From: Thermoanaerobaculia bacterium
Lineage (GTDB): Bacteria; Acidobacteriota; Thermoanaerobaculia; Multivoradales; UBA5704
Direction of reading: 5' to 3'
Length of the DNA stretch: 64,000 bases
Assembly (NCBI GenBank): GCA_036275055.1
Contig: DASUEN010000083.1
Coordinates: forward strand, 19,187 to 83,186
Made by a program: the position numbers and the translations under genes. This document shows, in pieces, positions 1 through 64,000 of this stretch. The number at the start of each line of letters is the position of its first letter. Position 1 is the stretch's first letter. Under the pieces are notes generated by a model. The model did not search any database. It worked only from the letters and a program-made list of their open reading frames with translations, and had not been told where the DNA came from.

Positions 1-1240
1 GCGTCACTCCCCGCAGGCCGGCCAGAGGGATGGCGAACATCACGAGGTAGGTCAGGGCGTAGAAGACGCCCGAGGCCGTCCAGAGCAACTGGAAGGCCTC
101 CTGCTTGCCCACGCCGATCAGGCCGGCGAGGCCGAGCGCCAGGGTGGCGGCGCCCACGAAGAGGATGGAGTTGACGGGCGTCTTGTAGCGCTCGTGGAGG
201 CGGGTGAACCAGTCCGGCAGGAGGCTGTCCCAACCCGCCACCATGGGCAGGCGGGTGTTGCCCGCGAACATCACGCTCGACTGCGCCACCCGAATCGAAA
301 GCAGCGCCAGGATGGTGGCGGAGGCGATGGGGAGCGCCAGGGCCAGGGACCGGAAGCCCACGGAGAGCACCTGCGGGATGGGCGCGATGAGGTCGATCTG
401 GTCCTGCGGGATGAACGCCAGCACGGAGCTGGTGCCCAGGATGAACATGGCGGCGATGACCGGCGCCGCCACCACCACCGAACGGGTGATGGCCCGCACC
501 GGGTCCCTGCACTCCCCGGCGTGGAGGGCCACGTACTCGAAGCCGCCCAGGGCGCCGAAGCCCATCTTGCCGAAGAGGTTCAGGGTCATCAGCGAAAGGA
601 CGGGGAGCTCGAGCCGCAACGGATGGTACGCCGGCAGGGTGCCGTGCGCCAGGTTCAGCCACAGGAGGATGAGGATGGCGAAGAAGGTGGCGAGCATCAG
701 CGCGCCGCCCACCTTGTGCACCCACTTGCCGACGCCGAAGCCCACGGTGGTCAACAGGACCAGGGCGCCGATCGTGGCCAGGCTGACGACGCCGGTGAAC
801 CACTTGCTGCTGGTGAGCCCTTCGCTCTCCGGCCCCAGGATGTAGCGCAGGTACTGCGTGATCTGGAGGCCGATCTCCGAGGTGTTCAAGATGGCGAAGA
901 GCCACAGGTTCCAGGCCACCAGGAAGCCCAGGAGCTCGTTGAAGCCGAGCTTGGCCCACTGGTAGAGCCCCCCTTCGAGGGGCATGACCCGGTTCAAGTA
1001 GATCACCACCACGGCCGAGGGGACGTAGAAGAAGACCATGGCGAGGAGCCAGAGGACGACGTGGGAGGGTCCCTGCTTGGCGGCGACGCCGATCCAGGGG
1101 AGCCCGACGATGAAGAGGACCTGGGTGAGCGCCAGGTCGGCGAGCCCCAGCTCTTTCTTGAAGACGCGGCTCTTCGCCTCGACGCGCTCTTCCTCGCGCC
1201 GAAGCTCCGCGGTGGCGGTGGTGTCGGGAGTGTCGGTCAT
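1..1240 (-). CDS. APC-superfamily amino acid permease, N-terminal part only (gene runs off the left edge)
   Basis: Absent from the ORF track because the frame stays open to position 1. My hand translation of the minus strand from the ATG at 1240..1238 reads MTDTPDTTATAELRREEERVEAKSRVFKKELGLADLALTQVLFIVGLPWIGVAAKQGPSHVVLWLLAMVFFYVPSAVVVIYLNRVMPLEGGLYQWAKLGFNELLGF... This is a continuous multi-span hydrophobic protein with strong GC3. Plus-strand ORFs 194..1684 and 204..845 are antisense shadows. Confidence 0.7.
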   Translation of the reverse strand, partial: MTDTPDTTATAELRREEERVEAKSRVFKKELGLADLALTQVLFIVGLPWIGVAAKQGPSHVVLWLLAMVFFYVPSAVVVIYLNRVMPLEGGLYQWAKLGFNELLGFLVAWNLWLFAILNTSEIGLQITQYLRYILGPESEGLTSSKWFTGVVSLATIGALVLLTTVGFGVGKWVHKVGGALMLATFFAILILLWLNLAHGTLPAYHPLRLELPVLSLMTLNLFGKMGFGALGGFEYVALHAGECRDPVRAITRSVVVAAPVIAAMFILGTSSVLAFIPQDQIDLIAPIPQVLSVGFRSLALALPIASATILALLSIRVAQSSVMFAGNTRLPMVAGWDSLLPDWFTRLHERYKTPVNSILFVGAATLALGLAGLIGVGKQEAFQLLWTASGVFYALTYLVMFAIPLAGLRGVT

Positions 1241-1331
1241 GGCCTTGGGTCTCGCGGGGCACATCATAGGGCGAATCGATCTGCGTTACCATGGCGTCAT
1301 CCTGTGGACGTCGCGGCCAAGGAGGAATCTC

Positions 1332-2963
1332 GTGCTCAGCACCATGATGGATTTTCCGCTCACCATCCAGCACCTCTTTCGCCACGGCCGCCGGATCTAC
1401 GGCAAAAGCGAGGTCGTCACCTGGACGGGAGCCGAGCCGCGCCGGGTGAGCTACGCGCAGCTCGCGGAGCGCGCCGAGCGCCTCGCCGCCGCCCTGAAGC
1501 GGCTCGGCGTCAGAGAGGGCGATCGCGTCGGCACCTTGCAGTGGAACAACCAGGAGCATTTCGAGGCGTATCTCGCCGTGCCGTGCATGGGCGCGGTGCT
1601 GCACACCCTCAACCTGCGCTTGTTTCCCGATCAGCTCGCCTACATCGTGAACCATGGCGAGGACAAGGTGCTGATCGTCGATAGCTCGCTGATCCCGCTC
1701 CTCGTGCGGGTCAAGGATCACCTAAAAACCGTCGAGCATTTCATCGTCGCCGGCGAAGGGGACGCGTCGGCGCTGGGCGACGGCGCTCTCCGTTACGAGG
1801 AGCTGATCGCCGCGGAAGCGCCCGGCTTCGCGTGGCCCACGCTCGACGAGCGCGCCGCGGCCGCGATGTGCTACACCACGGGCACGACCGGCGATCCGAA
1901 GGGCGTCGTGTACTCGCACCGCTCGATTTTCCTCCACTCCTTCGGCGTCGGGCACGCCGCGGCCGTGCCGTTGACGGAAAAGGACCGCGTGCTGCCGATC
2001 GTCCCCATGTTCCATGCCATGTCGTGGGGGCTCCCCTACGTCGGCTGGTCGTGCGGCACGGGTTTCGTCATGCCCGGCCCGTTCCTCCAGGCGGAGCCGC
2101 TGGCGCAGATGATCGCCGCCGAAAAGGTGACCTATGCGGCGGCCGTGCCCACGATCTGGAACGACCTGCTGCGCTTCATGGATCAGAACCCAACCGATCT
2201 CTCTTCGCTCACCATGATCACCTGCGGCGGCGCCGCCGTGCCCCGCGCGCTGATCGAAAGGTTTCAGGAGAAGACGGGCGTCTGGATCACACAAGGATGG
2301 GGGATGACGGAGACCTCGCCCATCGCGGCGCTCTCCTGGCCGCCTCGGGGCACGCCGGAGGAGGAGCAGGCCGAATGGCGGGCGAAGACGGGGCGGGTGG
2401 TCGCGGGCGTCGAGCTGCGCATCACCGGCGACGACGGCGGCGAGCTGCCATGGGACGGCCAAGCCGTGGGCGAGATCGAGGTGCGCGGCCCGTGGGTCAC
2501 CGCTTCGTACCACCGCAACCCCGCCCCGGAGCGCTTCCACGACGGCTGGCTGCGCACCGGCGACGTGGGATCGGTCGATCCGCACGGCTTCATCCAGATT
2601 TCGGACCGCGCGAAGGACGTCATCAAATCCGGCGGCGAATGGATCTCCTCGGTCGAGGTCGAAAACAAGATCATGGGGCACCCTCACGTGATCGAGGCCG
2701 CGGTGATCGGCGTCCCCGATCCCACCTGGGACGAGCGCCCCCTCGCCTGCGTGGTGCTGAAAGACGGCGCTCCGCGCGACGCCGCGGCCCTCCGCGCCTT
2801 CCTCGACGGAACGGTATCTCCGTGGTGGCTGCCCGAGCGCTGGACGTTCGTACCGGAGATTCCGCGGACCTCGGTGGGGAAATTCGACAAGAAGGTCTTG
2901 CGGACGAGGTACGCTAACGGCGAGCTCGAGATCGTGACGCTGGAGGGGTCGGCGCGGGAGTGA
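1332..2963 (+). CDS. AMP-dependent acyl-CoA synthetase (long-chain fatty acid-CoA ligase type)
   Basis: AMP-binding motifs [61 protein letters not shown] and a C-terminal GKFDKKVLR. Start placed at the in-frame GTG 1332, 7 nt after AGGAGG (1319..1324). ATG 1344 is the alternative. The upstream part of ORF 1038..2963 is not protein-like. Confidence 0.85.
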
Positions 2964-3474
2964 GCAGCGGATACGGGTTTCGCGCCTCGCCGTCCACGTA
3001 GATCCCGTAGTGCAGATGGGTCGGCGTCCCCTGGGCGTTGCCGGAATCTCCCACGTAGCCGAGGACCGTCCCCACCTCCACCCAGTCGCCGACGGCCGGC
3101 GTCTCCCACTCGTCCAGGTGGGCGTAGTAGTGAGACCAGCCGGCGGGGCCGAAGACGGTCACCGTCCTCCCTCCCAGCCGGTTCCAGCGCTTGTGCACCA
3201 CGACGCCCTGCGTGGCGGAGTGAATGGGGGTCCGCCGGGGCGCGAAGATGTCGATCCCCTCGTGCTTGCGCCCCTCGGAGCGGGCGGCGCCCCAGGTGTC
3301 CTCCAGGTCGGACGCCACGACTCCCTCGACGGGGATGGGCAGCGACGACGGCGGCGGCTCGCGCCACAGCTTCACCACGCGCGGCAGGTGGCGCAGATAA
3401 GGATAGAACCAGAGGAAGAGGAAGAGCAGCAACGCCAGTGCCGCCAGCCGGAGGAGGACCCTGCGCCAACTCAC
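2914..3474 (-). CDS. M23 family metallopeptidase, membrane anchored
   Basis: N-terminal hydrophobic anchor LLRLAALALLLFLFLWFY. M23 motifs HEGIDIFAP ... GWSHYYAHL ... GDSGNAQGTPTHLHYGIY. Confidence 0.85.
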   Translation of the reverse strand: MSWRRVLLRLAALALLLFLFLWFYPYLRHLPRVVKLWREPPPSSLPIPVEGVVASDLEDTWGAARSEGRKHEGIDIFAPRRTPIHSATQGVVVHKRWNRLGGRTVTVFGPAGWSHYYAHLDEWETPAVGDWVEVGTVLGYVGDSGNAQGTPTHLHYGIYVDGEARNPYPLLTPAPTPPASRSRARR

Positions 3475-3500
3475 GGGCGTAGCCTATAGAATCCACCCCC

Positions 3501-4085
3501 ATGCTGCACCTGCTCCTCTTGCTTTTCGCCGCTCCCCCCTTCCCGGGCGTCCTCCACCCGACGCCGACGGGTGACGTCTGGGTGGAGATGGTCGCCGCCG
3601 GAGCCGGCAAGCCGCGGGAGGGAATCGGCCGCGGGGTGATCGAGGCGCCGCCGGAGAGGGTATACCGCGCCCTCACGGATTACGCCCACTGGCAGGAGTT
3701 CATTCCCTACTTGCAGCAGTCGGACGCCCGGCCGCAGGCCAACGGCTCGGTGCTGAGCCGGCACGTGATGGTCCTCCCCTCCCCCCTCGGCGAGCGCCGC
3801 TACCGCGTCCGCTTCACCCAGGGCATCGAGACGGGTCCGGACGGAAAGGCTTGGTGGCTCCGCTTGAGCTACGTGCCAGGCTCGGGGAACGTCACCGCCC
3901 TCCAGGGCTCGTGGCGGCTGACGGCTCTGGGGGGAGGGCGCACCTTGGGCGTCTGCCGCCTGCTCATCGACCCCGGCGGCTTCACCCCGCGCTGGGCCGT
4001 GGACAGCGGCACGGAGGGGACGCTCGCCTGGATCTTCCACGGCCTGCGTCAGCACGTGCGCCGTTCCCGATACGACGGCTCCTGA
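3501..4085 (+). CDS. Secreted SRPBCC/START-fold (polyketide cyclase/dehydrase-like) protein
   Basis: Signal-like N-terminus MLHLLLLLFAAPPFPG. The segment ERVYRALTDYAHWQEFIPYL is typical of SRPBCC domain starts. Good GC3 bias. Confidence 0.55.
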   Translation: MLHLLLLLFAAPPFPGVLHPTPTGDVWVEMVAAGAGKPREGIGRGVIEAPPERVYRALTDYAHWQEFIPYLQQSDARPQANGSVLSRHVMVLPSPLGERRYRVRFTQGIETGPDGKAWWLRLSYVPGSGNVTALQGSWRLTALGGGRTLGVCRLLIDPGGFTPRWAVDSGTEGTLAWIFHGLRQHVRRSRYDGS

Positions 4086-4139
4086 ATAGGGTACAATCGG
4101 GGCCGTTTCCCATTTCCGCACTTTTCGCCCCTCAAGGGC

Positions 4140-5342
4140 GTGGCAGGGCTCGCCATGAAACCAGAAGAGAAGCAGAACGTCCTCGCGCTGGAAGCCCATC
4201 TCGGCACCGAGCTGCACCGGCGGTCCACGGAGCTGACCCGCGCCTGGCTCGACCGCCTGATCGCGCGGCTGGACGTCCATCCCCGCCGCATCTTTCCCAC
4301 CGACGCGCTGCTCAACCACATCCCCGAGGTGCTGCGGGCGATCTCCGACTACCTCTGCTCCGACGGCGACCTCGAGCACGAGGAGCTGCTGCGCACCGAG
4401 TTCGGCAAGCTGGCGCGGCTGCGGCGGGAGCAGGGGTACGACATCGACGAGATCCTGGCCGAGTTCGAGATCCTGGGCGAGATCCTCTACGACGCGCTGC
4501 GGGAAGAGGCCCGGCGCTTCGGGCGCAAAGTGCCCCCCGACTACGCCATCGAAGTGGCCGAGCGCCTCTTCCGGTCGCTGACGGCCATCACCACCATCAC
4601 GGCCACCACGTTTCGCGAGGAAGGGTTCCGCGACCGCCGGGACCGGGCGCGGCTCCTGGGCGGCTTCGGCCGCGAGCTGGCGCACGAGCTGCGCAACCGG
4701 CTGAGCACGGCCGAGGCGGCCCTCCACCTGCTGGGCAACGAGAGCCTCGAACCGGCCACGCGGGAGCGGACGCTGCGCACCCTGCGCAACACCCTGCAGC
4801 GGATCAAGGGCGTAGCGGACGACGTGCACTCGCTGGCCATCGCCCAGGGGAGCGAGGAGGGAGCGCAAGGAAGGAGGTTGTCGCTGCGCACCCTGCTCGA
4901 CGAGGTGGTCGAGGAGCTGCGGGGGATCGCGGACGAGAGCGCGGTGCGCATCGTGGTCCGCGAGCCCATCCCCGACGTGCAGGTGGACGCCATCCGGGTG
5001 GAGCTGGCGCTGATCAACCTGGTGGGCAACGCCGTCAAGTACTCCGACCCGCAGGAGGAGGACCGCTGGGTGCGCATTGCCGTCCAGCGGCACGAGGAGG
5101 GCTACTGGCGCCTCTCCGTCTCGGACAACGGCATGGGGATTCCGGACGAGATGCAGGACCGGGTCTTCGAGCAGTTCGTCCGCGCCCACCCCGGAGTCGC
5201 GGACGGCACCGGCCTGGGTCTCTCGATAGCCCGCTCCGCCATCGAGCAGATGGGAGGCCGCATCTGGCTCGAAAGCGAGCCGGGAGTCGGCACCACCTTC
5301 CACTTCACCGTGGTGGACCCGCCGGCGGCGCGGGAGGACTGA
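4140..5342 (+). CDS. Cytoplasmic sensor histidine kinase (no adjacent response regulator)
   Basis: H-box FGRELAHELRNRLST, N-box LINLVGNAVKYS, G-boxes SDNGMGIP and GTGLGLSIARSAIEQMGGRIWLESEPGVGTTFHF. No obvious transmembrane segment. Confidence 0.8.
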   Translation: MAGLAMKPEEKQNVLALEAHLGTELHRRSTELTRAWLDRLIARLDVHPRRIFPTDALLNHIPEVLRAISDYLCSDGDLEHEELLRTEFGKLARLRREQGYDIDEILAEFEILGEILYDALREEARRFGRKVPPDYAIEVAERLFRSLTAITTITATTFREEGFRDRRDRARLLGGFGRELAHELRNRLSTAEAALHLLGNESLEPATRERTLRTLRNTLQRIKGVADDVHSLAIAQGSEEGAQGRRLSLRTLLDEVVEELRGIADESAVRIVVREPIPDVQVDAIRVELALINLVGNAVKYSDPQEEDRWVRIAVQRHEEGYWRLSVSDNGMGIPDEMQDRVFEQFVRAHPGVADGTGLGLSIARSAIEQMGGRIWLESEPGVGTTFHFTVVDPPAARED

Positions 5343-5457
5343 GGTTGAAGCCTGTGGATCGCCGGACAAATCTTGCATGGCTACCCCGTCGGGGGTTGCT
5401 TTCCCCTGCCACTTCGCGCATGGTGGTAGAGGCATCGTCCCACGGGAGGACAAGATC

Positions 5458-5706
5458 ATGAGCGAAGAGCTGAAGACCTTTCTTCAGAGCCTCCGCACGA
5501 AACCTGAGCTGCTGGAGGAGCTGCGATCCTTGATTCGGGACCCGGACGCGGCGGTCCAGTGGGCTCGCGAGCAGGGATGTCACCTGACGCCGGAGGACGT
5601 CGCCGAGCTCCAGGGTGATGATGAGGAGCTCTCGGACGACGAGCTTGACAAGGTGGCTGGCGGCGACGACGGATGGCCGCCACCCCCGCCACCGCCGGGC
5701 CCTTAG
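5458..5706 (+). CDS. Nif11-like leader RiPP precursor, 82 aa, predicted core DDGWPPPPPPPGP
   Basis: ATG 5458 lies 7 nt after GGGAGGA. The N-terminus MSEELKTFLQSLRTKPELLEELRSL...AAVQWAREQGCHLTPEDV matches the Nif11-domain leader pattern. The leader ends ELSDDELDKVAGG (double-glycine site), followed by 13 residues and a stop. Confidence 0.75.
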   Translation: MSEELKTFLQSLRTKPELLEELRSLIRDPDAAVQWAREQGCHLTPEDVAELQGDDEELSDDELDKVAGGDDGWPPPPPPPGP

Positions 5707-5726
5707 GCTTCGTCGCGACGCAGGCA

Positions 5727-6749
5727 ATGGCATCCGTCCCATCCCCCGCCTATGACGACTGGCTGCGGGTGGTCAGACGGCATCTTACTCCGCCGCTTTG
5801 CAGTCTTTGGGCCCTGGATCGCCTGCACACTCTCGCCGCTCATCTCCCGGGAGATTGCCTGGGAGCCCTCGAAGCCCACCTGGGAAAGAGGGGCGGCGAC
5901 GTCGATCTGTCGATCCGTTTCACCGAGCCCGGCCAAGGCCGCCGAATGGCGGAGCAGCCCCTGCCCGCCCACCTGCGCAGCTTCCTCTCCCAATGGTCCC
6001 AGCCGGAAGGTCCGTTCTCCAGCATCCCCTGCATCTGGCTGGAGTTCGACCTGGATCGGCCGGTGGGGGACTTTCCGGTGCCATCGGTCTGCGCCCGGCT
6101 GCCGCGGGACGCCGACCTGGACTGGATCGTCGAGCTCTTGCTGCCGGCCCTGCATGGCGAGCCTCTGGGCGCAGCCCAGACCGGCCTGGTCCGGCGCTGC
6201 CACGGCGAAATCCCCGAGGAGGGCATCCTCCTCTACGTCTTCGGCCTGCTCTCCCGGCCGGGGAATCCGATACGGCTGGAGATCTTCGGGCTGGACCCGG
6301 CCGGCGCGGTTGCCTACCTGCGCCGCGTGGCGCCCCACGCCGCTCCTGCGCTGGCCGAGATCGCGCCGATCTTCGAAGGGATCGACAGGCCCCACCTGTC
6401 CCTCGACATGGGTGCTGAGATCCTGCCACGGGTGGGATTGGAAGGCTCCTTCGCCCGGCAGCGCGAACCCCGCTGGACGGAGCTCCTGGCCCGTCTCGTG
6501 GCCCGGGGCCTCTGTACGCGCGAGGAGATGGACGCCATCCTGGCCTGGCCGGGGTACGACACCCTCTGGACGGCTGCGGCGGACTGGCCCCTGGAGCAGG
6601 CCGGCGTGGGGGGATTCTGCGTGCGCAGCTTGAGCCACGTTAAAGTCGTCGCGCAACCGGGACGGGCGCCGGAGGCGAAGGTCTACTTGCTGGTCTCTTC
6701 TTTGGCCGGAGCCAAGTCGCCGGCAAGGCGGTCGGTCTTCTCGACGTAG
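5727..6749 (+). CDS. Hypothetical protein, candidate maturase of the Nif11 precursor (family not recognised)
   Basis: The ORF 5673..6749 has strong GC3 bias. Start placed at ATG 5727 (MASVPSPAYDDW), 21 nt after the precursor stop. I recognise no catalytic motif. See the finding on its repeated beta-hairpin/helix pattern. Confidence 0.55.
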   Translation: MASVPSPAYDDWLRVVRRHLTPPLCSLWALDRLHTLAAHLPGDCLGALEAHLGKRGGDVDLSIRFTEPGQGRRMAEQPLPAHLRSFLSQWSQPEGPFSSIPCIWLEFDLDRPVGDFPVPSVCARLPRDADLDWIVELLLPALHGEPLGAAQTGLVRRCHGEIPEEGILLYVFGLLSRPGNPIRLEIFGLDPAGAVAYLRRVAPHAAPALAEIAPIFEGIDRPHLSLDMGAEILPRVGLEGSFARQREPRWTELLARLVARGLCTREEMDAILAWPGYDTLWTAAADWPLEQAGVGGFCVRSLSHVKVVAQPGRAPEAKVYLLVSSLAGAKSPARRSVFST

Positions 6750-9700
6750 ACTCGCAGCCCCAGCTCCGCGAACGTCCGGCGAGCCTCGCCAAGTTGCCAC
6801 GCCGCCCCATTGGACCCTGCGCCGGCCGCCAGCGCCAGATCGAGCCGCGTGCGGGCCACCTCGAAGGGGGCCGCGATGGCTTTAAAGCTCTCCACGGCCT
6901 CGCCGAGCCACCTCTCCGCCTCTTCCCGGTCGCCGGCCGCGCGGGCGATGCGGCCCAGGGCGCGCTGGGCCATGCCGCTGCCGTAGCGGAACCGGACCTC
7001 TTCGGTGACGGCGAGCGCCTCGCGGGCGAGCACCCGGGCCTCGTCCGGGCGGTCCGAGAGGAGGCGGGCCTCGGCAAGAAAGGCGGAGAACCAGCCCAGG
7101 AGCTGCTTCATGCCGGCCCGGCGCAGCCGCTCCACGGAACCCTCCAAGGCCTCGGTCGCCTTCGGGAGATCCCCCTTCTCCAGATAGGCGTAGCCGAGGA
7201 AGCCCAGGGCTGCGGCAGTGTTGAGGGGGTCTTGGGCCCGCTCCAGCCCGCCCTTGCACTCCTCGATTCCCCGCTCGTACTCTCCCAGAGAAGCGTGGAA
7301 ATAGCCGGTGCTCCAGGATGGGTCGAGCCGGGGATCCTGGAGGGCGCGCCAGGCGGCCTCGGCCTTCTCCATCCTGCGGAACGCCTCGCCGAACTGTCCC
7401 AGGACGTAGTGATGGAATCCCGCCACCCAGTAGGCCTGCCCCTGCCACCAGCGGTCCGCGCTCCGCTCCAGCAGGTCGACCGCTTGCCGGCCATGCTCGA
7501 TCCCCTCCGAGAACCGGCCCGACCAGAAGGCATCGCGGCAGAGCACGTACCAGGCCCGTCCTTCCGTGATCGCGTCGCCGGAGCGCCGTGCCGCCTCGAT
7601 GGAGAGGCGGGCATTGGCCGCAGCCGCTTCCTGGTCGCCAAGGTAGCTATAGGTGTGGGCGAGCCAGAAGTGATAGCGGCCCGCGAGCGTTGAGTCCTGC
7701 AGACGGTCCAGGAGATCCCGCTCGGCGAGGAAAAGCTCCAGGGTCTCGGGGAAGCGGGCCAGGGGGAAGAGAGATTCGGCCAGGAGCAGGACCAGCTCCA
7801 TGCGCCGCCGGTCCGCCTCCGTCTGCGGCAGGCGCTCGCAGTGCGCCAGAGCCTCCCGCAGGGCCCTTTCCGCTTCAGCGTGGGCGTACCGGCGGGCCGC
7901 CTGAGCGGCGAAAAGGGCCAGATAGGAGACCGCTTTCCCGGCCTCGCCGGCCTCGGAGTAGTGATAGGCCAGAGCGTCGTAGACATCCTCCAGCCGCCCC
8001 GCGAAGAGCGACTCGAAAGCTTGCCCGGCAGCCGTATGCAAAGCCTGCCGCCGGCCCGTCAGCAGAGTTTGATAAACCGCCTCCTGGGTCAGGGCGTGTT
8101 TGAACAGGTACCGGGGCTCTTCCGCCGTCGGCTCCTCATAGAGGAATTCCCAACGCTTGAGGTCCGAGAGCAGAGATGGCAGATTGTCGACCTGCTCCCA
8201 GACCGCCGCCAGCAGGTTCAAGGGGAACTCCCGCCCAAGCACGGACGCCGTCTGAAGGAGCCGCTTGTGGTCGTCCGGCAGCCGGTCGATGCGGGCCATG
8301 ACCACTCCCTGGATCGTGTCGGGAACCGAGACGCCCGGATGCTCCAGTAAAGAACGAGCCAATTCCTCCAGGAAGAAGGGATTCCCCTCCGCTTTGCCGC
8401 GCACCTCGGCTACCAGATTCTCAGGGAGCTCGGCGCGGCGGAGCACGGCGCGGACGACCGCCTCGCTCTCCGCGTCTGTCAGCCGGGCGAGGGAGATCTG
8501 GGTGGCATTCGACTTCTCGATCCAGGGCGGCCGATAGCCGGAGCGGTAGGTGGCGATGAGCAGAACGTGAGCGGCGAACAGCCCTTCCACCAGCAGGGAG
8601 AGGAAATCCTCCGAGGTACGGTCCACCCAGTGGAGGTCCTCGATCTCCAGCACCACCAGCCGGCGGCGCGATTCGTTGAGGATAGCCTGCCGCAACAGCC
8701 GGAAAGTCCGGGTTTGCAAAGCCTGGGGGCTCAGCTCGGCGAGCGCCTCCGTGCCTTCCCGGATGCCGAAGAGATAAAGGACGTAGGGCAGAGCCTCCGC
8801 GACCTCCATCTCAGCCCGTCGCAGGCCGGCCATGACCTTGGCGACAACCGCAGCGGCGTCATCAGCCTCGCCGATCTCCCAGGCGTTGCGGAGCATGTAG
8901 AGGATGGGCAGGTAAGGTACGCCGCTGGTGTAGGAGAGGCACCGCCCCGCCAGGTGGAGGACCGGCCGGTTCCATAACCGCCGCCGGAATTCATAGACCA
9001 GCCGGGACTTTCCGGAGCCTGCTTCCGCCGCAATACCCACCACCTGCCCCTCCCCGGCCGCTGCCCGTTCGCGCAGCTCCTCGAGGATAGCCATCTCCCG
9101 CCGGCGGCCGACGAACGGCGAGCGGGCCGTGCTGCCGAGGACGGCATCCTCGGACTGGAGGAGGAGGCCCACACCCATCAGCCGGAACGCCCGCACCGGC
9201 GTCTCCTTCCCCTTGACCTGAAGCGGCGGTATCGCCTCCAGCCGGGCGGAGCCCTGAAGGAAGCGGCTCGTGTCCTCGCTCACCAGGATGGCCCCAGGCT
9301 CGGCGAGCTGTTGGAGCCGGGCGGCGAGATTGGTCGTATCGCCGATGGCCGTGTAGTCCCGGCGGAGCTGATCGCCGATGCCGCCCACCACCACCCAGCC
9401 GGTGTTGATCCCCATGCGGAACCGGAGCTCCACACCGCCGCGCTCCCCGAGCTCGGCGTGATGCTCCGCGAGCAGCTTCTGGAGGCCGAGAGCGGCGAGA
9501 GCCGCGCGGCGGGCGTGGTCCTCGTGGGCGATGGGAGCCCCGAACAGGGCCATGAAGCCATCCCCCAGGAACTGGTTGATGGTCCCCTCGTAGCGGTGGA
9601 CCTCGGAGAGGGCCAGCTCGAAGAACCGGTTGAGGAGGAGATGCATGGTCTCCGGCCCCAGCCGCTCGGCCAGGGAGGTCGAGCCGACGAGGTCGCAGAA

Positions 9701-10045
9701 GAGGACGGTGACCTGCTTGCGCTCCCCCTCAAGGGCGGATTTGGACTGGAGGACCTGGGCGGCGAGATGGGAGGGCGTATAGCTTTGGACTGGAGAAGCG
9801 AGGCGGGGTGCTTCAGGGGGCGGCGGAGGGGGGAGCGCCTCCGCCTTGGCCGCCCCGAGGGGGGAGCCGCACTCGCCGCAGAACTTGAAGCCGGGGAGGT
9901 TCTCAGTGCCGCACTGCGGGCAGAGGGCGGCCAGCTTCGCGCCGCACTGGCCGCAGAACTTCATGCCGGCGGGGTTGTCGAACTGGCAGTGTGGGCAATG
10001 CATGGGTTGTGGCGGTGGTTCGCAGGCCAGATTACCTTCACCCAC
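6683..10045 (-). CDS. Class III adenylate/guanylate cyclase fused to an AAA/STAND ATPase and TPR-like region, with N-terminal double zinc ribbon
   Basis: Zinc ribbons CPHCQF..CGQCG..CPQCG..CGECG. Cyclase core ERKQVTVLFCDLVGSTSLAE...FLGDGFMALFGAP...GINTGWVVVGG. P-loop AAEAGSGKSRL. Long helical-repeat C-terminus. The start is either GTG 10045 or ATG 10003 and is not resolved. Confidence 0.85.
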   Translation of the reverse strand: MGEGNLACEPPPQPMHCPHCQFDNPAGMKFCGQCGAKLAALCPQCGTENLPGFKFCGECGSPLGAAKAEALPPPPPPEAPRLASPVQSYTPSHLAAQVLQSKSALEGERKQVTVLFCDLVGSTSLAERLGPETMHLLLNRFFELALSEVHRYEGTINQFLGDGFMALFGAPIAHEDHARRAALAALGLQKLLAEHHAELGERGGVELRFRMGINTGWVVVGGIGDQLRRDYTAIGDTTNLAARLQQLAEPGAILVSEDTSRFLQGSARLEAIPPLQVKGKETPVRAFRLMGVGLLLQSEDAVLGSTARSPFVGRRREMAILEELRERAAAGEGQVVGIAAEAGSGKSRLVYEFRRRLWNRPVLHLAGRCLSYTSGVPYLPILYMLRNAWEIGEADDAAAVVAKVMAGLRRAEMEVAEALPYVLYLFGIREGTEALAELSPQALQTRTFRLLRQAILNESRRRLVVLEIEDLHWVDRTSEDFLSLLVEGLFAAHVLLIATYRSGYRPPWIEKSNATQISLARLTDAESEAVVRAVLRRAELPENLVAEVRGKAEGNPFFLEELARSLLEHPGVSVPDTIQGVVMARIDRLPDDHKRLLQTASVLGREFPLNLLAAVWEQVDNLPSLLSDLKRWEFLYEEPTAEEPRYLFKHALTQEAVYQTLLTGRRQALHTAAGQAFESLFAGRLEDVYDALAYHYSEAGEAGKAVSYLALFAAQAARRYAHAEAERALREALAHCERLPQTEADRRRMELVLLLAESLFPLARFPETLELFLAERDLLDRLQDSTLAGRYHFWLAHTYSYLGDQEAAAANARLSIEAARRSGDAITEGRAWYVLCRDAFWSGRFSEGIEHGRQAVDLLERSADRWWQGQAYWVAGFHHYVLGQFGEAFRRMEKAEAAWRALQDPRLDPSWSTGYFHASLGEYERGIEECKGGLERAQDPLNTAAALGFLGYAYLEKGDLPKATEALEGSVERLRRAGMKQLLGWFSAFLAEARLLSDRPDEARVLAREALAVTEEVRFRYGSGMAQRALGRIARAAGDREEAERWLGEAVESFKAIAAPFEVARTRLDLALAAGAGSNGAAWQLGEARRTFAELGLRVYVEKTDRLAGDLAPAKEETSK

Positions 10046-10154
10046 CAGTCGCCGTGCTCTTAGCAGTTAACGCCTAATCCTACACGCCAAAACGAAGCGT
10101 AGGAGAATTATACCCTTGGCCTTGCTCTGGAAGCCACGAATTTAGAACCAAGAA

Positions 10155-10185
10155 GTGGGCATTCGGCTACTCTCCTCATGCCCAC
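10155..10185 (-). terminator. Candidate intrinsic terminator downstream of the island precursor gene
   Basis: On the minus strand: GTGGGCAT, a 15-nt loop, ATGCCCAC, then TTCTTGGTTCT. It starts about 45 nt after the stop at 10231. Confidence 0.4.
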
Positions 10186-10230
10186 TATCTCCCGATGTGT
10201 GCAATAGCACGGCCTAATAACAGACAGTCA

Positions 10231-10443
10231 CTAGGTATCCCTAATGGAGTCAAACGCCTCCGACTGACCAATACCAGTTCTCTCAGGGTGGTCACAGTAC
10301 GTAATCACTCCTCCTCCTCCTCCATCTACTGGTTCCAGTTCCATACCCCCAGAAACGCCCTCAAGCGCCTCATCTGTCAACGGAGCCTGGAACAGTTCGT
10401 CATCAATGTTCTCCATCTTTGGATCCCTTGCCTCTAGCTCCAT
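10231..10443 (-). CDS. Double-glycine leader RiPP precursor (70 aa) of the ATP-grasp/SPASM island
   Basis: ATG at 10443 lies 6 nt after AAGGAG on the minus strand. The leader MELEARDPKMENIDDELFQAPLTDEALEGVSGG is followed by the core MELEPVDGGGGGVITYCDHPERTGIGQSEAFDSIRDT, which is rich in Thr/Ser and Asp/Glu (ATP-grasp cross-link partners) and has one Cys. Confidence 0.65.
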   Translation of the reverse strand: MELEARDPKMENIDDELFQAPLTDEALEGVSGGMELEPVDGGGGGVITYCDHPERTGIGQSEAFDSIRDT

Positions 10444-11046
10444 GAGTAACTCCTTTGCTCTGCGGCAGGTCCAATACCTGCGCACCTCCTACTCTAAGCC
10501 CCAGCGAACTCCCTGTCAATCCTAAAAAAGCGCTAAGGGAGGCGACCCGAGATCAGGACCTGCAAGACAGCGTTAAATATACTCTCATCGGAGATTTTTC
10601 GCCGTACTGGAAAACCTGCCACGAGCGTCGATCAACTCATCGGCCGGCTCGTCAGGAAAGCCGGCCGGAAACGCGTGCAGCACATCGGCGAAGGCCAGGC
10701 CTCCCCACCAAACGAAGCAAGCCAGCATCGCGGGGGAGCATTCCCCTGTCTTCTACTCTCTCTTGCTGCCACCTGAATCAGGACTACGGGGTGGAATTTG
10801 TCGAACTCGCTGAAGCCTCCTGCGGCGGCGAAGAGACTAAGACTGCTCACCAACTACTCCTCCGGTCTAGGGCCAGCATCGCCTCAGACACCAGGGTCGA
10901 CTCCTCGCGAGCCGTCAGGTCTATCGACTACGGGTAGTCTTAAACGCAAAGGGCAGAATGCCCTAGGCCCGCCGAAGCCTTGCCTCACCCCCAGGGGTGC
11001 ACGACTCCACGAGCCGCACGGTGGTGCGGATCACGGCTTTATGCTG

Positions 11047-11075
11047 TTGCCTGTACACGAATGTCCTAGTATGCT
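11047..11075 (+). promoter_or_regulatory. Candidate sigma70-type promoter upstream of the ATP-grasp gene
   Basis: TTGCCT (11047..11052), 17-nt spacer, TATGCT (11070..11075). This would give a 5' UTR of about 165 nt. Sequence match only. Confidence 0.25.
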
Positions 11076-11244
11076 ACGCTTATGTTCCGGAACTCACCGG
11101 CAGCACTGCTCCGGGAAAGTCAGCGTCTCGCTTTAGCACCGGCCACTGACTAGCCCCATGCCGGGTTCGGGATGGATTTACTTTAGCCAAGCAGGGCCGC
11201 TGTGATCGCCCGCAGCGTTCCGGCAAGGTCAATCCTGAGAGGAA

Positions 11245-12291
11245 ATGGCTACTATTATGTCACTGTATAATGCTCAAGAGGGCTCAATCCTAATTCTCAG
11301 CCAAGGTTCAGGAGAAACCACAACAGATATTGTCATGGAGTACCTGTTCCGCATGGGCCTATCGCCATTGCGCCTCAACGGAAGTGACCTTGATAGCCAG
11401 GGTAATTTTAGCATAGTTCTCAAGACGGGCGAAGCGGAGATAGATATCGAGGAATTCAAGGTTAATCTGCATCAGATTCAAGTAGTCTGGTTCCGCCGAT
11501 GGTCGGAGCGGCAGCCATTCCAAGGAATCAATATGCTTTCGGAAAATTCGCCAGAGAGTCACGATGTCTCCCAACGCGCCGCCGAACACCTTTCATCAGA
11601 ATTACGGAGGATCAGCTCTTTCCTTTTTTCCGAACTAAAACATGCAATATGGCTTAGCCACCCAAGCACTGCGAGCCCAGACAAGCTCAGAACATTAAAG
11701 CTTGCAGCAAGCGTCGGACTCTCAACACCCCACACATTAGTGACTACAAGCAGAAAACGGTTGCTACAATTCGCCCATCACCATCCCCTAATCACAAAGG
11801 CGATCGGTGATGTCGATTTTTTCCAGATAGGGTTCACCGCTCATCTAATGTACACCCAGGAACTTTCGGCAGACCTACTCGATGCACTTCCGGAAAAATT
11901 TTTCCCCTCATTATTTCAAGAAAAGCTAGAGAAACGGTATGAGCTAAGAATTTTCTACCTTGCCGGGAATTGCTATACATCAGCAATATTCTCGCAATCG
12001 GACCCCAAAACATCTATCGATTTTAGGAAATATAATCATAAAAAACCCAATAGGGTGGTGCCCTATAAATTAGAAGCTGACATGGAAGACAAAATTAGAC
12101 ACCTAATGGACTTATTAGAACTCGAAACAGGTTCACTCGATCTAATTAAGACAATCGACGGGCGCCTTGTCTTTCTCGAGGTTAACCCAATCGGCCAATT
12201 TGGGATGGTCTCTTCCCCTTGCAATTATCATCTAGAGCATAGGGTCGCCGAGTTCCTCGCGGAGAAAATCAACAATGCAAGACCTAGATAA
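11245..12291 (+). CDS. ATP-grasp ribosomal peptide maturase (grasp-with-spasm type)
   Basis: Matches to MdnC-like RiPP ATP-grasp ligases as I recall them: ILILSQGSGETTTDIVMEYL, DKLRTLKLAASVGLSTPHTLVTTS, FQEKLEKRYELRIFYLAGNCY, IDFRKYNHKKPNRVVPYKL, GSLDLIKTIDGRLVFLEVNPIGQFG. Confidence 0.85.
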   Translation: MATIMSLYNAQEGSILILSQGSGETTTDIVMEYLFRMGLSPLRLNGSDLDSQGNFSIVLKTGEAEIDIEEFKVNLHQIQVVWFRRWSERQPFQGINMLSENSPESHDVSQRAAEHLSSELRRISSFLFSELKHAIWLSHPSTASPDKLRTLKLAASVGLSTPHTLVTTSRKRLLQFAHHHPLITKAIGDVDFFQIGFTAHLMYTQELSADLLDALPEKFFPSLFQEKLEKRYELRIFYLAGNCYTSAIFSQSDPKTSIDFRKYNHKKPNRVVPYKLEADMEDKIRHLMDLLELETGSLDLIKTIDGRLVFLEVNPIGQFGMVSSPCNYHLEHRVAEFLAEKINNARPR

Positions 12292-13558
12292 TTTCCTAAG
12301 TCAACTGAAGGAAGATGCAAGTAATTGGACGCCTGTCTCCTTCCGGACAACGAGCAAATCGGAACTGGAAGCATTACCGCTGTCTCGTTATGCGGAGTCG
12401 ACGCGCTACAGATCGGCACAATACAGATGCTTCAACTTCCACAAGCCTATATCAAGAATTTTTAAAGCTATCCCTCGCATAAAAAGAGGAAGTGAACTCC
12501 CCGAAACAGAGCGCACCCGACCGACGATCAACTCGACAGCCCCAGTTACGGACGAGCAAATTTTTCTCCTCTTTGCGTGTTGTGTGCCTGTAATGGGAGC
12601 TCGCCGAAGCATAATCTGCGATCTTCAACGAGGCGCCTTCCAGTTGATACCTAACGGCTTAGCCGAGATCCTCAAGCAGTATAGAGGAAAGACTCTCGCC
12701 GCGATCAAAGACGCCTACAAGCACCAATACGATGCTCAAATTGAGCGATATTTTGAGTTCTTGATAGAACTTGAGCTTGGTTTCTGGTGCGACGATATCG
12801 ATGCTTTCTCCGAGATCGATTTTAGCTGGGACGAGCCGGAGCGTATAACTAATGCGCTCATTGATGTCGACGAGCGATCTGAGCACGACTTCGGTGTTAT
12901 CCTAAGAGATCTCGACGATCTAGGTTGTAAAGCGCTTCAGGTACGCTTTTATTCTGGCGGGCGAATTCTGCAACTCCGCGAACTACTTACGGCAGCCAAG
13001 GGTACCTGCTTGCGCTCAATTGAGCTAGTCGCACCATTTCACAGTGAAGACACCGATCAAGACTACATCCGGATGTACCTCGACTTTCCGCGCATCAGCC
13101 GCCTAATAATTCATTCCGCTCCCGATGATCGTGAACTCAAAACGGAACGCTCTCATGTACCGCTTATCTATAGAAGAATGATAATTGACTCCTCCTCTTG
13201 CTGCGGGGAGGTGCACCCCTCGTACTTCGTCACGCAGATCTCTACCTTTTCCGAGGCTCAAACCTTTAACACCTGCCTGAACCATAAGATTTCTATCGAT
13301 AGATGTGGAGAGATTAAAAATTGCCCCTCTTTACCGTACTCGTGTGGAAACATCCGGGACACTTCTCTACATAGTGCTTTAGCTCAGAGCGACTTCAAAC
13401 AACTGTGGGCTATAAATAAAGACCAAATCGAGATATGTAAGGATTGTGAGTTTCGGTATATCTGCGTCGATTGCCGGGCATACTTATCACGCCCGGAAGA
13501 TCGCTTCTCAAAGCCTGCGAAGTGTACTTATGATCCGTATTCTGCCCAATGGCGATAA
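12275..13558 (+). CDS. SPASM-domain peptide maturase partner of the ATP-grasp enzyme, lacking a canonical radical-SAM CX3CX2C motif
   Basis: The ATG overlaps the ATP-grasp stop by 17 nt. The C-terminal Cys-rich SPASM pattern is CLNHKISIDRCGEIKNCPSLPYSCGNI ... ICKDCEFRYICVDCRAY ... KCTYDPY. The N-terminal half has only ACCVPVMGARRSIIC. Confidence 0.8.
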   Translation: MQDLDNFLSQLKEDASNWTPVSFRTTSKSELEALPLSRYAESTRYRSAQYRCFNFHKPISRIFKAIPRIKRGSELPETERTRPTINSTAPVTDEQIFLLFACCVPVMGARRSIICDLQRGAFQLIPNGLAEILKQYRGKTLAAIKDAYKHQYDAQIERYFEFLIELELGFWCDDIDAFSEIDFSWDEPERITNALIDVDERSEHDFGVILRDLDDLGCKALQVRFYSGGRILQLRELLTAAKGTCLRSIELVAPFHSEDTDQDYIRMYLDFPRISRLIIHSAPDDRELKTERSHVPLIYRRMIIDSSSCCGEVHPSYFVTQISTFSEAQTFNTCLNHKISIDRCGEIKNCPSLPYSCGNIRDTSLHSALAQSDFKQLWAINKDQIEICKDCEFRYICVDCRAYLSRPEDRFSKPAKCTYDPYSAQWR

Positions 13559-13821
13559 ATGTAAACTCGACCTTCCTCAACGTCGGCGGTGCTTACAACC
13601 AATACAGCCGTTTAAGTAATTTGTAGACAGAGCGGAGCGGCGATCTCGCAGCCACCGAGTGACAGAAACAGAGAGGCTTTTCCAGCCCAAACAGTGCCCG
13701 ATCGATGCAGAGCCAAATGAACCTATCCTCGAGACGATCAAGCTGGGTCAGACCCTGGCACGCAACAATTGCTTGGCCAAACCGCTCGCTGGAAAGCAGT
13801 CTGCGTCCAGCGTCGATGAGG

Positions 13822-14436
13822 CTACGTCACCATAATCTTTTTCACCATTCTGCCGAACCGCTCCCCCGCCAGGTAGACGCCGTCGAACACGTTCGCGTCC
13901 AGCTCATCGGCGTCATATTCCTCCTCCTCACCGTCCACAACCACCCCTGTGCCAAGGTCGCGGTGCAGCTCCCGGACCGTCGCCCTTGGAGAGCGCGAAA
14001 ACCGTCGAGTCCTCCAGGGCTTTGACCGTGGCGGAGGGGGCCCGGGCGTCCACGAAGGACATCTCGTCCACGATCTCGCCGGCGTTGAGGCGGGCGAGCT
14101 CCCTCTCCGGTCCCCGGTGGGGCCGGAGGGAGACGGCCAGCCTTCCTTCCAGCAGGATGAAGACGGAGTCCACCGGCACGCCCTGCTCGATGAGGGCGCC
14201 TCCCGCGGGGACGAACCGCTTCTGGCCAGCGCGGAGCATCCACTCCCCTGCTCGGTGACCCGTCCTCCCTTGATGACGTAGATGCGGTCGGCGTTCTGGA
14301 TGGTGCTCAGGCGGTGGGCGATGACGATGCGTGTAGCCTTCAGGCGCTCCAGTTTGCGGCTGACGATCTCCTGGGTACGGTTGTCGAGGGCGCTCTCGTG
14401 GCCTCGTCGAAGAGAAGGATGCGCGGTCGGTGCACG
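13822..14436 (-). pseudogene. Decayed duplicate of the exporter operon 3' end (cNMP-binding protein plus C-terminus of the second ABC ATPase)
   Basis: Collinear nucleotide similarity to 20085..20895 with two internal deletions. Translated fragments: DGVYLAGERFGRMVKKIMVT, MLRAGQKRFVPAGGALIEQGVPVDSVFILLEGRLAVSLRP...LARLNAGEIVDEMSFVDARAPSATV, and NRTQEIVSRKLERLKATRIVIAHRLSTIQNADRIYVIKGGRVTEQG. The fragments lie in different frames. Confidence 0.75.
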
Positions 14437-14621
14437 CCGCTTAGAGAGGCACCACCCCCGCCAAGCGGAGGACGGGGCGGCCCCACAGCCGGCGCGCCTA
14501 ACAGGCCGTGCTACATGGCCATGTAGTTCCACTCCGGCGAGCCCGGCCCGCACCCCCGAGGAGGGTGTCCGCCCGAATCTGTCGAGGCGAAGAAGTCCCG
14601 ATTTAATTCTTTATGAAAAAT

Positions 14622-14650
14622 TTGCTTTTGGCTTCTCGTTCGTGTAAGGT
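14622..14650 (+). promoter_or_regulatory. Candidate promoter of the LanB-like gene in a short AT-rich patch
   Basis: TTGCTT (14622..14627), 17-nt spacer, TAAGGT (14645..14650). GAGGG (14658..14662) precedes ATG 14668. Sequence match only. Confidence 0.3.
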
Positions 14651-14667
14651 GCAAATCGAGGGTCGAA

Positions 14668-17487
14668 ATGACGATGGGTTTTTCTTTGATTACACGCTCC
14701 GACGACGCACTGGGCGAAGGCTTCCGGGAAGACTCGGCCTCTCCTGCGGGCCTGTCCGCCCCCCCGGTGGTCGTACGGATCGCGGGCCTCCCTGCACAGG
14801 CTCTCGAGCCCCTCACGAGCCCCTCCTGCGTCGCGCTGCTGCAAGCCCGCGAGCCTCTCAAGGAGGAGATCGGAGACGCCAGGCGATCGATGGCCGAGGC
14901 GATCGGCAACGCCCTTCCGAGGTTCGACGCTACGATCCGCGGCTTTTTGCTCACGATAAAAAGGAACTGCTTCAACGGTCGTGCCATCGAGCCGCTCCGC
15001 AGGAAAGCGGAGTGGGCCGAGCTTCTCCAGGTCTCGCCGGACCTGGCGGAGCGCATCGTGGCCCTCGAAGAGCAGCTCGACGAGAACGACCGTGCGCTCG
15101 CCACCCTTTACGAGAGCGAGCTCACTCGCGAACGGCGCCACGTCCTGACGCTGGCGGAGGATCGCCGTTTTCTCCGTGGCATTGCCCTGGGAAGACCCGG
15201 CCTGGTGGAGAAAATCCGCGCTCGGGCCCCTTCTCTCGCCGCTTCGGGATCTCTGAGAAGTCCGGAGAAGTGGGAACAGAGCCTCCTGCGTTTCGTGACC
15301 CGGGCCGCGGCGAAGCTGTCCGCCAACTCGACGCTCACCGCCTACGGTCTGGGGAGCATTCAAGACTCCCCGTCCCCGGTGGGCTTACGGTTCGCCGGCT
15401 CTCCTCAACGGGAGGTTTCCCTGGTGCGCGTCAACCGCCCGGAGCTCGAGCAGCTCCAGGCGCTCCTGCTGCGGCACCCGGCGGTGCGAGAGCGCGCTCT
15501 CGTCGCCTGGAACGACAGCCTCGAGGAGCTCGAGCCCGGCCAATATCGTTTCCTGCGCGATGGCCACTGGAAGCTCGAGCCCGGAGCGGAAGAATTTCAC
15601 TTCGTTCTGCCCGCGAGGGTCAAGGTGACGCTTTCCAACGCGGTGCTGGGCACTGCCCGAGAGGCCCTGCGAGTGTGTACGCTCCGCTACGACGCCCTCT
15701 TGGCGCTGCTGGAAGACCGGCACGGGATTTCGGCCGGCGAAACGACCGCTCCGCCGATTCGGAGTGCCCTCGACCAACTCGTCGATCTCGGGCTCCTCAT
15801 CCTCATGCCGCCCTGGCCGACTCACGAAGCTCGGTTGGAGCAGCGGATCGGACGGTTCCTTCGCGCCCTGCCCGGCGAGCCTACCCTGCGCGCGACGGCA
15901 GACGCCCTGGACGAGCTTCTGGCACTCGAAGCGGGCTTCGCTTCGGCTCCTCGGCCCGAGAGCTCGGTCGCCGCCATGGAAGACGCCTTCTCGCGGCTTC
16001 TCAACACGGTCGTCCATCTGGCCGGGCACGAGGGTCCTCTCGCCACCCGGGCACACTTCTTCGAAGACGTGCTCCTGGAAGCAGCAGTCAGCTCCGGCGA
16101 CGATCGGGGAATCTTCCAAATCGCGTCACAGATGGCTCAGGAGATCCTTCAGACCGCACGGCTGGTCTCGCGCTTTGCCGGCCTGTTCAACGTTCGCCAC
16201 GACGTCCTGCACACCCTGGCCGCTTGGTGGCGGGAGCATGAGCCGAGGCGGCGAGAGGTCCCTTTCACCGAGATTGCTCGCGGGTTCGCCCCTCTTTGGA
16301 AGCAGTTCTTTCAATTCCACAAGACCGCGAACGAGGATGCCCTCAATACCTTCGACCCCCTGCACACGGACTCGCTCGAAAGGCTGCGGGAGAGGCGGGC
16401 AACGCTTCTCGCCGAATCCCGGGAGTTGCTGAGCACCTCGCCAACGAAGGACTTCCTGTCGTCGCGACAGCTCGCGGAGATGGTGGAGCCTCTACCCCGC
16501 CGCTATGCCCCCCAACTGGGCACGTGCGTCTTCATCCAACCCGTGGATGCCGAGGGTAACTCTTGGGTGCTCAACCGCCTACACGAAGGCACGGGGCGGT
16601 ATCTGAGCCGCGTCACTCCGATCCTGGAAGGGCCTCGGCAGCAGCGCTTCCTCAACCACCTCATCGCGAGATCGGTGGTCGAGTTGGAGGGAGAGGAAGC
16701 GGATCTCCTCGAGGTCAAGTATCCGTGGAGCCACCTGGTGAGAGCTCACCCGCCTCAGGCGGCAAAGGTCTTGGACCTCCGGGGACTGCACCTCGGCCTG
16801 CCGCCAGAGCGGAGGGTCGGCCTCGGCGATCTCACGATCCAGGCGGATCTCGATTCCGAAACCTTCCGATTGATCGACCCTTCGGGGCGCCGCGTGCTTC
16901 CTGTCAGCCTGAGCACCTTGTCCGACGCCGGGCTCCCGAACCTCCTGCGCTTTCTTCTGGCGTTCGGACCGGGCGAGACCCGTGCCGTCTTTCCGCTCAA
17001 CTCCTGGGAGGGCGAGGAGGATTTCAGATCCTTCCACCGCTTGACCTGCGGCACGCTGGTCCTGCGCCGCCATCGTTGGACGATCGGTATCGAGAAGCTC
17101 CGCGGTGACCTGGAAGCTCTTTCCGGCTTGCGAGCTTACGTTGCCATCCACGATTGGCGCCATCGGCTGGGCCTGCCGGCGGTGGGCTTCTACTACGAGC
17201 TCTCGTACCAGGGGATTCTCAAGCCGCAGTACGTCGATTTCCGCTCGCCGTCGCTGTGCCGGCTTTTCGTCGCCAGCCTGCAAAAGATGGCAACCGGGCA
17301 CCTGACCCTCGAGGAAGCCCTGCCGTCGCCCGCCGACTTCCCCTTCGACGCTTCGATGAACCGCCGAGGCTTCGAGCTTTTGATCGATAGTTTGGCGATC
17401 CGTACCGTGAACGGAAATTGCTCCGCCTGGGTACCGGACCGCAACCGAGAGAGTCTCTCTCTCAGAAGGGAAGTACAACATGTCTAA
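14668..17487 (+). CDS. Lantibiotic dehydratase, N-terminal (glutamylation) part only: split LanB, 939 aa
   Basis: N-terminal PPVVVRIAGLPAQALEPL and C-terminal FYYELSYQGILKPQYVDFRSPSLCRLF resemble Lant_dehydr_N family proteins. The size matches thiopeptide-type split dehydratases. There is no elimination domain at the C-terminus. Confidence 0.7.
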   Translation: MTMGFSLITRSDDALGEGFREDSASPAGLSAPPVVVRIAGLPAQALEPLTSPSCVALLQAREPLKEEIGDARRSMAEAIGNALPRFDATIRGFLLTIKRNCFNGRAIEPLRRKAEWAELLQVSPDLAERIVALEEQLDENDRALATLYESELTRERRHVLTLAEDRRFLRGIALGRPGLVEKIRARAPSLAASGSLRSPEKWEQSLLRFVTRAAAKLSANSTLTAYGLGSIQDSPSPVGLRFAGSPQREVSLVRVNRPELEQLQALLLRHPAVRERALVAWNDSLEELEPGQYRFLRDGHWKLEPGAEEFHFVLPARVKVTLSNAVLGTAREALRVCTLRYDALLALLEDRHGISAGETTAPPIRSALDQLVDLGLLILMPPWPTHEARLEQRIGRFLRALPGEPTLRATADALDELLALEAGFASAPRPESSVAAMEDAFSRLLNTVVHLAGHEGPLATRAHFFEDVLLEAAVSSGDDRGIFQIASQMAQEILQTARLVSRFAGLFNVRHDVLHTLAAWWREHEPRRREVPFTEIARGFAPLWKQFFQFHKTANEDALNTFDPLHTDSLERLRERRATLLAESRELLSTSPTKDFLSSRQLAEMVEPLPRRYAPQLGTCVFIQPVDAEGNSWVLNRLHEGTGRYLSRVTPILEGPRQQRFLNHLIARSVVELEGEEADLLEVKYPWSHLVRAHPPQAAKVLDLRGLHLGLPPERRVGLGDLTIQADLDSETFRLIDPSGRRVLPVSLSTLSDAGLPNLLRFLLAFGPGETRAVFPLNSWEGEEDFRSFHRLTCGTLVLRRHRWTIGIEKLRGDLEALSGLRAYVAIHDWRHRLGLPAVGFYYELSYQGILKPQYVDFRSPSLCRLFVASLQKMATGHLTLEEALPSPADFPFDASMNRRGFELLIDSLAIRTVNGNCSAWVPDRNRESLSLRREVQHV

Positions 17488-17701
17488 GCCCAAGGATGCG
17501 AACCTGGAGATCGAGGCCCTTTCCGACGACGAGCTCGAGTCAGTCAGCGGAGGCAATACCACCACCAACTCGGGCGGCACCTGCACCACCAACGCGGGCG
17601 GCGTCTGCAGCACCGCTATCAACGGCGGCTGCACCACCAACACGGGTGGCACCTGCACCAACCTCCCAGCCCAACCCGCACAACAACTGAACGCCGACTG
17701 A
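17480..17701 (+). CDS. RiPP precursor, 73 aa, double-glycine leader plus Thr/Cys/Asn/Gly-rich core
   Basis: Leader MSKPKDANLEIEALSDDELESVSGG, then core NTTTNSGGTCTTNAGGVCSTAINGGCTTNTGGTCTNLPAQPAQQLNAD. The ATG overlaps the LanB-like stop by 8 nt. Confidence 0.75.
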   Translation: MSKPKDANLEIEALSDDELESVSGGNTTTNSGGTCTTNAGGVCSTAINGGCTTNTGGTCTNLPAQPAQQLNAD

Positions 17702-17715
17702 TGAATTGACCAGCC

Positions 17716-17733
17716 TGCCCTCGATCGTGAGGG
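17716..17733 (+). terminator. Weak hairpin just after the precursor gene (possible attenuator or RNA-stabilising structure)
   Basis: GCCCTC, loop GATCGT, GAGGGC, 15 nt after the stop. There is no U-tract, so this is not a strong terminator. Confidence 0.25.
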
Positions 17734-17766
17734 CGGGTTGGTCCCGTCCGCTAGAGAGGTTACGCG

Positions 17767-19011
17767 ATGAAGCATGACGTGAAGACTTTTGGCGATTTGA
17801 TTGCCCCTTTGTCTGCCGGCGACTTTTTCGCCAGCTACTGGGAGAAGGGGTTTTTGCATCTACAGAACGAGCCCGACCGGTTCTCCGGCTATTTTTCGCT
17901 GCGAGACGTCGATGGCTGGTTGACGTCGACACGGGGCAGACTCTGCATCACCGCCCCCGAGGGCGACGAAGCGCGCACCGATTGGTATCAACCCCAGGAA
18001 ATCAGCATGAGTATCGCCTATGCAGCCTTTGCAAGAGGCTGCTCGCTGGTATTGGATCGCATGGAGGACCGGCCCTCCCTCCAGGGTCTCGCCAAGGCCC
18101 TGGGAAGGGATTTCCATGCCGACGTCGGCATGGAGGCATTTTTGACCCCCCAGGGGGCGAAAACGTTTCCGACCCACGCCGCCGGACACGACCTTCTCAT
18201 CCTGCAGTTGGAAGGAGAGAAGATCTGGCAGCTTCATGAGTTCTCCCTGCTGCAGCTCAACCCCTCGGAGAAGACGAACTTCAAGTTCCCCCTGGAATGG
18301 TACGGACGCACCAAGACACCGGTCATTGCCGAAGTCTGCCTCAAGCCTGGCGACGTGCTCTACATTCCGCGCGGGATGCCCTACCAGGCCGTCGCCCAAA
18401 ACGGGGCTTGCCTTCACCTGTACGTCACCATCACTCCCTTGTTCTGGATGGATTTCTTGAAGGTCGCCGCCGAGTGCGCCGCCCTCCATTCCCAGGACGT
18501 GCGGAGAGCGCTGCCGCCTGGCTTCGTCGAGAGCCAAGAGATCTGTGAGCAGATGCGGAGCACCTTTCAGGACGTGATGAAGGTGTTTCAGGAAGTGACT
18601 TCCTTCGACGAGGTTCTCGCCGCGGTCAAGCGCAACCGTGTAAAGCGCCAAGACTTCCCACAGGATGGCCACTTCACCCAACTCCTGGAGCCCGCAGGGC
18701 TCACCGTCGATTCCGAGGTCGAGCGACGCCGAAACGTCCTCTGTTTCGTCGAAGAGATCGTCGACGTCGATCGGAACACCAAGAGCGCCATCTTCTTCGG
18801 CAAAGAACGGGTCACCGGCCCGCGGCATCTGCGCCGGGCGCTGGAGTTCATTCGGGATCAAGCCCGGTTCCGGGTGTCCGAGGTCCCCGGGCTCGACGAG
18901 AAGAGCCAGTTGACCCTGGTGCGCCGCCTGATCACCGAAGGACTGCTGCGGCGGGCCCTCGCGGCGGAGAGGATCGCTCAGCCGACGCCGGCGGTGCCGG
19001 TTTCAAGCTGA
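17767..19011 (+). CDS. Cupin-4 / JmjC ribosomal-oxygenase (ROX, YcfD/NO66-like) family protein with atypical metal-site residues
   Basis: ROX hallmarks FFASYWEKGFLHL, FLTPQGAKTFPTHAAGHDLLILQLEGEKIWQL, LKPGDVLYIPRGMPYQAVA, and a C-terminal winged-helix-like tail. The expected HxD...H positions read H-A-A ... Y. Confidence 0.75.
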   Translation: MKHDVKTFGDLIAPLSAGDFFASYWEKGFLHLQNEPDRFSGYFSLRDVDGWLTSTRGRLCITAPEGDEARTDWYQPQEISMSIAYAAFARGCSLVLDRMEDRPSLQGLAKALGRDFHADVGMEAFLTPQGAKTFPTHAAGHDLLILQLEGEKIWQLHEFSLLQLNPSEKTNFKFPLEWYGRTKTPVIAEVCLKPGDVLYIPRGMPYQAVAQNGACLHLYVTITPLFWMDFLKVAAECAALHSQDVRRALPPGFVESQEICEQMRSTFQDVMKVFQEVTSFDEVLAAVKRNRVKRQDFPQDGHFTQLLEPAGLTVDSEVERRRNVLCFVEEIVDVDRNTKSAIFFGKERVTGPRHLRRALEFIRDQARFRVSEVPGLDEKSQLTLVRRLITEGLLRRALAAERIAQPTPAVPVSS

Positions 19012-20088
19012 TGGCGCCTCACCTCTCTTCGGCGGCAACTCGACGAACGCGGAGAGCGCCGGTGGAAGCAGGGCGCGGAGGGCCTCTGCCGGTTCCTCGG
19101 AAAACCCTCGCGGCCCCCTTTCCCCGATCCAGGAGAGGTCTTCCTCGCCGCGGCTCAGCACCTCCTGGAGGGTCACTGTCAGGAGGCGGCTCAGGTAGAG
19201 CTCTTCCGCGTTGCTGAGCCCGAGACGGCTTGCCGTCATATGGAGGTGGCTCCCCCCCGTCCTCGCACGGGCGACGCGGTCGCCGGTTCCTTTCGCTTCC
19301 GAGAGACGGCCAGAGCCCGCCGCGAGGAGCTCCGCCGCGGACGCTGGAGGCTCGTTCTCCGCCTGCACGGAACGTACCCTGGCCAAACTTTCGCGGAAGA
19401 GCCGCAGGAAAAGCTCCCTTTGGGATACTGCGACCCGGTCGGCCTTCTCCACGACTTTCGACGCCCCTTCGCTCCACGAATCTACGCCATACCTCAGCAG
19501 ATCGAGTAATTCGGCTTCGTCAGCCGCGAAACCGAGGGCTTGCTGGAGCAAAAGGAGGAACGCTTGCGCGAGTAGAACCGAACGCGACGCGTCCCCATGC
19601 TTCGCCAGAAGCTCGATGGCCGCCACGCTCGATAGCGTGAAGACATCGAGAGAAGAGCGAAACAGGCCCGGGCCTCCGTAGCGTTCGACCTCGGGGCGAA
19701 ACGGTACCACCTGCAACGAGTTGTCCGGATAGATTGAGGTGTCGATCTCGTGGGGGTCGCCCGCCAGGATGTACTCGTTCGATCGCTGGATCACCTCTTC
19801 AGCCAGCGACTTTGTCGAAGGGGTCAGGTCGAAAAAGTCTCGTGCCAATCGTTGAACCTCTGCGAGCACGTGGTCTCTGAAGCCAGGACGAGCTCTCAGC
19901 CGCAGACGGACGTGAGGCCCACCCAGTGCATAGCGCACGAAGAAGAAAGCCTCGATCTGATCAGCCTTTACGAGAGAGATCACCACCGGATGGACAACGC
20001 CTCTCACGACGCGATCCGGGTCCTCGTGATAGTAGAGATGGCAGGAGATCCAGCGCTCCTGGACCTCGTCGAAGGGCTGGTCGGTCAC
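19003..20088 (-). CDS. LanB C-terminal (SpaB_C, thiopeptide-type) glutamate-elimination domain protein
   Basis: WISCHLYYHED...IEAFFFVRYALGGPHVRLRLRARPG is the signature opening of SpaB_C/thiopeptide-type bacteriocin biosynthesis domains. The GTG start overlaps the upstream stop (GTGA). Confidence 0.75.
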   Translation of the reverse strand: MTDQPFDEVQERWISCHLYYHEDPDRVVRGVVHPVVISLVKADQIEAFFFVRYALGGPHVRLRLRARPGFRDHVLAEVQRLARDFFDLTPSTKSLAEEVIQRSNEYILAGDPHEIDTSIYPDNSLQVVPFRPEVERYGGPGLFRSSLDVFTLSSVAAIELLAKHGDASRSVLLAQAFLLLLQQALGFAADEAELLDLLRYGVDSWSEGASKVVEKADRVAVSQRELFLRLFRESLARVRSVQAENEPPASAAELLAAGSGRLSEAKGTGDRVARARTGGSHLHMTASRLGLSNAEELYLSRLLTVTLQEVLSRGEEDLSWIGERGPRGFSEEPAEALRALLPPALSAFVELPPKRGEAPSA

Positions 20089-20627
20089 GTCACCATCACC
20101 CGCTTCACCATCCGGTCGAACCGCTCCCCTGCCAGGTAGACGCCGTCGAGCACGTTCGAGTCCAGCTCGTCGTCGTCCTCCTCGTCCTCACCCATGGCCG
20201 CCCCGGTGCCAAGGTCGCGGTGACGCTCGCGGACGGTGGTGGAGAGGTAGATCGCCAAAGCCCGGTAGAACCGCGCCGCGAAGCCCTGGTCCGCCGCCAG
20301 CTTGGCGTTGAGGGTGGCCTTGGCGAGGGCGAAGACAGTGGAGTCCTCGGCGGCGCGGACGGTGGCGGAGGGGGGCCGGGCGTCGACGAAGGACATTTCG
20401 CCTACGATCTCGCCGGCGTTGAGGCGGGCGAGCTCCCTTTCCGCTCCCCGCCGGGGGCGGAGGGAGACGGCGAGCCTTCCTTCCAGCAGGATGAAGACGG
20501 AGTCGACCGGCACCCCCTGCTCAATGAGGATGCCGCCGGCCGGGACGAACCGCTTCTGGCCGGCGCGGAGCATCCACTCGACGTCATCGTCGTTGAGCTG
20601 GCCGAAGAGGAAGAGGACTTTGCGCAT
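20085..20627 (-). CDS. Stand-alone cyclic nucleotide-binding domain protein
   Basis: cNMP-binding beta-barrel pattern GGILIEQGVPVDSVFILLEGRLAV...AGEIVGEMSFVDARPPSATVRA. Acidic linker, then a short C-terminal tail. Confidence 0.8.
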   Translation of the reverse strand: MRKVLFLFGQLNDDDVEWMLRAGQKRFVPAGGILIEQGVPVDSVFILLEGRLAVSLRPRRGAERELARLNAGEIVGEMSFVDARPPSATVRAAEDSTVFALAKATLNAKLAADQGFAARFYRALAIYLSTTVRERHRDLGTGAAMGEDEEDDDELDSNVLDGVYLAGERFDRMVKRVMVT

Positions 20628-20637
20628 GTTTGACTCC

Positions 20638-23532
20638 TCAGGCGATCTGCCTTTCGGCGAGACGGGCGAAGGGACCGTTGCTCCGCAGCAGCTCCTGGAA
20701 GGTGCCCTGCTCAGCGACCCTGCCGCCTTCGATGACGTAGATGCGGTCGGCGTTCTGGATGGTGCTCAGGCGGTGGGCGATGACGATCCGCGTCGCTTTC
20801 AGGCTCTCCAGGCTGTGGCTGACGATCTCCTGGGTGCGGTTGTCGAGGGCGCTGGTGGCCTCGTCGAAGAGGAGGATGCGCGGCCGGTGGACGATGGCGC
20901 GGGCGATCAGGATGCGCTGCTTCTGGCCGCCGGAGAAAGTCTCGGCCCCCTCGCTCACCACGGTGTGCATCCCCATGGGCATGGCCTTGACGTCATCCTC
21001 CAGCCCGGCGGCCCGCGCCGCCTCCCAGGCGTCGTCGATCCCCAAGTTGGCGCTCCCTACGATATTGGAGAAGATGCTCCCCGCCATAGGGCGGCCGCTT
21101 TGGAGGACGACACCGATCTGCCGCCGCACGGACTGCACGGCGAGCCCCGCCAGGTCCTGGCCGTCGAAGTAGATGGAGCCCGCAGTCGGCTTCTCGAAGC
21201 CGAGGATGAGGCGCAGGCAGGTGGACTTGCCCGCGCCCGAGGGCCCCACCAGGGCGATGAACTCGCCGGGGCCGGCGCGGAAGGAAACGTCGTCCAGCAC
21301 TAGGGGCGTCTCCTCGTGATAGCGGAAGGAGACGTGGCTGAACTCGATCTCCCCTGAAAGCTCGCCCGGCTCGGACTTCGACTCGTCCACCTCGGGCACG
21401 GTCTCCAGGATCGGTCGCAGGCGCTCATAGACTGGCACCGCGGCGAGCACGCTCGAGAAGACCGAGACCACAGACAGCGCCGCCGACAGGAACTGGCCGA
21501 AAGCGGCGTTGAAGGCCAGAAACTCGCCCAGGGGAAGGGACTCGTTCGAAACGAAACCCACCATGGCGAAGACGCCGAGCGAGGTGAGGACGCCGTAGAC
21601 CGCGTTGAACGCCGTCTGCGCGTTGGCGGCCCGCTGAGCCGCGAGGGTGCGGCGGCGCTGCTCGGCGAAACGCTCGGCCCAGCGGGCATAGGCCCGGGAC
21701 TCGGCGCCCGCCACCCGCAGCTTGGCGATGCCGTGAATGAGGCCGAAGAGGAGGCTCGCGATGCGCCCTTGGACCTCCAGGATGGCCCGCTGATGGCGGA
21801 GTTGGAGCCAGACGAGGACGGCCGTCACCACCACCAGGATCAACACCATGCCGGTGGCGAGAAGAGCGAGCCGCCAACTGTAGTAATAGAGCAGCGCGAA
21901 GCTGAAAACCGAGAAGACCGTCGCCAGGGCGAGGGAGAGGACATTGCCCGTGAGCAGGTCGCGGATGGTGTCGATCCCCAGTGCGCGGTTGGCCAGGTCG
22001 CCCACGGTGAAGCGCCGGAAGAAAGTGACGGGCAGGGCCAGCAGCCGGTCCCACACCGCGGACTGGACGGCGCCGTCCACCTTTCCCCCGAGGCGCAGGA
22101 CGGCGAGGCTGCGGATCACCTGGAAGATCGCTCCCGCCACCGAGGTGACGATCAGGGCCAGGGTGATCTGGAGCAGTTGGCTGCGGTCCGCCCCGGGGAT
22201 GACGCTGCCGAAGACCTGCCCCGTGAGGACCGGCACCAGGAGCCCCAGGAGCCCGCCGGCCAGCCCCATGAGAACGATCGTGGCAAGGTCGCGGCGGCGG
22301 CCCGCGAAGGCCATGCGCGCGAGGTCGCCCATTCCCACCGGCCGCGCCGGTAGGGGCGGATAGAGCATGTGGGCGTCGCCGCTCAAGGTCTCGGAGACGG
22401 CTTCGTCGACGCTCACCCGCGTCCCCGCCGCCGGATCGGCCAGCACGTAGCTCTGGGGCGAGGTAGGGAGGAGGGCGACGGGGCGGCGGGCCTTAGGGTC
22501 GTCCGGCGGGATCTGGAAGGCGACCAGAGGACCGTTGTCGCGGCGCCACCAGTCGTCGCGCAAGATCACCCGGCGGGAGCGGATCCGCGACGCGTTGCAA
22601 ATCTGCACCAGGAGGTCGCCCTGCTTGCCGGCGGGTTGCCCCTCCGGCCGGTCGCGGATCTCGATCCCCTGGGCCTCCCCCACCAGCCGGACGGCGGCGA
22701 GGATGGGAGAGGACTCCGCCGCCAGGGCGGCACCGGCCCGCGAAGACGCTTCGAGGACGGAGGCGAGCCGGGCGTAGGCACCGCGCAGCACGGAGCGGTC
22801 GAGGTCCCGCCTGCGCCCCAGGCGCTCACGTTCGAGCCCCTCCCCTTTCTCGCGGTCATAGGCAACGGCTTCGAGGCAGAGCTCGTGAAAGCGGGCGATC
22901 CCTGCCCAGAGCGCCCCATCCCGCAGCGCCTCGGCCGTACCGCAGGAGGTGAGCCGGGCCTCGCCGGCCGCCACCAGCCAGACGTCCTCGGGCACGGGAA
23001 AGAGCTCGCCCCCCTCGATCCCCAGCCGCTCGTCTCCCAGCAGGTACGTGCGCCCCTCCAGGTGCCGTACCCAGACGACGCCATCCCGGCTCCGGGCCAG
23101 CCGCCCCGGCTCCAGGCGGGTCTCCTCACCGGGGCGCAAACTCTCGAAGTTGCGCGGGAACGCGGGCCGTACCAGGCCGCCGCCGAGCCCCGCGAGCCAG
23201 GCGTCGAACTGGCCGGCCAGGCCGGGGATGTCAGCCGCCAGCAGCCGGCGCAGGCGCGTGCCGGGCGCTCCTACGGCGAGGAGCCCCAGGCCGTGGCCGC
23301 TTGCCGCCGCGGGCTCGAAGCCGCAAAGGATGCCGTCGGCGGAGACCGTGGAGAGATGGATGCGGGGGCCGGTTTCGCCTTGGGGAACGGCGAATACCTC
23401 GGCCATCCCCTCTTCGACGAGCCAGATCTCGCCGCCGGCGTCGAGGGGCAAGGGCGCGTTGCTGGCAATGGGAATGTCTGCGGGGGCGGGCTCTCCCGCC
23501 AGGACCGGCTGCGGCTCGGATGGGCTCGCCAT
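20638..23532 (-). CDS. NHLP/Nif11-type bacteriocin export ABC transporter, permease/ATPase subunit with N-terminal cNMP-binding-like domains (no peptidase)
   Basis: Walker A GPSGAGKST, signature FSGGQKQR, Walker B ILLFDEATSALD. Six-helix TMD. An N-terminal region of about 300 aa has beta-barrel-like repeats (IWLVEEGMAEVFAV...). Start taken at ATG 23532 (MASPSEPQP), 4 nt after the upstream stop. Confidence 0.85.
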   Translation of the reverse strand: MASPSEPQPVLAGEPAPADIPIASNAPLPLDAGGEIWLVEEGMAEVFAVPQGETGPRIHLSTVSADGILCGFEPAAASGHGLGLLAVGAPGTRLRRLLAADIPGLAGQFDAWLAGLGGGLVRPAFPRNFESLRPGEETRLEPGRLARSRDGVVWVRHLEGRTYLLGDERLGIEGGELFPVPEDVWLVAAGEARLTSCGTAEALRDGALWAGIARFHELCLEAVAYDREKGEGLERERLGRRRDLDRSVLRGAYARLASVLEASSRAGAALAAESSPILAAVRLVGEAQGIEIRDRPEGQPAGKQGDLLVQICNASRIRSRRVILRDDWWRRDNGPLVAFQIPPDDPKARRPVALLPTSPQSYVLADPAAGTRVSVDEAVSETLSGDAHMLYPPLPARPVGMGDLARMAFAGRRRDLATIVLMGLAGGLLGLLVPVLTGQVFGSVIPGADRSQLLQITLALIVTSVAGAIFQVIRSLAVLRLGGKVDGAVQSAVWDRLLALPVTFFRRFTVGDLANRALGIDTIRDLLTGNVLSLALATVFSVFSFALLYYYSWRLALLATGMVLILVVVTAVLVWLQLRHQRAILEVQGRIASLLFGLIHGIAKLRVAGAESRAYARWAERFAEQRRRTLAAQRAANAQTAFNAVYGVLTSLGVFAMVGFVSNESLPLGEFLAFNAAFGQFLSAALSVVSVFSSVLAAVPVYERLRPILETVPEVDESKSEPGELSGEIEFSHVSFRYHEETPLVLDDVSFRAGPGEFIALVGPSGAGKSTCLRLILGFEKPTAGSIYFDGQDLAGLAVQSVRRQIGVVLQSGRPMAGSIFSNIVGSANLGIDDAWEAARAAGLEDDVKAMPMGMHTVVSEGAETFSGGQKQRILIARAIVHRPRILLFDEATSALDNRTQEIVSHSLESLKATRIVIAHRLSTIQNADRIYVIEGGRVAEQGTFQELLRSNGPFARLAERQIA

Positions 23533-23536
23533 GGCC

Positions 23537-25753
23537 TCATTCAGTGCTGATAAGCCGGGAGTAGGGGCCTTCGACGACCCGAAGCTGGTCGTGGGTGCCG
23601 CGCTGCACCACCTTGCCGTGGTCGAGGACGAGGATCTCGTCCGCATCGCGAATGGTGCTCAGGCGGTGGGCGATGAGGAGGCAGGTGCAGCCGCGGCGGC
23701 GCAGGCGCTCGTCGATCTGGCTCTCGGTGGAGGGGTCGAGGGCGCTCGTCGCCTCGTCGAGGACGAGGATCGAGGGCCTCCCTACCAGGGCGCGGGCGAT
23801 CTCCAGGCGCTGGCGCTGGCCGCCGCTCCAGTTGGCCCCTCCCTCCTCGACCGGGCTGTCGTAGCCCCCCGGGCGGGCCGCCACGTCCTCGTGGATGGAA
23901 GCGTCCTTGGCCGCGGCCACCACTTCGGGCAGGGGAACGGTGGAGTCCCAGAGGGTCAGGTTCTCCCGCACGGTCCCCTCGAAGAGGAAGACGTTCTGAT
24001 CGACCGTGGCGAGCGAGCTCGCCAGCACCGCGGGCGGGATCGCCGAGCGCGGCTGGCCGTCGAAAAGGATCTCCCCCTCCCACGGCTGGTAGAGGCCGGT
24101 GACCAGGCGGGCGAGCGTCGACTTGCCGCTTCCCGAGCCCCCCACCAGGGCGACGCGGGAGCCGGGCTTGAGCGTCAGGCAAAGCCCCTCGACGAGCGGC
24201 GGATCGAGCCGGCTGTAACCGAAGGAGACTTGGCGCAGCTCCAGGCTGCCGGCGAGCTTGACGGCCTCTCCCTCCGCCGGCATCTCGTCGTCGAGCCCGG
24301 CCGCGGCGCCGGGGTCGATGCGGTAGCGCAGGACGTCGTCCAGCCGGTTCATGTCCCCCTCGACCGTTTGCAGCTTGCCGCCGAGGCTCACCAGCCGGGT
24401 GACCGGAGCGATGAAGGCGGCCATCAGGAGCTGGTAGGCCACCAGGCCGCCCACGGAGAGCGAACCGCTCATCACCCGCACACCGCCGATCCCCAGGATC
24501 AGCGCCGAGTTGATCGCCGACAGCAGGCCCGGCCCGGCGTCGAGAAGTTGGGTGTAGCGTTCGAGCTCCTGCCGGCCGTTGACCACCTTGGCCTGGTAGC
24601 CGGCCCAACGGGAGAAGAGGTCGGACTCACCGCCCGTGGCCTTCAAGGTCTCGATGGTCTGCAAGCCGCCGATGGCCGTGCCCAGCAGCTTCCCCTGGTC
24701 CTGCACGAGGCGGCGGTTGCCGTCCACCCGCCGGCGCGAGACGTACTTCAAAGCCGCCACGTTGAGCGACACCACGGCGATTCCCACCAGGGTCAGCACC
24801 ACGTCGTACTGGAAGAGGAGCACGGCGAAGAAGGCGATCATCACGGCGCCCAAGGCGTTGGTCGCCAGATCGCGTGACAGGAGCTGGGCCACGCGGTCGT
24901 TGATCGCCACCCGCGAGCTGACGTCCCCCGCGAAGCGCTGGCTGAAGAACTCCGAGGGAAGGCGCAGCACGTGCCAGAGGAACCGGGACGAGCCCCCTAC
25001 CGCCATACGGGTCTCCAGACGCAGGAGATAGCTCTGCTGCAACCAGGTGAGGGCCCCCAGCAGCACGGCGGCGGCGCCCATGGCGAGGAGCAGCGGCGGC
25101 AGCCACTCGCGATGCCCTTCCAAGAGGACGCTATCGAGGAAGACCTTGGAGAAGACCGGCACCACCATCCCCGGAATGGCGAGCGCCAGGCCGGCGAGCA
25201 CCACGAAGACCAGGGCAGCCTTGGTGCCGGCCAGGCGGCTCTTCAACGCCGGGACGAGGCTCGGCGGGTCGCCCCGCTTCGCGAACTCGGGACCAGGCGA
25301 AAACGTCAGCACGACACCGGTGAAGGCCTGGTCCAGCTCTTCCTCGGTGACCGTCCGCGGCCCGGTGCCGGGGTCGTTGAGATAGACCCGCCCTTTGCGG
25401 ATACCCTCCAATACTACGAAGTGGTTGAAGTTCCAGTGCAGGATCATGGGGGGATGGACGGCACGCAGCGACTGGGGCTCCCGCTTGTAGCCCTTGGCTT
25501 CGAGGCCGTAGGTGCGGGCGGCCTTGACCATGTTGCTCGCCTTGCTGCCGTCGCGCGAGACGCCGCAGGCCACCCGCAGCTCTTCGAGCGGCACCCAGCG
25601 GCCATAGTGGGCGAGGACGATGGCGAGCGCCGCCGCGCCGCACTCGACGGCCTCCATCTGCAGGACGGTGGGGGTCCGCACCCGCGCCTTGGGCCGCTCT
25701 GCCGGCGGGCGCTGCCGGCGGAATTTCTCCTGGAGGCTGGCCAGGAACGGCAT
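23537..25753 (-). CDS. NHLP/Nif11-type bacteriocin export ABC transporter with N-terminal C39 peptidase domain
   Basis: C39 catalytic-Cys region VLQMEAVECGAAALAIVLAHYG plus HWNFNHFVVLEG. Walker A GGSGSGKST, signature WSGGQRQR, Walker B ILVLDEATSALD. Confidence 0.9.
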   Translation of the reverse strand: MPFLASLQEKFRRQRPPAERPKARVRTPTVLQMEAVECGAAALAIVLAHYGRWVPLEELRVACGVSRDGSKASNMVKAARTYGLEAKGYKREPQSLRAVHPPMILHWNFNHFVVLEGIRKGRVYLNDPGTGPRTVTEEELDQAFTGVVLTFSPGPEFAKRGDPPSLVPALKSRLAGTKAALVFVVLAGLALAIPGMVVPVFSKVFLDSVLLEGHREWLPPLLLAMGAAAVLLGALTWLQQSYLLRLETRMAVGGSSRFLWHVLRLPSEFFSQRFAGDVSSRVAINDRVAQLLSRDLATNALGAVMIAFFAVLLFQYDVVLTLVGIAVVSLNVAALKYVSRRRVDGNRRLVQDQGKLLGTAIGGLQTIETLKATGGESDLFSRWAGYQAKVVNGRQELERYTQLLDAGPGLLSAINSALILGIGGVRVMSGSLSVGGLVAYQLLMAAFIAPVTRLVSLGGKLQTVEGDMNRLDDVLRYRIDPGAAAGLDDEMPAEGEAVKLAGSLELRQVSFGYSRLDPPLVEGLCLTLKPGSRVALVGGSGSGKSTLARLVTGLYQPWEGEILFDGQPRSAIPPAVLASSLATVDQNVFLFEGTVRENLTLWDSTVPLPEVVAAAKDASIHEDVAARPGGYDSPVEEGGANWSGGQRQRLEIARALVGRPSILVLDEATSALDPSTESQIDERLRRRGCTCLLIAHRLSTIRDADEILVLDHGKVVQRGTHDQLRVVEGPYSRLISTE

Positions 25754-27036
25754 CAGATCCCCAGCTTCTCCCGCAGCGTGGGGATGACGAGGGCGATAGG
25801 GCGGTCCTGCTTCACCACCACGTCGCCCGCCGCCAGGGTGCCGCTGCTGATCTTGAGGCTCGGCCCCCGCGAGGAGGACCAGCGGTATCCCGTGGGGGTT
25901 TTGACGTCGCGGCGCAAGGCGACGTTGATCTGGATGGGCGGCCCCTCGGTCATCAGCTTGGTGACCAACGCCTCGTTGCCCAGCAGGCGCGTCATACCGC
26001 GGGCCGAGGAAGGGAACTCCGCCACCCAGACCACCCGTCCCAGGATGGAGCCGAACTCCTCCCGTTTGACGGTGCTGGGCGTCACCTGCACCGCCATCCC
26101 CGGCTGTACCTGCTTCCCCGCCGAGGCCGGGACGAAGAGCACGGCCATCAGGTCCTCGGAGAGCACCTCGACGGAGAGCACCGGGGAGCCGGGCGTCACC
26201 ACGTTGCCGCGGTTGGCCAGGACCTCCAGCACGCGCCCGGCGAAGGGGGAGAGGACGTTGACGTTCTCTCCGAGCTGGGCACTGAGCTCACGGGTCTGGA
26301 GGTCCAGGTCGCGCAGCGTGGTCTGCCGCGCCTCGAGCTGCTGGTCGAGCGCTTGGTCGGCCTCCAGGCGCTTGAGCTCCAGGCCGCTCAGGTCGAGCTT
26401 CTGCTGGGCGAGCTGGTCGCGCTTGGCGTTCAGGTCCTGCTGGGTGGTGAGGTAGGTCTGCTTGGTGATCAGGCCGTCGTCGAGCAGGCTCTTGCCGGCG
26501 GCCACCCGCTCCTGGAGGAGGGCCACGTCCTTCTGCAGGGCGTCGATGCTCCGCTCGAGATTGGCCCGCTGCAGGGCGAGGTCCCGGGCCCGCAGCCGCT
26601 TCTGCTCGTCCGAGGAACGTTGGAGAGACAGGTACTCCGATTGCAGGGCCGTCTGCTTGGCTTTGTTGTCCCGGATCTGGCGGATCAGCGAGTCCTGGCG
26701 GATCCTCGCCACGGGCTGCCCCTTGGCGATGACGTCCCCGACGCTCACCAGCACCTCCGCCACTTGGCCGCTGGCAGGGGAGACGAGGTCGGAAACTCCC
26801 CCCTGGCGCAGCAGGATCCCCTCGCCGTGCGCCTGGGTGGGGATCGTCCCCCAGATCCCCCAGGCGAGGGCGGCCAGGAGCAGGGCGCCGAGGCCGCTCA
26901 GCGAAAGCCAGCCACGCGGATCGGTAACCTGCACCAGTTGATCGAGCTGCTCGGGAGAGGAGAGCCTCTCCAGTGCCACTTTGCGGAAGATCACGGCCTG
27001 CGCTCCTCCACGACGGGGGGCAGGGTGATGAGCCAC
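25753..27036 (-). CDS. HlyD-family periplasmic adaptor of the bacteriocin exporter
   Basis: FRKVALERLSSPEQLDQL opening, single TM, long coiled-coil (QSEYLSLQRSSDEQKRL...), beta-barrel C-terminus. One-base TGATG junction with the ABC gene. Confidence 0.85.
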   Translation of the reverse strand: MAHHPAPRRGGAQAVIFRKVALERLSSPEQLDQLVQVTDPRGWLSLSGLGALLLAALAWGIWGTIPTQAHGEGILLRQGGVSDLVSPASGQVAEVLVSVGDVIAKGQPVARIRQDSLIRQIRDNKAKQTALQSEYLSLQRSSDEQKRLRARDLALQRANLERSIDALQKDVALLQERVAAGKSLLDDGLITKQTYLTTQQDLNAKRDQLAQQKLDLSGLELKRLEADQALDQQLEARQTTLRDLDLQTRELSAQLGENVNVLSPFAGRVLEVLANRGNVVTPGSPVLSVEVLSEDLMAVLFVPASAGKQVQPGMAVQVTPSTVKREEFGSILGRVVWVAEFPSSARGMTRLLGNEALVTKLMTEGPPIQINVALRRDVKTPTGYRWSSSRGPSLKISSGTLAAGDVVVKQDRPIALVIPTLREKLGI

Positions 27037-28538
27037 GAGACCTCGACGGCGCCCACCTCTCCATTGTCCCCGACGAGGGTGCCCGTCTCAAAGCGAAGCT
27101 GCAAAAGGGCGATCGCGAGCGCGAGTTGGGCCGAGACCTCGGTCTGCCGCGCGGCGGTCAGGCGGTCGCGCTGGTTGATGACGTCGAGGAGGGTCGAGGT
27201 GCCCCCGCGCAGCTTCTTCTCCTCGTTGACCACCGCCCGCTCGAAGAGGCGCTCGGCCTCCCGCGCCTTCTGGAGCTGCCGCGCGTCCCGCCCCACGGCG
27301 TCCAGAGCCGACGGCACGTCGGCGCCGATCCCCTTGGCGATGAGGTCTACGGCCAGGGCGTTCTGCCGCAGGGCGGCGTCCGCCTGCAACAGCTCTCCCT
27401 TCGCCCGGCGGTTCCCCACCGGCAAGGTCAGGTTGAGGGCGAGCGTGGCGCTCGCGCCCGGGACGTTGCGGTAGAGTGGGGAAAAGAAGCTCCCGGGGTC
27501 GGACCCCACCGTGAGCCCCGAGTAGCCGGGAGTGAAGAGAAGGTCGAGCTGCGGCTCCAGGGCGTTCTCGGCGGCACGGCGAAGGATCTCGGCCGACGCC
27601 TGGCGCTCCCGGGCCGCCCGCAGGTCCGCTCTGCCGCGCAGAGCGGCGGCGACGAACGGCCCGGCCGCTTCGGCCGGCGGCACCGCTTCCGGCAAAAGGG
27701 CCGGGAAGGGATCGGCAGGCAGCGGCAGCCGGTCGATCTCCGCGCTGTCCAGGCCGATCTCCCGCCCCAGGTCGCGCCGCGCGGTGAAGAGCTGGCGCTC
27801 GCCGCCGATCCGCGCCGACTCCTGGGCCGCCAGGTTGGCTTCGAGCTGCACCACCTCGGCCGCCGGCACCTGGTCGGCCGCGATCAGCTTGCGGGTGTTC
27901 TCCAGCAGCTCGCGCGAGCCGGCCTCGCTCGCCGCGAGCACCTCGAGGTTGTGCACCGCGGCTGCGACCGTCCAGTATTGGGAGACCACGGTGACGAGCC
28001 GTTGCGAGACGAGGTGACGCACGTCGAGCCCGGCCGCCGCGAGCTCCCGTTGCGCCGCGAGCTCGCCGGCCGCCGTGGCCGCCCGGCCGCGCCCGCGCAA
28101 CAACGGCTGGCGGATGAGGAAGGTGACGGTCCCCGCATTGGCGGCACTGGAGCCGGCGGTCACGTCCTCGGTGCGCACGACGCCGGCTTGCGGCTCGATG
28201 GACAGCCCGGTACGGAACTGCTGGGTCAACCCCACCGAGCTCTGGAGCGTCCGCGTCTCCTGGCGGGAGCCGGGCGCCACGAGCGTCCGGTCGTCCACCT
28301 CGCTCAGCCCGGAGGTAACGACCGGATCGAACTGGCTGGAGGCGATGGCGAGCGATCCCCGCGCGCTGTCGAGCCGCGCCTGCTGCACGGCGAGGTTGGG
28401 ATCGCGCGCGAGCATCGTCTGCACGGCTTCCAGCAGCTTGAGGCCGGGGCCGGAGGTGGATTCCTCAGCCCCGGTGCCCTGCGGGATCGCCAGCAGGACG
28501 ATGGCGAGGTAAAACCGGACGCTGCGCATTAGAATCAA
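26991..28538 (-). CDS. TolC-family outer membrane efflux protein
   Basis: Signal peptide, then two tandem OEP-type helical repeats (LLEAVQTMLARDPNL..., LEVLAASEAGSRELLENTRKL...). First gene of the exporter operon. Confidence 0.8.
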   Translation of the reverse strand: MILMRSVRFYLAIVLLAIPQGTGAEESTSGPGLKLLEAVQTMLARDPNLAVQQARLDSARGSLAIASSQFDPVVTSGLSEVDDRTLVAPGSRQETRTLQSSVGLTQQFRTGLSIEPQAGVVRTEDVTAGSSAANAGTVTFLIRQPLLRGRGRAATAAGELAAQRELAAAGLDVRHLVSQRLVTVVSQYWTVAAAVHNLEVLAASEAGSRELLENTRKLIAADQVPAAEVVQLEANLAAQESARIGGERQLFTARRDLGREIGLDSAEIDRLPLPADPFPALLPEAVPPAEAAGPFVAAALRGRADLRAARERQASAEILRRAAENALEPQLDLLFTPGYSGLTVGSDPGSFFSPLYRNVPGASATLALNLTLPVGNRRAKGELLQADAALRQNALAVDLIAKGIGADVPSALDAVGRDARQLQKAREAERLFERAVVNEEKKLRGGTSTLLDVINQRDRLTAARQTEVSAQLALAIALLQLRFETGTLVGDNGEVGAVEVSWLITLPPVVEERRP

Positions 28539-28554
28539 ACCCGGTCAGCCTAGC

Positions 28555-29712
28555 ATGAACAGAGACCTACAAGATTCGGTGCTGGCAAGCCTGGGGGCTG
28601 CGCCCGCGGAGGTGGCGGAGCTCGCGGAGTACAACCGGAACGTCTTCGACGTCTCCGGCGTTGCGGACTCGGGCACCCTGCGCTTCCCCCTCGCCGACGA
28701 GCCGTTCGTGGCGTTCTGGGAAACGGTGGCCGCCGAGAGCCAGTCGCGAGGCGCCTTCGCCGTCCTCCAGGAGCACCTACCGCAGCTCGCCTTCCCCATC
28801 CGCGAGGGGATCAGCCGGACGGAGGCTTATCGCGCCGCCACCCTGCGGGGGGTGCCGCCCGCGTCGCTCCCCGAGGCCACGGGCCTCGCGCTCGAGCACC
28901 CCGAAGCCATCGAGGTGGTGCTCTACGGCAGCCCGGCCGGCCGCATCCCCCTCCTCATCGCCCGCCGGCGGCCGGAATTCGAGGCGCTCATCCGGGCGCT
29001 GACCAAGAGGAACGAGCCCGAGCCCGTCCCCCCCGCCCAGGGAGCCCTGATGGTGGCCGGCTACAACAACTGGAACCGCATCCGCGAATTGCGCCGGCAG
29101 TGGGAGGCCCTGGAGCCGTCCGCCCGGGAAACGGCGACCTGGAACGAGGAATTCAAGCGCTTGACGCCGCGGAAGGAGCTGTATCAGGATCGCTTCATCC
29201 TCCTTTCCGACGGCCCCTACAGCGCCGTGCCGGCCGGTGACGTGGGGCTGGACGAGGCCGAGTGGCGCGAGCTGTCGCTGCTGATCCGCCGCGACCACGA
29301 GTGTGCCCACTACCTCACCCGCCGGCTTTTCGGCTCGATGCGCAACAACCTCCTGGACGAGCTGATGGCCGACTACGCCGGCCTGGTAGGGGCGGTGGGG
29401 CGGTTCCGCGCCGGCTGGTTCCTCCGCTTCCTGGGGCTGGAGGACTTCCCCCGCTATCGCGCCGGCGCCCGGCTGGACCTCTACCGCGGCAAGCCCCCCC
29501 TTTCGGACGGTGCCTTCGCCGTGCTCCACCGGCTGATTCGCGAGGCCGCCTCGAGCCTGGAGCGGTTCGACGCCGGCCGGCCGGCGGAATCCCGCACTCC
29601 GGCTGGGACCGCCCTCACCCTCACCGCCCTCGCCTCGCTCCGCCTCGAAGACCTGGCGGCGCCCGGCGCCGAGGAGCGGCTCGGCCGGGCGGTCGAGCTC
29701 CTGCGGCCATGA
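28555..29712 (+). CDS. Hypothetical protein with an HEXXH motif (HECAH), divergent from the exporter operon
   Basis: Good GC3 bias. Single RRDHECAHYLTRRLFG motif followed by NNLLDELMADY. Family not recognised. Confidence 0.5.
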   Translation: MNRDLQDSVLASLGAAPAEVAELAEYNRNVFDVSGVADSGTLRFPLADEPFVAFWETVAAESQSRGAFAVLQEHLPQLAFPIREGISRTEAYRAATLRGVPPASLPEATGLALEHPEAIEVVLYGSPAGRIPLLIARRRPEFEALIRALTKRNEPEPVPPAQGALMVAGYNNWNRIRELRRQWEALEPSARETATWNEEFKRLTPRKELYQDRFILLSDGPYSAVPAGDVGLDEAEWRELSLLIRRDHECAHYLTRRLFGSMRNNLLDELMADYAGLVGAVGRFRAGWFLRFLGLEDFPRYRAGARLDLYRGKPPLSDGAFAVLHRLIREAASSLERFDAGRPAESRTPAGTALTLTALASLRLEDLAAPGAEERLGRAVELLRP

Positions 29713-29791
29713 TCCCCCCGTGCTATCATTTCCTCCCGCGGTCTGCCCGGCCGCCCCAAAATCCGCCCGCAAGTTTGAAGGAGGACATTCC

Positions 29792-31048
29792 TTGAGCCGC
29801 TTTCCTGGCGTTGATCTGCTGGAGTTGGACGCGCTTCTCACGGAGGAGGAGCGCCTGGTGCGCGATACGGTTCGCGCTTTCGTCGACGACAAGGTCAAGC
29901 CGATCATCGAAGAGTGCCACCGCGAGGGGCGCACCCCTCTCGAATTGGTTCCGGACATGGGTGCCCTCAACCTGTTCGGCGCCAGCATTTCCGACTACGG
30001 TCTTCCCGGCCTGGGCGGCGTCGCCTACGGCCTGATCATGCAGGAGCTGGAGCGGGGAGACTCGGGGCTGCGCAGCTTCGTCTCGGTGCAGAGCTCGCTC
30101 GTCATGTATCCCATCTACACCTTCGGCTCCCAGGAGCAGAAGGACCGCTGGATCCCCCGCTTGGCGACCGGCGAGGCCATCGGCTGCTTCGGCCTGACCG
30201 AGCCCGACTTCGGCTCCAATCCCGGCGGCATGCGCACCCACGCCCGGAAGGTGGGGAGCGACTGGGTGCTCAACGGCTCCAAGCAATGGATCACCAATGG
30301 CACCCTGGCCGACGTCGCGGTGGTGTGGGCCAAGACGGACGACGGCGTGCGCGGCTTCCTGGTCGAGAAGGGGACCCCCGGCTTCACCTCCTCGGACCAG
30401 CACGGCAAGTTCTCGCTGCGCGCCTCGACCACCTCGGAGCTCGGCTTCCACGACTGCCGTATCCCGGGCGACGCCATCCTCCCCGGAACCACCGGCCTCA
30501 AGAACGCCCTCATGTGCCTGAACCAGGCGCGCTACGGCATCGCCTGGGGAGGGATCGGCAGCGCCATGGAGTGCTACCACACGGCGCTGGAGTACGCGAA
30601 GGAGCGCATCCAGTTCAACGGCCAGCCCATCGCCTGCCACCAGATGGTGCAGGAGAAGCTGGTGTGGATGGCGATGGAGATCAGCAAGGGGCAGCTCCTC
30701 TGCCTGCAGATCGGCCGCCTCAAGGATTCCGGCCGGCTCAAGCACTGGCACGTCTCCATGGGCAAGCGCAACAACGTCTGGGTGGCGCGCGAGAGCGCCA
30801 AGCTCGCCCGTGAGATCCTGGGCGCCAACGGCATCGTGGATGACTACCCGGTGATCCGCCACATGCTCAACATCGAGTCGGTCTTCACCTACGAGGGGAC
30901 GCACGACATCCACGCCCTCATCATCGGCGAGGCGATCACCGGCATCCCGGCCTTCAACGCCCCGGAGCGCCCCGCCGAGAAACCCGCGAAAGCCCCGGCA
31001 ACCGCCGCCGTTCCTGCCGAGACCGCCGGCGTGGGGAGCGCCCGCTGA
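29792..31048 (+). CDS. gcdH: Glutaryl-CoA dehydrogenase (acyl-CoA dehydrogenase family)
   Basis: [111 protein letters not shown] start 29792 lies 7 nt after GAAGGAGG. Confidence 0.8.
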
Positions 31049-32031
31049 TGGCGCTCGACCACCTGCTGGAGCAATCGTTCATCCGCGTCACCGAGCAGGC
31101 GGCCATCGCCGCCGCCAAGACCATGGGGTTCGGCGACCGCCGCTACTCCGATCACGTGGCCGTCGAAGCCATGCGGCGGGAGATGGACAGCCTCGAAATG
31201 GACGGCCGGGTGGTGATCGGCGAGGGCGAGCGGGACAAGGCGCCCCTGCTCTACACCGGCGAAGAGGTGGGAGCGCGGCGCGGACAGGCCGGCGCCGTGC
31301 AGGTCGACATCGCCGTCGATCCCTTGGAGGGGACGAATCTCTGCGCCACCGGCTCGCCGGACGCCATCACCGTGCTCGCCGCCTCCGAGCGTGGCGGCCT
31401 GCTCTACGCTCCCGACGTCTACATGGAGAAGCTGGTGGTGGGCCCCACCGCCCGCGGCTCGATCCACCTCGACGCGCCGGTGGCCGAGAACCTGCGCAAC
31501 ATCGCCGCCGCCTTCGAGCGCAAAGTGAGCGACCTGACGGTGGTGGTGCTCGACCGCCCGCGCCACGAGCAACTCATCGCCGACATCCGCTCCGCCGGCG
31601 CCCGCATCCGTCTGATCGGTGACGGCGACCTGTCGGCGGGCATCTCGGCCGCGGTGCGCGGCACCGGCGTCCATGCCGTCATGGGCACGGGCGGCGCTCC
31701 CGAGGGGGTCATCACCGCCGCGGCCATGCGTTGCCTGGGCGGCGAGATCCAGGCCCGCCTGCGGGCCACCAACGAGGAGCAGCAGGAGCGGGTCAAGTCG
31801 CTGGGCTTCCACGACCTTACCAAGATCTACAAGACCGAGGAGCTGGCGCCCGGCAACGAGATCCTCTTCAGTTGCACCGGGGTCACCGACGGCGAGCTGC
31901 TGCGGGGCGTCCGTTTCTTCGGCGGCGGCTCGCGCACCTCCACCCTCTTCATGTCGCTGTCGCGCAAGATCATCCGCTTCGTGGACACCATCGACCGCGA
32001 GCAGGTGACGACGCCGGTCCGCTTCCTTTAG
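31048..32031 (+). CDS. glpX: Class II fructose-1,6-bisphosphatase
   Basis: [65 protein letters not shown]. Confidence 0.9.
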
Positions 32032-32043
32032 ACGAGACCGGCG

Positions 32044-32532
32044 ATGATCAAACCGGACCGCTGGATCCGCGAATGGGGGCGGAGCGGGGGGGTCACCCCT
32101 TTCGAGGAGAACCAGGTCAATGCCGCGAGCTACGACGTCCGCGTCTCGGACCACTGGATCTGTCCCACCCGCGATCCCGAGGAATTCCGCGCCCCCCACA
32201 TCAAGCTCTTCCCGGGCGAGGTGGTCCTCGCCTCGACCCTGGAGTACGTGCGCATTCCGCGCGACGTGGCCTGCGACCTCAAGCTCAAGTCCACCCTCGG
32301 CCGGCTGTGGATCAACCACTCCCTCGCCGGCTGGTGCGACCCCGGTTTCGAGGGGGAGATCACCCTGGAGCTGCAGAACCTCGGGCCGCAGCCGTTCGTG
32401 CTGGAGGCGGGCAGGCGAATTGCACAGCTCATTTTCATTGCCATGGAGTCCGAGCCGGAGGTGGCCTACGGCGACCCCGGCTCGTCGAGCCACTATCAGG
32501 GGCAGAGAGGAACGACTCCGGCACGAAGATGA
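32044..32532 (+). CDS. dcd: dCTP deaminase family protein (short form)
   Basis: MIKPDRWI opening, NAASYDVRV, GWCDPGFEGEITLELQN, RIAQLIF. Confidence 0.75.
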   Translation: MIKPDRWIREWGRSGGVTPFEENQVNAASYDVRVSDHWICPTRDPEEFRAPHIKLFPGEVVLASTLEYVRIPRDVACDLKLKSTLGRLWINHSLAGWCDPGFEGEITLELQNLGPQPFVLEAGRRIAQLIFIAMESEPEVAYGDPGSSSHYQGQRGTTPARR

Positions 32533-32610
32533 GGTGTTTCGATGCGGAGCGCGCTGGCGGCCTGGTCCATCTCCCAGTATTCGCATAGGACTATAATCGG
32601 CCCGGTCATC

Positions 32611-33774
32611 ATGGGCATCGTCGGTAATCTCAGAACGATGCAGCTCGAGGAGCTGCTCCAGTGGCTCTCCCAGAGCAAGAAGAATGGGACTCTGGAGATC
32701 GTCCACGGCAAGACGGAGAAGAAGGTCTTCTTCAAGGACGGGCTGATCCTCTCCTCCGCCTCGAACAAGCCGGAGGAGTACCTGGGGCACTTCCTGGTGA
32801 GCCACGGCCACATCACCGAGGCGCAGCTCAACCGCGCCGTCGAGCTTCAGGAGACGAGCCGCACGCTGCTCGGCATGATCCTGGTCAAGAACGGCGCCAT
32901 CGCCGAGCGCGACCTCGCCCGCATGCTCCGCCTGAAGGCCGAGGAGAGTATCTACGACATCTTCTCCTGGTCCGAGGGCGATTTCCGCTTCCTGGACGAC
33001 GAGCTCCCCGCGAGCGCCATGGTGCCCATGAAGCTGGACGTCACCGCCATCGTCATGGAGGGGGTGCAGCGGGTCGACGAGTGGCGGCGCATCCGCCAGG
33101 TGATCCCGGACGAGCAGATGATCCCCGTGGGAATCGTCGACCTCTCGACCGTCCCCGGCCTCGGTGCAGGGGAACGGCGGATCCTCGACATGGTGGACGA
33201 TCAGCTCTCCATCGAGGAGATCCACCAGCACACCCACGCCACCGAGTTCCAGGTCTGCAAGCTGTTCTTCGACCAATACCAGGCCGGGCACGTCAAGCTG
33301 GTGAAGCTGCGAGGCGGCGGGGGCGGCGGGGGGACCGCGGCCGGCGCGCCCACGGCGGCGGCCCTCATCGACGCCGGGCGCGCCTACATGAAGGACGGGG
33401 ATTTCGACGCCTCGCTGCGCCACCTGCGGGCGGCCAAGGCCCTGGAGCCGGACAACCAGGACGCCGGCCAAGTGCTGACGCTCGCCGAGAAGCGGGTGCG
33501 CGAGTACATCGAAAAGGCCGGCGTCTCCTTGGGCTCGATCCCCCAAGTGACGGCCACCATGGAGCAGCTCACCTCCTCGAAGCTCTCCCCCCAGGAGGGG
33601 TTCATGCTCACCCGCATCAACGGCACCTACGACATCCAGTCGATCCTGAAGATCACTCCCATGCCGCAGCTCGACGCCCTGATGCTCTTCTGGAAGCTCG
33701 CCCAGGCTGGCTACATCCGCCTGCTGCCGCCGCGCAATCCCTCGGGAACTCGGGGGACGCAGCCGATTCGGTAG
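32611..33774 (+). CDS. DUF4388 (PatA-N-like) domain protein with GspE-N-like segment
   Basis: GNLRTMQLEELLQWLSQSKKNGTLEIVHGKTEKKVFFKDGLILSSASN is a typical DUF4388 start, followed by GHFLVSHGHITEAQLNRAVELQ. Start uncertain (32542 or 32611). Confidence 0.65.
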   Translation: MGIVGNLRTMQLEELLQWLSQSKKNGTLEIVHGKTEKKVFFKDGLILSSASNKPEEYLGHFLVSHGHITEAQLNRAVELQETSRTLLGMILVKNGAIAERDLARMLRLKAEESIYDIFSWSEGDFRFLDDELPASAMVPMKLDVTAIVMEGVQRVDEWRRIRQVIPDEQMIPVGIVDLSTVPGLGAGERRILDMVDDQLSIEEIHQHTHATEFQVCKLFFDQYQAGHVKLVKLRGGGGGGGTAAGAPTAAALIDAGRAYMKDGDFDASLRHLRAAKALEPDNQDAGQVLTLAEKRVREYIEKAGVSLGSIPQVTATMEQLTSSKLSPQEGFMLTRINGTYDIQSILKITPMPQLDALMLFWKLAQAGYIRLLPPRNPSGTRGTQPIR

Positions 33775-33858
33775 GGGTTTTCAGGGACGAACACGGACTT
33801 TCACGGACGAACACTTTCCTGGTCCTTGAGGGTCCTTGATCGTCCGTGCTTGCCCTAC
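33771..33858. repeat. GGAC/GTCC imperfect palindrome filling a convergent intergenic gap (divergent member of the repeat family)
   Basis: GTAGGGG..AGGGACGAACACGGAC..CACGGACGA on the left. GGTCCTTGAGGGTCCTTGATCGTCCGTG..CCCTAC on the right. It spans exactly from one stop codon to the other. Confidence 0.6.
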
Positions 33859-34472
33859 CCCGGCCGCGGCCGGGACACGCTCCCCTCCCCCCGCACCGAA
33901 AACCGCAACGGCCAGGCCGCCGCTTCGCCCGCGTAGTCGACCCCGATCCGCGGGCTGGCTACGATCCGTCCCTCCTCCACCGGCTCGCCCTTGGCGATGT
34001 AGAGCGGCGGCCCGTTCAGCAGGACCCCGTCGAGCTCGCGGCCGATCGCCAGCGCCTGACAGAGCTTGCCTGGCCCGCCGGCCAGGTCCCCAGGGCGGAC
34101 CTTCTTCAACCAACCCCGGTTCTGCGCCATCCTCTCCTCCCCTGCGACGGGCGCGCCCGCCCGCAGGAGCACGGCGCTCCCCACTCCCGCCTCGCCGGTG
34201 ACGGCGTTCAAGCAGAAGTGCATGCCATAGATGAAGTAGACGTAGGCGTGCCCCCCAGGCAGGTACAGGCTCTCGTTGCGCGGCGTGCGGCGGCCTCCCC
34301 AGGCGTGGCTCGCCCGGTCCGGCGCGCCCAGGTAGGCCTCGGTCTCCACCAGACGCAGCACCAGGCGCTCCCCTTCCAGCTCGCGCACCAGGTAGCGGCC
34401 GAGCAGGTCCTGGGCCACGGTTTCCGCCGGCCGGCGATAGAAGGACGAAGGAAGAGGACGGAAACGGCTCAT
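33855..34472 (-). CDS. mpg: DNA-3-methyladenine glycosylase (AAG/Mpg family)
   Basis: FYRRPAETVAQDLLGRYLV, IVETEAYLG-like LVETEAYLGAPDRASHA, GHAYVYFIYGMHFCLNAV. Confidence 0.85.
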   Translation of the reverse strand: MSRFRPLPSSFYRRPAETVAQDLLGRYLVRELEGERLVLRLVETEAYLGAPDRASHAWGGRRTPRNESLYLPGGHAYVYFIYGMHFCLNAVTGEAGVGSAVLLRAGAPVAGEERMAQNRGWLKKVRPGDLAGGPGKLCQALAIGRELDGVLLNGPPLYIAKGEPVEEGRIVASPRIGVDYAGEAAAWPLRFSVRGEGSVSRPRPG

Positions 34473-34501
34473 TCGACCCGAGGAACGGTATCATCCCCCG
34501 G

Positions 34502-35200
34502 ATGCGCTCACTGCAGATCGTGCTCCCCACCCTCTTCGCCGACCTGCCTGCCGCCTTTGCCGGCCGTTTCGACGCGGACGCCCCCTGGGCCCTGTTGGGC
34601 AACGCCCTGGACGAGGTCCTCGCCGGCCTGCCGTCGAGCGACCTGCAGAGCGGCCTGTCACCGGACGTCCACCTCGCGGGGGACCGGATCGTCATCGGCC
34701 CCGGCGCCCGCATCCATCCCACGGTGGTGATCGAAGGGCCGGTCTTCATCGGCCGCGAGGTGGAGATCCGCCCCGGTGCCTACGTCCGCGGCGGCTGCTG
34801 GATCGGCGACGGCTGCGTCGTGGGGGCGAACACGGAGCTCAAGCGCGCCATCCTCCTCCCCCACGCCAAGGCCCCGCACCTCAACTACGTGGGCGACTCG
34901 ATCCTGGGAGCCGGCGTCAACCTCGGGGCCGGCACCATCCTCTCCAATTTCCGCCACGACGGCGGCACCATCCAGATCCCGCTCTCCCTCGCCAGCGGCC
35001 GCCTCGACAGCGGCCGGCGCAAGCTCGGCGCCATCCTGGGCGACGGCGTCCTCACCGGCTGCAACTGCGTCCTCCATCCCGGCACCGTGGTGGGTCAAGG
35101 GACGCAGATCTACCCCGGCGTGCAGCTCCGCACTGGAATCTATCCTGCGAAGAGCATCGTGAAGCTGCGGCAGGATCTCGACGTCGTTCCGCAGCGATGA
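34502..35200 (+). CDS. Left-handed beta-helix (hexapeptide repeat) transferase, GlmU C-terminal-like
   Basis: Consecutive hexapeptide repeats IHPTVVIEGPVFIGREVEIRPGAYVRGGCWIGDGCVVGANTELKRAIL...NYVGDSILGAGVNLGAGT. Confidence 0.65.
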   Translation: MRSLQIVLPTLFADLPAAFAGRFDADAPWALLGNALDEVLAGLPSSDLQSGLSPDVHLAGDRIVIGPGARIHPTVVIEGPVFIGREVEIRPGAYVRGGCWIGDGCVVGANTELKRAILLPHAKAPHLNYVGDSILGAGVNLGAGTILSNFRHDGGTIQIPLSLASGRLDSGRRKLGAILGDGVLTGCNCVLHPGTVVGQGTQIYPGVQLRTGIYPAKSIVKLRQDLDVVPQR

Positions 35201-35381
35201 GGAAATTTCTGGGGTGGCTGAATCTCCTTCTCCCTTCAGCCTCAAAAGATTTCACTCTTCTTAGTCAGTGCCCCTCTCCGGCTCCAAAAAACTACTGGCG
35301 AGCACCTATACAGATAGCCATTGGTGCTGTTCCCGGCCGCGGCAAGGCCGCCGCGGCCGTCTCGTCAGGAGGTCTCAGGAG

Positions 35382-36821
35382 ATGAGCCGTAAGCTTGCTT
35401 GGCTGATGATGCTGTTCGCCTTCGGCGGCACGGCGGCCCACGGCGCCGTTCCCACCGCCGCCAGTTACACCGTGCTCGACGTCAACCGCCTGGACACCGT
35501 CCTTCCCGAGAAGCTCGACCTCTTGAAGGCCGGGGAAGAGGACGTGACGCGGGAGCGGCTGGGGCTGCCGCCGCGCTTCGCCATTCCGGAGCGGGTGTCC
35601 ATCACCCCCGCCAAACGGGGCACCTGGGAGGACCTGGGCGACGGCCAGATGCTCTGGCGGCTGCGCGTCCTCGGACGGGAGGGCACGACTTCCCTGAATC
35701 TCGGCTTCACCCGCTTCAAGATGTCGCAGAACGGCCGCCTGCTGCTCTACTCCACGGACGGCCGGCAGGTGGTGCGCCCCTTCACCGCCGCGGACAACGC
35801 GGCTCATGGCCAGCTCTGGACGCCGGTCGTCCCCACCGACGACCTCATCGTGGAGCTCACGGTGCCGAAGAAAGAGGCGAAAGCGGTCGACCTCAAGCTC
35901 GGCTGGATCAACCAGGGGTATCGCGGCTTCGGCACCCTCTCCGCCGATTCCTACAACAAGTCCGGAAGCTGCAACCTGGACGTCGAGTGCCTGAACCCCG
36001 GCGATTCATGGCGCCAGGAGATGCGGGCGGTGGCCGTGATCTCGACCGGCGGCTCCACCTTCTGCACCGGCTCGCTGCTCAACGACACCGCCGGCGACCG
36101 CAAGATGTACTTCATCACCGCCAACCACTGCGGCATCACGTCGGGGAACGCGGCCTCGCTGGTGGCCTATTGGAACTATCAGAACTCCTTCTGCCGCGCT
36201 CCCGGGAGCGTACCGAGCGGGCAGCCTGGCGACGGCCAGCTCACGCAGTTCCACACCGGCTCGTTCTTCCGCGCTTCCAGCGCCGCCTCGGACTTCACGC
36301 TGGTGGAGCTCGACGATCCGCCGGTGGCGGCGTTCAACCACTTCTGGGCTGGCTGGGACCGCTCGACCGGCAACTTCGCCTGCAGCACCTCGACGCCCTG
36401 TGCCGGCATCCACCATCCGAACACCGACGAGAAGCGGATCACCTACGTCATCACCACCACGGCGACGACGAGCTACAACAACCCGGCCTCGCCGGGGGAC
36501 GGCACCCACATCTGGGCCCACTGGGCGACCGATCCGCCCGGCCCCTTCACCGTGCCGGGGGTGACCGAGCCCGGCTCCTCCGGCTCGCCGCTCTACAGCC
36601 AGGCGGGGCGCTTCATCGGCCAGTTGCACGGCGGCCCCTCGTCCTGCGGCGCCACGGGTGACAACCTCTCGGACTACTACGGCCGCTTCAGCGTCTCCTG
36701 GACCGGCGGCGGCACCAACAGTACCCGGACCAGGCGTCCTGGAAGAACACGGGCGCCTCAGCGATCAACGTCTACGTCCGCGTCCTGCGCTTCTCCTCGA
36801 CGCGCACGACCTATCAACTGA
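35382..36821 (+). CDS. Secreted S1-family (lysyl-endopeptidase-like) serine protease, C-terminus apparently damaged
   Basis: Signal peptide MSRKLAWLMMLFAFGGTAAHG. FCTGSLLNDTAGDRKMYFITANHC (His), TEPGSSGSPLY (Ser). See the finding on the 3' frame switch. Confidence 0.75.
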   Translation: MSRKLAWLMMLFAFGGTAAHGAVPTAASYTVLDVNRLDTVLPEKLDLLKAGEEDVTRERLGLPPRFAIPERVSITPAKRGTWEDLGDGQMLWRLRVLGREGTTSLNLGFTRFKMSQNGRLLLYSTDGRQVVRPFTAADNAAHGQLWTPVVPTDDLIVELTVPKKEAKAVDLKLGWINQGYRGFGTLSADSYNKSGSCNLDVECLNPGDSWRQEMRAVAVISTGGSTFCTGSLLNDTAGDRKMYFITANHCGITSGNAASLVAYWNYQNSFCRAPGSVPSGQPGDGQLTQFHTGSFFRASSAASDFTLVELDDPPVAAFNHFWAGWDRSTGNFACSTSTPCAGIHHPNTDEKRITYVITTTATTSYNNPASPGDGTHIWAHWATDPPGPFTVPGVTEPGSSGSPLYSQAGRFIGQLHGGPSSCGATGDNLSDYYGRFSVSWTGGGTNSTRTRRPGRTRAPQRSTSTSASCASPRRARPIN

Positions 36822-36840
36822 AGGTCAGTTACTGAGAAGA

Positions 36841-36923
36841 AAGGGACAGCAGGGACTTCAGAGACGGCAGGGACTTTTTCGCCCCTGTCGTTCCTGTCGT
36901 CCCTGAGGTCCCGGAAGTCCCTT
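36841..36923. repeat. 9-bp-periodic GGGAC hairpin repeat (four forward units facing about five GTCCC units)
   Basis: AAGGGACAGCAGGGACTTCAGAGACGGCAGGGAC, then TTTTTCGCCC, then CTGTCGTTCCTGTCGTCCCTGAGGTCCCGGAAGTCCCTT. Confidence 0.7.
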
Positions 36924-36980
36924 GCCGCTCACCCAAACGCGATATCATCGCCGGGCGGGTCGCTTCGGGGGATTCTCACT

Positions 36981-39008
<2,028 letters not shown>

Positions 39009-39021
39009 GCGTTCCCCCGCC

Positions 39022-39318
39022 CTACTTCACCCCATCCGCCTCCGCCGCCAACTCGAAGTCCTTGGGGGAGAGCCCGCCGATCGAGTGGGTCCAGAGGGTG
39101 ACCTTCACCTTCCCCCAGGCCAGGAAGACGTCCGGATGGTGCCCCTCCCGCTCGGCCACCTCGCCGAGACGGTTGACGTAGGCGAGGGCCTCGCGGAAGT
39201 CCGGGAATCGGTACTCCTTCTCCAGATGGTGCTCGTCGACCAGGGTCCATCCCTGGAGCTTGGCGTAGTGCTTCTTCAGCTCCTCGCCTTGGAGCGCCGC
39301 AGCGCCGGGCTCGCTCAT
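39022..39318 (-). CDS. phhB: Pterin-4-alpha-carbinolamine dehydratase
   Basis: GWTLVDEHHLEKEYRFPDFREALAYVNRLGEVAEREGHHPDVFLAWGKVKVTLWTHSIGGLS. Confidence 0.85.
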   Translation of the reverse strand: MSEPGAAALQGEELKKHYAKLQGWTLVDEHHLEKEYRFPDFREALAYVNRLGEVAEREGHHPDVFLAWGKVKVTLWTHSIGGLSPKDFELAAEADGVK

Positions 39319-39486
39319 GCCGCCACCTCCCTTTCGCCTTCGTTGAACCGCTCGCCCATCCTATCCCCGCTTCACCTCGGGACTGCAACCCCTGTGCCGT
39401 GAACGCGTGGCACATGCCTTGCCTTACCTGCCGGGCAGCGGCCGAGCCCCTGGGAGCGCCAACGTGAGGGCCGCGGGAGATCCGAC

Positions 39487-42138
39487 ATGCAACCCTTTGC
39501 CTACGTGGCCCCCGACGCGACCGAAGACGAAGGCTTCCTCCCCGAGATGAGCCCGACCCGCCGGCGGCTGGTGATCGCCGGCCTGATCACGGCGGGTCTC
39601 CTCTTCCTCGGCGGCTTCGTCCTCTCCGGCTACGTCTGGAGCCTCTCGCGGCGCTTCCCCTCCGCCCCCTTCGCGCAGCCGTCGCGGCTCTATGGCACGG
39701 CCACGCCGCTGGCAACCGGCGAGGCCCTCTCCGCCGCCGAGATGGTGGCGGAGCTGGACGCGGCCGGTTATCGCGAGACCGACGATGCCGAGGCGGCCAA
39801 TCCCCTCCCCCTGGGCTCCTGGCGGCGCACGGGCGACCGCGTGGCCGTTCACCTGCGGCGGTTCCCCACGCCGGAGGGGCAGGCCGGCGGCCGGATCGTG
39901 GAGGTGGACTTCCGGGGGGACCGCATCGCCGCCGTGCGCGAGGCCGGCGCGCCCGTCCGCTCCACCACGCTGGAGCCCCCGCTCCTCGCCTCCTACTACG
40001 GCCGCAAGGTGGAGGAACGGCGGCCGGTCTCACTGAAAGAGCTGCCGCAGACGGTGGTCAAGGCTGTGCTGGCGGCGGAGGACTCGGGCTTCTACCTTCA
40101 CCCCGGCGTCTCCCCCACCGGCATCGCCCGCGCGCTGTGGAAAGACGTCAAGGGGGGCGAGGTCGAGCAGGGAGGGAGCACGATCACCCAGCAGCTCGTC
40201 AAGAACGTCTATCTCTCCAACCGCCGGACGCTCTCCCGCAAGGCCAAGGAGGCGTTCCTCGCCATGGCCGTGGAGCTGCGCTACGGCAAGCGGGCCATCC
40301 TGGAGGCGTACCTGAACGAGATCTACCTCGGGCAGAGCGGGCCGGCCAACGTCATCGGCCTCGGCGCCGCCGCCCGTGCCTGGTTCGGCAAGGACGCGGC
40401 GGAGCTGACCCTCGCCGAAGCCGCCACGCTGGCGGGGATGATCCAGGGACCGGGCGACACTTCACCCGTCGAGCATCCCGATCGCGCCCGCGAGCGCCGC
40501 GACTGGGTGCTGCACCGCATGGGCGAGCTGCGCTGGATCAGCAAAGAGCAGTTGGCGCAGGCCCTTGCCGAACCCCTGGCGCCGCATCCCGAGACCGTCA
40601 AGGCGCGCCCCCTGGCGCCCTACTTCGCTGATGCCGCCGAGGCCGAAGCCAAGGAACGGTTCGGCCTCCAGGCGCTGGGGAGCCGAGGCTATCTCCTCTT
40701 CTCCACGGTGAGCTGGCGCGACCAGGTCCAAGCCGAGGCGGCCGTGGACCAGGGGCTCCAGAAGCTGGAAGCGGGCTGGGAGAAGAGCCGGCGGCGCGGC
40801 AAGGCCCTCCAGGCCGCCCTCATCTCGGTCGATCCGCGAGACGGCGCCATTCGCGCCTGGGTGGGCGGGCGCGATTACGGGGCCAGCCAGTTCGACCGCG
40901 TGTCGCAGGCGCGGCGGCAGGCGGGGAGCGCCTTCAAGCCGGTGGTCTACGCCGCCGCCTTCGCCGGCGGAGTCGCGATGCCGGCGACGGTGTTCAGCGA
41001 TTCGCCGATCACCGTCCGCATGGGCACCGCGAGCTGGAGCCCGCAGAACTACGACCACGGCTTCCGCGGCTGGGTGACGGCGCGCATGGCCCTGGAGCAG
41101 AGCCTCAACGTCCCCACCGTGCGCATCGCCCTCCAGGTGGGGATGGACCACGTGGCCGAGCTGGCCCGCAGCCTCGGCATCGCCGGCCACCTCGATCCGG
41201 TGCCGGCGGCAGCGCTGGGGACCTTCGAGGTGAGCCCCTTGGAGATGGCGACGGTGTATTCGACCTTCGCCGACGCCGGCATGAGGCCGCCGGTCCACGC
41301 CCTCGCCGCCGTGCTCGATCCCCAAGGCGAGCCCGTCAATGGCGACGAGCTGCCGGCGCCCCTACGGGTGATGCCCGCCGACGCCGCCTACCTGGTGACC
41401 AATATCCTCCAGGGCGTGATCGACCATGGCACGGCCGCCGCCGCCCGCAGCCTGGGAGTCACGGGACCGCTCGCCGGCAAGACGGGGACGACCAACGACC
41501 AGCGGGACTCCTGGTTCGCCGGCTACTCGCCGGAGCGCGCCACCGTCGTCTGGGTGGGGTACGACGACAACTCGTCCAGCCATCTCACCGGGGCGCGGGC
41601 GGCCCTCCCCATCTGGGGGCGCTTCACCGCCGCCGTGCGGCCGGCCGGGGGTTACACCGACTTCCCCATGCCGGCCGGGATGGTGCGGGCGACGGTGGAC
41701 CCGGTGACGGGGCAGCTCGCCACCCCCTACTGCCCCACCCAGGTGACCGATCTCTTCCCGGAGTGGAAGGCGCCGACCGTCTCCTGCGAGCGCCACACGC
41801 CGGGCTACAACGGCGATGCCCTGGCGGACGTGACCCTGAGCCAGCCCTCCGGGGACCCGGCCGCTTCCGAGGAGCTCGGGACGAGCGTGACGACGACCGC
41901 GGACGGCCTGGAGATCGTGCGGCCGGTCGCCGCCGTCGCCGCCGCCACCCCAGGCGGCGGCACGATCGTGATCCGGCCCAGCCAGCCGCGACCGAACCTA
42001 CCGGTCGCCGGCGCCACAGGCGGTCCGGCGGGGATGGCGCCCGTGGCCAGCGTGGTGCCGCCAGGGAGCGGCCCCATCGGCGCCAAGACCGCTCCGCCCC
42101 CACCTCCCGAGCCGGCGGACGAAGCTCCGCCGCCGTAG
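39487..42138 (+). CDS. Bifunctional class A penicillin-binding protein (glycosyltransferase plus transpeptidase)
   Basis: GT51 motifs EDSGFYLHPGVSP, GGSTITQQLVKN, RKAKEAFLAMAVE. Transpeptidase motifs SAFKP, SLN, KTGTT. Pro/Ala-rich C-terminal tail. Confidence 0.9.
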   Translation: MQPFAYVAPDATEDEGFLPEMSPTRRRLVIAGLITAGLLFLGGFVLSGYVWSLSRRFPSAPFAQPSRLYGTATPLATGEALSAAEMVAELDAAGYRETDDAEAANPLPLGSWRRTGDRVAVHLRRFPTPEGQAGGRIVEVDFRGDRIAAVREAGAPVRSTTLEPPLLASYYGRKVEERRPVSLKELPQTVVKAVLAAEDSGFYLHPGVSPTGIARALWKDVKGGEVEQGGSTITQQLVKNVYLSNRRTLSRKAKEAFLAMAVELRYGKRAILEAYLNEIYLGQSGPANVIGLGAAARAWFGKDAAELTLAEAATLAGMIQGPGDTSPVEHPDRARERRDWVLHRMGELRWISKEQLAQALAEPLAPHPETVKARPLAPYFADAAEAEAKERFGLQALGSRGYLLFSTVSWRDQVQAEAAVDQGLQKLEAGWEKSRRRGKALQAALISVDPRDGAIRAWVGGRDYGASQFDRVSQARRQAGSAFKPVVYAAAFAGGVAMPATVFSDSPITVRMGTASWSPQNYDHGFRGWVTARMALEQSLNVPTVRIALQVGMDHVAELARSLGIAGHLDPVPAAALGTFEVSPLEMATVYSTFADAGMRPPVHALAAVLDPQGEPVNGDELPAPLRVMPADAAYLVTNILQGVIDHGTAAAARSLGVTGPLAGKTGTTNDQRDSWFAGYSPERATVVWVGYDDNSSSHLTGARAALPIWGRFTAAVRPAGGYTDFPMPAGMVRATVDPVTGQLATPYCPTQVTDLFPEWKAPTVSCERHTPGYNGDALADVTLSQPSGDPAASEELGTSVTTTADGLEIVRPVAAVAAATPGGGTIVIRPSQPRPNLPVAGATGGPAGMAPVASVVPPGSGPIGAKTAPPPPPEPADEAPPP

Positions 42139-42232
42139 AAAGACCATGGCATGCGGTTTGTATAGAGAAGTTGTTGGGCCGGCGGTGCGAGGTTGACTGC
42201 TCGGAGCTCTCTCTGGACGCCACCGGCCCGAT

Positions 42233-42315
42233 CTCTTCTTTCCCCTTGCTGTTTCCCTCGCCCTGTTGTCCCTACTTGTCCTTGATGTCCCTTTTTGGCT
42301 GTTCTTCCTCTTCCC
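42233..42315. repeat. Copy (reverse orientation) of the conserved roughly 80-nt GGGAC-array module
   Basis: The reverse complement reads GGGAAGAGGAAGAACAGCCAAAAAGGGACATCAAGGACAAGTAGGGACAACAGGGCGAGGGAAACAGCAAGGGG. It is collinear with 51164..51243 and 52939..53012. Confidence 0.75.
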
Positions 42316-42323
42316 AATGCAAA

Positions 42324-42353
42324 GACGCCCCACGGGTTTCCCCGTAGGGCGTC
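42324..42353 (-). terminator. Intrinsic terminator of the PEGA-domain gene
   Basis: On the minus strand: GACGCCCTACGGG, loop GAAA, CCCGTGGGGCGTC, followed by TTTGCATT. It begins 30 nt after the stop at 42384. Confidence 0.6.
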
Positions 42354-42383
42354 CTTACAACAGGAAAACGCGAAGACCGGGCT

Positions 42384-43514
42384 TCAGCGACCGGGGCCGG
42401 CTTCGTCGAGCGAAACGTCGAGCTTGACGTCCTCGCCGGCCTTGACGGTGAACGTCTTCTCCTGCGCCCGGCGCCCGGGACGGACGACGGCGAGCTTGTG
42501 GTCGCCGGCCGCCAAGGGGAGGCCGGAGTGCATCATGGAGAGGTCGGTGCCGGTGCCGACGAAGCGGCCGTCGACGTAGACCGAGGCGTCCTCGGGCTCG
42601 ACGCCGAGCACCAGGCGGCCGCGGGCGGAATCGTCAGCCGCCGGGGGACGGCCCCGGTAGTCGCCATCCTGGCCGCGGCGGGCGCTGCGGTCACGGCGCA
42701 CCCGGTCGTGCCACCCCTCGTCCTCGCCATCGCTGTCGTCGCTGTACCGCCGGCTGTGCTCGTCGCGCAGCCGCTGGTCCCGGCGCTCATGGGTCTTGGT
42801 GGCGAGGTCCTCGGGGCGGGTGGACGGCCCCTCTTCCATCCGGTCGTCGATGTCGAGGACGTTGCCGGGGTAGACGGTGATCTGCCGGGCGATGGTCTTG
42901 TAGCCGTCGAGGTAGAAGACCACGTCGTAGGTCCCCTTGGGGAGCCACAGGTAGTCCGGCCAGCCGTCGAAGCTGTCGACGACGCCCAGGCGCTCGCCGT
43001 TGACCCACACTTCCGTCCGCCCGGGGCTGACGTCGAGGTCCAGGGCCCCCATCTCGTCGCGGTCACGGTCGTAGTACTCGCGGGGCCGGGCATTGTAGTA
43101 CGGGTCGTAGTCGGGACCCCACCAACCGCCCCAGTAGCCGTACGGGTAATAGAAGTTGTAGAAGAAGGGGTCGTAGAAGAAGCCGCTGCCGATGATGACG
43201 CGGGGGCCGTGACCGAAGTGGCCATGGCCGCGGCCGCGATCGAAATTCGGCTGCCGCCCGGCTCCTGGAGTCTGGGGAACGGGATGAGCCGTGCGCGGCG
43301 TGCTCGCCGAGCCGTGGCTCTGACTGCGGCTGGGGCTGGACGATCCGCGCGAGCCGCCGGTCGCATGGGCCGAGTGGCCACCGCCGGAATGGCCGCCGCC
43401 GGAGTGGCCGCCGCCGCGGGCTTCGGCCGGCAGGCTCACGGCCAGCAACGCCGCGAGCGCGAGGGGAACCGCCTCAGCCAGGAACCGTCTGCCGGTTGGT
43501 CTGGGGGTGATCAT
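42384..43514 (-). CDS. Secreted PEGA-domain protein with GGGHS repeats and an aromatic-rich low-complexity segment
   Basis: Start at ATG 43514 after AAGGAG (MITPRPTGRRFLAEAVPLALAALLAVSLPAEA signal). Two PEGA-like modules (LDLDVSPGRTEVWVNGERLG; LVLGVEPEDASVYVDGRFVG). Confidence 0.65.
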   Translation of the reverse strand: MITPRPTGRRFLAEAVPLALAALLAVSLPAEARGGGHSGGGHSGGGHSAHATGGSRGSSSPSRSQSHGSASTPRTAHPVPQTPGAGRQPNFDRGRGHGHFGHGPRVIIGSGFFYDPFFYNFYYPYGYWGGWWGPDYDPYYNARPREYYDRDRDEMGALDLDVSPGRTEVWVNGERLGVVDSFDGWPDYLWLPKGTYDVVFYLDGYKTIARQITVYPGNVLDIDDRMEEGPSTRPEDLATKTHERRDQRLRDEHSRRYSDDSDGEDEGWHDRVRRDRSARRGQDGDYRGRPPAADDSARGRLVLGVEPEDASVYVDGRFVGTGTDLSMMHSGLPLAAGDHKLAVVRPGRRAQEKTFTVKAGEDVKLDVSLDEAGPGR

Positions 43515-44451
43515 GGGTGCTCTCCTTTTCCTGCTCCGCGCCCATTTGGGACCAGGCGCGGTGAAGACCTTGTATGTAGTGGTACCTGAGGACATTCTCC
43601 CATAGTTTTGGCGTCCCGAGAGGCCAATTTTGCAAAGCGCGGACCAGGCGTTCGCGCCGCTTCTGCGGTCCCGCGGGAGGCAGCGGCGGCGGTCCCTCCG
43701 GCCCGATCCCCAGGAAGGAGCCGAGCTCCGGGTGGAGGCGGTAGAAGACCACGGCACAATAGCCGGCCTTCTCCTGCCGCACCGCGAAACGGGCGATGTC
43801 CGTGGGATGGTCGTGGGCCACCGTGGCCGCCGGCTCGTAGGCAAGACGCATGCCCCGCTTCTTGAGCCGGTAGCCGAGCTCGATGTCCTCCCACGCCGCA
43901 TAGGGGAACCGCAGGTCGAAGGGCTCCGCCAGCAGCAGGTCGCGAGGCATCGAGAGGTTGGAGGTGTACAGGAAATTGAACGGCACGTCTTCTTTTCTAT
44001 CCTCGATCAGCGCATAGCCGAACTGGAGACCGTGCTCGTTGACGTAGCGCAGGAACGGGTTGAGGCGGATCCGGCGGTGCCAGCCGGTGTAGCCGATCAC
44101 CGCCTGGCGAGGGTCGTCCCCGCGCTGCCGGTGGGCCTCGCGATGCACCGCCAGCCATCCTGGAGAGGGGACGGTGTCGTCCCCCAGAAAGGCCACCAGC
44201 CGGCCCGAGGCGGCGGCCACGCCGGTGTTGCGCGCCGCCGCCGGACCATGGTTCTCTTGCAGCAGGACACGCAGCGGAATGCGGAAGGACCGGCTGCGCA
44301 ACCAGTCGCCGGTGCCGTCGGCCGAGCCGTCGTCCACGACGACGACCTCGAACGAGGGAGCCCCCTGCTGGAATTCGAGCGCCTGGAGGACCTCGGCGAG
44401 GACCTCCAGGCGGTTGTGAGTGGGAATGACGACCGAAACTTCTGGCCCCAT
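43474..44451 (-). CDS. Family 2 glycosyltransferase
   Basis: VSVVIPTHNRLEVLAEVLQAL...EVVVVDDGSADGT and DDT motif region FLGDDTVP. Confidence 0.8.
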   Translation of the reverse strand: MGPEVSVVIPTHNRLEVLAEVLQALEFQQGAPSFEVVVVDDGSADGTGDWLRSRSFRIPLRVLLQENHGPAAARNTGVAAASGRLVAFLGDDTVPSPGWLAVHREAHRQRGDDPRQAVIGYTGWHRRIRLNPFLRYVNEHGLQFGYALIEDRKEDVPFNFLYTSNLSMPRDLLLAEPFDLRFPYAAWEDIELGYRLKKRGMRLAYEPAATVAHDHPTDIARFAVRQEKAGYCAVVFYRLHPELGSFLGIGPEGPPPLPPAGPQKRRERLVRALQNWPLGTPKLWENVLRYHYIQGLHRAWSQMGAEQEKESTHDHPQTNRQTVPG

Positions 44452-44522
44452 ACCCTACAGAGTACTCCAGACCGGGCGGGAAGGGCGCCCTCGAGAGGCA
44501 CCCCTTCCCGGGCTGCGACGGC

Positions 44523-45329
44523 TTACGACGGCCCGTGCCCGTTGCGGTTGCGCACCACGAGATAGTTGGCGGGCACCCGCCCCTCGTCACCGTGATGGAG
44601 GACGACGGTGTTGATGGTGACGTCGTCCCCTTCGGCCAGCACCTGGAACCGGCTCTCCGGGTAGAGGGTGAACCTCTCCTGGGGATCGAAGCCCACCGAG
44701 GTGGCGCCGGTCTTGATGACGTTGTGGACGTGTGACGGCAGCCCGGAGGGGCTGTTGCCCGGGAGCGTCCGGAAGTAGTCGAGGGCGCAGAGCGACAACT
44801 CGATCTGATAGAGAGTCCCCCGCTTGCCCAGCAGGGTCGAGAGAGTCTCCACGAACTTCGGCCGGTCCGGCTTCTGCACCACGTGCATCACCGTCCGCAT
44901 ATAGATGTTGACGTCGCCGAACTCGTCGTGGAAGGCTTTCGCCTGGTCCGGCTTCAGGGCGTCGAGGACGCGGTAGTCGATCTTCAGCTCCGCCGGCGTC
45001 TCCTCACGCGCCTTGGCGACGGCGGTCGGCGAGACATCCGTGGCGAGCACGCGGTCGAAGTGCCTGGCCAGGTACCGCGACTGCCGGCCGTTGCCGCAGC
45101 CGAAGTCCAAGAGCGGCAGCGAGAGGTCCATGTGCGGCTTGAAGCGCGGCATGTCCTCCGCCGAGGCACGCTCGGGCTCGTTGTCCCACAGCACCTCGCC
45201 GCCCCGGCCGGTCTTCCGGATGGTGCGCCAGTAGTTCTCCCAGTGACGGTCAACCTCCCCGGGATGGCCATACTTGAGTCGGAAGAAGAGAACGTTGGAC
45301 AACAGACGAACGGATTTCAACAGCTCCAT
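44523..45329 (-). CDS. Class I SAM-dependent methyltransferase
   Basis: Motif I LLDFGCGNGRQSRYLA, followed by RVLATDVSPTAVAKA. Confidence 0.75.
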   Translation of the reverse strand: MELLKSVRLLSNVLFFRLKYGHPGEVDRHWENYWRTIRKTGRGGEVLWDNEPERASAEDMPRFKPHMDLSLPLLDFGCGNGRQSRYLARHFDRVLATDVSPTAVAKAREETPAELKIDYRVLDALKPDQAKAFHDEFGDVNIYMRTVMHVVQKPDRPKFVETLSTLLGKRGTLYQIELSLCALDYFRTLPGNSPSGLPSHVHNVIKTGATSVGFDPQERFTLYPESRFQVLAEGDDVTINTVVLHHGDEGRVPANYLVVRNRNGHGPS

Positions 45330-45587
45330 CGCGGGATCCTCCTATCGGTTCAAACCGATCAAAACGCCCTCCTTGGAGGGGAGCCACACCCGGGCTCACT
45401 CCAAAACTACATGGAACACTATGTCCAATATGCTCTAAGTTTAATGCTCTAGCAGGGAGGTGCAGTACCCGGGCGAGACCGGGACACCGGACGGAGAAAT
45501 CTCTCAAAAAGGCGGCGCTGGCACGCCCGCGCCGTTTGGGAGACAATCCCCACCCGGACCGTTTTCCTTCTCCCACGAGGTGCACCC

Positions 45588-46967
45588 ATGCCGCGCACGC
45601 CCATCGCCCTCTGCCTGACGCTCGCCCTCGGCGCCCTGCCCCTGGCCGCGACGGCCGCCGCTCCGCCGTCCGCCGGGGCTGGGGACCGGCTGGGGGCCGA
45701 AATCGACCGCCTGGCCGCGCAGGCCGAGCCGGACGTCATCGCCTGCCGGCGCCAGATCCATGAGCACCCGGAGCTTTCCAACCGCGAGGTGGAGACGGCG
45801 AAGCTGGTGGCCGAACGCCTCGGCAAGCTCGGCCTGGAAGTGAAGACCGGGGTGGCCCACACCGGCGTGGTGGCCATGCTCAAGGGGGGGAAGCCCGGGC
45901 CGCTCGTGGCCCTGCGGGCAGACATGGACGCCCTCCCCGTCACCGAGGAGGTCGACGTCCCCTTCGCCTCCAAGGTGCGCACCACCTACGACGGCAAGGA
46001 GGTGGGGGTGATGCACGCCTGTGGGCACGACGCCCATACCGCCATCCTGCTCGGCGTGGCCGGGGTGCTCGCGAAGCTGAAGGCCGACCTCCCCGGCAAC
46101 GTGGAATTCCTCTTCCAGCCCGCCGAGGAGGGGGCGCCCGCGGGCGAGGAGGGCGGCGCCAAGCTGATGCTCAAGGAAGGGATCTTCCAGGGTGTTTTCC
46201 AAGAAAAGCGGCCCGCCGCCGTCTTCGGCCTGCACGTGACCCCGATGTTCGACACCGGCCAGATCGGCTGGCGCACCGGGGGGATGCTGGCCGGCGCGGA
46301 CGGCCTGCGCATCACCGTCCACGGCCGCCAGACCCATGCCGCCTATCCCTGGAAGGGCGTGGACCCCATCGTCGTCGCCGCGCAGATCGTGCTCGGCCTG
46401 CAGACCATCGCCAGCCGCCAGATCGACATCACGGACGCCCCGGCCCTCATCACCATCGGCAAGATCGACGGCGGCGTGCGCGAGAACATCATTCCCGACG
46501 ACGTGGTGATGCAGGGGACCATCCGCTACCTCGGGCCGGAGATGCGCAAGGACATTCACGACCGCATCCGCCGCACCGCCATGAGCATCGCCGAATCCGC
46601 GGGAGCCAAGGCCGAGGTGACCATTGAGGAGCGGGTGGCCCTCACCTTCAACGATCCGGCGCTGACCGCGAAGATGCTCCCCAGCCTGCGGCGCACGGCG
46701 GGCGACGCCAACGTCCGCGAGGCGCCGCCGTCTTTGGGCGGCGAGGATTTTTCCTACTACCAGCGGGAGGTGCCCGGCCTCTTCATCTGGCTGGGGATCA
46801 AGACGCCGGGGGCGGACCCTGCGCTCTTCGCCACCAACCACTCGCCGCGTTTCCGCATCGACGAGTCGGGCTTGAAGCTCGGGGTGCGCGCCCTCGCCCG
46901 GCTGGCGGTGGACTACATGCAGGCGCCAGCTCAGGCGGCCGCCCAGGGAGCGAAGCCGGCGCGGTAG
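45588..46967 (+). CDS. Secreted M20D-family amidohydrolase (hippurate hydrolase-like)
   Basis: Signal peptide. IHEHPELSNREVETAKLV, ALRADMDALPV, MHACGHDAHTAILLG, GGEDFSYY. Confidence 0.85.
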   Translation: MPRTPIALCLTLALGALPLAATAAAPPSAGAGDRLGAEIDRLAAQAEPDVIACRRQIHEHPELSNREVETAKLVAERLGKLGLEVKTGVAHTGVVAMLKGGKPGPLVALRADMDALPVTEEVDVPFASKVRTTYDGKEVGVMHACGHDAHTAILLGVAGVLAKLKADLPGNVEFLFQPAEEGAPAGEEGGAKLMLKEGIFQGVFQEKRPAAVFGLHVTPMFDTGQIGWRTGGMLAGADGLRITVHGRQTHAAYPWKGVDPIVVAAQIVLGLQTIASRQIDITDAPALITIGKIDGGVRENIIPDDVVMQGTIRYLGPEMRKDIHDRIRRTAMSIAESAGAKAEVTIEERVALTFNDPALTAKMLPSLRRTAGDANVREAPPSLGGEDFSYYQREVPGLFIWLGIKTPGADPALFATNHSPRFRIDESGLKLGVRALARLAVDYMQAPAQAAAQGAKPAR

Positions 46968-46977
46968 CCGCCCCGAG

Positions 46978-48579
46978 ATGACGGCTCCCGCCGACTCCCG
47001 GGAGCGCAAGGCCCTGTTGGCGCTCGCCTTTGCCGCCTTCGCCTTCCGCTTCGCCCTTCTCCTGCTCCCCCGGGTGATCCGCTGGGACGAGCCGGTCTAC
47101 CTGCTGCTGGGAAGAAACCTCTGGAGCGGCCTGGGCTTCACCTTCAGCGGCCATCCCGAGCTCCATCACTCGCCGCTCTATCCCCTGCTGGCCGGCGCCA
47201 CCCTGAAGCTGACCGGCCGGCCGGAGGCGGCGAGCGACGTCTGGTACGTCCTTTTCGGATCGCTGCTGACGCTCCCCGTCTACGCCCTGGCGCGCCGCCT
47301 CACCACGCACGGCGGCGCCCTGCTGGCGGCGGCGCTGGTGGCCTTCTTCCCCGCCCTCACCGTCGCCGTCCTCTATTGGGGGACGATGACGGAGCCGCTG
47401 TTCCTGCTCCTCACCTGCGCGGCCGCCTGGCTCGTCGCCAAGGGCCTGGAGGGGGAGAGCGCCGCGGCCTTCGCCGCCGCCGGCTTGCTCACCGGGCTCG
47501 CCTACCTGGCGCGGCCGGAGGGGCTCCTCTGGATGGTCTCCCTGGAGGGGGCGGCGCTGGCGGTCTTCGCCTTGCGGCGGCGCCTGGGAGGGAGGAAACC
47601 CCTCTCCGCTCTCCTCGCGCTCCCCCTCGTCTTCCTGGCCGTGGCGGCACCGCAGCTCCTCTTCATTCATCGCCACACCGGGAGGTGGATGATCTCCGGC
47701 AAGCTCGGTATCACCTACGAGATCGGCCGCGCCGTGGAGAGCGGGGACCCGGTGCTCTACGACGAGATCGTCAACACCTTGGAAGCCGACGGCGAGATCC
47801 GCGCCGCTTCGGCGGCCCGCTACCAGCGGGGCGAGGCCGGCACGGCGGCGGTGAAAACGGCGGAGGCCTCCGGCCGCTTCCTGCACAACCTCGGGCACGT
47901 GCTCAAGAGCAGCCTCACCTCGGAGATCTTCTCCGCCCTGCTCCTGCTGCCCGCGGCCTGGTGGCTGCTGGCGGCACCGTGGAGCCGGCGGCGGCTGGAG
48001 GCGGAGCTCCTCGTCGCGGCCACCGTCGCGCCCGTGGCCTCGTTCCTCGCCTTCCACGTTCAGCAGCGGTTCTTCGCTCCCGCCTTCCCCGGCCTGCTGA
48101 TCTGGACGGCGGCGGGGCTCGCCGACTTCTTCCGCCGCCTGCCTCCCGGGGGCGGCCGGCGGCTGGCCGCGGCACTCGCGGCCTTGGCGCTCGCCGGCTA
48201 CTTCGCCTGGGCCGACGTGGCGATTGCACGCCACGGCATCGCCACCTCGGACTTCGGCCACGAGGCCGCGGGGCTATGGATCGCGGCCCACAGCGCACCG
48301 GAGGCGCGGATCATGACGCAGGACACGGCCATCGCCGTCTATGCCGGCCGCGGCTCCGTCTTCTCCCCGCGGGCGCCGCTCGAGCCCTTCCTGGCCTACG
48401 GCCGGCGCCACGGCGCCACCTACCTGGTGGTGGACGAAGAGGAAGTGACCGCCGTCCGCCCCTTCCTCCGCACGCTCCTGGGGGCGCCCCCTCCCGGCCT
48501 CGTGCCGTTGTGGACCGGCCGCGACGGCCACGTGGGGCGCACACTAGTCTTTGCGATCGGTCCAACGGAAATCCGATAA
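46978..48579 (+). CDS. Membrane glycosyltransferase of the ArnT/PMT (GT39/GT83-like) type
   Basis: RWDEPVYLLLGRNLWSGLGF and HHSPLYPLL near the N-terminus. Many TM helices, then a soluble C-terminal domain. Confidence 0.7.
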   Translation: MTAPADSRERKALLALAFAAFAFRFALLLLPRVIRWDEPVYLLLGRNLWSGLGFTFSGHPELHHSPLYPLLAGATLKLTGRPEAASDVWYVLFGSLLTLPVYALARRLTTHGGALLAAALVAFFPALTVAVLYWGTMTEPLFLLLTCAAAWLVAKGLEGESAAAFAAAGLLTGLAYLARPEGLLWMVSLEGAALAVFALRRRLGGRKPLSALLALPLVFLAVAAPQLLFIHRHTGRWMISGKLGITYEIGRAVESGDPVLYDEIVNTLEADGEIRAASAARYQRGEAGTAAVKTAEASGRFLHNLGHVLKSSLTSEIFSALLLLPAAWWLLAAPWSRRRLEAELLVAATVAPVASFLAFHVQQRFFAPAFPGLLIWTAAGLADFFRRLPPGGGRRLAAALAALALAGYFAWADVAIARHGIATSDFGHEAAGLWIAAHSAPEARIMTQDTAIAVYAGRGSVFSPRAPLEPFLAYGRRHGATYLVVDEEEVTAVRPFLRTLLGAPPPGLVPLWTGRDGHVGRTLVFAIGPTEIR

Positions 48580-48596
48580 TCCGCACTCCGGATACT

Positions 48597-48624
48597 TGCA
48601 GGGAGCACGAACTCGTGTAGAATG
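48597..48624 (+). promoter_or_regulatory. Candidate sigma70-type promoter of the 48693 gene
   Basis: TTGCAG (48597..48602), 16-nt spacer, TAGAAT (48619..48624). About 65 nt upstream of the ATG. Confidence 0.35.
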
Positions 48625-48692
48625 GCGCCAAAGCTTGTTCGTCGTAAGTGTGTGCGTGCGTTTAACCGTCCGTCTGTTTTAGGGGTCTCAGC

Positions 48693-50015
48693 ATGAGAAA
48701 GGTTTTGCTCAGCGTCAGCGTCCTGGCCTTGGGAGTGGTGACCGCGGCCGGAGCGGGAACGGTATACGTCCCCGTCGTCCAGCCGTCCGCGACGGACGGC
48801 CACCGTCTCCCCACCCATCTCTGGATCTCGAACCTCGGGACCTCAGAGGCCTCCTATCGCAGCTCCTTCCTGCCCGTGGGCGTGGACGGCACCGCCTTCA
48901 AGAGCATCGCCGAGTCCGCGCCGCAGAAAGTGGCCGTGGACCGCGTCCTCGCCCTCGACGACGCGGCCGAGAGCGGCCGGACCGGGCTCCTCGCCATCGA
49001 GGCCGACTCCGACCTCCAGGTGGACGCCTGGATCGAAACCCGCCACGGCCGGCAGACCCACATGGGCGGCGTTCCGGTCATCTCCGAGGCGAACCGCTTC
49101 GAGCCCGGCAGCGAGGCGTTCCTGAACGGCGTCACCCGGGTGCACACGGCCCAGCTCGCGCTGGTGAACCTCGGCGCCGATTCGACCGCCTGCGCGGTGG
49201 ACTTCGTGCGTGCCGACGGCACCCTGGCGGGCGGCAATGCCCAGGTGATGGTACCGGCCGTGTCGCTCGCCCTCTATGACGACGCCCTGGGGCTGCGGCA
49301 GATGAAGGAGGACGTGAGCGTCCGCGCCACCTGCGACCAGCCGTTCTTCGCCTTCGCCGTCGAGAACAACGCCAACAATTCCCGCGTCACCTTCATCTCG
49401 CCCGCCAACGCCGCAGGGCTGGGGGCGCTGCCCGCCGACGCCTCGGCGCCCATCGTCTTCGAGCGCCCCGGCCAGGTTCACACCGCCACGACCACCACCC
49501 CGAAGCTCAAGCTGGCGGTGCCCGTCACCGGCAAGCTCAACCTCGACCGGCTCGTGTGGGAGCTGGACATCACCGCCGGCCCGTGGAATGCGCGCCACCC
49601 CGAGTGTGCTCACAACATCGCCTTCTTCCATCGCGGAAAATTCCGCAGCAATTGCTTCAGCAATCTCAACGCCTTTGGCCCGAAGCGCTATTGGCTGAAG
49701 AACAACCAGAACATCGACCAACCGGCCGGCGCCAACACCAATGCCCGCATCGGCTTCAAGTTCGAGCAGGGGACGACCTACCACATCAGCTACGCCTTCG
49801 ATGCCATCAACAAGATGGTCCACATCATCGTCCAAGAGGGCGGCCACGACGTGGGGCACATCGACATGAAGGCCACGGCACAGAACCACATCCTCACCGT
49901 CCCCTCGACCGGCCTGGTGCTGGAGATGGGCAACCTCCTCAACCAAGTGGGATGCGAGGTCCCGAGCCTCGGCTGGACGTGGTCCAACCTCCGCCTGACG
50001 ATGTTCCCCCACTGA
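48693..50015 (+). CDS. Secreted hypothetical protein
   Basis: Signal peptide MRKVLLSVSVLALGVVTAAGAG. Coding-like GC3. No family recognised. Confidence 0.6.
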   Translation: MRKVLLSVSVLALGVVTAAGAGTVYVPVVQPSATDGHRLPTHLWISNLGTSEASYRSSFLPVGVDGTAFKSIAESAPQKVAVDRVLALDDAAESGRTGLLAIEADSDLQVDAWIETRHGRQTHMGGVPVISEANRFEPGSEAFLNGVTRVHTAQLALVNLGADSTACAVDFVRADGTLAGGNAQVMVPAVSLALYDDALGLRQMKEDVSVRATCDQPFFAFAVENNANNSRVTFISPANAAGLGALPADASAPIVFERPGQVHTATTTTPKLKLAVPVTGKLNLDRLVWELDITAGPWNARHPECAHNIAFFHRGKFRSNCFSNLNAFGPKRYWLKNNQNIDQPAGANTNARIGFKFEQGTTYHISYAFDAINKMVHIIVQEGGHDVGHIDMKATAQNHILTVPSTGLVLEMGNLLNQVGCEVPSLGWTWSNLRLTMFPH

Positions 50016-50044
50016 GCCCGCCTTCCCGCGGCTGAGGTGAGACC

Positions 50045-50069
50045 AACGGGCCGGCATTGCCGGCCCGTT
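50045..50069. terminator. Bidirectional hairpin between convergent genes
   Basis: AACGGGCCGGC, ATT, GCCGGCCCGTT (11-bp stem) between the stop at 50015 and the arcC stop at 50085. No clear U-tract. Confidence 0.45.
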
Positions 50070-50084
50070 GCCGTTGGGGGCGGG

Positions 50085-51035
50085 TCACGAATCGCCGTAC
50101 AGCTCGACGCCTGCCACTTCCGAGGTCACCAGCGTCCCGGCCTCGCCGCGGGTGATGCGGACGATGTCGGCCAGGGCACCGATGGCGGCGGTCTTGCCCG
50201 TGCGGGTGGCGAACTCGGTCGCCGCTTCCACCTTCGGCCCCATCGAGCCTTCGGCGAAGCCATAGCCGGCCAGCGCCGCGGGCGACACGCGGCGGATGGC
50301 GCGCTGCGTGGGTTTGCCCCAGTCGAGGTAGACGGCGTCCGCGTCCGTCGCCAGGATGAGGAGGTCCGCCGCCAGCTCCCGAGCCAGCAGGGCGCTCGCC
50401 CGGTCCTTGTCCACCACGCACTCGGCGCCATGGAGGGTGCGGTGCGGGCCGCGCGCCGGCTCGTACATGGTGGGGATACCGCCGCCGCCGGCGCAGATGA
50501 CGATGCACCCCTTCTCCAGCAGCCACTTCACGGGCCGGATCTGAAAGATCCGCTGCGGCAGCGGCGAGGCCACCACGCGGCGGAACCCGTTGCCGTCCGG
50601 CGCCATGGTCCACCCCTTCTCCGCCGCCAGGCGCTTGGCGTCCTCTTCGTCGTAGACGGGGCCGATGGGCTTGGTGGGATGCTGGAACGCCGGATCGGCA
50701 GGATCGACCTCCACCATCGAGAGGACGGTGGCGAAAGGTTGCTCGAACGGCAGGATGTTCCCCAGCTCCTGCTCGATCATGTAGCCGATCATCCCCTCCG
50801 TCTGCGCCCCCAGCACGTCCAGCGGATACGGCCCCACCTCTTCATAGGCCGCGCCCTGCAAGGCGAGGAGCCCCACCTGAGGGCCGTTGCCGTGGGAGAT
50901 CACGAGCTCGTGCTCGCGGCCCAAGGGCGCCAGGGCCTCCGCGGCGATGCGCACGTTGCGCCGCTGGTTTTCGGCCGTCATCTCCTCGTCCCGGCGCAAC
51001 AGGGCGTTGCCGCCCAGGGCTACCACGATTCGCAT
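50085..51035 (-). CDS. arcC: Carbamate kinase
   Basis: [33 protein letters not shown], and the typical C-terminus. Confidence 0.9.
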
Positions 51036-51102
51036 AGCGATCCTCGTCCCGGGGGAGCCCGGGGAAAACGCGAAGTGTAGCGCGGGTTCGCCTCCGAGCG
51101 CC

Positions 51103-51325
51103 CCCGCCCAAGACCCTCATCACCCCGGCCCTCTTCTCCCGCCCCCTCGCCACCCCCCTCACCGGGAGAAGAGGGAGAACAGCCAAAGAAAGGACATCAA
51201 GGACGGCAAGGACAACAAGGACGAGGGAGAAAAGCAAGAACGGTTCGGCCGGGACCCCTTCTCCCGGTGAGGGGGGTGGCGAGGGGGCGGGAGAAGGGGC
51301 AGGGGATGAGGGTCTTGGGCGGGGG
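51103..51325. repeat. Composite palindromic element: two inverted arms of about 68 bp around a GGAC 9-mer array
   Basis: Left arm CCCCCGCCCAAGACCCTCATCACCCCGGCCCTCTTCTCCCGCCCCCTCGCCACCCCCCTCACCGGGAGAAG (51103..51171) is nearly the exact reverse complement of 51256..51325. The centre holds AAGGACATC AAGGACGGC AAGGACAAC AAGGACGAG. Confidence 0.85.
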
Positions 51326-51362
51326 AGCTCCCAGCAAAGCTAGCGTCTATGGCGCAGCGCGC

Positions 51363-51998
51363 TCACTCCGGATCGCTCAGATTGAACGTCACGGTCAGCG
51401 TGTAGTAAACCGCCACGATACGGCCGTTCAGGGTGGCGGGCTGGAAAGTCCAGCTCTGGACCGCGTGGAGGGAGGCCTGGTCGAGCCCCAGCGGCAGGCC
51501 CTTCAAGACCCTCGGCTGGCGCGCACACCCCTCCTGATCGATGACGGCTTCGATGATCACGGTGCCCTGTAGCCTGGCCCTGCGCGCCACGGCGGTGTAG
51601 GGGTGACTGGGCTTGCCGATCAGCTCGGGGCGCTGGACGCCCCCACCCACCCGGAGCGCATTCTCGATCCCCGGCAGCTCCTCGCCCGGAAAGAAAGCGC
51701 GGGAGAGACAGAGGACCTGCCGGGCGGCATCCCGTTCCGCAGCCGGATGCTTTTCGGCGAGGAACCTGCGCGTGGTCCCGATGGCCCGGCGCAGGACCTT
51801 CTCCTTCAATCCAGAGTTTCTCAGGGAAGGTCCCGTCTGCACCACGACCCGCTGGAGATTCGCGGCGGCCGCCGCGAATCGGCCACGGGCGAGCGCCTGA
51901 TAGATGCGGTCGAGATCGGCCGGCCCCGGCGCGGCGGGGGCCGGTGTCGCGAAGAGGCACAACCCGGAGCAGAGCGCGAAAAGGATCCGTTCGATCAC
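51363..51998 (-). CDS. TonB C-terminal domain protein
   Basis: N-terminal signal/lipobox-like LFALCSGLCLFA. C-terminal YTAVARRARLQGTVIIEAVIDQEGC...LDQASLHAVQSWTFQPATLNGRIVAVYYTLTVTF. Confidence 0.7.
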   Translation of the reverse strand: MIERILFALCSGLCLFATPAPAAPGPADLDRIYQALARGRFAAAAANLQRVVVQTGPSLRNSGLKEKVLRRAIGTTRRFLAEKHPAAERDAARQVLCLSRAFFPGEELPGIENALRVGGGVQRPELIGKPSHPYTAVARRARLQGTVIIEAVIDQEGCARQPRVLKGLPLGLDQASLHAVQSWTFQPATLNGRIVAVYYTLTVTFNLSDPE

Positions 51999-52002
51999 GT
52001 TC

Positions 52003-52680
52003 CTACCCCCGCTCCCGCTCCAGGAAGTAATCCATCAGCTCCGAAGACGAGCTCTCCATCTCCACCCCCAGGTGCTGAACGCGCTGGCTGATGAAGTTGA
52101 ACATCCACGCCGCAGGCACCGCCACCACGAGGCCCAGGGCCGTGGTCAAGAGCGCCTCGGCGATCCCCTGGGAAATGGTGGCGAAGCCGCCCTGGCCGCC
52201 GGTGGCGGCGATGTCCTTGAAAGCGTGGACGATGCCGACGACGGTGCCGAAGAGGCCGATGAAGGGCGCGGTGGTGGCGATCGTTGCCAGGCTCCCCACG
52301 CCGCGGTTGAGCTCGGCCGTGGTCTGGAGGGCCGTGCGCGCCAGGGCGCGGGCCGTGGCTTCGATCACCTCGGCGGCGGTCAATCCCCGGGAGCTCTTTT
52401 GCTGAAAGGTCGAGAGCCCCGCGGCCACCACCCGGGCGACGTGACTGTGGGGAAAGCGGCGGGCGGCTTCGATGGCCGTCTGCGCCCGGCCGCCTTCGGC
52501 GAGGTGGGGAGAGACGGCCCGCGCGAAGGCGATCGACTGCCGGCGCGCCCGGGCCAGCACGAACAGCCGTTCCATGGAAACGCCGAGCGACCAGACGGAG
52601 AGAAGGACCAGGATGGCGATCACCACGAAACCGGTGACGCTGATTTTCCCGGCGAGGTCGAGGACTGCGGAACCGTTCAC
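52003..52680 (-). CDS. MotA/TolQ/ExbB proton-channel protein
   Basis: Only the last 225 codons of ORF 52003..54171 are accepted. The GTG start at 52680 lies 9 nt after AAAGGAG. LATIATTAPFIGLFGTVVGIVHAF and GIAEALLTTALGLVVAVPA are ExbB/TolQ signatures. Confidence 0.8.
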   Translation of the reverse strand: MNGSAVLDLAGKISVTGFVVIAILVLLSVWSLGVSMERLFVLARARRQSIAFARAVSPHLAEGGRAQTAIEAARRFPHSHVARVVAAGLSTFQQKSSRGLTAAEVIEATARALARTALQTTAELNRGVGSLATIATTAPFIGLFGTVVGIVHAFKDIAATGGQGGFATISQGIAEALLTTALGLVVAVPAAWMFNFISQRVQHLGVEMESSSSELMDYFLERERG

Positions 52681-52938
52681 GAGACTGCGCTCCTTTCCCG
52701 CCCCGAGGGGGCACGAAATCCAAACGAGGATCTCGAACCGGGCCCGCCGGCACCGGCTCGGGCCCTGCGTACTGGGTTGGGAGCGCTCCCCAACAGGATT
52801 AGAGGGAGGGAGGGGGGATTTGGTTCCTGCCGGCGACGCTCGGCTCGCCTGTTTCTCCGGATGGCTCGCGGCGAAGCCGGTGCCCCCGCCGGCATAGCCG
52901 CCGGTGGTTCCCACGAAGGCGTAGTGCTCTACTGGGGC

Positions 52939-53180
52939 GGGAGAAGAGGGAGAACAGCCAAGGAGGGACGACAGGGACAGTAGGGACAACAGGGACGAGG
53001 GAGAAAGGCAAAGCCGCCTCAGCCGGCTAACCCTCTCCCCGGCGAGGGGAATAGCGGGGGTCGGGAGAGGGGCAGGGGTGAGGTCTTGGAAGGGGCGCCC
53101 CAGATACAGGCCTCTTGCTTGTTCTCCTCGTCCCTGCTGTCCCTGTCGTCCCTGTCGTCCCTTCCTGGCTGTTCTCCCGG
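52939..53180. repeat. Composite element: forward GGGAC-array module, GGGAGAGGG hairpin module, reverse GGGAC-array module
   Basis: 52939..53012 reads GGGAGAAGAGGGAGAACAGCCAAGGAGGGACGACAGGGACAGTAGGGACAACAGGGACGAGGGAGAAAGGCAAAG. 53031..53089 reads CCCTCTCCCCGGCGAGGGG...GGGAGAGGGGCAGGGGTGAGGTCTTGG, related to the arms at 51256..51325. 53111..53180 is the reverse complement of the array module. Confidence 0.85.
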
Positions 53181-53216
53181 TCGGGGGGAGTAATGAGGGC
53201 TGGAGAGGCCATGACC

Positions 53217-54143
53217 TCACCGCGACCGGTGCTGAACGAACACCGCCAGCTCGCGAAGGGGGTCGGCTTTCCTGCCCAGCGGCGCCAGGGAATCCACGGC
53301 GAAACCCAGCAGCTCGGCGGCGAGGGATTGGGCGCCGTCGACGCCGAGGAGGCGGACGAAGGTGACCTTCCCTTCGTCTTTCCCCGTGTCTTTGCCCGTG
53401 GCCTCCGGCGTGCTGAGGACGTCCAGCAGGTCGTCCGCGATCTGAAAGGCCAGCCCCAGGTTCTTGGCGTAGCGCGCGATCACTTCGAGGTCCCGCCGTT
53501 TTGCGTCCGCGGCCATGGCCCCCAGCTCGCCGGCGGCCATGAACAGGGCGCCCGTCTTGTGGCTGTGGATGTACTCCAGCACGTCGAGATCCATCTCTTC
53601 CGGCTTCGCGAGGAGATCCAGAGCCTGGCCGCCGATCAGGCCGTCGCTGCCGATGGCCGCCGCCAGGTGATGGACTACGTCCTCGGTGGTGTAGCGGCGG
53701 AGCGAGAGACGATGGGCGGCCTCGGCCACCAGGGCGTAGGCGCGGTTGAGCAGGCCGAGGGCGGCGAGCAGGGCCACGCTCTCGCCGAACGCCCGGTGGA
53801 CCGTGGGGCGCCCCCGGCGCAAGGCCGCGTCGTCCATCGCCGGGAGGTCGTCCAGCACCAGCGAGCAGGCGTGGACCATCTCGACGGCGCAGGCGAGGTC
53901 CAGCACGGGCTCGGAGCGGACGCCGAAGAGGTCGGCCACGGCGAGGGTGAGCACCGGGCGCACCCGCTTGCCCGCGCCGGTCAGGGCGTAGTGCATGGCC
54001 CTGTGCACGGGCTCGGGCCGCGCGGCGGGGGGTGGCAGGAGGTCGGGAAGGCGGCGATGGACCCGCTCGGCCCAGGCCGCCAGCCGGCCGCCCAAGGCCG
54101 CCGGCGCCGCTGCAGGAGGAGATGGGAGCGGACCGGCGCTCAT
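53217..54143 (-). CDS. Polyprenyl diphosphate synthase (FPP/GGPP synthase type)
   Basis: First DDxxD region LVLDDLPAMDDAALRRGRP, second FQIADDLLD. Confidence 0.85.
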   Translation of the reverse strand: MSAGPLPSPPAAAPAALGGRLAAWAERVHRRLPDLLPPPAARPEPVHRAMHYALTGAGKRVRPVLTLAVADLFGVRSEPVLDLACAVEMVHACSLVLDDLPAMDDAALRRGRPTVHRAFGESVALLAALGLLNRAYALVAEAAHRLSLRRYTTEDVVHHLAAAIGSDGLIGGQALDLLAKPEEMDLDVLEYIHSHKTGALFMAAGELGAMAADAKRRDLEVIARYAKNLGLAFQIADDLLDVLSTPEATGKDTGKDEGKVTFVRLLGVDGAQSLAAELLGFAVDSLAPLGRKADPLRELAVFVQHRSR

Positions 54144-54167
54144 ACGGCCCGGTCCAGGTCTCCGGCC

Positions 54168-54506
54168 TCAACTGAAGGAAGCGATACCCTCGGTTTCGCT
54201 GTCATAGACGTCGAACACGGTGATGAGCTGGGTGATGGTGAGGATGTCCGCCACCTTGGGCGGCAGGTTGATGAGCTTCAGCTTGGCTCCCCGGTTGCTC
54301 GCCGTGGTGTAGGCGCTCACCAGCTCGCCGATGCCGGACGAGTCGATGGTGGAGACGCCGCTCATGTTGATGAGGACCTTGGTGGCCCCGCCGTTGATCA
54401 CTTCCTGCACCGAGTTGCGCAACTGTACGTCACCCGAGCCGATGGTGATCTTGCCCTTGAGGTCCAGGATGGTCACGTCGCCGACCTGCCGCTTGCTCAC
54501 GTCCAT
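54168..54506 (-). CDS. STAS-domain anti-sigma-factor antagonist
   Basis: ILDLKGKITIGSGDVQLRNSV...VLINMSGVSTIDSSGIGELV...LKLINL. Confidence 0.85.
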   Translation of the reverse strand: MDVSKRQVGDVTILDLKGKITIGSGDVQLRNSVQEVINGGATKVLINMSGVSTIDSSGIGELVSAYTTASNRGAKLKLINLPPKVADILTITQLITVFDVYDSETEGIASFS

Positions 54507-54531
54507 GCTTCAGTTCCCTCCTCGAGTATCT

Positions 54532-55035
54532 TTAATCGCCGGGTTCCGTCTTCGGCCCGGTGTACCGCTTGCGCAGCGTCACCATGGTGCCCCCGCCGGG
54601 GCCGGAGCCGTAGAGGACGTCGTCCATGAAGCTGCGCATGTAAAAGATGCCGCGGCCATTGGGGCGCAGCAGGTTCTCCGGAGCCAACGGGTCGCCGAGC
54701 AGCGAAGGGTCGAACCCCACGCCCTCGTCCTCGACCCGGATCACCAGGTCGTCGCCCTCGACCGCAAGCTCGACCTGCACCTGCTTTTCGGGATCCTGCA
54801 GGTTGCCGTGCTTGATGGCGTTGGCCAGGGCCTCGCGCACCGCCACATCCACCCAATGCTGGGCATCGTCGTCCATGCCGATCCGCTGCAGGCAGTCCTT
54901 CAGCACCACCTGCACCAGCTCGATGTTCTCGAAGCGACTGCCGACGGCGAGATGGAAGCGATAGTCCACGGGCTCGACCCTCGGGGCCGAGTCTAGCAGA
55001 TCACCGGAGCCTTCCAGAGCGGATCCGTCGTTCAT
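54532..55035 (-). CDS. Anti-sigma regulatory factor, RsbW/SpoIIAB-type Ser kinase (HATPase_c)
   Basis: Start at ATG 55035 (MNDGSALEG). VREALANAIKHGN, LVIRVEDEGVGFD, GRGIFYMRSFMD. The rest of ORF 54532..55980 is antisense to the CPBP gene. Confidence 0.8.
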   Translation of the reverse strand: MNDGSALEGSGDLLDSAPRVEPVDYRFHLAVGSRFENIELVQVVLKDCLQRIGMDDDAQHWVDVAVREALANAIKHGNLQDPEKQVQVELAVEGDDLVIRVEDEGVGFDPSLLGDPLAPENLLRPNGRGIFYMRSFMDDVLYGSGPGGGTMVTLRKRYTGPKTEPGD

Positions 55036-56048
55036 AGGCAGCTCAGGAAAGCCGCCGCCTTGCCCGAGACCCCCTGGGTCAGCTTGAGGACGGCCGGCAC
55101 CACCACCAGGAGCTGGATGCCGTCGAACAGGGCGTGGGCGGTCATGGCGGCCCACAGGCTCTGCCGCCAGCGGACGAGGAAGGCGTAGATGAGCGACAGC
55201 AGGGTGACGCCCACCAGCAGGAACGGCTGGCCATACGAAAGATGGGCCAGGGCGAAGCAGGCGGTCGACAAGCCGATACCGACGCGCGGTTGCAGGAAAC
55301 CGCGAAAGAAGCTCTCCTCCACGATGCCGGCCGACAAGCTGATGGCGAGCCGCACCGCAAAAGGCAGGGCGGCGATGAGGGGGATGAGGGCCGGCGGCTG
55401 ATGGGGCACGGCGTCCTGGCCGCCGACGGCGATCAGGATGCCGGCGACGGCGAGGACCGCCGCGAGCACCGCCAGCCAGGCGCCGAGCCCGAGGGTGAGG
55501 CCGAGGCCGACCTCCTTCGGCACGTCCGGCGCCACGAACCCGAACTGGATCAGGAACTGCCGCCCCAGGGAGACCCGGGGCGGGGGCGGAGGAGGAGGTG
55601 CGGGCGGCTCCGGGAGGGGCTGAGCCGCCATCTCCTCCGCGCCTTCCGTACTTGCCGCGGGAATCTCCATTCCCTCCAGGGGGATGGGCACGGGCTCGAT
55701 CGGCGGCACCGGCTCCGCGGGCGCCTCCCGCGGTTTGGGCAGGCCGGCAAAGCCCAGCAGGAACCAGGACCCCATCACCGCCACCATGATCAGGTGGAGC
55801 TCGAAGAGCTGGAAGGTCTCGATCTTCGACAGGTTCGGCGGCTCGATCTTCAATCCCGCGAGCGCCGCGGCCAGGGGGAGGAACACCCCGGCGGCGAGGA
55901 AGCCGGCCACGATCGATCCTGCCAGCACCCGGCGCCATAGCTGGCGGAAGCCGGGCGGCAGCAGGCCGCGCACGGCGCACAGTCGGTCGAGGGCGAAGGC
56001 GGCGGCGAGCCCCAGGGCGGCGGCGATGGGTCCGGCCAGGTGGGCCAT
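55032..56048 (-). CDS. CPBP (CAAX/Abi) family intramembrane metalloprotease
   Basis: GIVEESFFRGFLQ (EExxxR), FALAHL, HALFDG. Multiple TM helices and a Pro-rich internal loop. Confidence 0.8.
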   Translation of the reverse strand: MAHLAGPIAAALGLAAAFALDRLCAVRGLLPPGFRQLWRRVLAGSIVAGFLAAGVFLPLAAALAGLKIEPPNLSKIETFQLFELHLIMVAVMGSWFLLGFAGLPKPREAPAEPVPPIEPVPIPLEGMEIPAASTEGAEEMAAQPLPEPPAPPPPPPPRVSLGRQFLIQFGFVAPDVPKEVGLGLTLGLGAWLAVLAAVLAVAGILIAVGGQDAVPHQPPALIPLIAALPFAVRLAISLSAGIVEESFFRGFLQPRVGIGLSTACFALAHLSYGQPFLLVGVTLLSLIYAFLVRWRQSLWAAMTAHALFDGIQLLVVVPAVLKLTQGVSGKAAAFLSCL

Positions 56049-56314
56049 CAGACCTTCTGCCTCTGCCGGTAGCTGCGCAGCATCTGGAGGGCGCTGTTGA
56101 GCCGCTGCATCCGCCGCTGGCGAAGCTGGACGGCCGGCAGGTCGTCGATGGCGGGCTGATCTCCCCGCAGCTCGCGCAAATGGCGGTCGAACTCGAAGGC
56201 GAGCTGGTCGAGGTCGCCGCGGGTCAGGGTCTTGAAGGTCCGCTCGGTCAACAGCAAGTACCCCTCCGCCACGTCCCGTGTCATTGCGTACGCGCTGCCC
56301 CCAGGGAACGGCAT
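56048..56314 (-). CDS. Small hypothetical protein, first gene of the CPBP/RsbW/STAS operon
   Basis: Its stop overlaps the CPBP start (TGATG junction). Helical, charged sequence. Start uncertain (56314 or 56284). Confidence 0.4.
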   Translation of the reverse strand: MPFPGGSAYAMTRDVAEGYLLLTERTFKTLTRGDLDQLAFEFDRHLRELRGDQPAIDDLPAVQLRQRRMQRLNSALQMLRSYRQRQKV

Positions 56315-56407
56315 AGGCCGGGGATGATACCCCGTGGGCGGGAAGATGACCAGGATGGGCCCAGCGGCGACCGGGATGACATAGCTAAATTCCTATTCGC
56401 TACTACG

Positions 56408-56437
56408 TTGACCCTCTTTCCCGCCGGCTGGTAGACT
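56408..56437 (+). promoter_or_regulatory. Candidate sigma70-type promoter of pilB
   Basis: TTGACC (56408..56413), 18-nt spacer, TAGACT (56432..56437). About 80 nt upstream of the ATG at 56520. Confidence 0.35.
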
Positions 56438-56519
56438 GCGCTACGGCTTCGCACAGGTTCGAGGGATATTTCTCCCGTTTTGCCGTAAGGGCCCCAAGCG
56501 GGCGCGAGAAGGGTAGCGC

Positions 56520-58283
56520 ATGGCACAGCCGGAAACCGTACGCCGGCCGCAAGCAGTTCCGCAGGTCCCCGACAAGCTCGGGGAGCTGTTGATGCGGACC
56601 GGCAAGATCGACCAGACGCAGCTCAACGAGGCCCTCGTCCTGCAGAAGGAGCAGGGAGGGCGGCTGGGCACCAACCTCGTCAAGCTCGGGTATTTGACCG
56701 AGAAACAGCTCGTCGACTCGCTGGCGCAGCACTTCAAGGTCCCCGCGGTCGACTTGACCGGCATGGAGATCGAAGAGGCGGTGATCAAGATCATCCCCGC
56801 CGACATCGCCCGCAAGTACACCATCCTCCCCGTCTCCAAGTCCGGCGCCACGGTGACGGTGGCGATGATCGATCCCACCAACGTCTTCGCCATGGACGAC
56901 GTGAAGTTCATGACCGGCTACCGGGTGGAGCCGGTGGTGGCTTCGGAGACGGCCATCCGGGTCTCGATCGACCGGTACTACGGCTCGACCCACGCCATCG
57001 AGCTGAAGAAGGTGATGTCGGACCTCTCCGAGGAGGGGGGCAGCACCGACCTCGAGGTCCTGGACGAAGAGCAGGACCTCGACCTCGCGACGCTCGAAGA
57101 GGAATCCGAGCAGGCGCCGGTCGTCAAGCTGGTGAACCTGGTGCTGACCGACGCCATCAAGCGCGGCGCCTCGGACATCCACATCGAGCCCTACGAGAAG
57201 GAATACCGAGTCCGCTACCGGATCGACGGCATCCTCTACGAGATGATGCATCCGCCGCTCAAGCTCAAGGAGGCCATCACCAGCCGCTGCAAGATCATGG
57301 CGCGGCTCGACATCGCCGAGAAGCGGCTGCCGCAGGACGGGCGCATCAAGATCAAGACCAAGATCTCCGGCCGCAACAAGGACCTCGACTACCGCGTCTC
57401 CGTACTCCCCACGCTGTTTGGCGAGAAGATCGTCATGCGCTTGCTCGACAAGGACAAGCTCATGCTCGACATGTCGCGCCTGGGCTTCGAGCCGGAATCG
57501 CTGCGCAAGTTCGAGACGGCGATCCTCAAGCCCTACGGCATGGTGCTGGTCACCGGCCCCACCGGCTCGGGGAAGACGAACACCCTCTACTCGGCCTTGC
57601 AGCGCATCAACACCCCGGAGGTCAACATCATGACCGCCGAGGACCCGGTGGAGTTCAACCTCTCGGGCATCAACCAGGTGCAGACGCGCGAGCAGATCGG
57701 CCTCAACTTCGCCGCCGCCCTGCGCTCCTTCCTGCGGCAGGACCCGAACATCATCCTGGTGGGCGAGATCCGCGACTTCGAAACCGCCGAGGTGGCGATC
57801 AAGGCCGCCATGACCGGGCACCTGGTGCTCTCGACGCTCCACACCAACGATGCGCCGTCGTCGATCAGCCGCCTGATGAACATGGGCATCGAGCCCTTCC
57901 TGGTCGCCACCTCGGTGCACATGATCGTGGCGCAGCGGCTGGTGCGCCGCATCTGCTCCTTCTGCAAGGAGCCGCTCGAAGTGCCACCGGCGGCGCTGGT
58001 GCAGGCCGGCTTCTCGGAGCACGAGTCGCGCACGCTCAAGCTGTTCAAGGGGCGCGGCTGCGAGCGGTGCAGCAACACCGGCTACAAGGGGCGCGTCGGC
58101 CTCTACGAGGTGCTGGAGGTCGAGGACGAGATGAAGGAGATGATCCTCTCCGGCGCCAGCGCCTTCGAGCTGCGCCAGAAGGCCGTCCAGAACGGCATGA
58201 TGACCCTGCGCGGCAGCGGTCTGCAGAAGATCCGCGACGGCATGACGACGCTCGACGAGGTGGTGCGCGAGACGGTGCTGTAA
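56520..58283 (+). CDS. pilB: Type IV pilus assembly ATPase (GspE/PilB family)
   Basis: T2SSE_N repeat LGELLMRTGKIDQTQLNEAL, Walker A VTGPTGSGKTNT, Asp/His boxes. Tetracysteine CSFCKE...CERCSNTGYKGR. Confidence 0.9.
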   Translation: MAQPETVRRPQAVPQVPDKLGELLMRTGKIDQTQLNEALVLQKEQGGRLGTNLVKLGYLTEKQLVDSLAQHFKVPAVDLTGMEIEEAVIKIIPADIARKYTILPVSKSGATVTVAMIDPTNVFAMDDVKFMTGYRVEPVVASETAIRVSIDRYYGSTHAIELKKVMSDLSEEGGSTDLEVLDEEQDLDLATLEEESEQAPVVKLVNLVLTDAIKRGASDIHIEPYEKEYRVRYRIDGILYEMMHPPLKLKEAITSRCKIMARLDIAEKRLPQDGRIKIKTKISGRNKDLDYRVSVLPTLFGEKIVMRLLDKDKLMLDMSRLGFEPESLRKFETAILKPYGMVLVTGPTGSGKTNTLYSALQRINTPEVNIMTAEDPVEFNLSGINQVQTREQIGLNFAAALRSFLRQDPNIILVGEIRDFETAEVAIKAAMTGHLVLSTLHTNDAPSSISRLMNMGIEPFLVATSVHMIVAQRLVRRICSFCKEPLEVPPAALVQAGFSEHESRTLKLFKGRGCERCSNTGYKGRVGLYEVLEVEDEMKEMILSGASAFELRQKAVQNGMMTLRGSGLQKIRDGMTTLDEVVRETVL

Positions 58284-58305
58284 ACTCGGTCGCGACGCCC
58301 ATCCC

Positions 58306-58429
58306 CGCCCGGGCATAAATGCCAGGGCTAGGTAACGACGCCGGATGAATCCGGCTTGCGAAGTCCCCTTCTCGGGGAAAGTCCCCTTCAGGGGGCGCTG
58401 TTCATAGCCCCGGCATTTATGCCCGGGCG
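58306..58429. repeat. 124-nt element bounded by 25-nt terminal inverted repeats with internal hairpins
   Basis: CGCCCGGGCATAAATGCCAGGGCTA (58306..58330) against TAGCCCCGGCATTTATGCCCGGGCG (58405..58429), 24/25 complementary. Internal CCGGATGAATCCGG and two CCCCTTC-GGGG hairpins. Confidence 0.75.
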
Positions 58430-58646
58430 AAGGTGGGCGTTGCGACTTTCCAGGAGATCGTAGGGAGACTTCGATGCCGAAAACTGAGGGTACAGGCGAC
58501 TCTCGGGCGCTTCGCGAAAAGGCGTTCGCGCGCATGCGGAAGGGCCTCCCCCTGGGCGGCGCTCCCTACCCCAAGCGAGAGGATCTCTACGATCGGAACC
58601 AGGAGTTACTTCGTCCGGTTCATGCCCCCTTTCTCCCCTGAGCCCC

Positions 58647-59411
58647 GTGGACCTCCCCGTCCTCATCTCCGCCGACGGCCCCGTCCGTATCTTCCGGCTG
58701 AACCGGCCGGCGGCGCGCAATGCGGTCGATGCGCGGACGGCGCGCCTGCTGCGCGAGGTGTGGCTCGCGTTCGATGCGGATCCGGGGGCGCGGGTGGGCG
58801 TCCTCACCGGGGGTGACCAGGTCTTCTGCGCCGGGGCCGACCTCAAGGACCTCGAAGCTCTCGCCGACGAGGTAGCCGGCGAGAACGGCCCCCTCGGCTT
58901 CACCCGCCTCGCCGTCTCCAAGCCCACGATCGCTGCTGTTTCCGGCTACTGCGTGGCCGGCGGGCTGGAGCTCGCCTGTTGGTGCGACCTGCGGATCGCC
59001 GATGAAACCGCCGTCTTCGGCTGCTTCGAGCGGCGCTTCGGCGTCCCCCTGGTCGACGGCGGCACGCAGCGCCTCCCCCGCATCGTCGGCCTCGGGCGTG
59101 CCCTGGAGATGATCCTCACCGGCCGCTCCGTCCGTGCTCACGAGGCCCGCTCCATGGGACTGGTCAACGAGGTGGTGCCGGAAGGTCAGGCTCTGCGCCG
59201 CGCCACGGAGCTCGCCCACGCCATGGCCGCCTTCCCGCAGGCGGCGCTGCGCAACGACCGCCTCGCCGTCTACGAAGGGCTGGGGCTCCCCTTGGCCGAA
59301 GGGCTCAAGGCCGAGGCACGGCTCGGAGCCGAGACGCTCGCGAGCGGCGAAGCTGCGGCAGGCGCCCGCTCGTTCGAGCTCGGCAAGGGAAGGGGCGGGA
59401 CCTTCGAGTAG
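58647..59411 (+). CDS. Enoyl-CoA hydratase/isomerase (crotonase) family protein
   Basis: RLNRPAARNAVD, FCAGADLKDL, AAVSGYCVAGGLELACWCDLRIA, GGTQRLPRIVG. Confidence 0.85.
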   Translation: MDLPVLISADGPVRIFRLNRPAARNAVDARTARLLREVWLAFDADPGARVGVLTGGDQVFCAGADLKDLEALADEVAGENGPLGFTRLAVSKPTIAAVSGYCVAGGLELACWCDLRIADETAVFGCFERRFGVPLVDGGTQRLPRIVGLGRALEMILTGRSVRAHEARSMGLVNEVVPEGQALRRATELAHAMAAFPQAALRNDRLAVYEGLGLPLAEGLKAEARLGAETLASGEAAAGARSFELGKGRGGTFE

Positions 59412-60307
59412 GCGGCGGCCAGCACTGTCGCGCCCAGCAGCAGGAACACGATCCACAGCAGGTCCGCCAACAGCAGGTGGACGACCTGCAGCCACACCGG
59501 GGCCAGCAGCCCGACGTTCAGCAGACCCGCCAGGATTTGGAGAAAGACGAGCCCGCAGGTCCACCGGGCGAGACGGACCGCCACGGGCGAGCCGGAGTCG
59601 CGCATCCGCAGGGCGAGGACGAAGGCGAGAAGCCCCACGGCGACGGCAATGCCGGGATGGAACAGCCGGAGCCGGATGAGCAGGTGACCCGTGGGCGACA
59701 GGTCCGCCGCCAGGGCTTTGGTGAGCGAGGCCGCCGGGAAGAGCGTATCCCCCAGGGCCGCCACGGCGCCGCTGACGCTGGAGGCCAGGATGCCGAGCAG
59801 GGTGAGGACGATCCCGACCCCCAAAGCGCCTTGGCCGCGGACGCGGAATGGTGCCCCGCCGCCGGCGAAGTGGGCGGTGAGCGTCATGGCGCCCAGGAGC
59901 AGGAAGGTGTTGACGAGGTGGGTCGCCATGAACATCGCCCGCGCCATCGATTCGTTGTCGGCCACCAGCTTGAACAGGACCAGGCCGGCCCCGACCGCAG
60001 CCTCGCTGAGCATGAACCCCAGGGAGAACAACGCTGCCTTCCGCGCCCCGTGGCCTCGGGGCCGGGCCCGGAAAGCCCATACGGCGAGGCCCACCACCAG
60101 CACCAGCGCGATGCCGCTCGTCGCGCGGTGAGAGAGCTCGATGATCGTTTCGATCTTCGGCGCCCGCGGCACCATCACCCCGTTGCACAGCGGCCAGTGA
60201 GCGCCGCACCCCGCCCCCGAGCCCGTGGCCCGCACGATCGCGCCCCAGAGGATGACGGCGACGTTGTAGGAAAGGGTGAGCCAAGCGTAACGGGCGAAGC
60301 GGTCCAT
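59270..60307 (-). CDS. ctaA: Heme A synthase (COX15/CtaA family)
   Basis: Start at ATG 60307 (MDRFARYAWLTLSYNVAVILWGAIVRATGSGAGCGAHWPLCNG). Repeated His-containing TM helices (ELSHRATS, ATHLVN, VVHLLLA). Confidence 0.8.
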   Translation of the reverse strand: MDRFARYAWLTLSYNVAVILWGAIVRATGSGAGCGAHWPLCNGVMVPRAPKIETIIELSHRATSGIALVLVVGLAVWAFRARPRGHGARKAALFSLGFMLSEAAVGAGLVLFKLVADNESMARAMFMATHLVNTFLLLGAMTLTAHFAGGGAPFRVRGQGALGVGIVLTLLGILASSVSGAVAALGDTLFPAASLTKALAADLSPTGHLLIRLRLFHPGIAVAVGLLAFVLALRMRDSGSPVAVRLARWTCGLVFLQILAGLLNVGLLAPVWLQVVHLLLADLLWIVFLLLGATVLAAAYSKVPPLPLPSSNERAPAAASPLASVSAPSRASALSPSAKGSPSPS

Positions 60308-60351
60308 GGGGCGATGATATCCCGTTAGAAGGAGGGACAGGGCCGAGCCCT

Positions 60352-61035
60352 CTACGCCTTCCCTCCCCGCCGCCGCAACGCCAAATTCCGCCTTCTCTCC
60401 TCCTCCTTCCGCTTCTTCGACGCCGCCCAGGAGCAGATCGGGCACGCTTCGAGATCGTGGAAGAGGGCCGGGCAGTACTGGCGGCCGAAGTAGATGATCT
60501 GGAGGTGGACCTTCCCCCAGGTTTCTTCCGGAAAGAGCTTCTTGAGGTCGCGCTCCGTCTGCTCCACGTTCCTGCCACTCGAAAGCCCCCAACGGGCGGC
60601 GAGCCGGTGGATGTGGGTGTCCACGGCGAAGGTGGGGTGACCGAACGCCTGATTGAGCACCACCGAGGCCGTCTTGTGCCCCACGCCCGGCAGGGCCTTC
60701 AGAGATTCGAGATCCTGGGGCACCTCTCCTCCGTGCTCGGCCACTAGGATCTCGGAGAGGCGCTTCAGGTTCTTCGCCTTCCCCTCGGTGAGGCCGATGC
60801 GGCGGATCAGGCTCTTGATCTCCGCGACGGGGAGCGCGGCCAGGGCCGCGGGCGTCGCGGCGCGGGCGAAGAGGGCTGGGGTCACCTCGTTGACCAGCTT
60901 GTCCGTGGTCTGCGCCGAGAGCACCACGGCCACCAGGAGGGTGAAGGGATCGTGATGGCGCAGAGGGATGTCCACGGCCGGAAAGAGCCGGTCGAGGATC
61001 TCGGCGATGCGGTGGGCTTTCTCTTTCTTCGTCAT
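60352..61035 (-). CDS. nth: Endonuclease III
   Basis: FTLLVAVVLSAQTTD, HhH-GPD LPGVGHKTASVVL, VDTHIHR. 4Fe-4S Cys cluster region C..ALFHDLEACPIC. Confidence 0.9.
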   Translation of the reverse strand: MTKKEKAHRIAEILDRLFPAVDIPLRHHDPFTLLVAVVLSAQTTDKLVNEVTPALFARAATPAALAALPVAEIKSLIRRIGLTEGKAKNLKRLSEILVAEHGGEVPQDLESLKALPGVGHKTASVVLNQAFGHPTFAVDTHIHRLAARWGLSSGRNVEQTERDLKKLFPEETWGKVHLQIIYFGRQYCPALFHDLEACPICSWAASKKRKEEERRRNLALRRRGGKA

Positions 61036-61171
61036 GATTTTTCGCCTGGCGGATCTTATCCCGTCCGGGCTCCCGCCAGGTCACGATCCGGCAACGGCTT
61101 GCAATTCAGAGCGGATGGCGCATACTTCCCTCAGCGAACCCGGTTTTCCGTTTTACCAGGGAAGGTCCACG

Positions 61172-63124
61172 ATGAAGGTCTGTCCGGACTGCAGCACGAC
61201 GTATCCCGACGATTTCCTCTTCTGTCCGCTGGACGCGAAGGCGCTCCTCCAATTCCAGACCGCGGCCCGGGAGGCCACCGCCGAGCCCCGGGAGCTGACG
61301 GCGGGAGCCCATGCCCGGCAGGCGCTGCCGAGCCCCGCCACCACCGTCTCTTCCCCTCCGTCTGAGCCGGAGCCCGCGCCGGGCTCTGCGCTGCGGGTGG
61401 GGACCACGATCCTCGGCCGCTATGGGCTGGAGCGGCGGCTGGGCGGCGGTCCTCTCGGCGAGGTCTTCGAGGCGGTCGACCTCGAAGGGCAGGGGCGCTG
61501 GGCGCTCAAGGTCCTGCGCCGCGACCGCTGGGAGGGAGGCCTGCCGCCGGGACGCTTCACCCGTCTGGCGGAGCCCCTCACGGCCCTGCGGCATCCCGGG
61601 CTCGCGGCCGTGTACGAGGTGGGCGAGACGGAGGACGGCTCGCCGTTCCTGCTCCTGGAGCTGGTCCGCGGCTCGGGTCCCTTCGAGCTGCCCCACCCTC
61701 TCCCTCTCGACGTGGTGTGCTGGCTCGGCCGGGAAGTGGCGGAGGCCCTCGCGGCCCTGCACGCCTTCGGCATGATCCATGGCGACCTCAAGCCGCGGCA
61801 CGTCGTCCTCACTCCCGAGGGGTGCTGGAAGCTGCTGGATGCCGGCCTGATACCGATCCTGGAGGCGCTGGCCCCGGAGGGCTCGGTGGCCGGTACGCCG
61901 GGATACCTGGCCCCCGAGAGGGCCCGCCGCGAATCCTGCGAGCCGTGGGCCGATCCCCGCTCGGACCTCTACTCCCTGGGAGCGGTGCTCTACGAGCTGC
62001 TCGCCGGCAGGCTGCCGGCGGCGGAGAGGCCGGCCGTCCCCGTCCTGCGCGCCGGGCCGCGGATTCCCGAGAGCCTCCAGCGGCTCGTCCTCGCGCTCCT
62101 GGATCCCGAGCCGCAAGCGCGGCCCGGGAGCGCCCTGGAGGTGGCGGCGACCCTGGCTGCGGCGCAGGCGGAAATCGCGAATCGGCCGGCCGTGGCCCTT
62201 CCCAGCCCGGAGAGGCCCCATCCGCGGCGATCCATCCCTTGGCCGGCGGTGAGCCTGAGCAGACGGCGGCTGGCGCTGCCGGGGAAAACCGCCGGCTGCG
62301 TGGCGTTCTCGCCCGACGGCCTGGTGCTGGCCGCGGCTGGCGACGACGGCGCGGTGCGCCTCTGGGGGGCGGAGGGCGATCCGCCGCTGGCGGAGCTCGC
62401 CGGGCACGACGGAGCCGTCCATGCCGTGGCCTTCTCTCCCGCGGCTCCGCTGCTGGCGAGCGGCGGCCGGGACGGTACCGTGCGCCTGTGGGATCCGCGG
62501 ACGAGCCGCCTCCTCGCGACCCTCGCCGGCCACACCGGCGCGGTGGGAACGGTGGCCTTCTCCCGCGACGGGCGCACCCTGGTGACGAGCGGCTGGGGAG
62601 AGGAGATCTGGATCTGGGACGCCGCCACCGGCAGGCCGCGGCGGACGATCGGCTGCCCCGAGCCGGTGACCGCCGCCGCCCTCTCTCCCGGAGGAAGGGA
62701 GGTGGTCTACGGCACCGGAAACGGAGCGTTGGAGATCGTCGACCTCGAGACCCTGCGCACCCGCATCAGCTTCCGGGCTCACCGCGAGACGGTGACGGCC
62801 TTGGCCTTCTCGCCGGACGGCACTCTGGTGGCGAGCGCCAGCGTCGACCGCACGCTGCGCATCTGGAGCACCGAGACCGGCGAGCGCGCCGCCGTCCTCA
62901 CCGGGCACCCGCACGCCATCTCCTCCCTCGCCTTCCATCCCAAAGGGGAGCTGTTGGCGAGCGGCGGGCTGGAAGACGCGGTCCGCCTGTGGGATGCGGC
63001 CACCGGCAAGCTGCGGGAGCGCCTGCCGGTTGCGGCCTCCTGCGTCACCTCCGTGGCCTTCTCCCCCACGGGGGATGCCCTGGCAGCGGGGACGAACGGG
63101 CCGTCGGTCGAGGTTTGGGGGTAG
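61172..63124 (+). CDS. Ser/Thr protein kinase with N-terminal zinc-ribbon-like motif and C-terminal WD40 repeats
   Basis: Start at ATG 61172 (MKVCPDCSTTYPDDFLFCPLD). Kinase motifs LGGGPLGEVF, ALKVL, HGDLKPRHVVL, GTPGYLAPE. About seven repeats of AFSPDG...G.D..VRLWD. Confidence 0.85.
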   Translation: MKVCPDCSTTYPDDFLFCPLDAKALLQFQTAAREATAEPRELTAGAHARQALPSPATTVSSPPSEPEPAPGSALRVGTTILGRYGLERRLGGGPLGEVFEAVDLEGQGRWALKVLRRDRWEGGLPPGRFTRLAEPLTALRHPGLAAVYEVGETEDGSPFLLLELVRGSGPFELPHPLPLDVVCWLGREVAEALAALHAFGMIHGDLKPRHVVLTPEGCWKLLDAGLIPILEALAPEGSVAGTPGYLAPERARRESCEPWADPRSDLYSLGAVLYELLAGRLPAAERPAVPVLRAGPRIPESLQRLVLALLDPEPQARPGSALEVAATLAAAQAEIANRPAVALPSPERPHPRRSIPWPAVSLSRRRLALPGKTAGCVAFSPDGLVLAAAGDDGAVRLWGAEGDPPLAELAGHDGAVHAVAFSPAAPLLASGGRDGTVRLWDPRTSRLLATLAGHTGAVGTVAFSRDGRTLVTSGWGEEIWIWDAATGRPRRTIGCPEPVTAAALSPGGREVVYGTGNGALEIVDLETLRTRISFRAHRETVTALAFSPDGTLVASASVDRTLRIWSTETGERAAVLTGHPHAISSLAFHPKGELLASGGLEDAVRLWDAATGKLRERLPVAASCVTSVAFSPTGDALAAGTNGPSVEVWG

Positions 63125-63128
63125 ATCG

Positions 63129-63155
63129 GGCTGGGCGATCACAGACCGCCCAGCC
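63129..63155. terminator. Bidirectional intrinsic terminator between convergent genes
   Basis: GGCTGGGCG, 9-nt loop, CGCCCAGCC, then TTGAAAACTTTT. It lies between the stops at 63124 and 63169. Confidence 0.55.
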
Positions 63156-63168
63156 TTGAAAACTTTTC

Positions 63169-63363
63169 CTAGACCCTCGGGGGGACACCCGGCCCGGGCC
63201 GGCTCTGGGTCTTCTTGACTGCGCTCAGGATGCCGAGTCCCACCAGGCAGATCACGCCGACGCCGATCCACAGGGACGGCGCTCCCATCAGGTGGGCTCC
63301 GAGAGCGAGGCCGATGATCAGGATGATGAAGCCGATCAGGTAGATACCGAACGAGGAAGACAT
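63169..63363 (-). CDS. Small two-helix membrane protein
   Basis: ATG lies 8 nt after AAGGAGG. FGIYLIGFIILIIGLALGA and LWIGVGVICLVGLGIL are hydrophobic helices. Confidence 0.5.
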   Translation of the reverse strand: MSSSFGIYLIGFIILIIGLALGAHLMGAPSLWIGVGVICLVGLGILSAVKKTQSRPGPGVPPRV

Positions 63364-63432
63364 AGTCTCGTTTCCTCCTTTGGCTCCGGGTGTGATTCAA
63401 AACCCGAGCCAACCTCGGAAAGGAGGAACCGC

Positions 63433-63996
63433 TCAGGCCCGGGAGTTCCAGAGGACGTCCGGCTCGCCGCGTCTCCGGTTCTCGTAGCGCGCCATGACGA
63501 AGAGGGCATCCGAAAGCCGGTTGAGGTAGCGCACCACCCACGGTCCCACGGGCTCTTGCCGGGAGAGTTGGATTACCTCCCTCTCGGCCCGCCGGCAGAC
63601 GGTGCGGGCCACGTGGAGCTGAGCCGCCCCCGGCGTTCCCCCTGGGAGGATGAAGTTCTCGAGCGGAGTCAGCTCCTCCTGCAGCTCGTCCATCAGCCGC
63701 TCCAAGGCCTCCACGTGCCGCTCCTCCACCACCGGCACGGGCATCGCGGCCTTGTCCTCCTCCAGGATGCAGAGGTCGGAGCCGACGTTGAACAGCTCGT
63801 TCTGAACGCGGGCCAGGGCGCCGGCCAGCTTGCCGTCGAGCCCCAAGGCCACGGCGACGCCGATCGCCGAGCTCAGCTCGTCCACTGTGCCGTAGGCCGC
63901 GATCCGCGCCGAGTCCTTGGGCACCCGCTGCCCGCCGCCGAGGCCCGTCGTTCCGTCGTCTCCGGTGCGGGTGTAGACCCGGGTGATGCGTGGCAT
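63433..63996 (-). CDS. PduO-type ATP:cob(I)alamin adenosyltransferase
   Basis: [42 protein letters not shown]. Confidence 0.85.
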
Positions 63997-64000
63997 GGCT

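What the first reader, a model, noticed from the sequence alone, without database searches (positions are those of the whole stretch)
10046..13821. Low-GC island carrying a grasp-with-spasm RiPP cassette inserted against the cyclase start codon
G+C drops from about 43/60 per line in the flanks to 21-25/60 inside the island. Inside are an MdnC-like ATP-grasp ligase, a translationally coupled SPASM protein (17-nt overlap) and an oppositely oriented GG-leader precursor. There is about 0.8 kb (10.45-11.24 kb) with no convincing gene. I found no integrase, transposase, tRNA or direct repeats at the edges. The left edge abuts the start codon of the 1120-aa cyclase gene, so that gene's native promoter must now lie within foreign DNA. 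As far as I know, products of the ATP-grasp plus SPASM pairing have not been characterised.
Basis: partly seen in the sequence, partly recalled or inferred. Interest (0 to 1): 0.7.

Follow-up and report, generated by a model that had tools for sequence, protein, structure and literature searches.

The report
Foreign graspetide cassette in swap slot
A stretch of unusually low-G+C DNA in a soil Acidobacteriota genome carries a horizontally acquired three-gene kit for making a cross-linked peptide, and it sits in a slot of a bacteriocin-export locus that holds different peptide-modifying genes in each of seven related genomes.

Summary
The island is real. Window 10004-13821 is 50% G+C against 69% elsewhere. 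Its genes have GC3 of 0.48-0.51 against 0.85-0.93 for host genes, and the tetranucleotide z-score reaches 14.7. It carries a grasp-with-spasm RiPP cassette: an ATP-grasp ligase (TIGR04192, above cut-off), an overlapping SPASM protein (TIGR04193, above cut-off) and an oppositely oriented double-glycine-leader precursor. A conserved homologue in another locus validates the precursor.

Foreign origin is supported, but a Bacteroidota donor is not. The ligase groups (bootstrap 93/100) with two other ~50%-GC cassettes inside an Acidobacteriota/Gemmatimonadota radiation.

The "insertion against the cyclase start" is better described as one edge of a hypervariable slot. In seven related Thermoanaerobaculia genomes (cyclase 85-100% identical), a conserved NHLP/Nif11 bacteriocin exporter and the conserved cyclase flank 4.5-10 kb of RiPP genes that differ in every genome. 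Homology stops at the cyclase ATG (10003, not GTG 10045). The closest sister holds a different grasp-with-spasm cassette (47% identical ligase) in the same position, in the opposite orientation.

The SPASM protein lacks the radical-SAM cysteine motif, and a small accessory protein is fused to its N-terminus.

This is a known in-silico system in a new setting, and its product remains uncharacterised.

The parts
10004..13821 (.). Low-GC island: the segment with no flank-level homology to sister genomes. Only weak 66-74% DNA matches to the sister's own cassette lie inside it. The G+C drop runs from about 10060 to about 13860.
   Evidence: GC 0.505 against 0.686. Homology to L086 and L088 stops at 10004/10003 and resumes at 13824. 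Tetranucleotide z reaches 14.7.
10231..10443 (-). Precursor peptide gene (70 aa): MELEARDPKMENIDDELFQAPLTDEALEGVSGG / MELEPVDGGGGG / VITYCDHPERTGIGQSEAFDSIRDT. It has the family leader motif and double-glycine sites. An AAGGAG Shine-Dalgarno sequence precedes the ATG.
   Evidence: The homologous precursor in L005 (tblastn 54% identity over 68 residues, E 1e-15) shares a near-identical core C-terminus, TGIGQSEAFDSIRD. The leader motif M[EK]x[IL]DxxLFxP[IL]...GG is shared with precursors in most related loci examined (L005-L007, L095, L098), in looser form in L086. It is the only such ORF in the window. It matches no known precursor HMM.
10491..10519 (-). Promoter-like site (TTGACA-17-TAGAGT) upstream of the precursor gene.
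   Evidence: Consensus scan, 10 of 12 matches. This is a pattern match only; the number of such sites in the region is no more than chance.
10444..11256 (.). Non-coding spacer between the divergently oriented precursor gene and the enzyme operon.
   Evidence: ORFs have flat GC1/GC2/GC3 and no family hits. The 160-aa ORF has 0 hits in 1.84 billion representatives. No similarity to any fetched locus. No Rfam match. Its 3' 300 nt (10945-11244) show no excess RNA folding.
11257..12291 (+). gwsG, the grasp-with-spasm ATP-grasp peptide ligase (344 aa from the NCBI start; an alternative ATG lies at 11245).
   Evidence: TIGR04192 268 bits against a cut-off of 230. PF21068 MvdD pre-ATP-grasp domain. 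P0001 is 100% identical and is named this way by NCBI.
12275..13558 (+). gwsS, the SPASM-domain maturase (427 aa), overlapping gwsG by 17 nt. Residues 1 to about 65 are a fused small accessory protein. Then come an RRE-like beta/alpha module (about 96-165), an alpha/beta domain and a 7-Cys SPASM domain. There is no CX3CX2C motif.
   Evidence: TIGR04193 320 bits against a cut-off of 175. Invariant cysteines from alignment A3. No PF04055 hit in 0 of 47 family members. AF2 model and Foldseek hits to CteB, SuiB and RRE proteins. N-terminal fusion.
13559..13821 (.). 3' spacer of the island with no convincing ORF.
   Evidence: No GG-leader ORF. No similarity to other loci except the identical Logan contig L173.
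13822..14553 (-). Frameshifted host-type remnant: an ABC-transporter C-terminal piece plus a truncated cNMP-binding gene (a second copy of cyc_nuc_ocin), and a 52-nt cyclase fragment at 14444-14495. It marks the right edge of the island.
   Evidence: The reading frame breaks across ORFs. cNMP_binding and TIGR03896 hits. 81-91% DNA identity to intact L086 and L088 genes, and orthologous to L086 cNMP2.
6683..10003 (-). Conserved adenylate/guanylate cyclase-AAA-TPR regulator (1106 aa). Its start codon is one fixed edge of the variable slot.
   Evidence: Pfam and NCBIfam hits. Orthologues are 85-89% identical in six sister genomes. The alignment is conserved only from the ATG onward.
14668..20088 (.). 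Rest of the variable slot: a divergent LanB-N-like 939-aa protein, a JmjC protein (414 aa) and a thiopeptide-type Lant_dehydr_C protein (361 aa). Composition is intermediate (GC3 0.73-0.78).
   Evidence: (the 939-aa protein is 32.6% identical to the L088 Lant_dehydr_N protein).
20085..20627 (-). cyc_nuc_ocin cNMP-binding protein. Its stop codon is the other fixed edge of the variable slot.
   Evidence: TIGR03896 160.5 bits, just under the 161.05 cut-off. Homology with the sisters checked at DNA level (L086, L088) ends at 20085/20084.
20638..28538 (-). Conserved NHLP-type bacteriocin exporter: ABC2 (20638-23646), C39-peptidase ABC1 (23537-25753), HlyD (25753-27036) and a TolC-like protein (26991-28538). 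It is the likely leader-cleaving exporter for the island's GG-leader peptide.
   Evidence: TIGR03797 938 bits, TIGR03796 1107 bits and TIGR03794 369 bits, all above their cut-offs. TIGR01844 (TolC family) scores 85 bits, below its 225-bit cut-off. The functional link to the island is inferred.
5377..5706 (+). Nif11-like leader RiPP precursor of the resident locus, on the conserved side of the cyclase.
   Evidence: TIGR03798 50 bits against a cut-off of 32. A small gene lies at the syntenic position in the sisters; Pfam Nif11 hits in L086, L091 and L092.

Best explanation
The island is a horizontally acquired grasp-with-spasm RiPP cassette: a GG-leader precursor, the ATP-grasp ligase GwsG, and the SPASM protein GwsS with a fused small accessory protein. 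It occupies the cyclase-proximal end of a hypervariable 'maturase slot' in an NHLP/Nif11-type bacteriocin locus of a Thermoanaerobaculia (Acidobacteriota) genome.

The slot is bounded by the stop codon of the cyc_nuc_ocin gene and the start codon of a conserved cyclase-AAA-TPR regulator. It holds different RiPP-modifying genes in each of the seven related genomes examined.

The cassette came from a ~50%-GC lineage within the Acidobacteriota-associated branch of the family, not from Bacteroidota.

I infer that it arrived by recombination anchored in the conserved flanking genes rather than through an integrase or transposase. The slot is littered with fragments of those flanking genes.

Inferred mechanism of the product:
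1. The 70-aa precursor is recognised through its conserved leader (ME.ID.ELF..PL).
2. GwsG forms ATP-dependent side-chain ester cross-links between Thr/Ser and Asp/Glu in the core VITYCDHPERTGIGQSEAFDSIRDT. The core has no Lys, so no lactam can form.
3. GwsS either presents the peptide or adds a second, Fe-S-dependent modification, possibly at the single Cys. GwsS has an RRE-like module and a 7-Cys SPASM domain but no radical-SAM cluster motif.
4. The resident C39-peptidase ABC exporter cleaves after the double glycine and secretes the peptide.
For: Shown:
- Family membership of both enzymes above curated cut-offs.
- The precursor is conserved with L005, and the leader motif recurs, with variations, across the related loci examined.
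- GC3 is 0.48-0.51 against 0.85-0.93 in host genes, and tetranucleotide z reaches 14.7.
- The same-kind cassettes in most Acidobacteriota genomes are host-like (GC3 0.83-0.97), so low G+C is not a property of the genes themselves.
- The ligase groups with two other ~50%-GC cassettes, L005 and L093 (bootstrap 93/100). This group lies inside a 100/100 clade nested in an Acidobacteriota/Gemmatimonadota radiation, apart from Bacteroidota. It never groups with the sister genome's cassette (0/100).
- L005 shows the related cassette next to a high-GC aminotransferase-like gene, a different site in another host.
- Six sister genomes with 85-89% identical cyclases share the exporter, cyc_nuc_ocin, cyclase, Nif11 precursor and histidine kinase. 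Each has different slot contents: LanB sets, LanM, rSAM plus LanC, MacB/GT, and another grasp-with-spasm cassette.
- All sister slots have depressed G+C, 0.54-0.65 against 0.635-0.70 in the flanking conserved DNA.
- Homology stops at the cyclase ATG, and upstream DNA is unalignable among six genomes.
- Fragments of the cyclase, ABC and cNMP genes lie inside the slots of the window and of L086.
- The right junction is reproduced at 100% identity in an independent Logan assembly of SRR25158407.
- The exporter is identified by TIGR03796, TIGR03797 and TIGR03794 above cut-off.
- GwsS lacks CX3CX2C and keeps the SPASM cysteines. No member hits PF04055. The model resembles CteB, SuiB and RRE proteins.
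Against: - No donor genome was found. The nearest relatives are only 61-62% identical and come from 2-3 kb contigs.
- No mobility gene, repeat or conserved end defines how the cassette moved.
- A sliding identity plot of the cyclase gives no recombination tract.
- The sister genomes are only about 85% identical in DNA, so the acquisition cannot be dated, and 'recent' rests on composition alone.
- The left junction has no independent assembly support.
- The closest sister has the same kind of cassette at the same place next to the same duplicated cNMP gene. An ancestral cassette followed by replacement cannot be told apart from two independent insertions.
- All chemistry, the role of GwsS and the use of the resident exporter are inferred. 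The exporter lies 6-12 kb away, whereas some related cassettes (L001) carry their own.
- The RRE assignment rests on Foldseek hits without residue ranges.
Confidence: 0.78

Rival explanations
1. A discrete genomic island from a low-GC Bacteroidota-like donor inserted once, directly against the cyclase start codon, and displaced the cyclase's native promoter.
For: - The low G+C and the absence of the cassette in five sisters.
- The published view that this ATP-grasp branch is 'highly specific' for Bacteroidetes (PMC8939145).
- gwsG occurs on Bacteroidota plasmids and on P. gingivalis ICEs (preprint 10.64898/2026.08.04.741601).
Against: - Bacteroidota ligases are the most distant in the family, at 35-44% identity and on a separate part of the tree.
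- The Bacteroidota plasmid copies are about 32-34% identical.
- No sister genome conserves any sequence upstream of the cyclase ATG, so there is no 'native promoter' state to displace.
- The site is a slot that varies in all seven genomes.
Confidence: 0.07
2. Vertical inheritance. The common ancestor of this genome and L086 already had a grasp-with-spasm cassette between the duplicated cNMP gene and the cyclase. The two cassettes are orthologues that diverged quickly and were inverted in one lineage, and the low G+C is an old, maintained feature.
For: - Same kind of cassette at the same position, with the same truncated second cNMP copy on its far side in both genomes.
- Both GwsS proteins share the N-terminal fusion.
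- Both cassettes are lower in G+C than their hosts.
Against: - The ligases are 47% and the SPASM proteins 51% identical, against 88% for the adjacent cyclase and 74-92% for the cNMP proteins.
- In the tree the two ligases never pair (0/100). Cassettes from many other genomes separate them.
- The precursor cores are unrelated.
Confidence: 0.1
3. Assembly artefact. A low-GC fragment from another organism in the metagenome was joined into a high-GC MAG contig.
For: - The source is a metagenome-assembled genome.
- The compositional break is abrupt.
- The left junction has no second assembly.
Against: - The segment is internal, with host DNA on both sides.
- An independent Logan contig matches 11935-14020 at 100% and crosses the right junction into the host remnant.
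- L005 shows a related low-GC cassette joined to high-GC DNA in another sample.
- L086 has a cassette of the same kind at the same site.
Confidence: 0.04

Closest known systems
Grasp-with-spasm system (NCBIfam TIGR04192 GwsG / TIGR04193 GwsS; ATP-grasp 'branch 5' of Makarova et al. 2022, PMC8939145; probably graspetide 'group 14' of Carter et al. 2026, PMC13097080 - my equation, not stated in the paper)
   Same: - Both enzymes pass the equivalog cut-offs.
- The genes are adjacent and overlap in the order G then S.
- The precursor is small, has a GG leader and has a Thr/Ser/Asp/Glu-rich core containing Cys.
- The product is uncharacterised in the literature I could search.
   Different: - It lies in Acidobacteriota, whereas the paper calls the branch Bacteroidetes-specific. 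My scans nevertheless found 594 loci, with the best matches all Acidobacteriota.
- The precursor matches none of the known precursor HMMs and is inverted relative to the enzymes.
- The small protein that is a separate gene between gwsG and gwsS elsewhere is fused to GwsS here.
- The cassette has no transporter of its own.
- Its composition is foreign to its host.
Microviridin-type graspetide ligases (MdnC/MvdD, MdnB/MvdC)
   Same: It has the ATP-grasp fold with the MvdD-type pre-ATP-grasp domain (PF21068). The expected chemistry is side-chain ester cross-links on a ribosomal peptide.
   Different: - Scores are far below the MvdC/MvdD equivalog cut-offs (157 against 425; 124 against 475).
- The leader has LFxPL rather than the microviridin PFFARFL motif (the latter from my own knowledge).
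- It is paired with a SPASM protein.
- The core has no Lys, so no lactam is possible.
RRE-containing radical-SAM/SPASM RiPP maturases CteB (PDB 5WHY/5WGG) and SuiB (5V1Q/5V1S/5V1T)
   Same: These are the best structural matches to the GwsS model (Foldseek E 5e-7 to 8e-4). The domain order is the same: peptide-binding module, alpha/beta domain, then a C-terminal SPASM domain with a 7-Cys pattern.
   Different: - GwsS has no CX3CX2C radical-SAM cluster motif.
- No family member hits Pfam Radical_SAM.
- TM-scores are low (0.24-0.27).
- There is no sequence-level PDB match.
NHLP/Nif11 bacteriocin systems (TIGR03794/03796/03797/03896/03798; described by Haft and co-workers, recalled from my own knowledge)
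   Same: The resident frame has all the marker families: HlyD, C39-ABC1, ABC2, the cNMP-binding cyc_nuc_ocin protein and a Nif11-leader precursor.
   Different: The grasp-with-spasm cassette is not a described component of that system. Here it appears as interchangeable cargo between the exporter and a cyclase-type regulator.
Low-GC variable loci exchanged by recombination in conserved flanking genes (for example O-antigen and capsule loci; own knowledge), and ICE-borne gwsG/gwsS in Porphyromonas gingivalis (preprint 10.64898/2026.08.04.741601)
   Same: - Conserved flanks.
- Cargo that differs between relatives and has lower G+C than the genome.
- No mobility genes inside the locus.
- The preprint shows that grasp-with-spasm cassettes do travel horizontally.
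   Different: The cargo here is RiPP maturases. Recombination in the flanks is inferred from scars, not shown. No ICE, integrase or conjugation gene is nearby.

Membership tests
Grasp-with-spasm RiPP system | ATP-grasp ligase matching TIGR04192 above its curated cut-off | tested here: met
   268 bits against a cut-off of 230, full-length match 1-318/318.
Grasp-with-spasm RiPP system | SPASM-domain maturase matching TIGR04193 above its curated cut-off | tested here: met
   320.4 bits against a cut-off of 175.
Grasp-with-spasm RiPP system | The two genes are adjacent and co-oriented, ligase first | tested here: met
   17-nt overlap at 12275-12291. The same order, with overlaps of 11-17 nt, is seen in L001, L005 and the P0005 contig; L086 has the same order, also overlapping.
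Grasp-with-spasm RiPP system | A nearby small precursor that matches a described precursor model (TIGR04139, TIGR04149, PF14406) | tested here: not met
   No NCBIfam hit at E <= 10 apart from a chance-level 12-bit match to a lactococcin G-beta model (E 0.17), and no Pfam hit at E <= 0.01. The precursor is instead supported by the L005 homologue and a shared leader motif.
Grasp-with-spasm RiPP system | Dedicated peptidase-ABC/HlyD export genes next to the cassette (common, not universal) | tested here: not met
   None lie inside 10004-13821. The nearest is the resident NHLP exporter at 20.6-28.5 kb. L001 has its own.
Radical-SAM/SPASM peptide maturases | CX3CX2C motif binding the SAM-cleaving 4Fe-4S cluster | tested here: not met
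   The motif is absent. The only invariant N-terminal cysteines are C103 and C115, in FACCxPVxGARRSxICD.
Radical-SAM/SPASM peptide maturases | Match to Pfam Radical_SAM (PF04055) | tested here: not met
   0 of 47 family members hit it at E <= 1. SPASM (PF13186) is hit by 21 of 47.
Radical-SAM/SPASM peptide maturases | C-terminal SPASM domain with the 7-cysteine pattern | tested here: met
   C334-x10-G-x4-C350, C388-x2-C391-x5-C397-x2-C400 and C417 are all invariant. PF13186 scores 21.9 bits against a cut-off of 21.5.
Radical-SAM/SPASM peptide maturases | Overall fold like solved members, including an N-terminal RRE peptide-binding domain | tested here: inconclusive
   The top Foldseek hits are CteB and SuiB, and RRE proteins (TbiB1, 6JX3_B) match about 82-90 aligned positions with target-normalised TM 0.63-0.70. 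However, whole-protein TM is only 0.24-0.27, mean pLDDT is 69.7, and no residue ranges are given.
Microviridin-type (MvdC/MvdD) graspetide ligases | Equivalog-level match to TIGR04185 or TIGR04184 | tested here: not met
   157 bits against a cut-off of 425, and 124 bits against 475. It is related, not a member.
Horizontally acquired genomic island | Composition and codon usage unlike the host | tested here: met
   GC 0.50 against 0.69; GC3 0.48-0.51 against 0.85-0.93; tetranucleotide z up to 14.7.
Horizontally acquired genomic island | Absent from, or different in, close relatives at the same site | tested here: met
   Five sisters have other genes there. One has a 47%-identical cassette in the opposite orientation.
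Horizontally acquired genomic island | Gene phylogeny that conflicts with the host relationship | tested here: met
   The window ligase groups with L005 and L093 (93/100) and never with the sister genome's ligase (0/100). This is an NJ tree only.
Horizontally acquired genomic island | Mobility hallmarks: integrase or transposase, tRNA target, flanking direct repeats | tested here: not met
   No tRNA in 64 kb. Only short chance-level repeats. No family hits for any gap ORF. No viral relatives.
NHLP/Nif11 bacteriocin export locus (the resident frame) | HlyD, C39-ABC1, ABC2, cyc_nuc_ocin and a Nif11-leader precursor together | tested here: met
   TIGR03794 369 bits, TIGR03796 1107, TIGR03797 938 and TIGR03798 50, all above cut-off. 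TIGR03896 scores 160.5 against 161.05, just below.

The most novel reading that the evidence does not exclude
The conserved exporter and the conserved cyclase regulator of this Thermoanaerobaculia NHLP/Nif11 locus form a standing 'docking station'. Whole RiPP maturation cassettes from distant, lower-GC lineages are repeatedly swapped into it, with boundaries fixed at a stop codon and a start codon. A dedicated or strongly favoured exchange mechanism would explain why two unrelated grasp-with-spasm cassettes landed at the same position.

In addition, GwsS would not be a radical-SAM enzyme. It would be an Fe-S, RRE-bearing partner protein, with the small 'LPL-like' protein fused to it, that the ATP-grasp ligase needs. 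This would be a second kind of partner-dependent graspetide synthesis.
Probability: 0.3. Interest if true: 0.65.

Novelty: new member of a known kind. Interest (0 to 1): 0.45.

Why it matters
- It gives a clean natural example of a RiPP cassette that was plugged into a pre-existing export and regulation frame. That is the same modular logic people try to engineer.
- The grasp-with-spasm family is abundant in soil Acidobacteriota, yet the main comparative study describes its ATP-grasp branch as Bacteroidetes-specific.
- The seven-genome comparison defines a compact hypervariable slot. Mining it could yield new maturase-precursor sets.
- The cassette is minimal: one precursor and two enzymes with no transporter. 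Its SPASM protein lacks the radical-SAM motif and carries a fused accessory module. That makes it a convenient construct for finally testing what the ATP-grasp plus SPASM pairing makes.

Tried and rejected
- **Source contig.** Exact-sequence look-ups of the window's ligase (both starts) found no contig. Only the SPASM protein led to an independent contig.
- **RNA in the island.** An Rfam scan of 9500-15000 at E <= 1 found nothing. RNA folding of the last 300 nt of the spacer (10945-11244) and of the precursor-cyclase spacer gave z = -0.3 and -1.4, so no structured RNA is indicated.
- **Decayed gene in the 0.8-kb gap.** I found no family hits, no blastn or credible tblastx similarity to 170+ related loci or to the rest of the window, and 0 hits for its longest ORF in 1.84 billion representatives. 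I rejected the idea.
- **Element ends.** The repeat search gave only 12-28 nt chance-level matches. No sequence is conserved between the island ends here and in L005.
- **Carriers.** There are no relatives in viral contigs. Plasmid copies exist only in Bacteroidota at about 32-34% identity.
- **Recombination tract.** Sliding identity of the cyclase gene against six sisters is flat, giving no signal.
- **Cyclase association.** The cyclase is not generally associated with grasp-with-spasm cassettes. Only the L021/L086 contig, among the 91 loci held at that point, has it adjacent.
- **PDB by sequence.** Neither the SPASM protein nor its family profile found a meaningful match.
- **Second precursor.** I considered one downstream of gwsS, as in L001, L094 and L098, but found none.

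Full report

The window is a high-GC contig, 67.5% overall. A sliding profile drops from 0.66-0.73 to 0.39-0.60 between about 10.06 and 13.86 kb. The segment 10046-13821 is 50.4% G+C against 68.6% for the rest. In 60-base lines it averages 30 G+C (minimum 20) against 40.5 in the flanks.

The anomaly is far beyond background. The tetranucleotide distance from the rest of the window reaches z = 14.7. The two enzyme genes have GC3 of 0.48 and 0.51, where host genes have 0.85-0.93.

An independent Logan assembly of run SRR25158407 reproduces 11935-14020 at 100% identity and crosses the right junction. This argues against a chimeric join, at least on that side.

**2. What is inside the island?**

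- **Ligase.** The gene at 11257-12291 (NCBI start; an alternative ATG lies at 11245) passes the equivalog model for the grasp-with-spasm ATP-grasp ligase (TIGR04192, 268 bits, cut-off 230). It falls well short of the microviridin MvdC/MvdD models.
- **SPASM protein.** The gene at 12275-13558 passes TIGR04193 (320 bits, cut-off 175) and overlaps the ligase gene by 17 nt.
- **Precursor.** The small ORF on the opposite strand (10231-10443, 70 aa) matches no precursor model. It is nevertheless validated by comparison. A 2.8-kb metagenome contig (L005), whose ligase is 62% identical, encodes MGRDEKKSPMEQIDSELFEAPLADKELEEAAGGLVATYCHNEEATGIGQSEAFDSIRDS. That sequence shares the leader and the core C-terminus TGIGQSEAFDSIRD with the window peptide.
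- **Leader motif.** The motif M[EK]x[IL]DxxLFxP[IL]...GG recurs in predicted precursors of most related loci examined (L005, L006, L007, L095, L098); L001 and L094 carry looser versions and keep the double glycine. L086 has a looser version of it. It occurs only once in the whole window.
- **Precursor orientation.** In L005, L086 and L095 the precursor lies upstream of the enzymes on the same strand. In L001, L094, L098, L006 and L007 it lies downstream on the same strand. Only here is it inverted.
- **The 0.8-kb gap.** The stretch between the precursor and the ligase is non-coding by every test I could run.
- **Mobility signals.** No tRNA, no meaningful terminal repeat and no mobility-gene remnant in the island's non-genic stretches was found.

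**3. Where does the cassette come from?**

NCBI names the 100%-identical proteins as coming from a Thermoanaerobaculia MAG, class Thermoanaerobaculia, phylum Acidobacteriota.

A scan of one genome per species found 594 related loci. The best matches (45-51% identity) are all Acidobacteriota. Gemmatimonadota follow, and Bacteroidota are the most distant at 35-44%. The main comparative paper calls this ATP-grasp branch highly specific for Bacteroidetes and does not mention Acidobacteria (PMC8939145).

In most Acidobacteriota genomes the cassette has host-like composition, with GC3 of 0.83-0.97. Low G+C is therefore not intrinsic to these genes.

The window's closest relatives are L005 (62% identity, GC3 0.55) and L093 (61%, GC3 0.51). 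In L005 the cassette abuts a high-GC (GC3 0.89) aminotransferase-like gene, which is a different site in a different host.

In an NJ tree these three form a clade (93/100). That clade sits inside a 100/100 clade with two high-GC copies (L001, L094), nested among Acidobacteriota and Gemmatimonadota sequences and apart from Bacteroidota.

The SPASM protein's nearest relatives come from the same contigs as the ligase's, so the pair moves as a unit.

My reading is that a ~50%-GC sub-lineage of the Acidobacteriota-associated branch was delivered independently into at least two high-GC genomes. The donor itself is not sampled.

**4. What is the site?**

The cyclase has many orthologues at 70-89% identity. 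I fetched six sister loci: L086/L087, L088/L089, L090, L091, L092 and L174.

All share a frame in this order:
- C39-peptidase ABC transporter
- second ABC transporter
- 181-182-aa cNMP-binding protein
- a variable region of 4.5-9.3 kb in the sisters (10.1 kb in the window)
- cyclase
- a ~340-aa protein
- a small precursor gene at the position of the window's Nif11-type precursor (Pfam Nif11 hits in three of the sisters)
- an RsbRD-type histidine kinase
- a polyketide-cyclase-like protein

In the window this frame is an NHLP/Nif11 bacteriocin export system by curated models: TIGR03794, TIGR03796, TIGR03797 and TIGR03798 score above cut-off, and TIGR03896 scores 160.5 against 161.05.

The variable region differs in every genome:
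- split LanB genes plus an S41 peptidase (L088/L089)
- MacB, NicX-like and glycosyltransferase genes (L090)
- LanB-N (L091)
- radical SAM, LanC-like, LanB-C and MacB (L092)
- LanM (L174)
- radical SAM, AraC, LanB-C and a grasp-with-spasm cassette (L086)
- LanB-like, JmjC, LanB-C and the island (the window)

Every sister's variable region is lower in G+C than the flanking conserved DNA, 0.54-0.65 against 0.635-0.70.

DNA homology between the window and its sisters ends at the cNMP gene's stop codon (20085/20084) and at the cyclase ATG (10003/10004). A six-genome alignment shows nothing conserved upstream of that ATG.

The likely cyclase start is therefore ATG 10003 (1106 aa, as annotated by NCBI), not GTG 10045. 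'Abutting the start codon' is a property of the slot, not of this one insertion.

**5. The sister with the same kind of cassette.**

L086 is the same contig as L021, a Thermoanaerobaculum sp. MAG with a cyclase 88% identical to the window's. It has an intact precursor, ligase and SPASM cassette directly upstream of the cyclase, on the cyclase's strand, at G+C 0.50-0.60.

On its far side lies a second, N-terminally truncated cNMP gene. This is orthologous to the frameshifted remnant at 13822-14553 in the window. The duplicated cNMP gene therefore predates the split of the two genomes.

Even so, the two cassettes differ sharply:
- The ligases are 47% identical and the SPASM proteins 51%.
- The precursor cores are unrelated.
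- The enzyme genes are in opposite orientation relative to the flanks.
- The ligases never pair in bootstraps.

Two explanations remain. An ancestral cassette was replaced, or two cassettes entered the same position independently. Simple vertical descent is unlikely.

Both slots contain fragments of the conserved flank genes. The window has an ABC C-terminal piece at 14246-14436 and a 52-nt cyclase piece at 14444-14495. L086 has larger cyclase fragments. Such scars are what repeated recombination anchored in the flanks would leave. This step is inferred: a sliding identity plot of the cyclase gave no tract.

**6. How it most likely works.**

Shown:
- The ligase is a graspetide-type ATP-grasp enzyme with the MvdD pre-ATP-grasp domain.
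- The precursor has a conserved leader and double-glycine sites.
- The 25-residue core has Thr, Ser, Asp and Glu, one Cys and no Lys.

Inferred from the established chemistry of graspetide ligases:
- GwsG makes Thr/Ser-to-Asp/Glu side-chain esters.

GwsS is unusual:
- It keeps the seven SPASM cysteines but has no CX3CX2C motif.
- No member of the family hits Pfam Radical_SAM.
- An AlphaFold model (mean pLDDT 69.7, high over residues 96-390) is closest to the RRE-containing radical-SAM/SPASM maturases CteB and SuiB. Part of it matches stand-alone RRE leader-binding proteins.
- The beta-beta-beta(-beta)-alpha-alpha-alpha stretch at 96-165 is my candidate for that RRE module. This is an inference.

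Its first ~65 residues are homologous to a separate small ORF between gwsG and gwsS in main-clade Thermoanaerobaculia (L098) and in Aquimarina (L054). The shared motif is PVx[YF]R...AES..Y...Y.C..F[HR]KPISR, loosened in L001 and the Aquimarina protein; only P, V, A, S and K-P-x-S are invariant across all six. This small ORF is probably the 'LPL family' of PMC8939145, here fused to GwsS.

I therefore favour GwsS as a peptide-presenting, Fe-S-containing partner, or as a non-radical-SAM modifier acting with the ligase. Partner-dependent graspetide synthesis has a recent precedent with unrelated partners (PMC13097080).

The cassette has no transporter, whereas L001 has MacB, C39-ABC and HlyD genes beside it. 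The resident C39-ABC exporter 10-16 kb away is the obvious candidate for leader cleavage and export. This too is inferred.

Three sequence features near the precursor and cyclase are pattern matches only:
- A promoter-like site precedes the precursor gene.
- A Shine-Dalgarno sequence precedes the precursor ATG (read directly).
- A perfect TATAAT lies 104 nt upstream of the cyclase ATG, inside island DNA (read directly).

**7. Novelty and verdict.**

The cassette is a bona fide member of a family defined in silico and named by NCBI's annotation pipeline. In the literature I could search, its product has not been characterised.

What is new here:
- the Acidobacteriota setting
- the foreign composition
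- the inverted precursor
- the fused accessory module
- the cassette's place in a seven-genome hypervariable maturase slot with boundaries at a stop codon and a start codon

It is wrong about the donor, and the single-insertion picture is too simple.

Interest is moderate. This is not a new kind of system, but it is a tidy, testable case, and the slot is worth mining.

Noticed in passing
window 12275-12470 (GwsS residues 1 to about 65); L098 about 11000-11204; L054 10988-11221: The N-terminal extension of this GwsS is homologous to a separate 68-77-aa ORF that lies between gwsG and gwsS in other Thermoanaerobaculia and in Aquimarina. The shared motif is PVx[YF]R...AES..Y...Y.C..F[HR]KPISR, and BLASTP gives E 1e-4. 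The ORF is probably the 'LPL family' of Makarova 2022, here fused to the SPASM protein. L086, L001 and L005 share the fusion.
   Followed up: partly
window 13822-14553 (-): A decayed second copy of the 'ABC C-terminus plus cNMP-binding gene' pair, with at least two frameshifts. A 52-nt piece of the cyclase coding sequence lies at 14444-14495. The cNMP part is orthologous to an intact truncated copy in sister L086 (6572-7066).
   Followed up: yes
window 10004-20084 compared with L086, L088, L090, L091, L092 and L174: The whole interval between the cyc_nuc_ocin stop codon and the cyclase start codon is a hypervariable RiPP-gene slot. All seven genomes have different cargo, and all cargo has lower G+C than the conserved flanking DNA.
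   Followed up: yes
window 14668-20139: The other slot genes have intermediate GC3 (0.73-0.78 against about 0.9). They are a 939-aa protein with no Pfam hit that is 32.6% identical to a Lant_dehydr_N protein of L088, a JmjC-domain protein and a thiopeptide-type Lant_dehydr_C protein. This may be an older acquisition. No precursor was identified for them.
   Followed up: partly
window 5377-5706 (+): A Nif11-like leader RiPP precursor (TIGR03798, 50 bits) on the conserved side of the cyclase. It sits next to a conserved ~340-358-aa protein (5673-6749) that has no family hit. The sisters have small genes at the same position.
   Followed up: partly
window 10107-10112 (- strand): A perfect TATAAT hexamer lies 104 nt upstream of the cyclase ATG (10003), inside island DNA. 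The precursor gene is also co-oriented with the cyclase, so read-through from the precursor promoter is possible.
   Followed up: no
window 9866-9997: A 57-nt direct repeat (75% identical, spacing 75 nt) inside the 5' end of the cyclase gene. It corresponds to the two zinc-ribbon units of the protein and is not an element boundary.
   Followed up: partly
L086 4171-5296 and 6235-6299: The sister's slot contains partial duplicates of its own cyclase gene, one called as a 203-aa Guanylate_cyc protein. This is further scarring by flank-derived sequence.
   Followed up: partly
contig of P0005 (JGI 3300050821, 15.1 kb; no DNA available): A cassette 58% identical in the ligase lies about 3.2 kb from a phage-type integrase and directly downstream of a DUF222 protein. 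This is the only hint of a classical mobile element near any close relative.
   Followed up: no
(family-wide): Grasp-with-spasm ligases are very common in soil Acidobacteriota and also occur in Gemmatimonadota. There were 1127 protein clusters at E <= 1e-10 and 594 species-representative loci. The main comparative paper, in contrast, describes the branch as Bacteroidetes-specific.
   Followed up: partly

Follow-up and report, generated by a model that had tools for sequence, protein, structure and literature searches.

A LanC-less cassette of a class-I-like split-LanB family in a soil Acidobacteriota genome

How might thioether rings form in a peptide whose biosynthetic cassette encodes no LanC cyclase? 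A four-gene cassette in a soil Acidobacteriota genome (positions 14668-20088 of the window, by which we mean the whole 64-kb stretch of DNA analysed) offers a natural test case for this question, because both LanC and the iron-binding residues of its cupin have been lost. The cassette encodes a stand-alone LanB-type glutamylation protein (LanB-N; 14668..17487, + strand, 939 aa), a precursor peptide (17480..17701, + strand, 73 aa), a ROX/JmjC-fold protein (17767..19011, + strand, 414 aa) and, convergent to these three genes, a SpaB_C (Lant_dehydr_C) glutamate-elimination protein (19003..20088, - strand, 361 aa), at the positions given in an earlier sequence-only reading of this DNA. The stop codon of LanB-N overlaps with the start of the precursor gene, and JmjC and SpaB_C overlap each other at their 3' ends; at its start, SpaB_C overlaps the stop of the neighboring cyclic-nucleotide-binding gene (GTGA). 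All four ORFs are intact, with coding-like GC content by codon position and dN/dS values (about 0.2-0.43) that indicate purifying selection on every gene, and their GC3 (0.73-0.81) lies below that of the flanks (0.9). The gene order LanB-N, precursor, JmjC and opposite-strand SpaB_C, with no LanC, is shared by at least 19 distinct loci, which come from different MAGs.

The sequence-only reading had taken the 939-aa and 361-aa proteins for the two halves of a LanB, to be recognized as such by HMMs. This proved correct for the 361-aa protein, which matches PF14028 (2.3e-35) and TIGR03891 (3.7e-23), but the 939-aa protein, annotated as hypothetical at NCBI, has no match among the Pfam and NCBIfam HMMs, and its identity as LanB-N was established from a family profile and a fold search instead. 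The single sequence matched GodF (9jhq) at 7.7e-5 in a phmmer search, its family profile (A1) matched TbtB (6ec7) at 2e-57 and GodF at 1.6e-36, and seven of 30 family members matched PF04738. The AF2 model (pLDDT 86.7) returned as significant Foldseek matches only LanB glutamylation domains (TbtB, GodF, MibB, MadB and NisB), the best solved structure being TbtB (TM 0.78, E 5e-31), and dN/dS against L087 is 0.27. A tRNA-dependent LanB glutamylation domain is thus present by profile and fold, although the curated HMMs miss it. The 361-aa protein contains FFFVRYALGGPHVRLRL and the invariant motifs PHxRLR, EVERYGG and HMTxxRLG, which align to the NisB elimination motifs. The catalytic Arg/Arg/His set of the SpaB_C domain is conserved as Arg63, Arg136 and His283, the two arginines aligning with NisB Arg786 and Arg826 and the histidine presumably corresponding to NisB His961. 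Since these elimination residues are kept, we rejected the protein as a pyridine synthase; its score against the TbtD/PbtD model is 55.7 bits, compared to a cut-off of 325. Extra domains were found neither in LanB-N nor in SpaB_C of the window's clade.

The 73-aa precursor consists of a leader, MSKPKDANLEIEALSDDELESVSGG (17480-17554), that ends in ELESVSGG and is matched by TIGR01847 and TIGR03949, two models of double-glycine bacteriocin leaders, and a 48-aa core, NTTTNSGGTCTTNAGGVCSTAINGGCTTNTGGTCTNLPAQPAQQLNAD, whose translation bears out the earlier count of four Cys and 14 Ser/Thr. A leader followed by a Ser/Thr- and Cys-containing core, as in class I pathways, is therefore encoded, and more than 25 related loci have a homologous precursor at the equivalent position.

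The 414-aa protein had been described as a ROX/JmjC-type cupin, a description that holds for its fold and not for its iron site. It matches JmjC_2 (PF08007) at 1.6e-19, and in Foldseek its AF2 model (pLDDT 91) is matched along its entire length by NO66 (E 8e-26, about 445 columns), MINA53 and YcfD. The protein shares with them three domains, a JmjC double-stranded beta-helix, a helical dimerisation domain and a winged-helix domain. H136-A-A138 and Y206 align to the HxD and H of the NO66 facial triad for Fe(II), such that two of the three ligands are lost, Ala replacing the Asp and Tyr the distal His. Judged from this alignment, the window cupin cannot bind Fe(II) canonically, and because its triad reads H-A-A...Y it cannot be regarded as a working ROX oxygenase. 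In the alignment, the Lys of the window's G-E-K-I-W corresponds to that of NO66 G-R-K-L-W at the 2-oxoglutarate-binding position; the window protein keeps it, and many relatives without the triad have R, A or E instead. Of the 121 JmjC sequences scored, which comprise the window protein and one representative from each of 120 clusters, 50 lack the triad. The JmjC alignment shows no evident new Cys/His metal site, and the window gene evolves under purifying selection (dN/dS 0.17-0.22). That JmjC-domain proteins act as tailoring hydroxylases in RiPP pathways is established (PMC12707348), and the closest known systems to the window cupin are the ribosomal oxygenases together with the RiPP hydroxylase BipG. 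The ROX/JmjC homolog would in its relatives ancestrally be an Asn-directed hydroxylase; the 414-aa protein is probably a non-oxidative accessory protein.

When we compared the cores of triad-intact and triad-lost loci, Asn occupied position -6 of every Cys in all 13 triad-intact loci and in none of 13 triad-lost loci. The triad-lost loci instead have Ser or Thr at -6 or -5 of each of 54 Cys, and at least one Ser/Thr within every inter-Cys segment; in the window core, Thr stands at -6 of each of the four Cys.

To which class does the cassette belong? Pfam scans of roughly 50 window genes detected no LANC_like, LanM, YcaO or second SpaB_C protein in the 64 kb, and an HMM that we built from 17 family LanCs found nothing at E<=10 among all six-frame ORFs of the window, confirming what the sequence-only reading had stated for these families. 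The LanC zinc cyclase of class I clusters is hence absent within 64 kb. That reading had also excluded a radical SAM enzyme, but a SPASM-domain peptide maturase (12275-13558; TIGR04193, 1.6e-95) sits 1.1 kb upstream of the cassette, next to its ATP-grasp partner (11245-12291; TIGR04192), within an inserted, foreign low-GC island; the maturase is without the CxxxCxxC motif. The further claim that the cassette fits neither class I nor thiopeptide pathways stands in its second half only. A thiopeptide cluster is ruled out, as the window holds neither a YcaO nor a second SpaB_C-like [4+2] pyridine synthase of thiopeptide or pyritide type, and its single SpaB_C is of the elimination type. The cassette is, however, class I-like, because sister loci carry LanC in the same gene order. 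We conclude that it arose by reduction within a class-I-like family of split-LanB cassettes.

Within this Thermoanaerobaculia cassette family the window cassette is a derived member. In sister loci (L014, L016, L097-L099, L103, L104 and L119) LanC lies between JmjC and SpaB_C in an otherwise unchanged order, the sole gene-order difference between the window and its nearest LanC-bearing relatives. The type B sister loci (for example L014, L097-L099, L103 and L104) share gene order, leader, regulator and NHLP exporter with the window, but they possess LanC and a complete HxD...H triad, and their cores contain S-N-x-x-N-A-C-C motifs. The extra ...N-A-C-C motif in the cores of the nearest LanC-bearing relatives is missing from all 26 compiled cores of the LanC-less type A, to which the window belongs, suggesting from these sequences that the single-Cys repeats may be independent of LanC. 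CC does not always go together with LanC, since type C, another LanC-less lineage, retains a CC motif in its CSxWCC cores. The JmjC gene is kept within the cassette in both LanC-less lineages.

The cassette adjoins a complete set of the four NHLP/Nif11 export families (TIGR03794, TIGR03796, TIGR03797 and TIGR03896), three of them scoring above the curated cut-off. On the - strand follow a cyclic-nucleotide-binding, bacteriocin-transport-associated protein (20085..20627; PF00027, 1.8e-19; TIGR03896, 6e-47, its 160.5 bits lying 0.5 bit under the cut-off of 161.05), the export ABC transporter permease/ATPase ABC2 (20638..23646; TIGR03797, 937.6 bits, cut-off 709), the C39 peptidase-ABC transporter ABC1 (PCAT; 23537..25753; PF03412, 6.9e-36; TIGR03796, 1106.7 bits, cut-off 853), predicted to be the GG-leader protease and exporter, an HlyD-type periplasmic adaptor (25753..27036; TIGR03794, 369 bits, cut-off 156) and a TolC-like outer-membrane efflux protein (26991..28538; PF02321 OEP, 2.9e-26) with counterparts at the equivalent position in L003, L005 and L089. 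The NHLP/Nif11 systems described so far generally accompany precursors of LanM or nitrile-hydratase-like type, whereas the cargo here is a split-LanB substrate. On the other side, a nucleotide cyclase-AAA-TPR regulator (6683..10045, - strand; Guanylate_cyc, AAA_16 and TPR domains; TIGR03903-like) is encoded, whose syntenic counterparts lie directly upstream of LanB-N in L003, L004 and L089. Between regulator and cassette, blastn and protein fragments revealed a decayed copy of the cNMP-binding gene and the 3' end of ABC2 (13824..14436, - strand). In three segments it is 81-88% identical to 20087-20893, and the direct repeat so formed brackets the four-gene cassette; L087 and L088 have comparable relics upstream of their LanB-N genes.

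Split LanB enzymes have been described in class I clusters (PMC7268733). Like the window, the pinensin-type pathways of Bacteroidota distribute glutamylation and elimination over two polypeptides and combine a GG-type leader, a Ser/Thr/Cys core and a peptidase-containing ABC exporter; the window differs in the absence of LanC, the ROX/JmjC-fold gene inside the cassette, the tandem G-G-x-C repeats of its core and its Acidobacteriota host. TbtB/TbtC (thiopeptide) and GodF/GodG (goadsporin), among which are the solved structures most similar to the 939-aa protein, are likewise split and independent of LanC, but there a YcaO turns Cys into thiazoles and, in the thiopeptide pathways, a second SpaB_C-like enzyme acts as pyridine synthase. 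With both enzymes absent from the window, the Cys would stay available as nucleophiles.

The reading that we favor, while rating it somewhat short of an even chance, is a LanC-less descendant of a class-I-like split-LanB pathway with dehydration, LanC-independent closure of four rings, and GG cleavage and export. We infer dehydration from homology, and ring formation and topology from the core pattern: LanB-N would glutamylate core Ser/Thr from Glu-tRNA(Glu), the separate SpaB_C protein would then eliminate glutamate to give Dha/Dhb, and each of the four Cys would attack a dehydrated Thr/Ser located five to six residues before it, giving four tandem, non-overlapping (methyl)lanthionine rings. 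Closure may be spontaneous and substrate-templated, or helped by a retained partner protein; we propose that no dedicated LanC is needed because the rings are simple and Gly-Gly-separated. What speaks against this reading is that cyclisation onto Dhb, when spontaneous, is as a rule slow and poorly stereocontrolled. The iron-free JmjC homolog probably persists as a non-catalytic partner, for example binding the peptide via its winged-helix domain, a role that is conjecture. By their family assignments, the C39-ABC, ABC2, HlyD and TolC proteins would cleave after Gly-Gly and export the product, with SpaB_C translationally coupled to the export operon.

A LanC or LanM acting in trans from outside the 64 kb could also close the rings of the dehydrated peptide, a possibility that we regard as unlikely, although related Thermoanaerobaculia genomes often contain several lanthipeptide clusters (LanB, LanC or LanM). 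In L089 a LanM is encoded 7 kb upstream of a cassette that is otherwise identical, in L094 another set of LanB-N, SpaB_C and LanC lies 3 kb upstream, L017 and L023 share one contig, and the LanCs of the family have a CCG zinc motif resembling that of ProcM, a substrate-tolerant enzyme. Yet LanC is missing not only from the window but also from the surroundings (+-10 kb) of those other type A loci that have 10 kb of flank, and the long type A contigs (2.2-8.4 Mb) do not figure among the best 120 of 276 LanC matches, where type B and D contigs appear; moreover, in the type A lineage the CC motif is gone from the cores wherever an in-cluster LanC is absent.

Recruitment of the iron-free JmjC homolog as ring-forming catalyst or folding template in place of LanC seems to us quite improbable. 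Its persistent purifying selection despite the loss of two Fe ligands, its retention in types A and C and its confident model with a winged-helix domain speak for such a role, and RRE-like winged helices have been noted on PF08007 proteins of bacteria in RiPP contexts (PMC12710340). JmjC and LanC coexist, however, in 13 type B loci, which means that JmjC did not arise as a LanC replacement, and the variable substitutions at the metal site (Y, F or H), with no evident new Cys/His site, look like decay rather than redesign. We give least credence to a product free of thioethers, be it a linear dehydrated peptide with free, disulfide-bonded or metal-bound Cys, or to a decaying cassette. The missing cyclase, the dead oxygenase, the lowered GC3 and the bracketing decayed repeat would fit, but the ORFs are intact and under selection, the cassette is conserved in many MAGs, the spacing of Ser/Thr to Cys is strict, and one would expect free thiols to react when a Gly-rich peptide places them beside Dha/Dhb.

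Two smaller features complete the locus. Directly 3' of the precursor stop codon lies a GC-rich 15-bp hairpin (17708..17743, + strand; -33.9 kcal/mol, z = -4.25), and strong hairpins of differing sequence occur at the same position in six relatives (L087, L003, L089, L005, L004 and L088), three of them with a U-tract; the element is probably an attenuator or stabilizes the transcript. A Nif11-leader precursor is encoded at 5389-5703.

The four genes of the cassette lie exactly where the sequence-only reading had placed them, with the codon-position GC typical of coding sequence in a window of about 68-70% GC. That reading had taken the proteins encoded at 14668-17487 (plus strand; LanB-N, 939 aa) and 19003-20088 (minus strand; SpaB_C, 361 aa) for the two halves of a split LanB dehydratase, with Pfam and TIGRFAM HMMs as its own test. 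The 361-aa protein, which carries FFFVRYALGGPHVRLRL, is a clear Lant_dehydr_C/SpaB_C protein (PF14028, 2.3e-35; TIGR03891), whereas the 939-aa protein would fail this test, because it has no Pfam or NCBIfam match at all. Phmmer matched the latter to GodF (9jhq) at 7.7e-5, a profile of 30 LanB-N family members reached TbtB (6ec7) at 2e-57 and GodF at 1.6e-36, and 7 of 30 family members individually reached PF04738. Its AlphaFold2 model (pLDDT 86.7) gave eleven significant PDB matches, all of them LanB glutamylation domains, led by TbtB (TM 0.78) and followed by GodF, MibB, MadB and NisB. From these profile and fold matches we conclude that the 939-aa protein is a divergent stand-alone glutamylation domain, nearest to the split type of thiopeptide and goadsporin pathways. 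SpaB_C retains the invariant PHxRLR, EVERYGG and HMTxxRLG motifs, which align with NisB Arg786 and Arg826 and whose His motif we take to correspond to NisB His961; since TbtD-type pyridine synthases lack these motifs, SpaB_C is predicted to be an elimination enzyme.

The 73-aa ORF at 17480-17701 (plus strand) consists of the double-glycine leader MSKPKDANLEIEALSDDELESVSGG and the core NTTTNSGGTCTTNAGGVCSTAINGGCTTNTGGTCTNLPAQPAQQLNAD, which contains 4 Cys and 14 Ser/Thr, as had been read, with at least one Ser/Thr in every inter-Cys segment. LanB-N, this precursor gene and a JmjC-fold gene (17767-19011) form a plus-strand unit in which the LanB-N stop is overlapped by the precursor start. Directly 3' of the precursor stop lies a 15-bp GC hairpin (-33.9 kcal/mol, z -4.25), and hairpins of differing sequence occupy the same position in six relatives; a hairpin after the precursor gene is typical of RiPP structural genes with high expression. 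Neither the Rfam nor the tRNA scan of the window gave a match. SpaB_C ends a minus-strand operon encoding a TolC-like protein, an NHLP-type HlyD protein, a C39-peptidase ABC transporter, a second ABC subunit (ABC2) and a cNMP-binding protein, and its start codon shares the sequence GTGA with the stop codon of the gene before it. Three of the export-operon proteins exceed the curated NCBIfam cut-offs, the cNMP-binding protein falls 0.5 bit below, and a nucleotide-cyclase/AAA/TPR regulator is encoded upstream. The cNMP-binding gene and the 3' end of ABC2 recur as a decayed direct repeat (13824-14436 versus 20087-20893, DNA identity 81-88%), so that the four-gene cassette is bracketed by the repeat, and ABC2 or cNMP relics also lie upstream of LanB-N in two related loci (L087, L088). 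Together these remnants suggest duplication or recombination as the way in which the cassette came into the export locus or was relocated inside it.

The absence of LanC, LanM, YcaO and a second SpaB_C was borne out for the entire 64 kb. An HMM made from the LanCs of 17 related genes matched none of the six-frame ORFs of the window even at E<=10, no LANC_like, DUF4135/LanM, YcaO or second SpaB_C domain emerged when about 50 genes of the 64 kb were scanned against Pfam, and neither LanB-N nor SpaB_C of the LanC-less clade has an extra domain that might hide a cyclase. At 60968-63124 (plus strand) a Ser/Thr protein kinase fused to a WD40 beta-propeller is encoded, which we rejected as a LanL- or LanKC-type synthetase for want of a lyase or LanC-like domain. 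The accompanying claim that no radical SAM enzyme lies nearby needs qualification: a SPASM-domain peptide maturase (12275-13558; TIGR04193, 1.6e-95), devoid of a CxxxCxxC motif, was found 1.1 kb upstream of the cassette, where it forms a grasp-with-spasm pair with an ATP-grasp maturase (11245-12291; TIGR04192). The location of this pair in a low-GC island (10046-13800, GC 0.49-0.53 vs 0.68) and its absence from syntenic relatives led us to reject it as part of the cassette. In those relatives the regulator gene immediately precedes LanB-N and the island is absent, and the island is therefore probably a recent horizontal insertion between regulator and cassette; we regard the two genes as a RiPP module of their own that arrived recently. 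An 84-aa ORF at the margin of the island (10231-10485, minus strand), on the other strand than the grasp and SPASM genes, has a GG-type leader ending in PLTDEALEGVSGG followed by MELEPVDGGGGGVITYCDHPERTGIGQSEAFDSIRDT; it may represent either another precursor or a chance ORF.

When metagenomes were scanned with the 939-aa protein alone, no relatives came up, whereas an alignment-based scan was successful. LanB-N has 112 cluster representatives, almost all of which come from metagenomes of Acidobacteriota and Thermoanaerobaculia; about 170 related loci were retrieved and typed with family HMMs. The arrangement of the window (type A: LanB-N, precursor, JmjC, opposite-strand SpaB_C, no LanC) occurs in at least 19 distinct loci, and where 10 kb of sequence on either side are available, these hold no LanC; the exceptions, L089 (a LanM) and L094, are due to unrelated clusters next to the cassette. 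Type B, which comprises 13 loci (among them L014, L016, L097-L099, L103, L104 and L119), has the type A order plus a LanC between JmjC and SpaB_C and is the nearest outgroup, and the remoter relatives, which include Haliangium ochraceum, have LanC and lack JmjC. In a LanB-N neighbour-joining tree, crude as such trees are, type A is nested within LanC-containing lineages, so that its lack of LanC appears to be a derived loss, and a clean one in the window, because the 3' ends of JmjC and SpaB_C overlap. The LanCs of the family (alignment A3: L014, L022, L006, L017 and others) have C-C-G at the classical third zinc motif C-H-G, which presumably creates a three-Cys ligand set resembling that of ProcM-type LanM enzymes. 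One relative with 75% identity to the 939-aa protein (P0006, 1324 aa) is a fusion of LanB-N to UDP-glycosyltransferase domains (PF00201, PF06722), and some relatives may therefore glycosylate their peptide.

The 414-aa protein encoded between precursor and SpaB_C belongs to JmjC_2 (PF08007, 1.6e-19), and its model (pLDDT 91) can be superposed from end to end, dimerisation and winged-helix domains included, on NO66, MINA53 and YcfD. In the alignment with NO66, however, F-P-T-H-A-A-G-H-D stands opposite A-P-H-Y-D-D-I-E and P-R-G-M-P-Y opposite P-R-G-F-I-H, placing Ala at the Asp ligand and Tyr at the distal His of the Fe(II)-binding HxD...H triad. Among 121 sequences (120 cluster representatives and the window protein) the triad is kept in 71 and not kept in 50; the latter have all lost the Asp and, in 48 cases, one of the two His as well, and the similarly crude JmjC tree places two triad-lost clades beside one intact clade. 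A halogenase-like HxA...H site was dismissed, as the pattern occurs in only 2 of the 121 sequences and most also lack a His. With dN/dS values of 0.22 against L087 and 0.17 against L089, similar to those of LanB-N, SpaB_C and the transporters, the gene is under purifying selection. Alignment and model thus point to a conserved pseudo-oxygenase, not an active oxygenase. A non-catalytic role, for which peptide binding by the winged helix is a candidate, is plausible; bacterial PF08007 proteins whose winged helices are RRE-like have been reported from RiPP settings (PMC12710340).

The core peptides co-vary with these enzymes. Triad-intact type A cores consist of 2-5 repeats of N-[STN]-[GA]-[ST]-[GT]-x-C with Asn exactly six residues before the Cys (31/31 repeats, 13/13 loci), whereas none of the 13 triad-lost loci, the window included, has Asn at -6 of every Cys (Fisher p = 2e-7 at locus level, uncorrected for phylogeny, the triad losses probably representing one or two events). 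In triad-lost loci Ser/Thr occupies -6 of 41 of the 54 Cys and -6 or -5 of all 54, with Gly-Gly at -3 and -2. Type B cores have an extra S-N-x-x-N-A-C-C unit, with Ser at -6 of the first Cys and Asn at -6 of the second, and this CC unit is found in none of the compiled type A cores. The co-variation argues that Asn -6 is likely the JmjC target in the relatives, and we conclude that the single-Cys repeats would be independent of an in-cluster LanC. CC and LanC do not always go together, since cores of a second LanC-less lineage are CSxWCC. This type C lineage (L018, L021, L037, L105, L032, L033; order LanB-N, SpaB_C, JmjC; triad intact) has very short cores with a conserved S-x-W-C-C unit (CSVWCCTNVAAV, FCSIWCCSGQANATADETGG, GSGWCCDAAQ), three of five compiled cores starting with Cys or F-C immediately after the GG site.

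The explanation we prefer, tentatively and with slightly less than even confidence, combines LanB-type dehydration, LanC-independent closure, an accessory JmjC homolog and C39 export, and we infer all of its chemical steps. LanB-N and SpaB_C would dehydrate Ser/Thr, and each Cys would add to a dehydrated Thr/Ser that precedes it by five to six residues, so that four rings would form in tandem, without overlap and without LanC; the iron-free JmjC homolog would act as an accessory protein, and the C39 transporter would cut after GG and export the product. Alternatively, a LanC or LanM could act in trans, which is less likely but worth serious consideration: several lanthipeptide clusters are present in related genomes, and the best 120 of 276 matches to a LanC profile are weak evidence against a LanC in the same MAG. 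That the JmjC homolog, conserved by selection and stripped of its iron site, is itself a new cyclase or template seems rather doubtful. The least probable case is a cassette that makes no thioethers or is decaying; the clade is conserved, under selection and found in many genomes, having kept dehydratase and Cys-rich substrate and dropped the cyclase.

A further proposal, which we regard as improbable, makes hydroxy-Asn a LanB substrate in the relatives and the ROX-type protein a LanC-free ring-forming partner. In triad-intact relatives JmjC would beta-hydroxylate the invariant Asn at -6 of each Cys, the split LanB would glutamylate and eliminate the 3-hydroxy-Asn like a Thr to give dehydro-Asn, and Cys would add to form an Asn-C-beta thioether, a linkage for which radical-SAM 'NxxC' enzymes are the only source known to us. 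In the lineage of the window, Thr in place of Asn would bring its own beta-hydroxyl, rendering oxygenase chemistry dispensable, and the iron-free JmjC would be retained as a scaffold for ring closure. A simple Asn-to-Thr swap at -6 as proof of this route is weakened, because triad-lost cores often retain N-T pairs, with Thr fixed relative to the preceding Cys.

By definition, class I lanthipeptide biosynthesis pairs LanB with LanC. Thiopeptides, goadsporin and pyritides also employ a split LanB without LanC, but with YcaO or pyridine-synthase chemistry. In the available literature, the coverage of which was incomplete, searches on LanB with JmjC/cupin clusters, split LanB, Acidobacteria lanthipeptides and LanC-less cyclisation turned up no account of this family. 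RiPP tailoring by JmjC hydroxylases has precedents, BipG for example (PMC12707348). The novelty lies in the combination: a class-I-type cassette that has kept its Cys and lost LanC, with a ROX-type protein and then loss of its iron site. Retention of the dehydratase without the cyclase offers a handle on substrate-encoded versus enzyme-directed ring formation, and the family provides a natural stepwise reduction series, from LanC with active JmjC through active JmjC only to iron-free JmjC, in which each step is accompanied by core changes; this series speaks for Asn as the residue that JmjC acts on, and it supplies controls. The predicted products are Gly-rich tandem-ring peptides of uncultured soil Acidobacteriota, from which, to our knowledge, few natural products have been characterised.

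Elsewhere in the window, a Nif11-type leader precursor (5389-5703, plus strand; TIGR03798, 2e-13) with the very short post-GG core DDGWPPPPPPPGP is followed by a gene (5673-6749, plus strand) for a 358-aa protein that neither Pfam nor NCBIfam matches. We rejected this protein as a hidden cyclase or LanC substitute, because it is equally frequent in LanC-containing and LanC-less loci and always stands beside a Nif11-type precursor. The pair occurs in about 30 related loci regardless of LanC or JmjC, with cores including DDNWPPA, DGWPPS, AWNDPPPP..., WSGDDDGGTGG and WDGNGGGGG. The family of the 358-aa protein comprises 1771 representatives at E<=1e-3, some of them fused to a methyltransferase or a weak squalene-hopene-cyclase-like domain, and the pair has the look of an uncharacterised RiPP module with the NHLP exporter in common.

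Follow-up and report, generated by a model that had tools for sequence, protein, structure and literature searches.

We analyzed a 64,000-nucleotide window of a Thermoanaerobaculia genome (contig DASUEN010000083.1) that carries the gene for a JmjC_2/ROX-fold protein, P0001. As judged from gene content and synteny, P0001 is a constant component of an uncharacterised RiPP cluster that is conserved in Thermoanaerobaculia. Besides the JmjC protein, the predicted cluster encodes a distant LanB-glutamylation-like protein, a GG-leader precursor, a stand-alone LanB elimination domain and an exporter of the NHLP type (Table 1).

Table 1. Genes, domains and sequence elements at the P0001 locus, with positions in the window.
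Feature	Coordinates	Strand	Remarks
Zn-ribbon/adenylate-cyclase/AAA_16/TPR regulator	6683..10045	-	Same neighbour at the relatives' loci L047, L050 and L054
939-aa remote relative of LanB-type glutamylation (dehydratase N-terminal) proteins	14668..17487	+	
Precursor peptide, 73 aa	17480..17701	+	Double-Gly leader (…LSDDELESVSGG), core NTTTNSGGTCTTNAGGVCSTAINGGCTTNTGGTCTN…
Perfect 15-bp stem-loop between precursor and JmjC genes	17708..17743	+	-33.9 kcal/mol, z = -4.2, no U-tract
JmjC_2/ROX-fold protein P0001, 414 aa	17767..19011	+	Triad H137-x-A139...Y206, degenerate
P0001, N-terminal region and double-stranded beta-helix barrel, residues 1-225	17767..18441	+	Bears the former Fe/2OG pocket
P0001, HxD position (H137-A138-A139)	18175..18183	+	Codons CAC-GCC-GCC
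P0001, distal His position (Y206)	18382..18384	+	Codon TAC
P0001, helical dimerisation-type domain, residues 226-312	18442..18702	+	Model secondary structure, NO66/MINA53 fold match, PMC6182338
P0001, C-terminal winged-helix domain, residues 313-398	18703..18960	+	Model, fold match, conservation
Stand-alone LanB C-terminal (elimination-type) protein, 361 aa	19003..20088	-	Lant_dehydr_C 123.5 bits, TIGR03891
Bacteriocin-transport-associated cNMP-binding protein	20085..20627	-	TIGR03896 160.5 bits, just below the cut-off of 161.05
NHLP-type bacteriocin export ABC permease/ATPase (ABC2)	20638..23646	-	TIGR03797, 938 bits
C39-peptidase ABC exporter (ABC1), GG-leader cleaving	23537..25753	-	Peptidase_C39, ABC_membrane, ABC_tran
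HlyD-family membrane-fusion protein	25753..27036	-	
Outer-membrane efflux protein (OEP/TolC-like)	26991..28538	-	

The glutamylation-like protein has no Pfam or NCBIfam match (Lant_dehydr_N included), even at E<=1. Among PDB entries it matches the goadsporin biosynthetic protein 9jhq (E 8e-5; 1.4e-7 with a profile, first ~215 residues), and it is syntenic with the JmjC gene in at least nine loci. The precursor has a weak NCBIfam match to GG-leader bacteriocins and a core built as a 7-8-residue Cys-periodic Gly/Ser/Thr/Asn repeat; wherever an orthologous peptide was found in relatives, it occupies the same position. In every close relative the JmjC gene lies between the precursor peptide and the LanB elimination gene, a context that argues against a strict ribosomal oxygenase. 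JmjC proteins with the canonical metal ligands and those with degenerate ligands share one position within this type of cluster, and one canonical homologue, P0021, sits among housekeeping genes. No LanC-type cyclase is encoded in the window or on its contig, and 16 LANC_like matches lie elsewhere in the genome. Clusters with canonical hydroxylases likewise have no LanC, thus the missing cyclase is not linked to degeneration of the JmjC protein. The more distant split-LanB cassettes G181, G329 and G337, the last of which uses the same exporter, contain no JmjC gene, so the dehydratase does not generally need one.

The P0001 reading frame is open and begins with an ATG that has AGAGAGG 7 nt upstream. 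The protein matches the Pfam family JmjC_2 (PF08007) with 70.1 bits (cut-off 22, E 1.6e-19, residues 118-223), and NO66 is its top PDB match (phmmer, E 7e-20). Foldseek aligned the whole length of its AF2 model (pLDDT 95, pTM 0.90) with NO66 and MINA53 (~440 columns, TM 0.69, E ~3e-26). These results bear out the ROX/JmjC fold assigned in the original prediction. The three-domain build of ROX proteins, with a JmjC barrel, a helical dimerisation domain and a winged helix (PMC6182338), is present in P0001 by both the model and the fold matches. Going by the model, P0001 is a correctly folded and probably dimeric ROX-type protein. Pfam searches with its C-terminal 109 and 188 residues gave no match; that the winged helix is RRE-like is proposed from its fold and from the literature, where RRE-like domains linked to JmjC_2 have been reported (PMC12710340).

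In the phmmer alignment, F-A-P-H-Y-D of NO66 falls on F-P-T-H137-A138-A139 of P0001, and P-R-G-F-I-H-Q-A falls on P-R-G-M-P-Y206-Q-A. The three ligand columns read H/D/H in 71 of the 120 homologues in a MAFFT family alignment; they are thus set by the canonical members of the family itself, beyond the distant NO66 template. Both alignments place the ligands at H137, A139 and Y206, and the by-eye reading H-x-A...Y, with Ala at the carboxylate and Tyr at the distal His, stands. Each replacement is one codon step from the canonical residue (GCC from GAC for A139, TAC from CAC for Y206). A sequencing error or a pseudogene was considered and rejected: the nearest homologue, P0002 (86% identical), carries the same H-x-A...Y, the reading frame is unbroken and dN/dS stays under 1. 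The idea that the genome encodes a second, active JmjC partner fails as well, since it has only a single copy.

The HxD/E...H arrangement of active JmjC oxygenases is absent from P0001, and no alternative conserved triad was found; a conventional triad elsewhere in the sequence was the outcome named beforehand as one that would overturn the assignment. The only other HxD of the protein, H117-A-D119, occurs in canonical members too and is unconserved in the degenerate clade. It had also been suggested that a nearby GHD might supply a substitute ligand. Since H141 is kept in 69 and D142 in all 71 of the canonical members, these residues are not compensatory; moreover, H141 is variable in the degenerate clade, and P0002 reads G-Q-D where P0001 reads G-H-D. 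This part of the original prediction does not hold.

Nine pocket columns are invariant in the canonical relatives (N123, Y125, T127, H137, D139, K152, H206, T219, S221), where P0001 reads E123, F125, T127, H137, A139, K152, Y206, Y219 and T221, so that only T127, H137 and K152 are left. Six of these columns (123, 125, 127, 152, 219 and 221) presumably contact 2OG, as judged from their invariance in canonical members and from the NO66 alignment. At these positions P0001 has E, F, T, K, Y and T, i.e. two of six residues are kept, and its K152 aligns with a Lys of NO66. Mean pairwise identity over the pocket columns is 1.00 in canonical members vs 0.43 in the degenerate clade. The summed pocket side-chain volumes (1358 vs 1215 cubic angstroms, the P0001 residues being bulkier in total) suggest a pocket that may be filled. 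No newly conserved His, Asp, Glu or Cys column was found for the degenerate clade in the family alignment. Glu replaces the invariant Asn at position 123 in 21 of the 49 degenerate members, and H217 is nearly invariant across the family.

The original prediction treated P0001 by itself, and missed that the protein is no one-off but one member of a monophyletic degenerate clade. The 71 canonical homologues keep both HxD...H and the invariant N/Y/T/K/T/S pocket, and the remaining 49 are non-canonical. In the tree, to which one more sequence was added, all 50 sequences without HDH group together as one clade inside the canonical ones, with an SH-aLRT of 100 (99 with the pocket segments taken out of the alignment). 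D139 changed only twice on this tree, H137 at least six times and H206 at least five to six times, each His always to Tyr or Phe. P0003 and P0028 read HxA...H, as does the inferred clade ancestor; the whole clade, these two members included, has lost N123 and Y125. Among relatives 73-75% identical to P0001, P0006 and P0007 have Phe at 206, and others have Phe or Tyr at 137; P0008, a canonical orthologue with 73% identity, reads HxD...H. E123, K152 and Y219 are unconserved within the clade. The degenerate form accounts for 49 distinct 90%-identity clusters in the 120-homologue set, diverging down to ~45% identity, and its members among those listed are full length or nearly so. In the wider family there are ~820-aa tandem fusions in which the second JmjC half is fully degenerate. 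From the sequence evidence, the degenerate clade appears as an old and still conserved group that exists beside active-looking orthologues in the same cluster type.

By comparing evolutionary rates and domain conservation, we found that the clade remains under purifying selection. The dN/dS values, which are approximate because dS is near saturation, are 0.11-0.33 within the degenerate clade vs 0.07-0.19 among canonical orthologues, and no frameshifts or stops interrupt the reading frames of the degenerate loci examined. In canonical members the barrel is the best-conserved domain (0.71), followed by the winged helix (0.68) and the helical domain (0.66). In the degenerate clade the winged helix leads (0.63), followed by the helical domain (0.59) and the barrel (0.525), which evolves faster than in canonical orthologues. 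Conservation has shifted away from the barrel and towards the winged-helix and helical dimerisation domains, and two winged-helix positions, F343 and E347, gained conservation specifically in the degenerate clade. With its catalytic residues gone, its gene intact and purifying selection at work, P0001 is a predicted pseudoenzyme.

The precursor peptides appear to have responded to the decay of the JmjC protein, since Asn before Cys is no longer held. In cores encoded beside canonical enzymes, an Asn directly precedes the Cys motifs nearly always (50 of 60), in cores beside degenerate JmjC proteins it often does not (19 of 54), and two cores lack Asn entirely. The core peptide next to P0001 itself has Asn before all four of its Cys. 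Asn may have been the target residue of the ancestral hydroxylase.

We consider it most likely, with a probability of about 0.6, that P0001 is a pseudo-oxygenase kept for a non-catalytic peptide-binding or scaffold role, given that the iron and cofactor residues are mostly lost and that the clade is old and conserved. Its ancestor would have been a working Fe(II)/2-oxoglutarate hydroxylase, tailoring the GG-leader, Cys-periodic peptide of a split-LanB cluster. Asp139 would have changed to Ala in the ancestor of the now large clade, the pocket would no longer have been held thereafter, and His137 or His206 would then have been replaced repeatedly by Tyr or Phe. The residues presumed to contact 2OG (Asn123, Tyr125, Lys152, Thr219 and Ser221) would have drifted, leaving E, F, K, Y and T in P0001. 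With these ligand and pocket residues lost, canonical binding of Fe(II) and 2OG is probably gone, and the peptide would not be hydroxylated. The retained role could be binding of the precursor, with its conserved leader held by the RRE-like winged-helix domain, or association in a complex with the exporter or with the split LanB proteins, or both. The co-ordinated loss of presumed 2OG residues, the purifying selection and the constraint now concentrated in the winged-helix and dimerisation domains agree with the non-catalytic scaffold or peptide-binding role that had been offered as one of two possibilities, and a non-enzymatic JmjC function has been reported for Epe1 (PMC7192584). Against this reading, P0001 retains K152 and T127 and has gained a pocket carboxylate, E123; its own core retains Asn before all Cys, and related split-LanB cassettes manage without JmjC.

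Several other explanations were weighed. P0001 might still be a metalloenzyme that modifies the core peptide, oxidatively or in some other metal-dependent way, through an unconventional site made of H137, the Y206 tyrosinate and E123, perhaps with H217. In PHF2, a Tyr likewise takes the place of the distal His, and metal is still bound. The occurrence of E123 in 21 of 49 degenerate members, the retention of K152 and T127, the near-invariance of H217 and the Asn before every Cys in the P0001 core fit such a site. However, relatives with 73-75% identity have Phe at 206 (P0006 and P0007) or Phe/Tyr at 137, E123, K152 and Y219 are unconserved in the clade, pocket columns share 43% identity and no His, Asp, Glu or Cys column has become newly conserved; the site would be specific to a few sequences, and we regard it as unlikely. 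It is also conceivable, if quite improbable, that the barrel now catalyses a metal-independent reaction of the dehydrated peptide, for instance by directing or catalysing thioether ring closure between Dha/Dhb and the periodic Cys where LanC is missing. This would suit the absence of a LanC-like gene from the window and contig (16 elsewhere in the genome), the JmjC gene adjoining the precursor in all close relatives, the ongoing purifying selection and the exclusively aromatic replacements of His. Nevertheless, clusters with canonical hydroxylases have no LanC either, no clade-specific residue of catalytic type was found, and the pocket-lining residues are the least conserved in the clade, contrary to what one would expect of a new active site. 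A broader form, in which P0001 acquired a new metal-independent job as a ring-directing chaperone or cyclase of a LanC-less pathway, or as an obligatory leader-binding adaptor for the split LanB, strikes us as improbable; if true, a bacterial oxygenase would have turned into a non-redox biosynthetic component.

That P0001 is a functionless relic nearing loss, encoded by a tailoring gene in decay that the operon still carries, is very improbable, even though its catalytic residues are gone, its barrel evolves faster than in canonical orthologues and related cassettes do without JmjC. The 49 distinct 90%-identity clusters, with members (nearly) full length among those listed and divergence to ~45% identity, the dN/dS of 0.11-0.33, the loci examined being free of frameshifts and stops, the highly confident predicted fold and the non-random choice of Y or F all speak against decay. 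A peptide halogenase of the HxA/G...H type has almost no probability. Ala at the carboxylate position and the HxA...H of P0003, P0028 and the inferred clade ancestor recall such enzymes, but P0001 has no distal His, and N123 and Y125, both from the presumed 2OG pocket, are missing throughout the clade. Moreover, a JmjC-type halogenase would be without precedent, as we know of none. The doubt about a halogenase voiced in the original prediction is supported.

The pseudo-oxygenase reading has consequences beyond this locus. Eukaryotic signalling and chromatin biology offer well-documented examples of pseudoenzymes; our literature search returned no bacterial natural-product cluster reported to have kept a JmjC/ROX protein that is catalytically dead, and a search on Acidobacteriota lanthipeptides with a dehydratase and a hydroxylase returned nothing. 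The present case would be a clean one, with active-looking and dead orthologues in equivalent positions of one cluster type, pairs of which are easily compared experimentally, with precursor peptides that appear to have responded, and with a tree that gives the order of events, the Asp first and then both His residues, repeatedly, to Tyr or Phe. In genome mining, the ligand columns should be checked before a JmjC_2 match in a RiPP cluster is read as a +16 Da hydroxylation. The cluster family itself, with a remote split LanB, no cyclase, a Cys-periodic core and NHLP-type export, has no characterised product so far.

The best sequence and fold matches of P0001 are the ribosomal oxygenases NO66/RIOX1, MINA53/RIOX2 and YcfD/RoxA (PF08007), with which it shares the three-domain build, the first His of the triad and K152. 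It differs from them in having Ala for the Asp ligand and Tyr for the distal His, and in its position beside a RiPP precursor with no ribosome-related context; unlike the canonical members of its own family, it has replaced the invariant pocket Asn, Tyr, Thr and Ser. The Fe/2OG halogenases SyrB2, WelO5 and BesD have Ala or Gly for the carboxylate ligand, keep both His and full 2OG binding, and lie outside the JmjC/ROX subfamily. P0001 resembles them in its Ala, whereas its distal His and the N123 and Y125 equivalents are gone.

The cluster resembles those of goadsporin (GodF/GodG), thiopeptides and pinensin-type class I lanthipeptides in having an elimination-like protein separate from a putative glutamylation-like one, and a leader-bearing peptide. 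It differs from these known split-LanB systems in an N-terminal protein too remote for Pfam, in the absence of LanC, YcaO and pyridine synthase, and in its Cys-periodic repeat core. The presence of a ROX-fold protein in a RiPP cassette, which had been called unusual in itself, is less so than claimed: JmjC hydroxylases from RiPP clusters have been published, namely CzlI (curacozole, PMC11575548), BipG/BpmG (biphenomycin, PMC12707348) and PbsQ (PMC12257519), and bacterial JmjC_2 homologues in RiPP-like contexts have been noted (PMC12710340). Like these enzymes, P0001 is a JmjC/cupin protein encoded beside a precursor; they have an intact 2-His-1-Asp site and demonstrated hydroxylase activity, whereas P0001 is without that site, and its cluster has a split LanB, which none of them is reported with. 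For the canonical orthologues of P0001, a mode of action like that of CzlI, BipG and PbsQ is probable.

The proposed role also has parallels among eukaryotic JmjC proteins with altered metal ligands whose catalysis is doubtful or lost, namely Epe1, JARID2 and PHF2. Epe1 has a JmjC fold with altered metal ligands and acts via binding rather than turnover (PMC7192584, PMC6624913). These are chromatin proteins of eukaryotes, whereas P0001 is bacterial and belongs to a biosynthetic cluster, and, unlike in Epe1, JARID2 and PHF2, the stepwise decay of its clade can be traced on a tree beside active-looking orthologues.

The JmjC gene is an uninterrupted frame of 414 codons with an ATG start and AGAGAGG upstream, and it occurs once in its own genome. 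The encoded protein, P0001, matches the Pfam family JmjC_2 (PF08007) over residues 118-223 with 70.1 bits (cut-off 22). Its top match among all PDB chains in a phmmer search is human NO66 (E 7e-20), followed by MINA53, YxbC and YcfD. The phmmer alignment pairs NO66 F-A-P-H-Y-D with P0001 F-P-T-H-A-A and P-R-G-F-I-H-Q-A with P-R-G-M-P-Y-Q-A, the triad positions being H137, A139 and Y206. Their codons are CAC, GCC and TAC, of which GCC is a single step from Asp GAC and TAC a single step from His CAC. The closest relative, P0002 (86% identical), also has H-A-Y. The original prediction of an H-x-A...Y triad in a JmjC/ROX protein is thus borne out by the Pfam match, the NO66 alignment and an alignment of 120 family members. 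An antisense ORF over the gene was taken as a high-G+C artefact because all homology signal is on the forward strand.

A word-indexed search yielded 142 homologues of P0001, of which the 120 listed were aligned with MAFFT; an exhaustive HMMER search returned 214 representatives at E<=1e-30, most of them ~400 aa long and matched over their full length. At columns 137/139/206, the canonical triad H/D/H is found in 71 of the 120 aligned sequences, and the others carry Y/A/H (21), H/A/Y (10), F/A/H (8), Y/C/H (5), H/A/H (2), H/A/F (2) or F/A/Y (1). Among the aligned sequences, canonical relatives reach 73% identity to P0001; with 71 H/D/H members in the alignment, the ligand columns are therefore anchored by close canonical relatives and not by a 20%-identical template alone. 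In the maximum likelihood tree of 126 full-length sequences, all 50 non-canonical proteins form one clade inside the canonical ones (SH-aLRT 100), and its support is 99 without the five alignment segments that bear the pocket. Column 139 changed only twice on the tree, from D to A once and later, within a sub-clade, from A to C; column 137 changed at least six times and column 206 at least five to six times, always to Tyr or Phe. Parsimony suggests HxA...H as the state of the clade ancestor, and P0003 and P0028 are living members with this triad. Seven amino acids lie one nucleotide step from His, and its replacement by aromatic residues only, in about eleven independent events, suggests that the former pocket is constrained by packing or structure.

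N123, Y125, T127, H137, D139, K152, H206, T219 and S221 show no or almost no variation across the 71 canonical members. The NO66 counterparts in the phmmer alignment are a Lys at K152 and N-V-Y-L-T at N/Y/T123-127, and both invariance and alignment suggest that these nine columns form the Fe/2OG pocket. Pairwise identity over them is 43% in non-canonical versus 100% in canonical sequences, and P0001 has E, F, T, H, A, K, Y, Y and T. The canonical-invariant positions R75, S93, N97, G121, H141 and A210 are relaxed in non-canonical sequences as well. Summed over the nine residues, side-chain volume is 1358 cubic angstroms in P0001 versus 1215 in canonical members, a crude hint that the former pocket may be filled. 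Since only one His and the Lys are left and the residues of the pocket are together bulkier, P0001 would not assemble a canonical Fe(II)/2OG centre, and we consider it highly probable that the protein is not a canonical Fe/2OG oxygenase. A halogenase was also considered and is ruled out for P0001, which lacks the distal His as well as residues of the pocket.

Features of the JmjC cluster and its left flank (window coordinates)
Feature	Position	Strand	Remarks
Low-G+C island	10046-13821		~50% vs ~68-70%
Decayed duplicate of the 20085-20900 junction	13822-14553	-	ORF fragments matching cNMP-binding protein N-terminus and ABC exporter C-terminal end
Remote LanB-glutamylation-like protein	14668-17487	+	939 aa; no Pfam match; profile match to goadsporin protein 9jhq, E 1.4e-7
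GG-leader precursor	17480-17701	+	73 aa; core NTTTNSGGTCTTNAGGVCSTAINGGCTTNTGGTCTN…
Perfect 15-bp stem-loop	17708-17743	+	between precursor stop and JmjC start; -33.9 kcal/mol, z -4.2; no U-tract
JmjC gene	17767-19011	+
Antisense ORF	17860-18861	-	333 aa
Lant_dehydr_C protein	19003-20088	-	convergent with JmjC gene
cNMP-binding protein	20085-20627	-
Two NHLP-type ABC exporters (one with C39 peptidase), HlyD, outer-membrane protein	20638-28538	-

The JmjC gene is a constant member of a conserved cluster. The gene order of this cluster recurs in a Thermoanaerobaculia MAG (locus L002), in eight genomes that represent species of this class and on many metagenome contigs, and it is common to clusters with a canonical and with a degenerate JmjC protein. 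The JmjC gene is absent from more distant split-LanB cassettes (genomes G181, G329 and G337). The canonical homologue P0021 (66% identity to P0001) is encoded outside any RiPP cluster (L046, JGI contig Ga0620886_0000094), with cysteine synthase, epimerase, RNase T and similar housekeeping-type neighbours; the RiPP enzymes may thus have arisen from a free-standing hydroxylase or may exchange with one. Given the JmjC-less cassettes and the context of P0021, the JmjC protein is an accessory, tailoring-type part of one peptide family and does not generally accompany the dehydratase. In a locus of the same genus (L066, G337:C43:180500-200400), the exporter genes are 83-89% identical and the split-LanB cassette is a different one, with core LDGAGAGIGIARDGCSCDNTTSSCTG; cassettes at the exporter locus seem to be exchangeable. 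Stem-loops such as the one after the precursor gene are common after lanA-type genes, and this one is probably an intercistronic attenuator or an mRNA-stabilising element.

Several further features of these loci were observed. The low-G+C island, with genes for a grasp-with-spasm ATP-grasp (TIGR04192) and a SPASM protein (TIGR04193), separates the regulator from the LanB-like gene, and the two adjoin in relatives such as L047; the decayed duplicate lies directly left of the cassette. The canonical cluster on ENA contigs L050/L051 may have been disrupted or rearranged: its LanB-like gene is called at 565-626 aa and followed by small reverse ORFs, and an additional 346-aa gene lies between the Lant_dehydr_C and cNMP genes. 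More GG-leader peptides, with short Trp/Pro-rich cores (e.g. DDNWPPA, WDGTTPPNPNGGG and DDAWPPPPPPPNP), are encoded near the exporter in L032, L035, L037, L041, L066 and L067 and belong to a different cassette type.

The proposal that P0001 holds an unusual metal site, composed of H137, Y206, E123 and possibly H217, is improbable, as such a site is not conserved even among relatives 73-86% identical. A nearby GHD had been suggested as substitute ligand, which the alignment contradicts: H141 and D142 are already conserved in 69 and 71 of the 71 canonical members, the degenerate clade varies at H141, and P0002 reads G-Q-D. This clade shows no newly conserved His, Asp, Glu or Cys column; its specific conserved residues are Q106, A139, V186, V190 and F343, and those of the sub-clade with P0001 are G57, S82, G140, N165, P166, F343 and E347. 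Because LanC is absent from the contig, a newly acquired catalytic role of non-redox type, for instance in ring closure, is attractive; it is nevertheless very improbable, since canonical clusters lack LanC too and no part of the protein is less conserved than the pocket. Elsewhere in the genome, on contigs other than C83, there are 16 LanC-like matches, many of them in LanM-like frames of ~1000-1100 aa; lanthipeptide systems are abundant in this organism.

That P0001 is a functionless relic is scarcely credible in view of selection and of how old and large the clade is. By codon-aligned NG86 estimates, dN/dS is 0.11-0.33 for degenerate-clade pairs (0.16 for the window versus L047 and 0.17 versus L032) and 0.07-0.19 for canonical pairs; with dS high (0.5-2), these values are approximate, yet clearly below 1. 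A selected function of P0001 is likewise highly probable. The ROX three-domain build consists of JmjC, dimerisation helices and a winged helix (PMC6182338), and it is present in P0001 as judged from the AlphaFold2 model (137-sequence alignment, mean pLDDT 95.0, pTM 0.90) and from full-chain Foldseek alignments. The best PDB matches of the whole chain are NO66 (E ~3e-26, TM 0.69, ~440 columns) and MINA53, followed by YcfD and YxbC, with FIH, PHF2 and JMJD5 far lower. Mean pairwise identity of the barrel, winged helix and helical domains is 0.71, 0.68 and 0.66 in canonical members and 0.525, 0.63 and 0.59 in the degenerate clade, where the catalytic domain is the most relaxed and both non-catalytic domains the least.

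The leader (…E-I-E-x-L-S-D-D-[DE]-L-E-S-[VA]-S-G-G) is nearly identical in all clusters. Cores of canonical clusters contain N-S-G-[ST]-G-[ST]-C repeats or N-N-A-T-T-G-C and S-N-A-A-N-A-C-C motifs, and those of degenerate clusters follow a looser pattern, x-T-[ST]-x-G-G-x-C. An Asn occurs at most seven residues before the Cys motif in 50 of 60 motifs (29 cores) in canonical versus 19 of 54 motifs (13 cores) in degenerate clusters (per-core Mann-Whitney p 3e-5, uncorrected for shared ancestry). Asn is entirely missing from two degenerate-cluster cores, and in the window's own core it precedes all four Cys. FIH-type JmjC enzymes hydroxylate Asn, and the purely correlative pattern fits Asn as the ancestral hydroxylation target, whose constraint would have relaxed after activity was lost.

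We propose that P0001 is a pseudo-oxygenase long retained despite loss of the canonical centre, and that its retained function is most likely binding. The best-conserved domain in the dead clade is the winged helix, which carries the newly fixed F343 and E347 on its sheet. The winged helix of JmjC_2 proteins has been described as RRE-like, and bacterial homologues are reported from RiPP-like contexts (PMC12710340). The protein might present the precursor to the split LanB, shield it, or form a bridge to the exporter. Dead JmjC modules also arose independently in the wider family: P0124 and P0139, metagenome proteins of ~820 aa, are tandem fusions of two JmjC_2/ROX modules, with a canonical HxD...H site and pocket in the N-terminal half and a fully degenerate C-terminal half (E/R for the first His, I/S for Asp, R/Q for the distal His). 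The dead half supports the view that a catalytically silent ROX module is of structural value. For the combined statement that P0001 is non-canonical, selected and has a binding or scaffold role, we estimate a probability of about 0.6.

In the literature searched, we found no bacterial biosynthetic cluster with a JmjC/ROX clade that is catalytically dead yet retained, and no description of the split-LanB/JmjC cluster family. JmjC hydroxylases are already known in RiPP pathways, namely CzlI (PMC11575548), BipG/BpmG (PMC12707348) and PbsQ (PMC12257519), and a non-enzymatic function is known for the eukaryotic JmjC protein Epe1 (PMC7192584).
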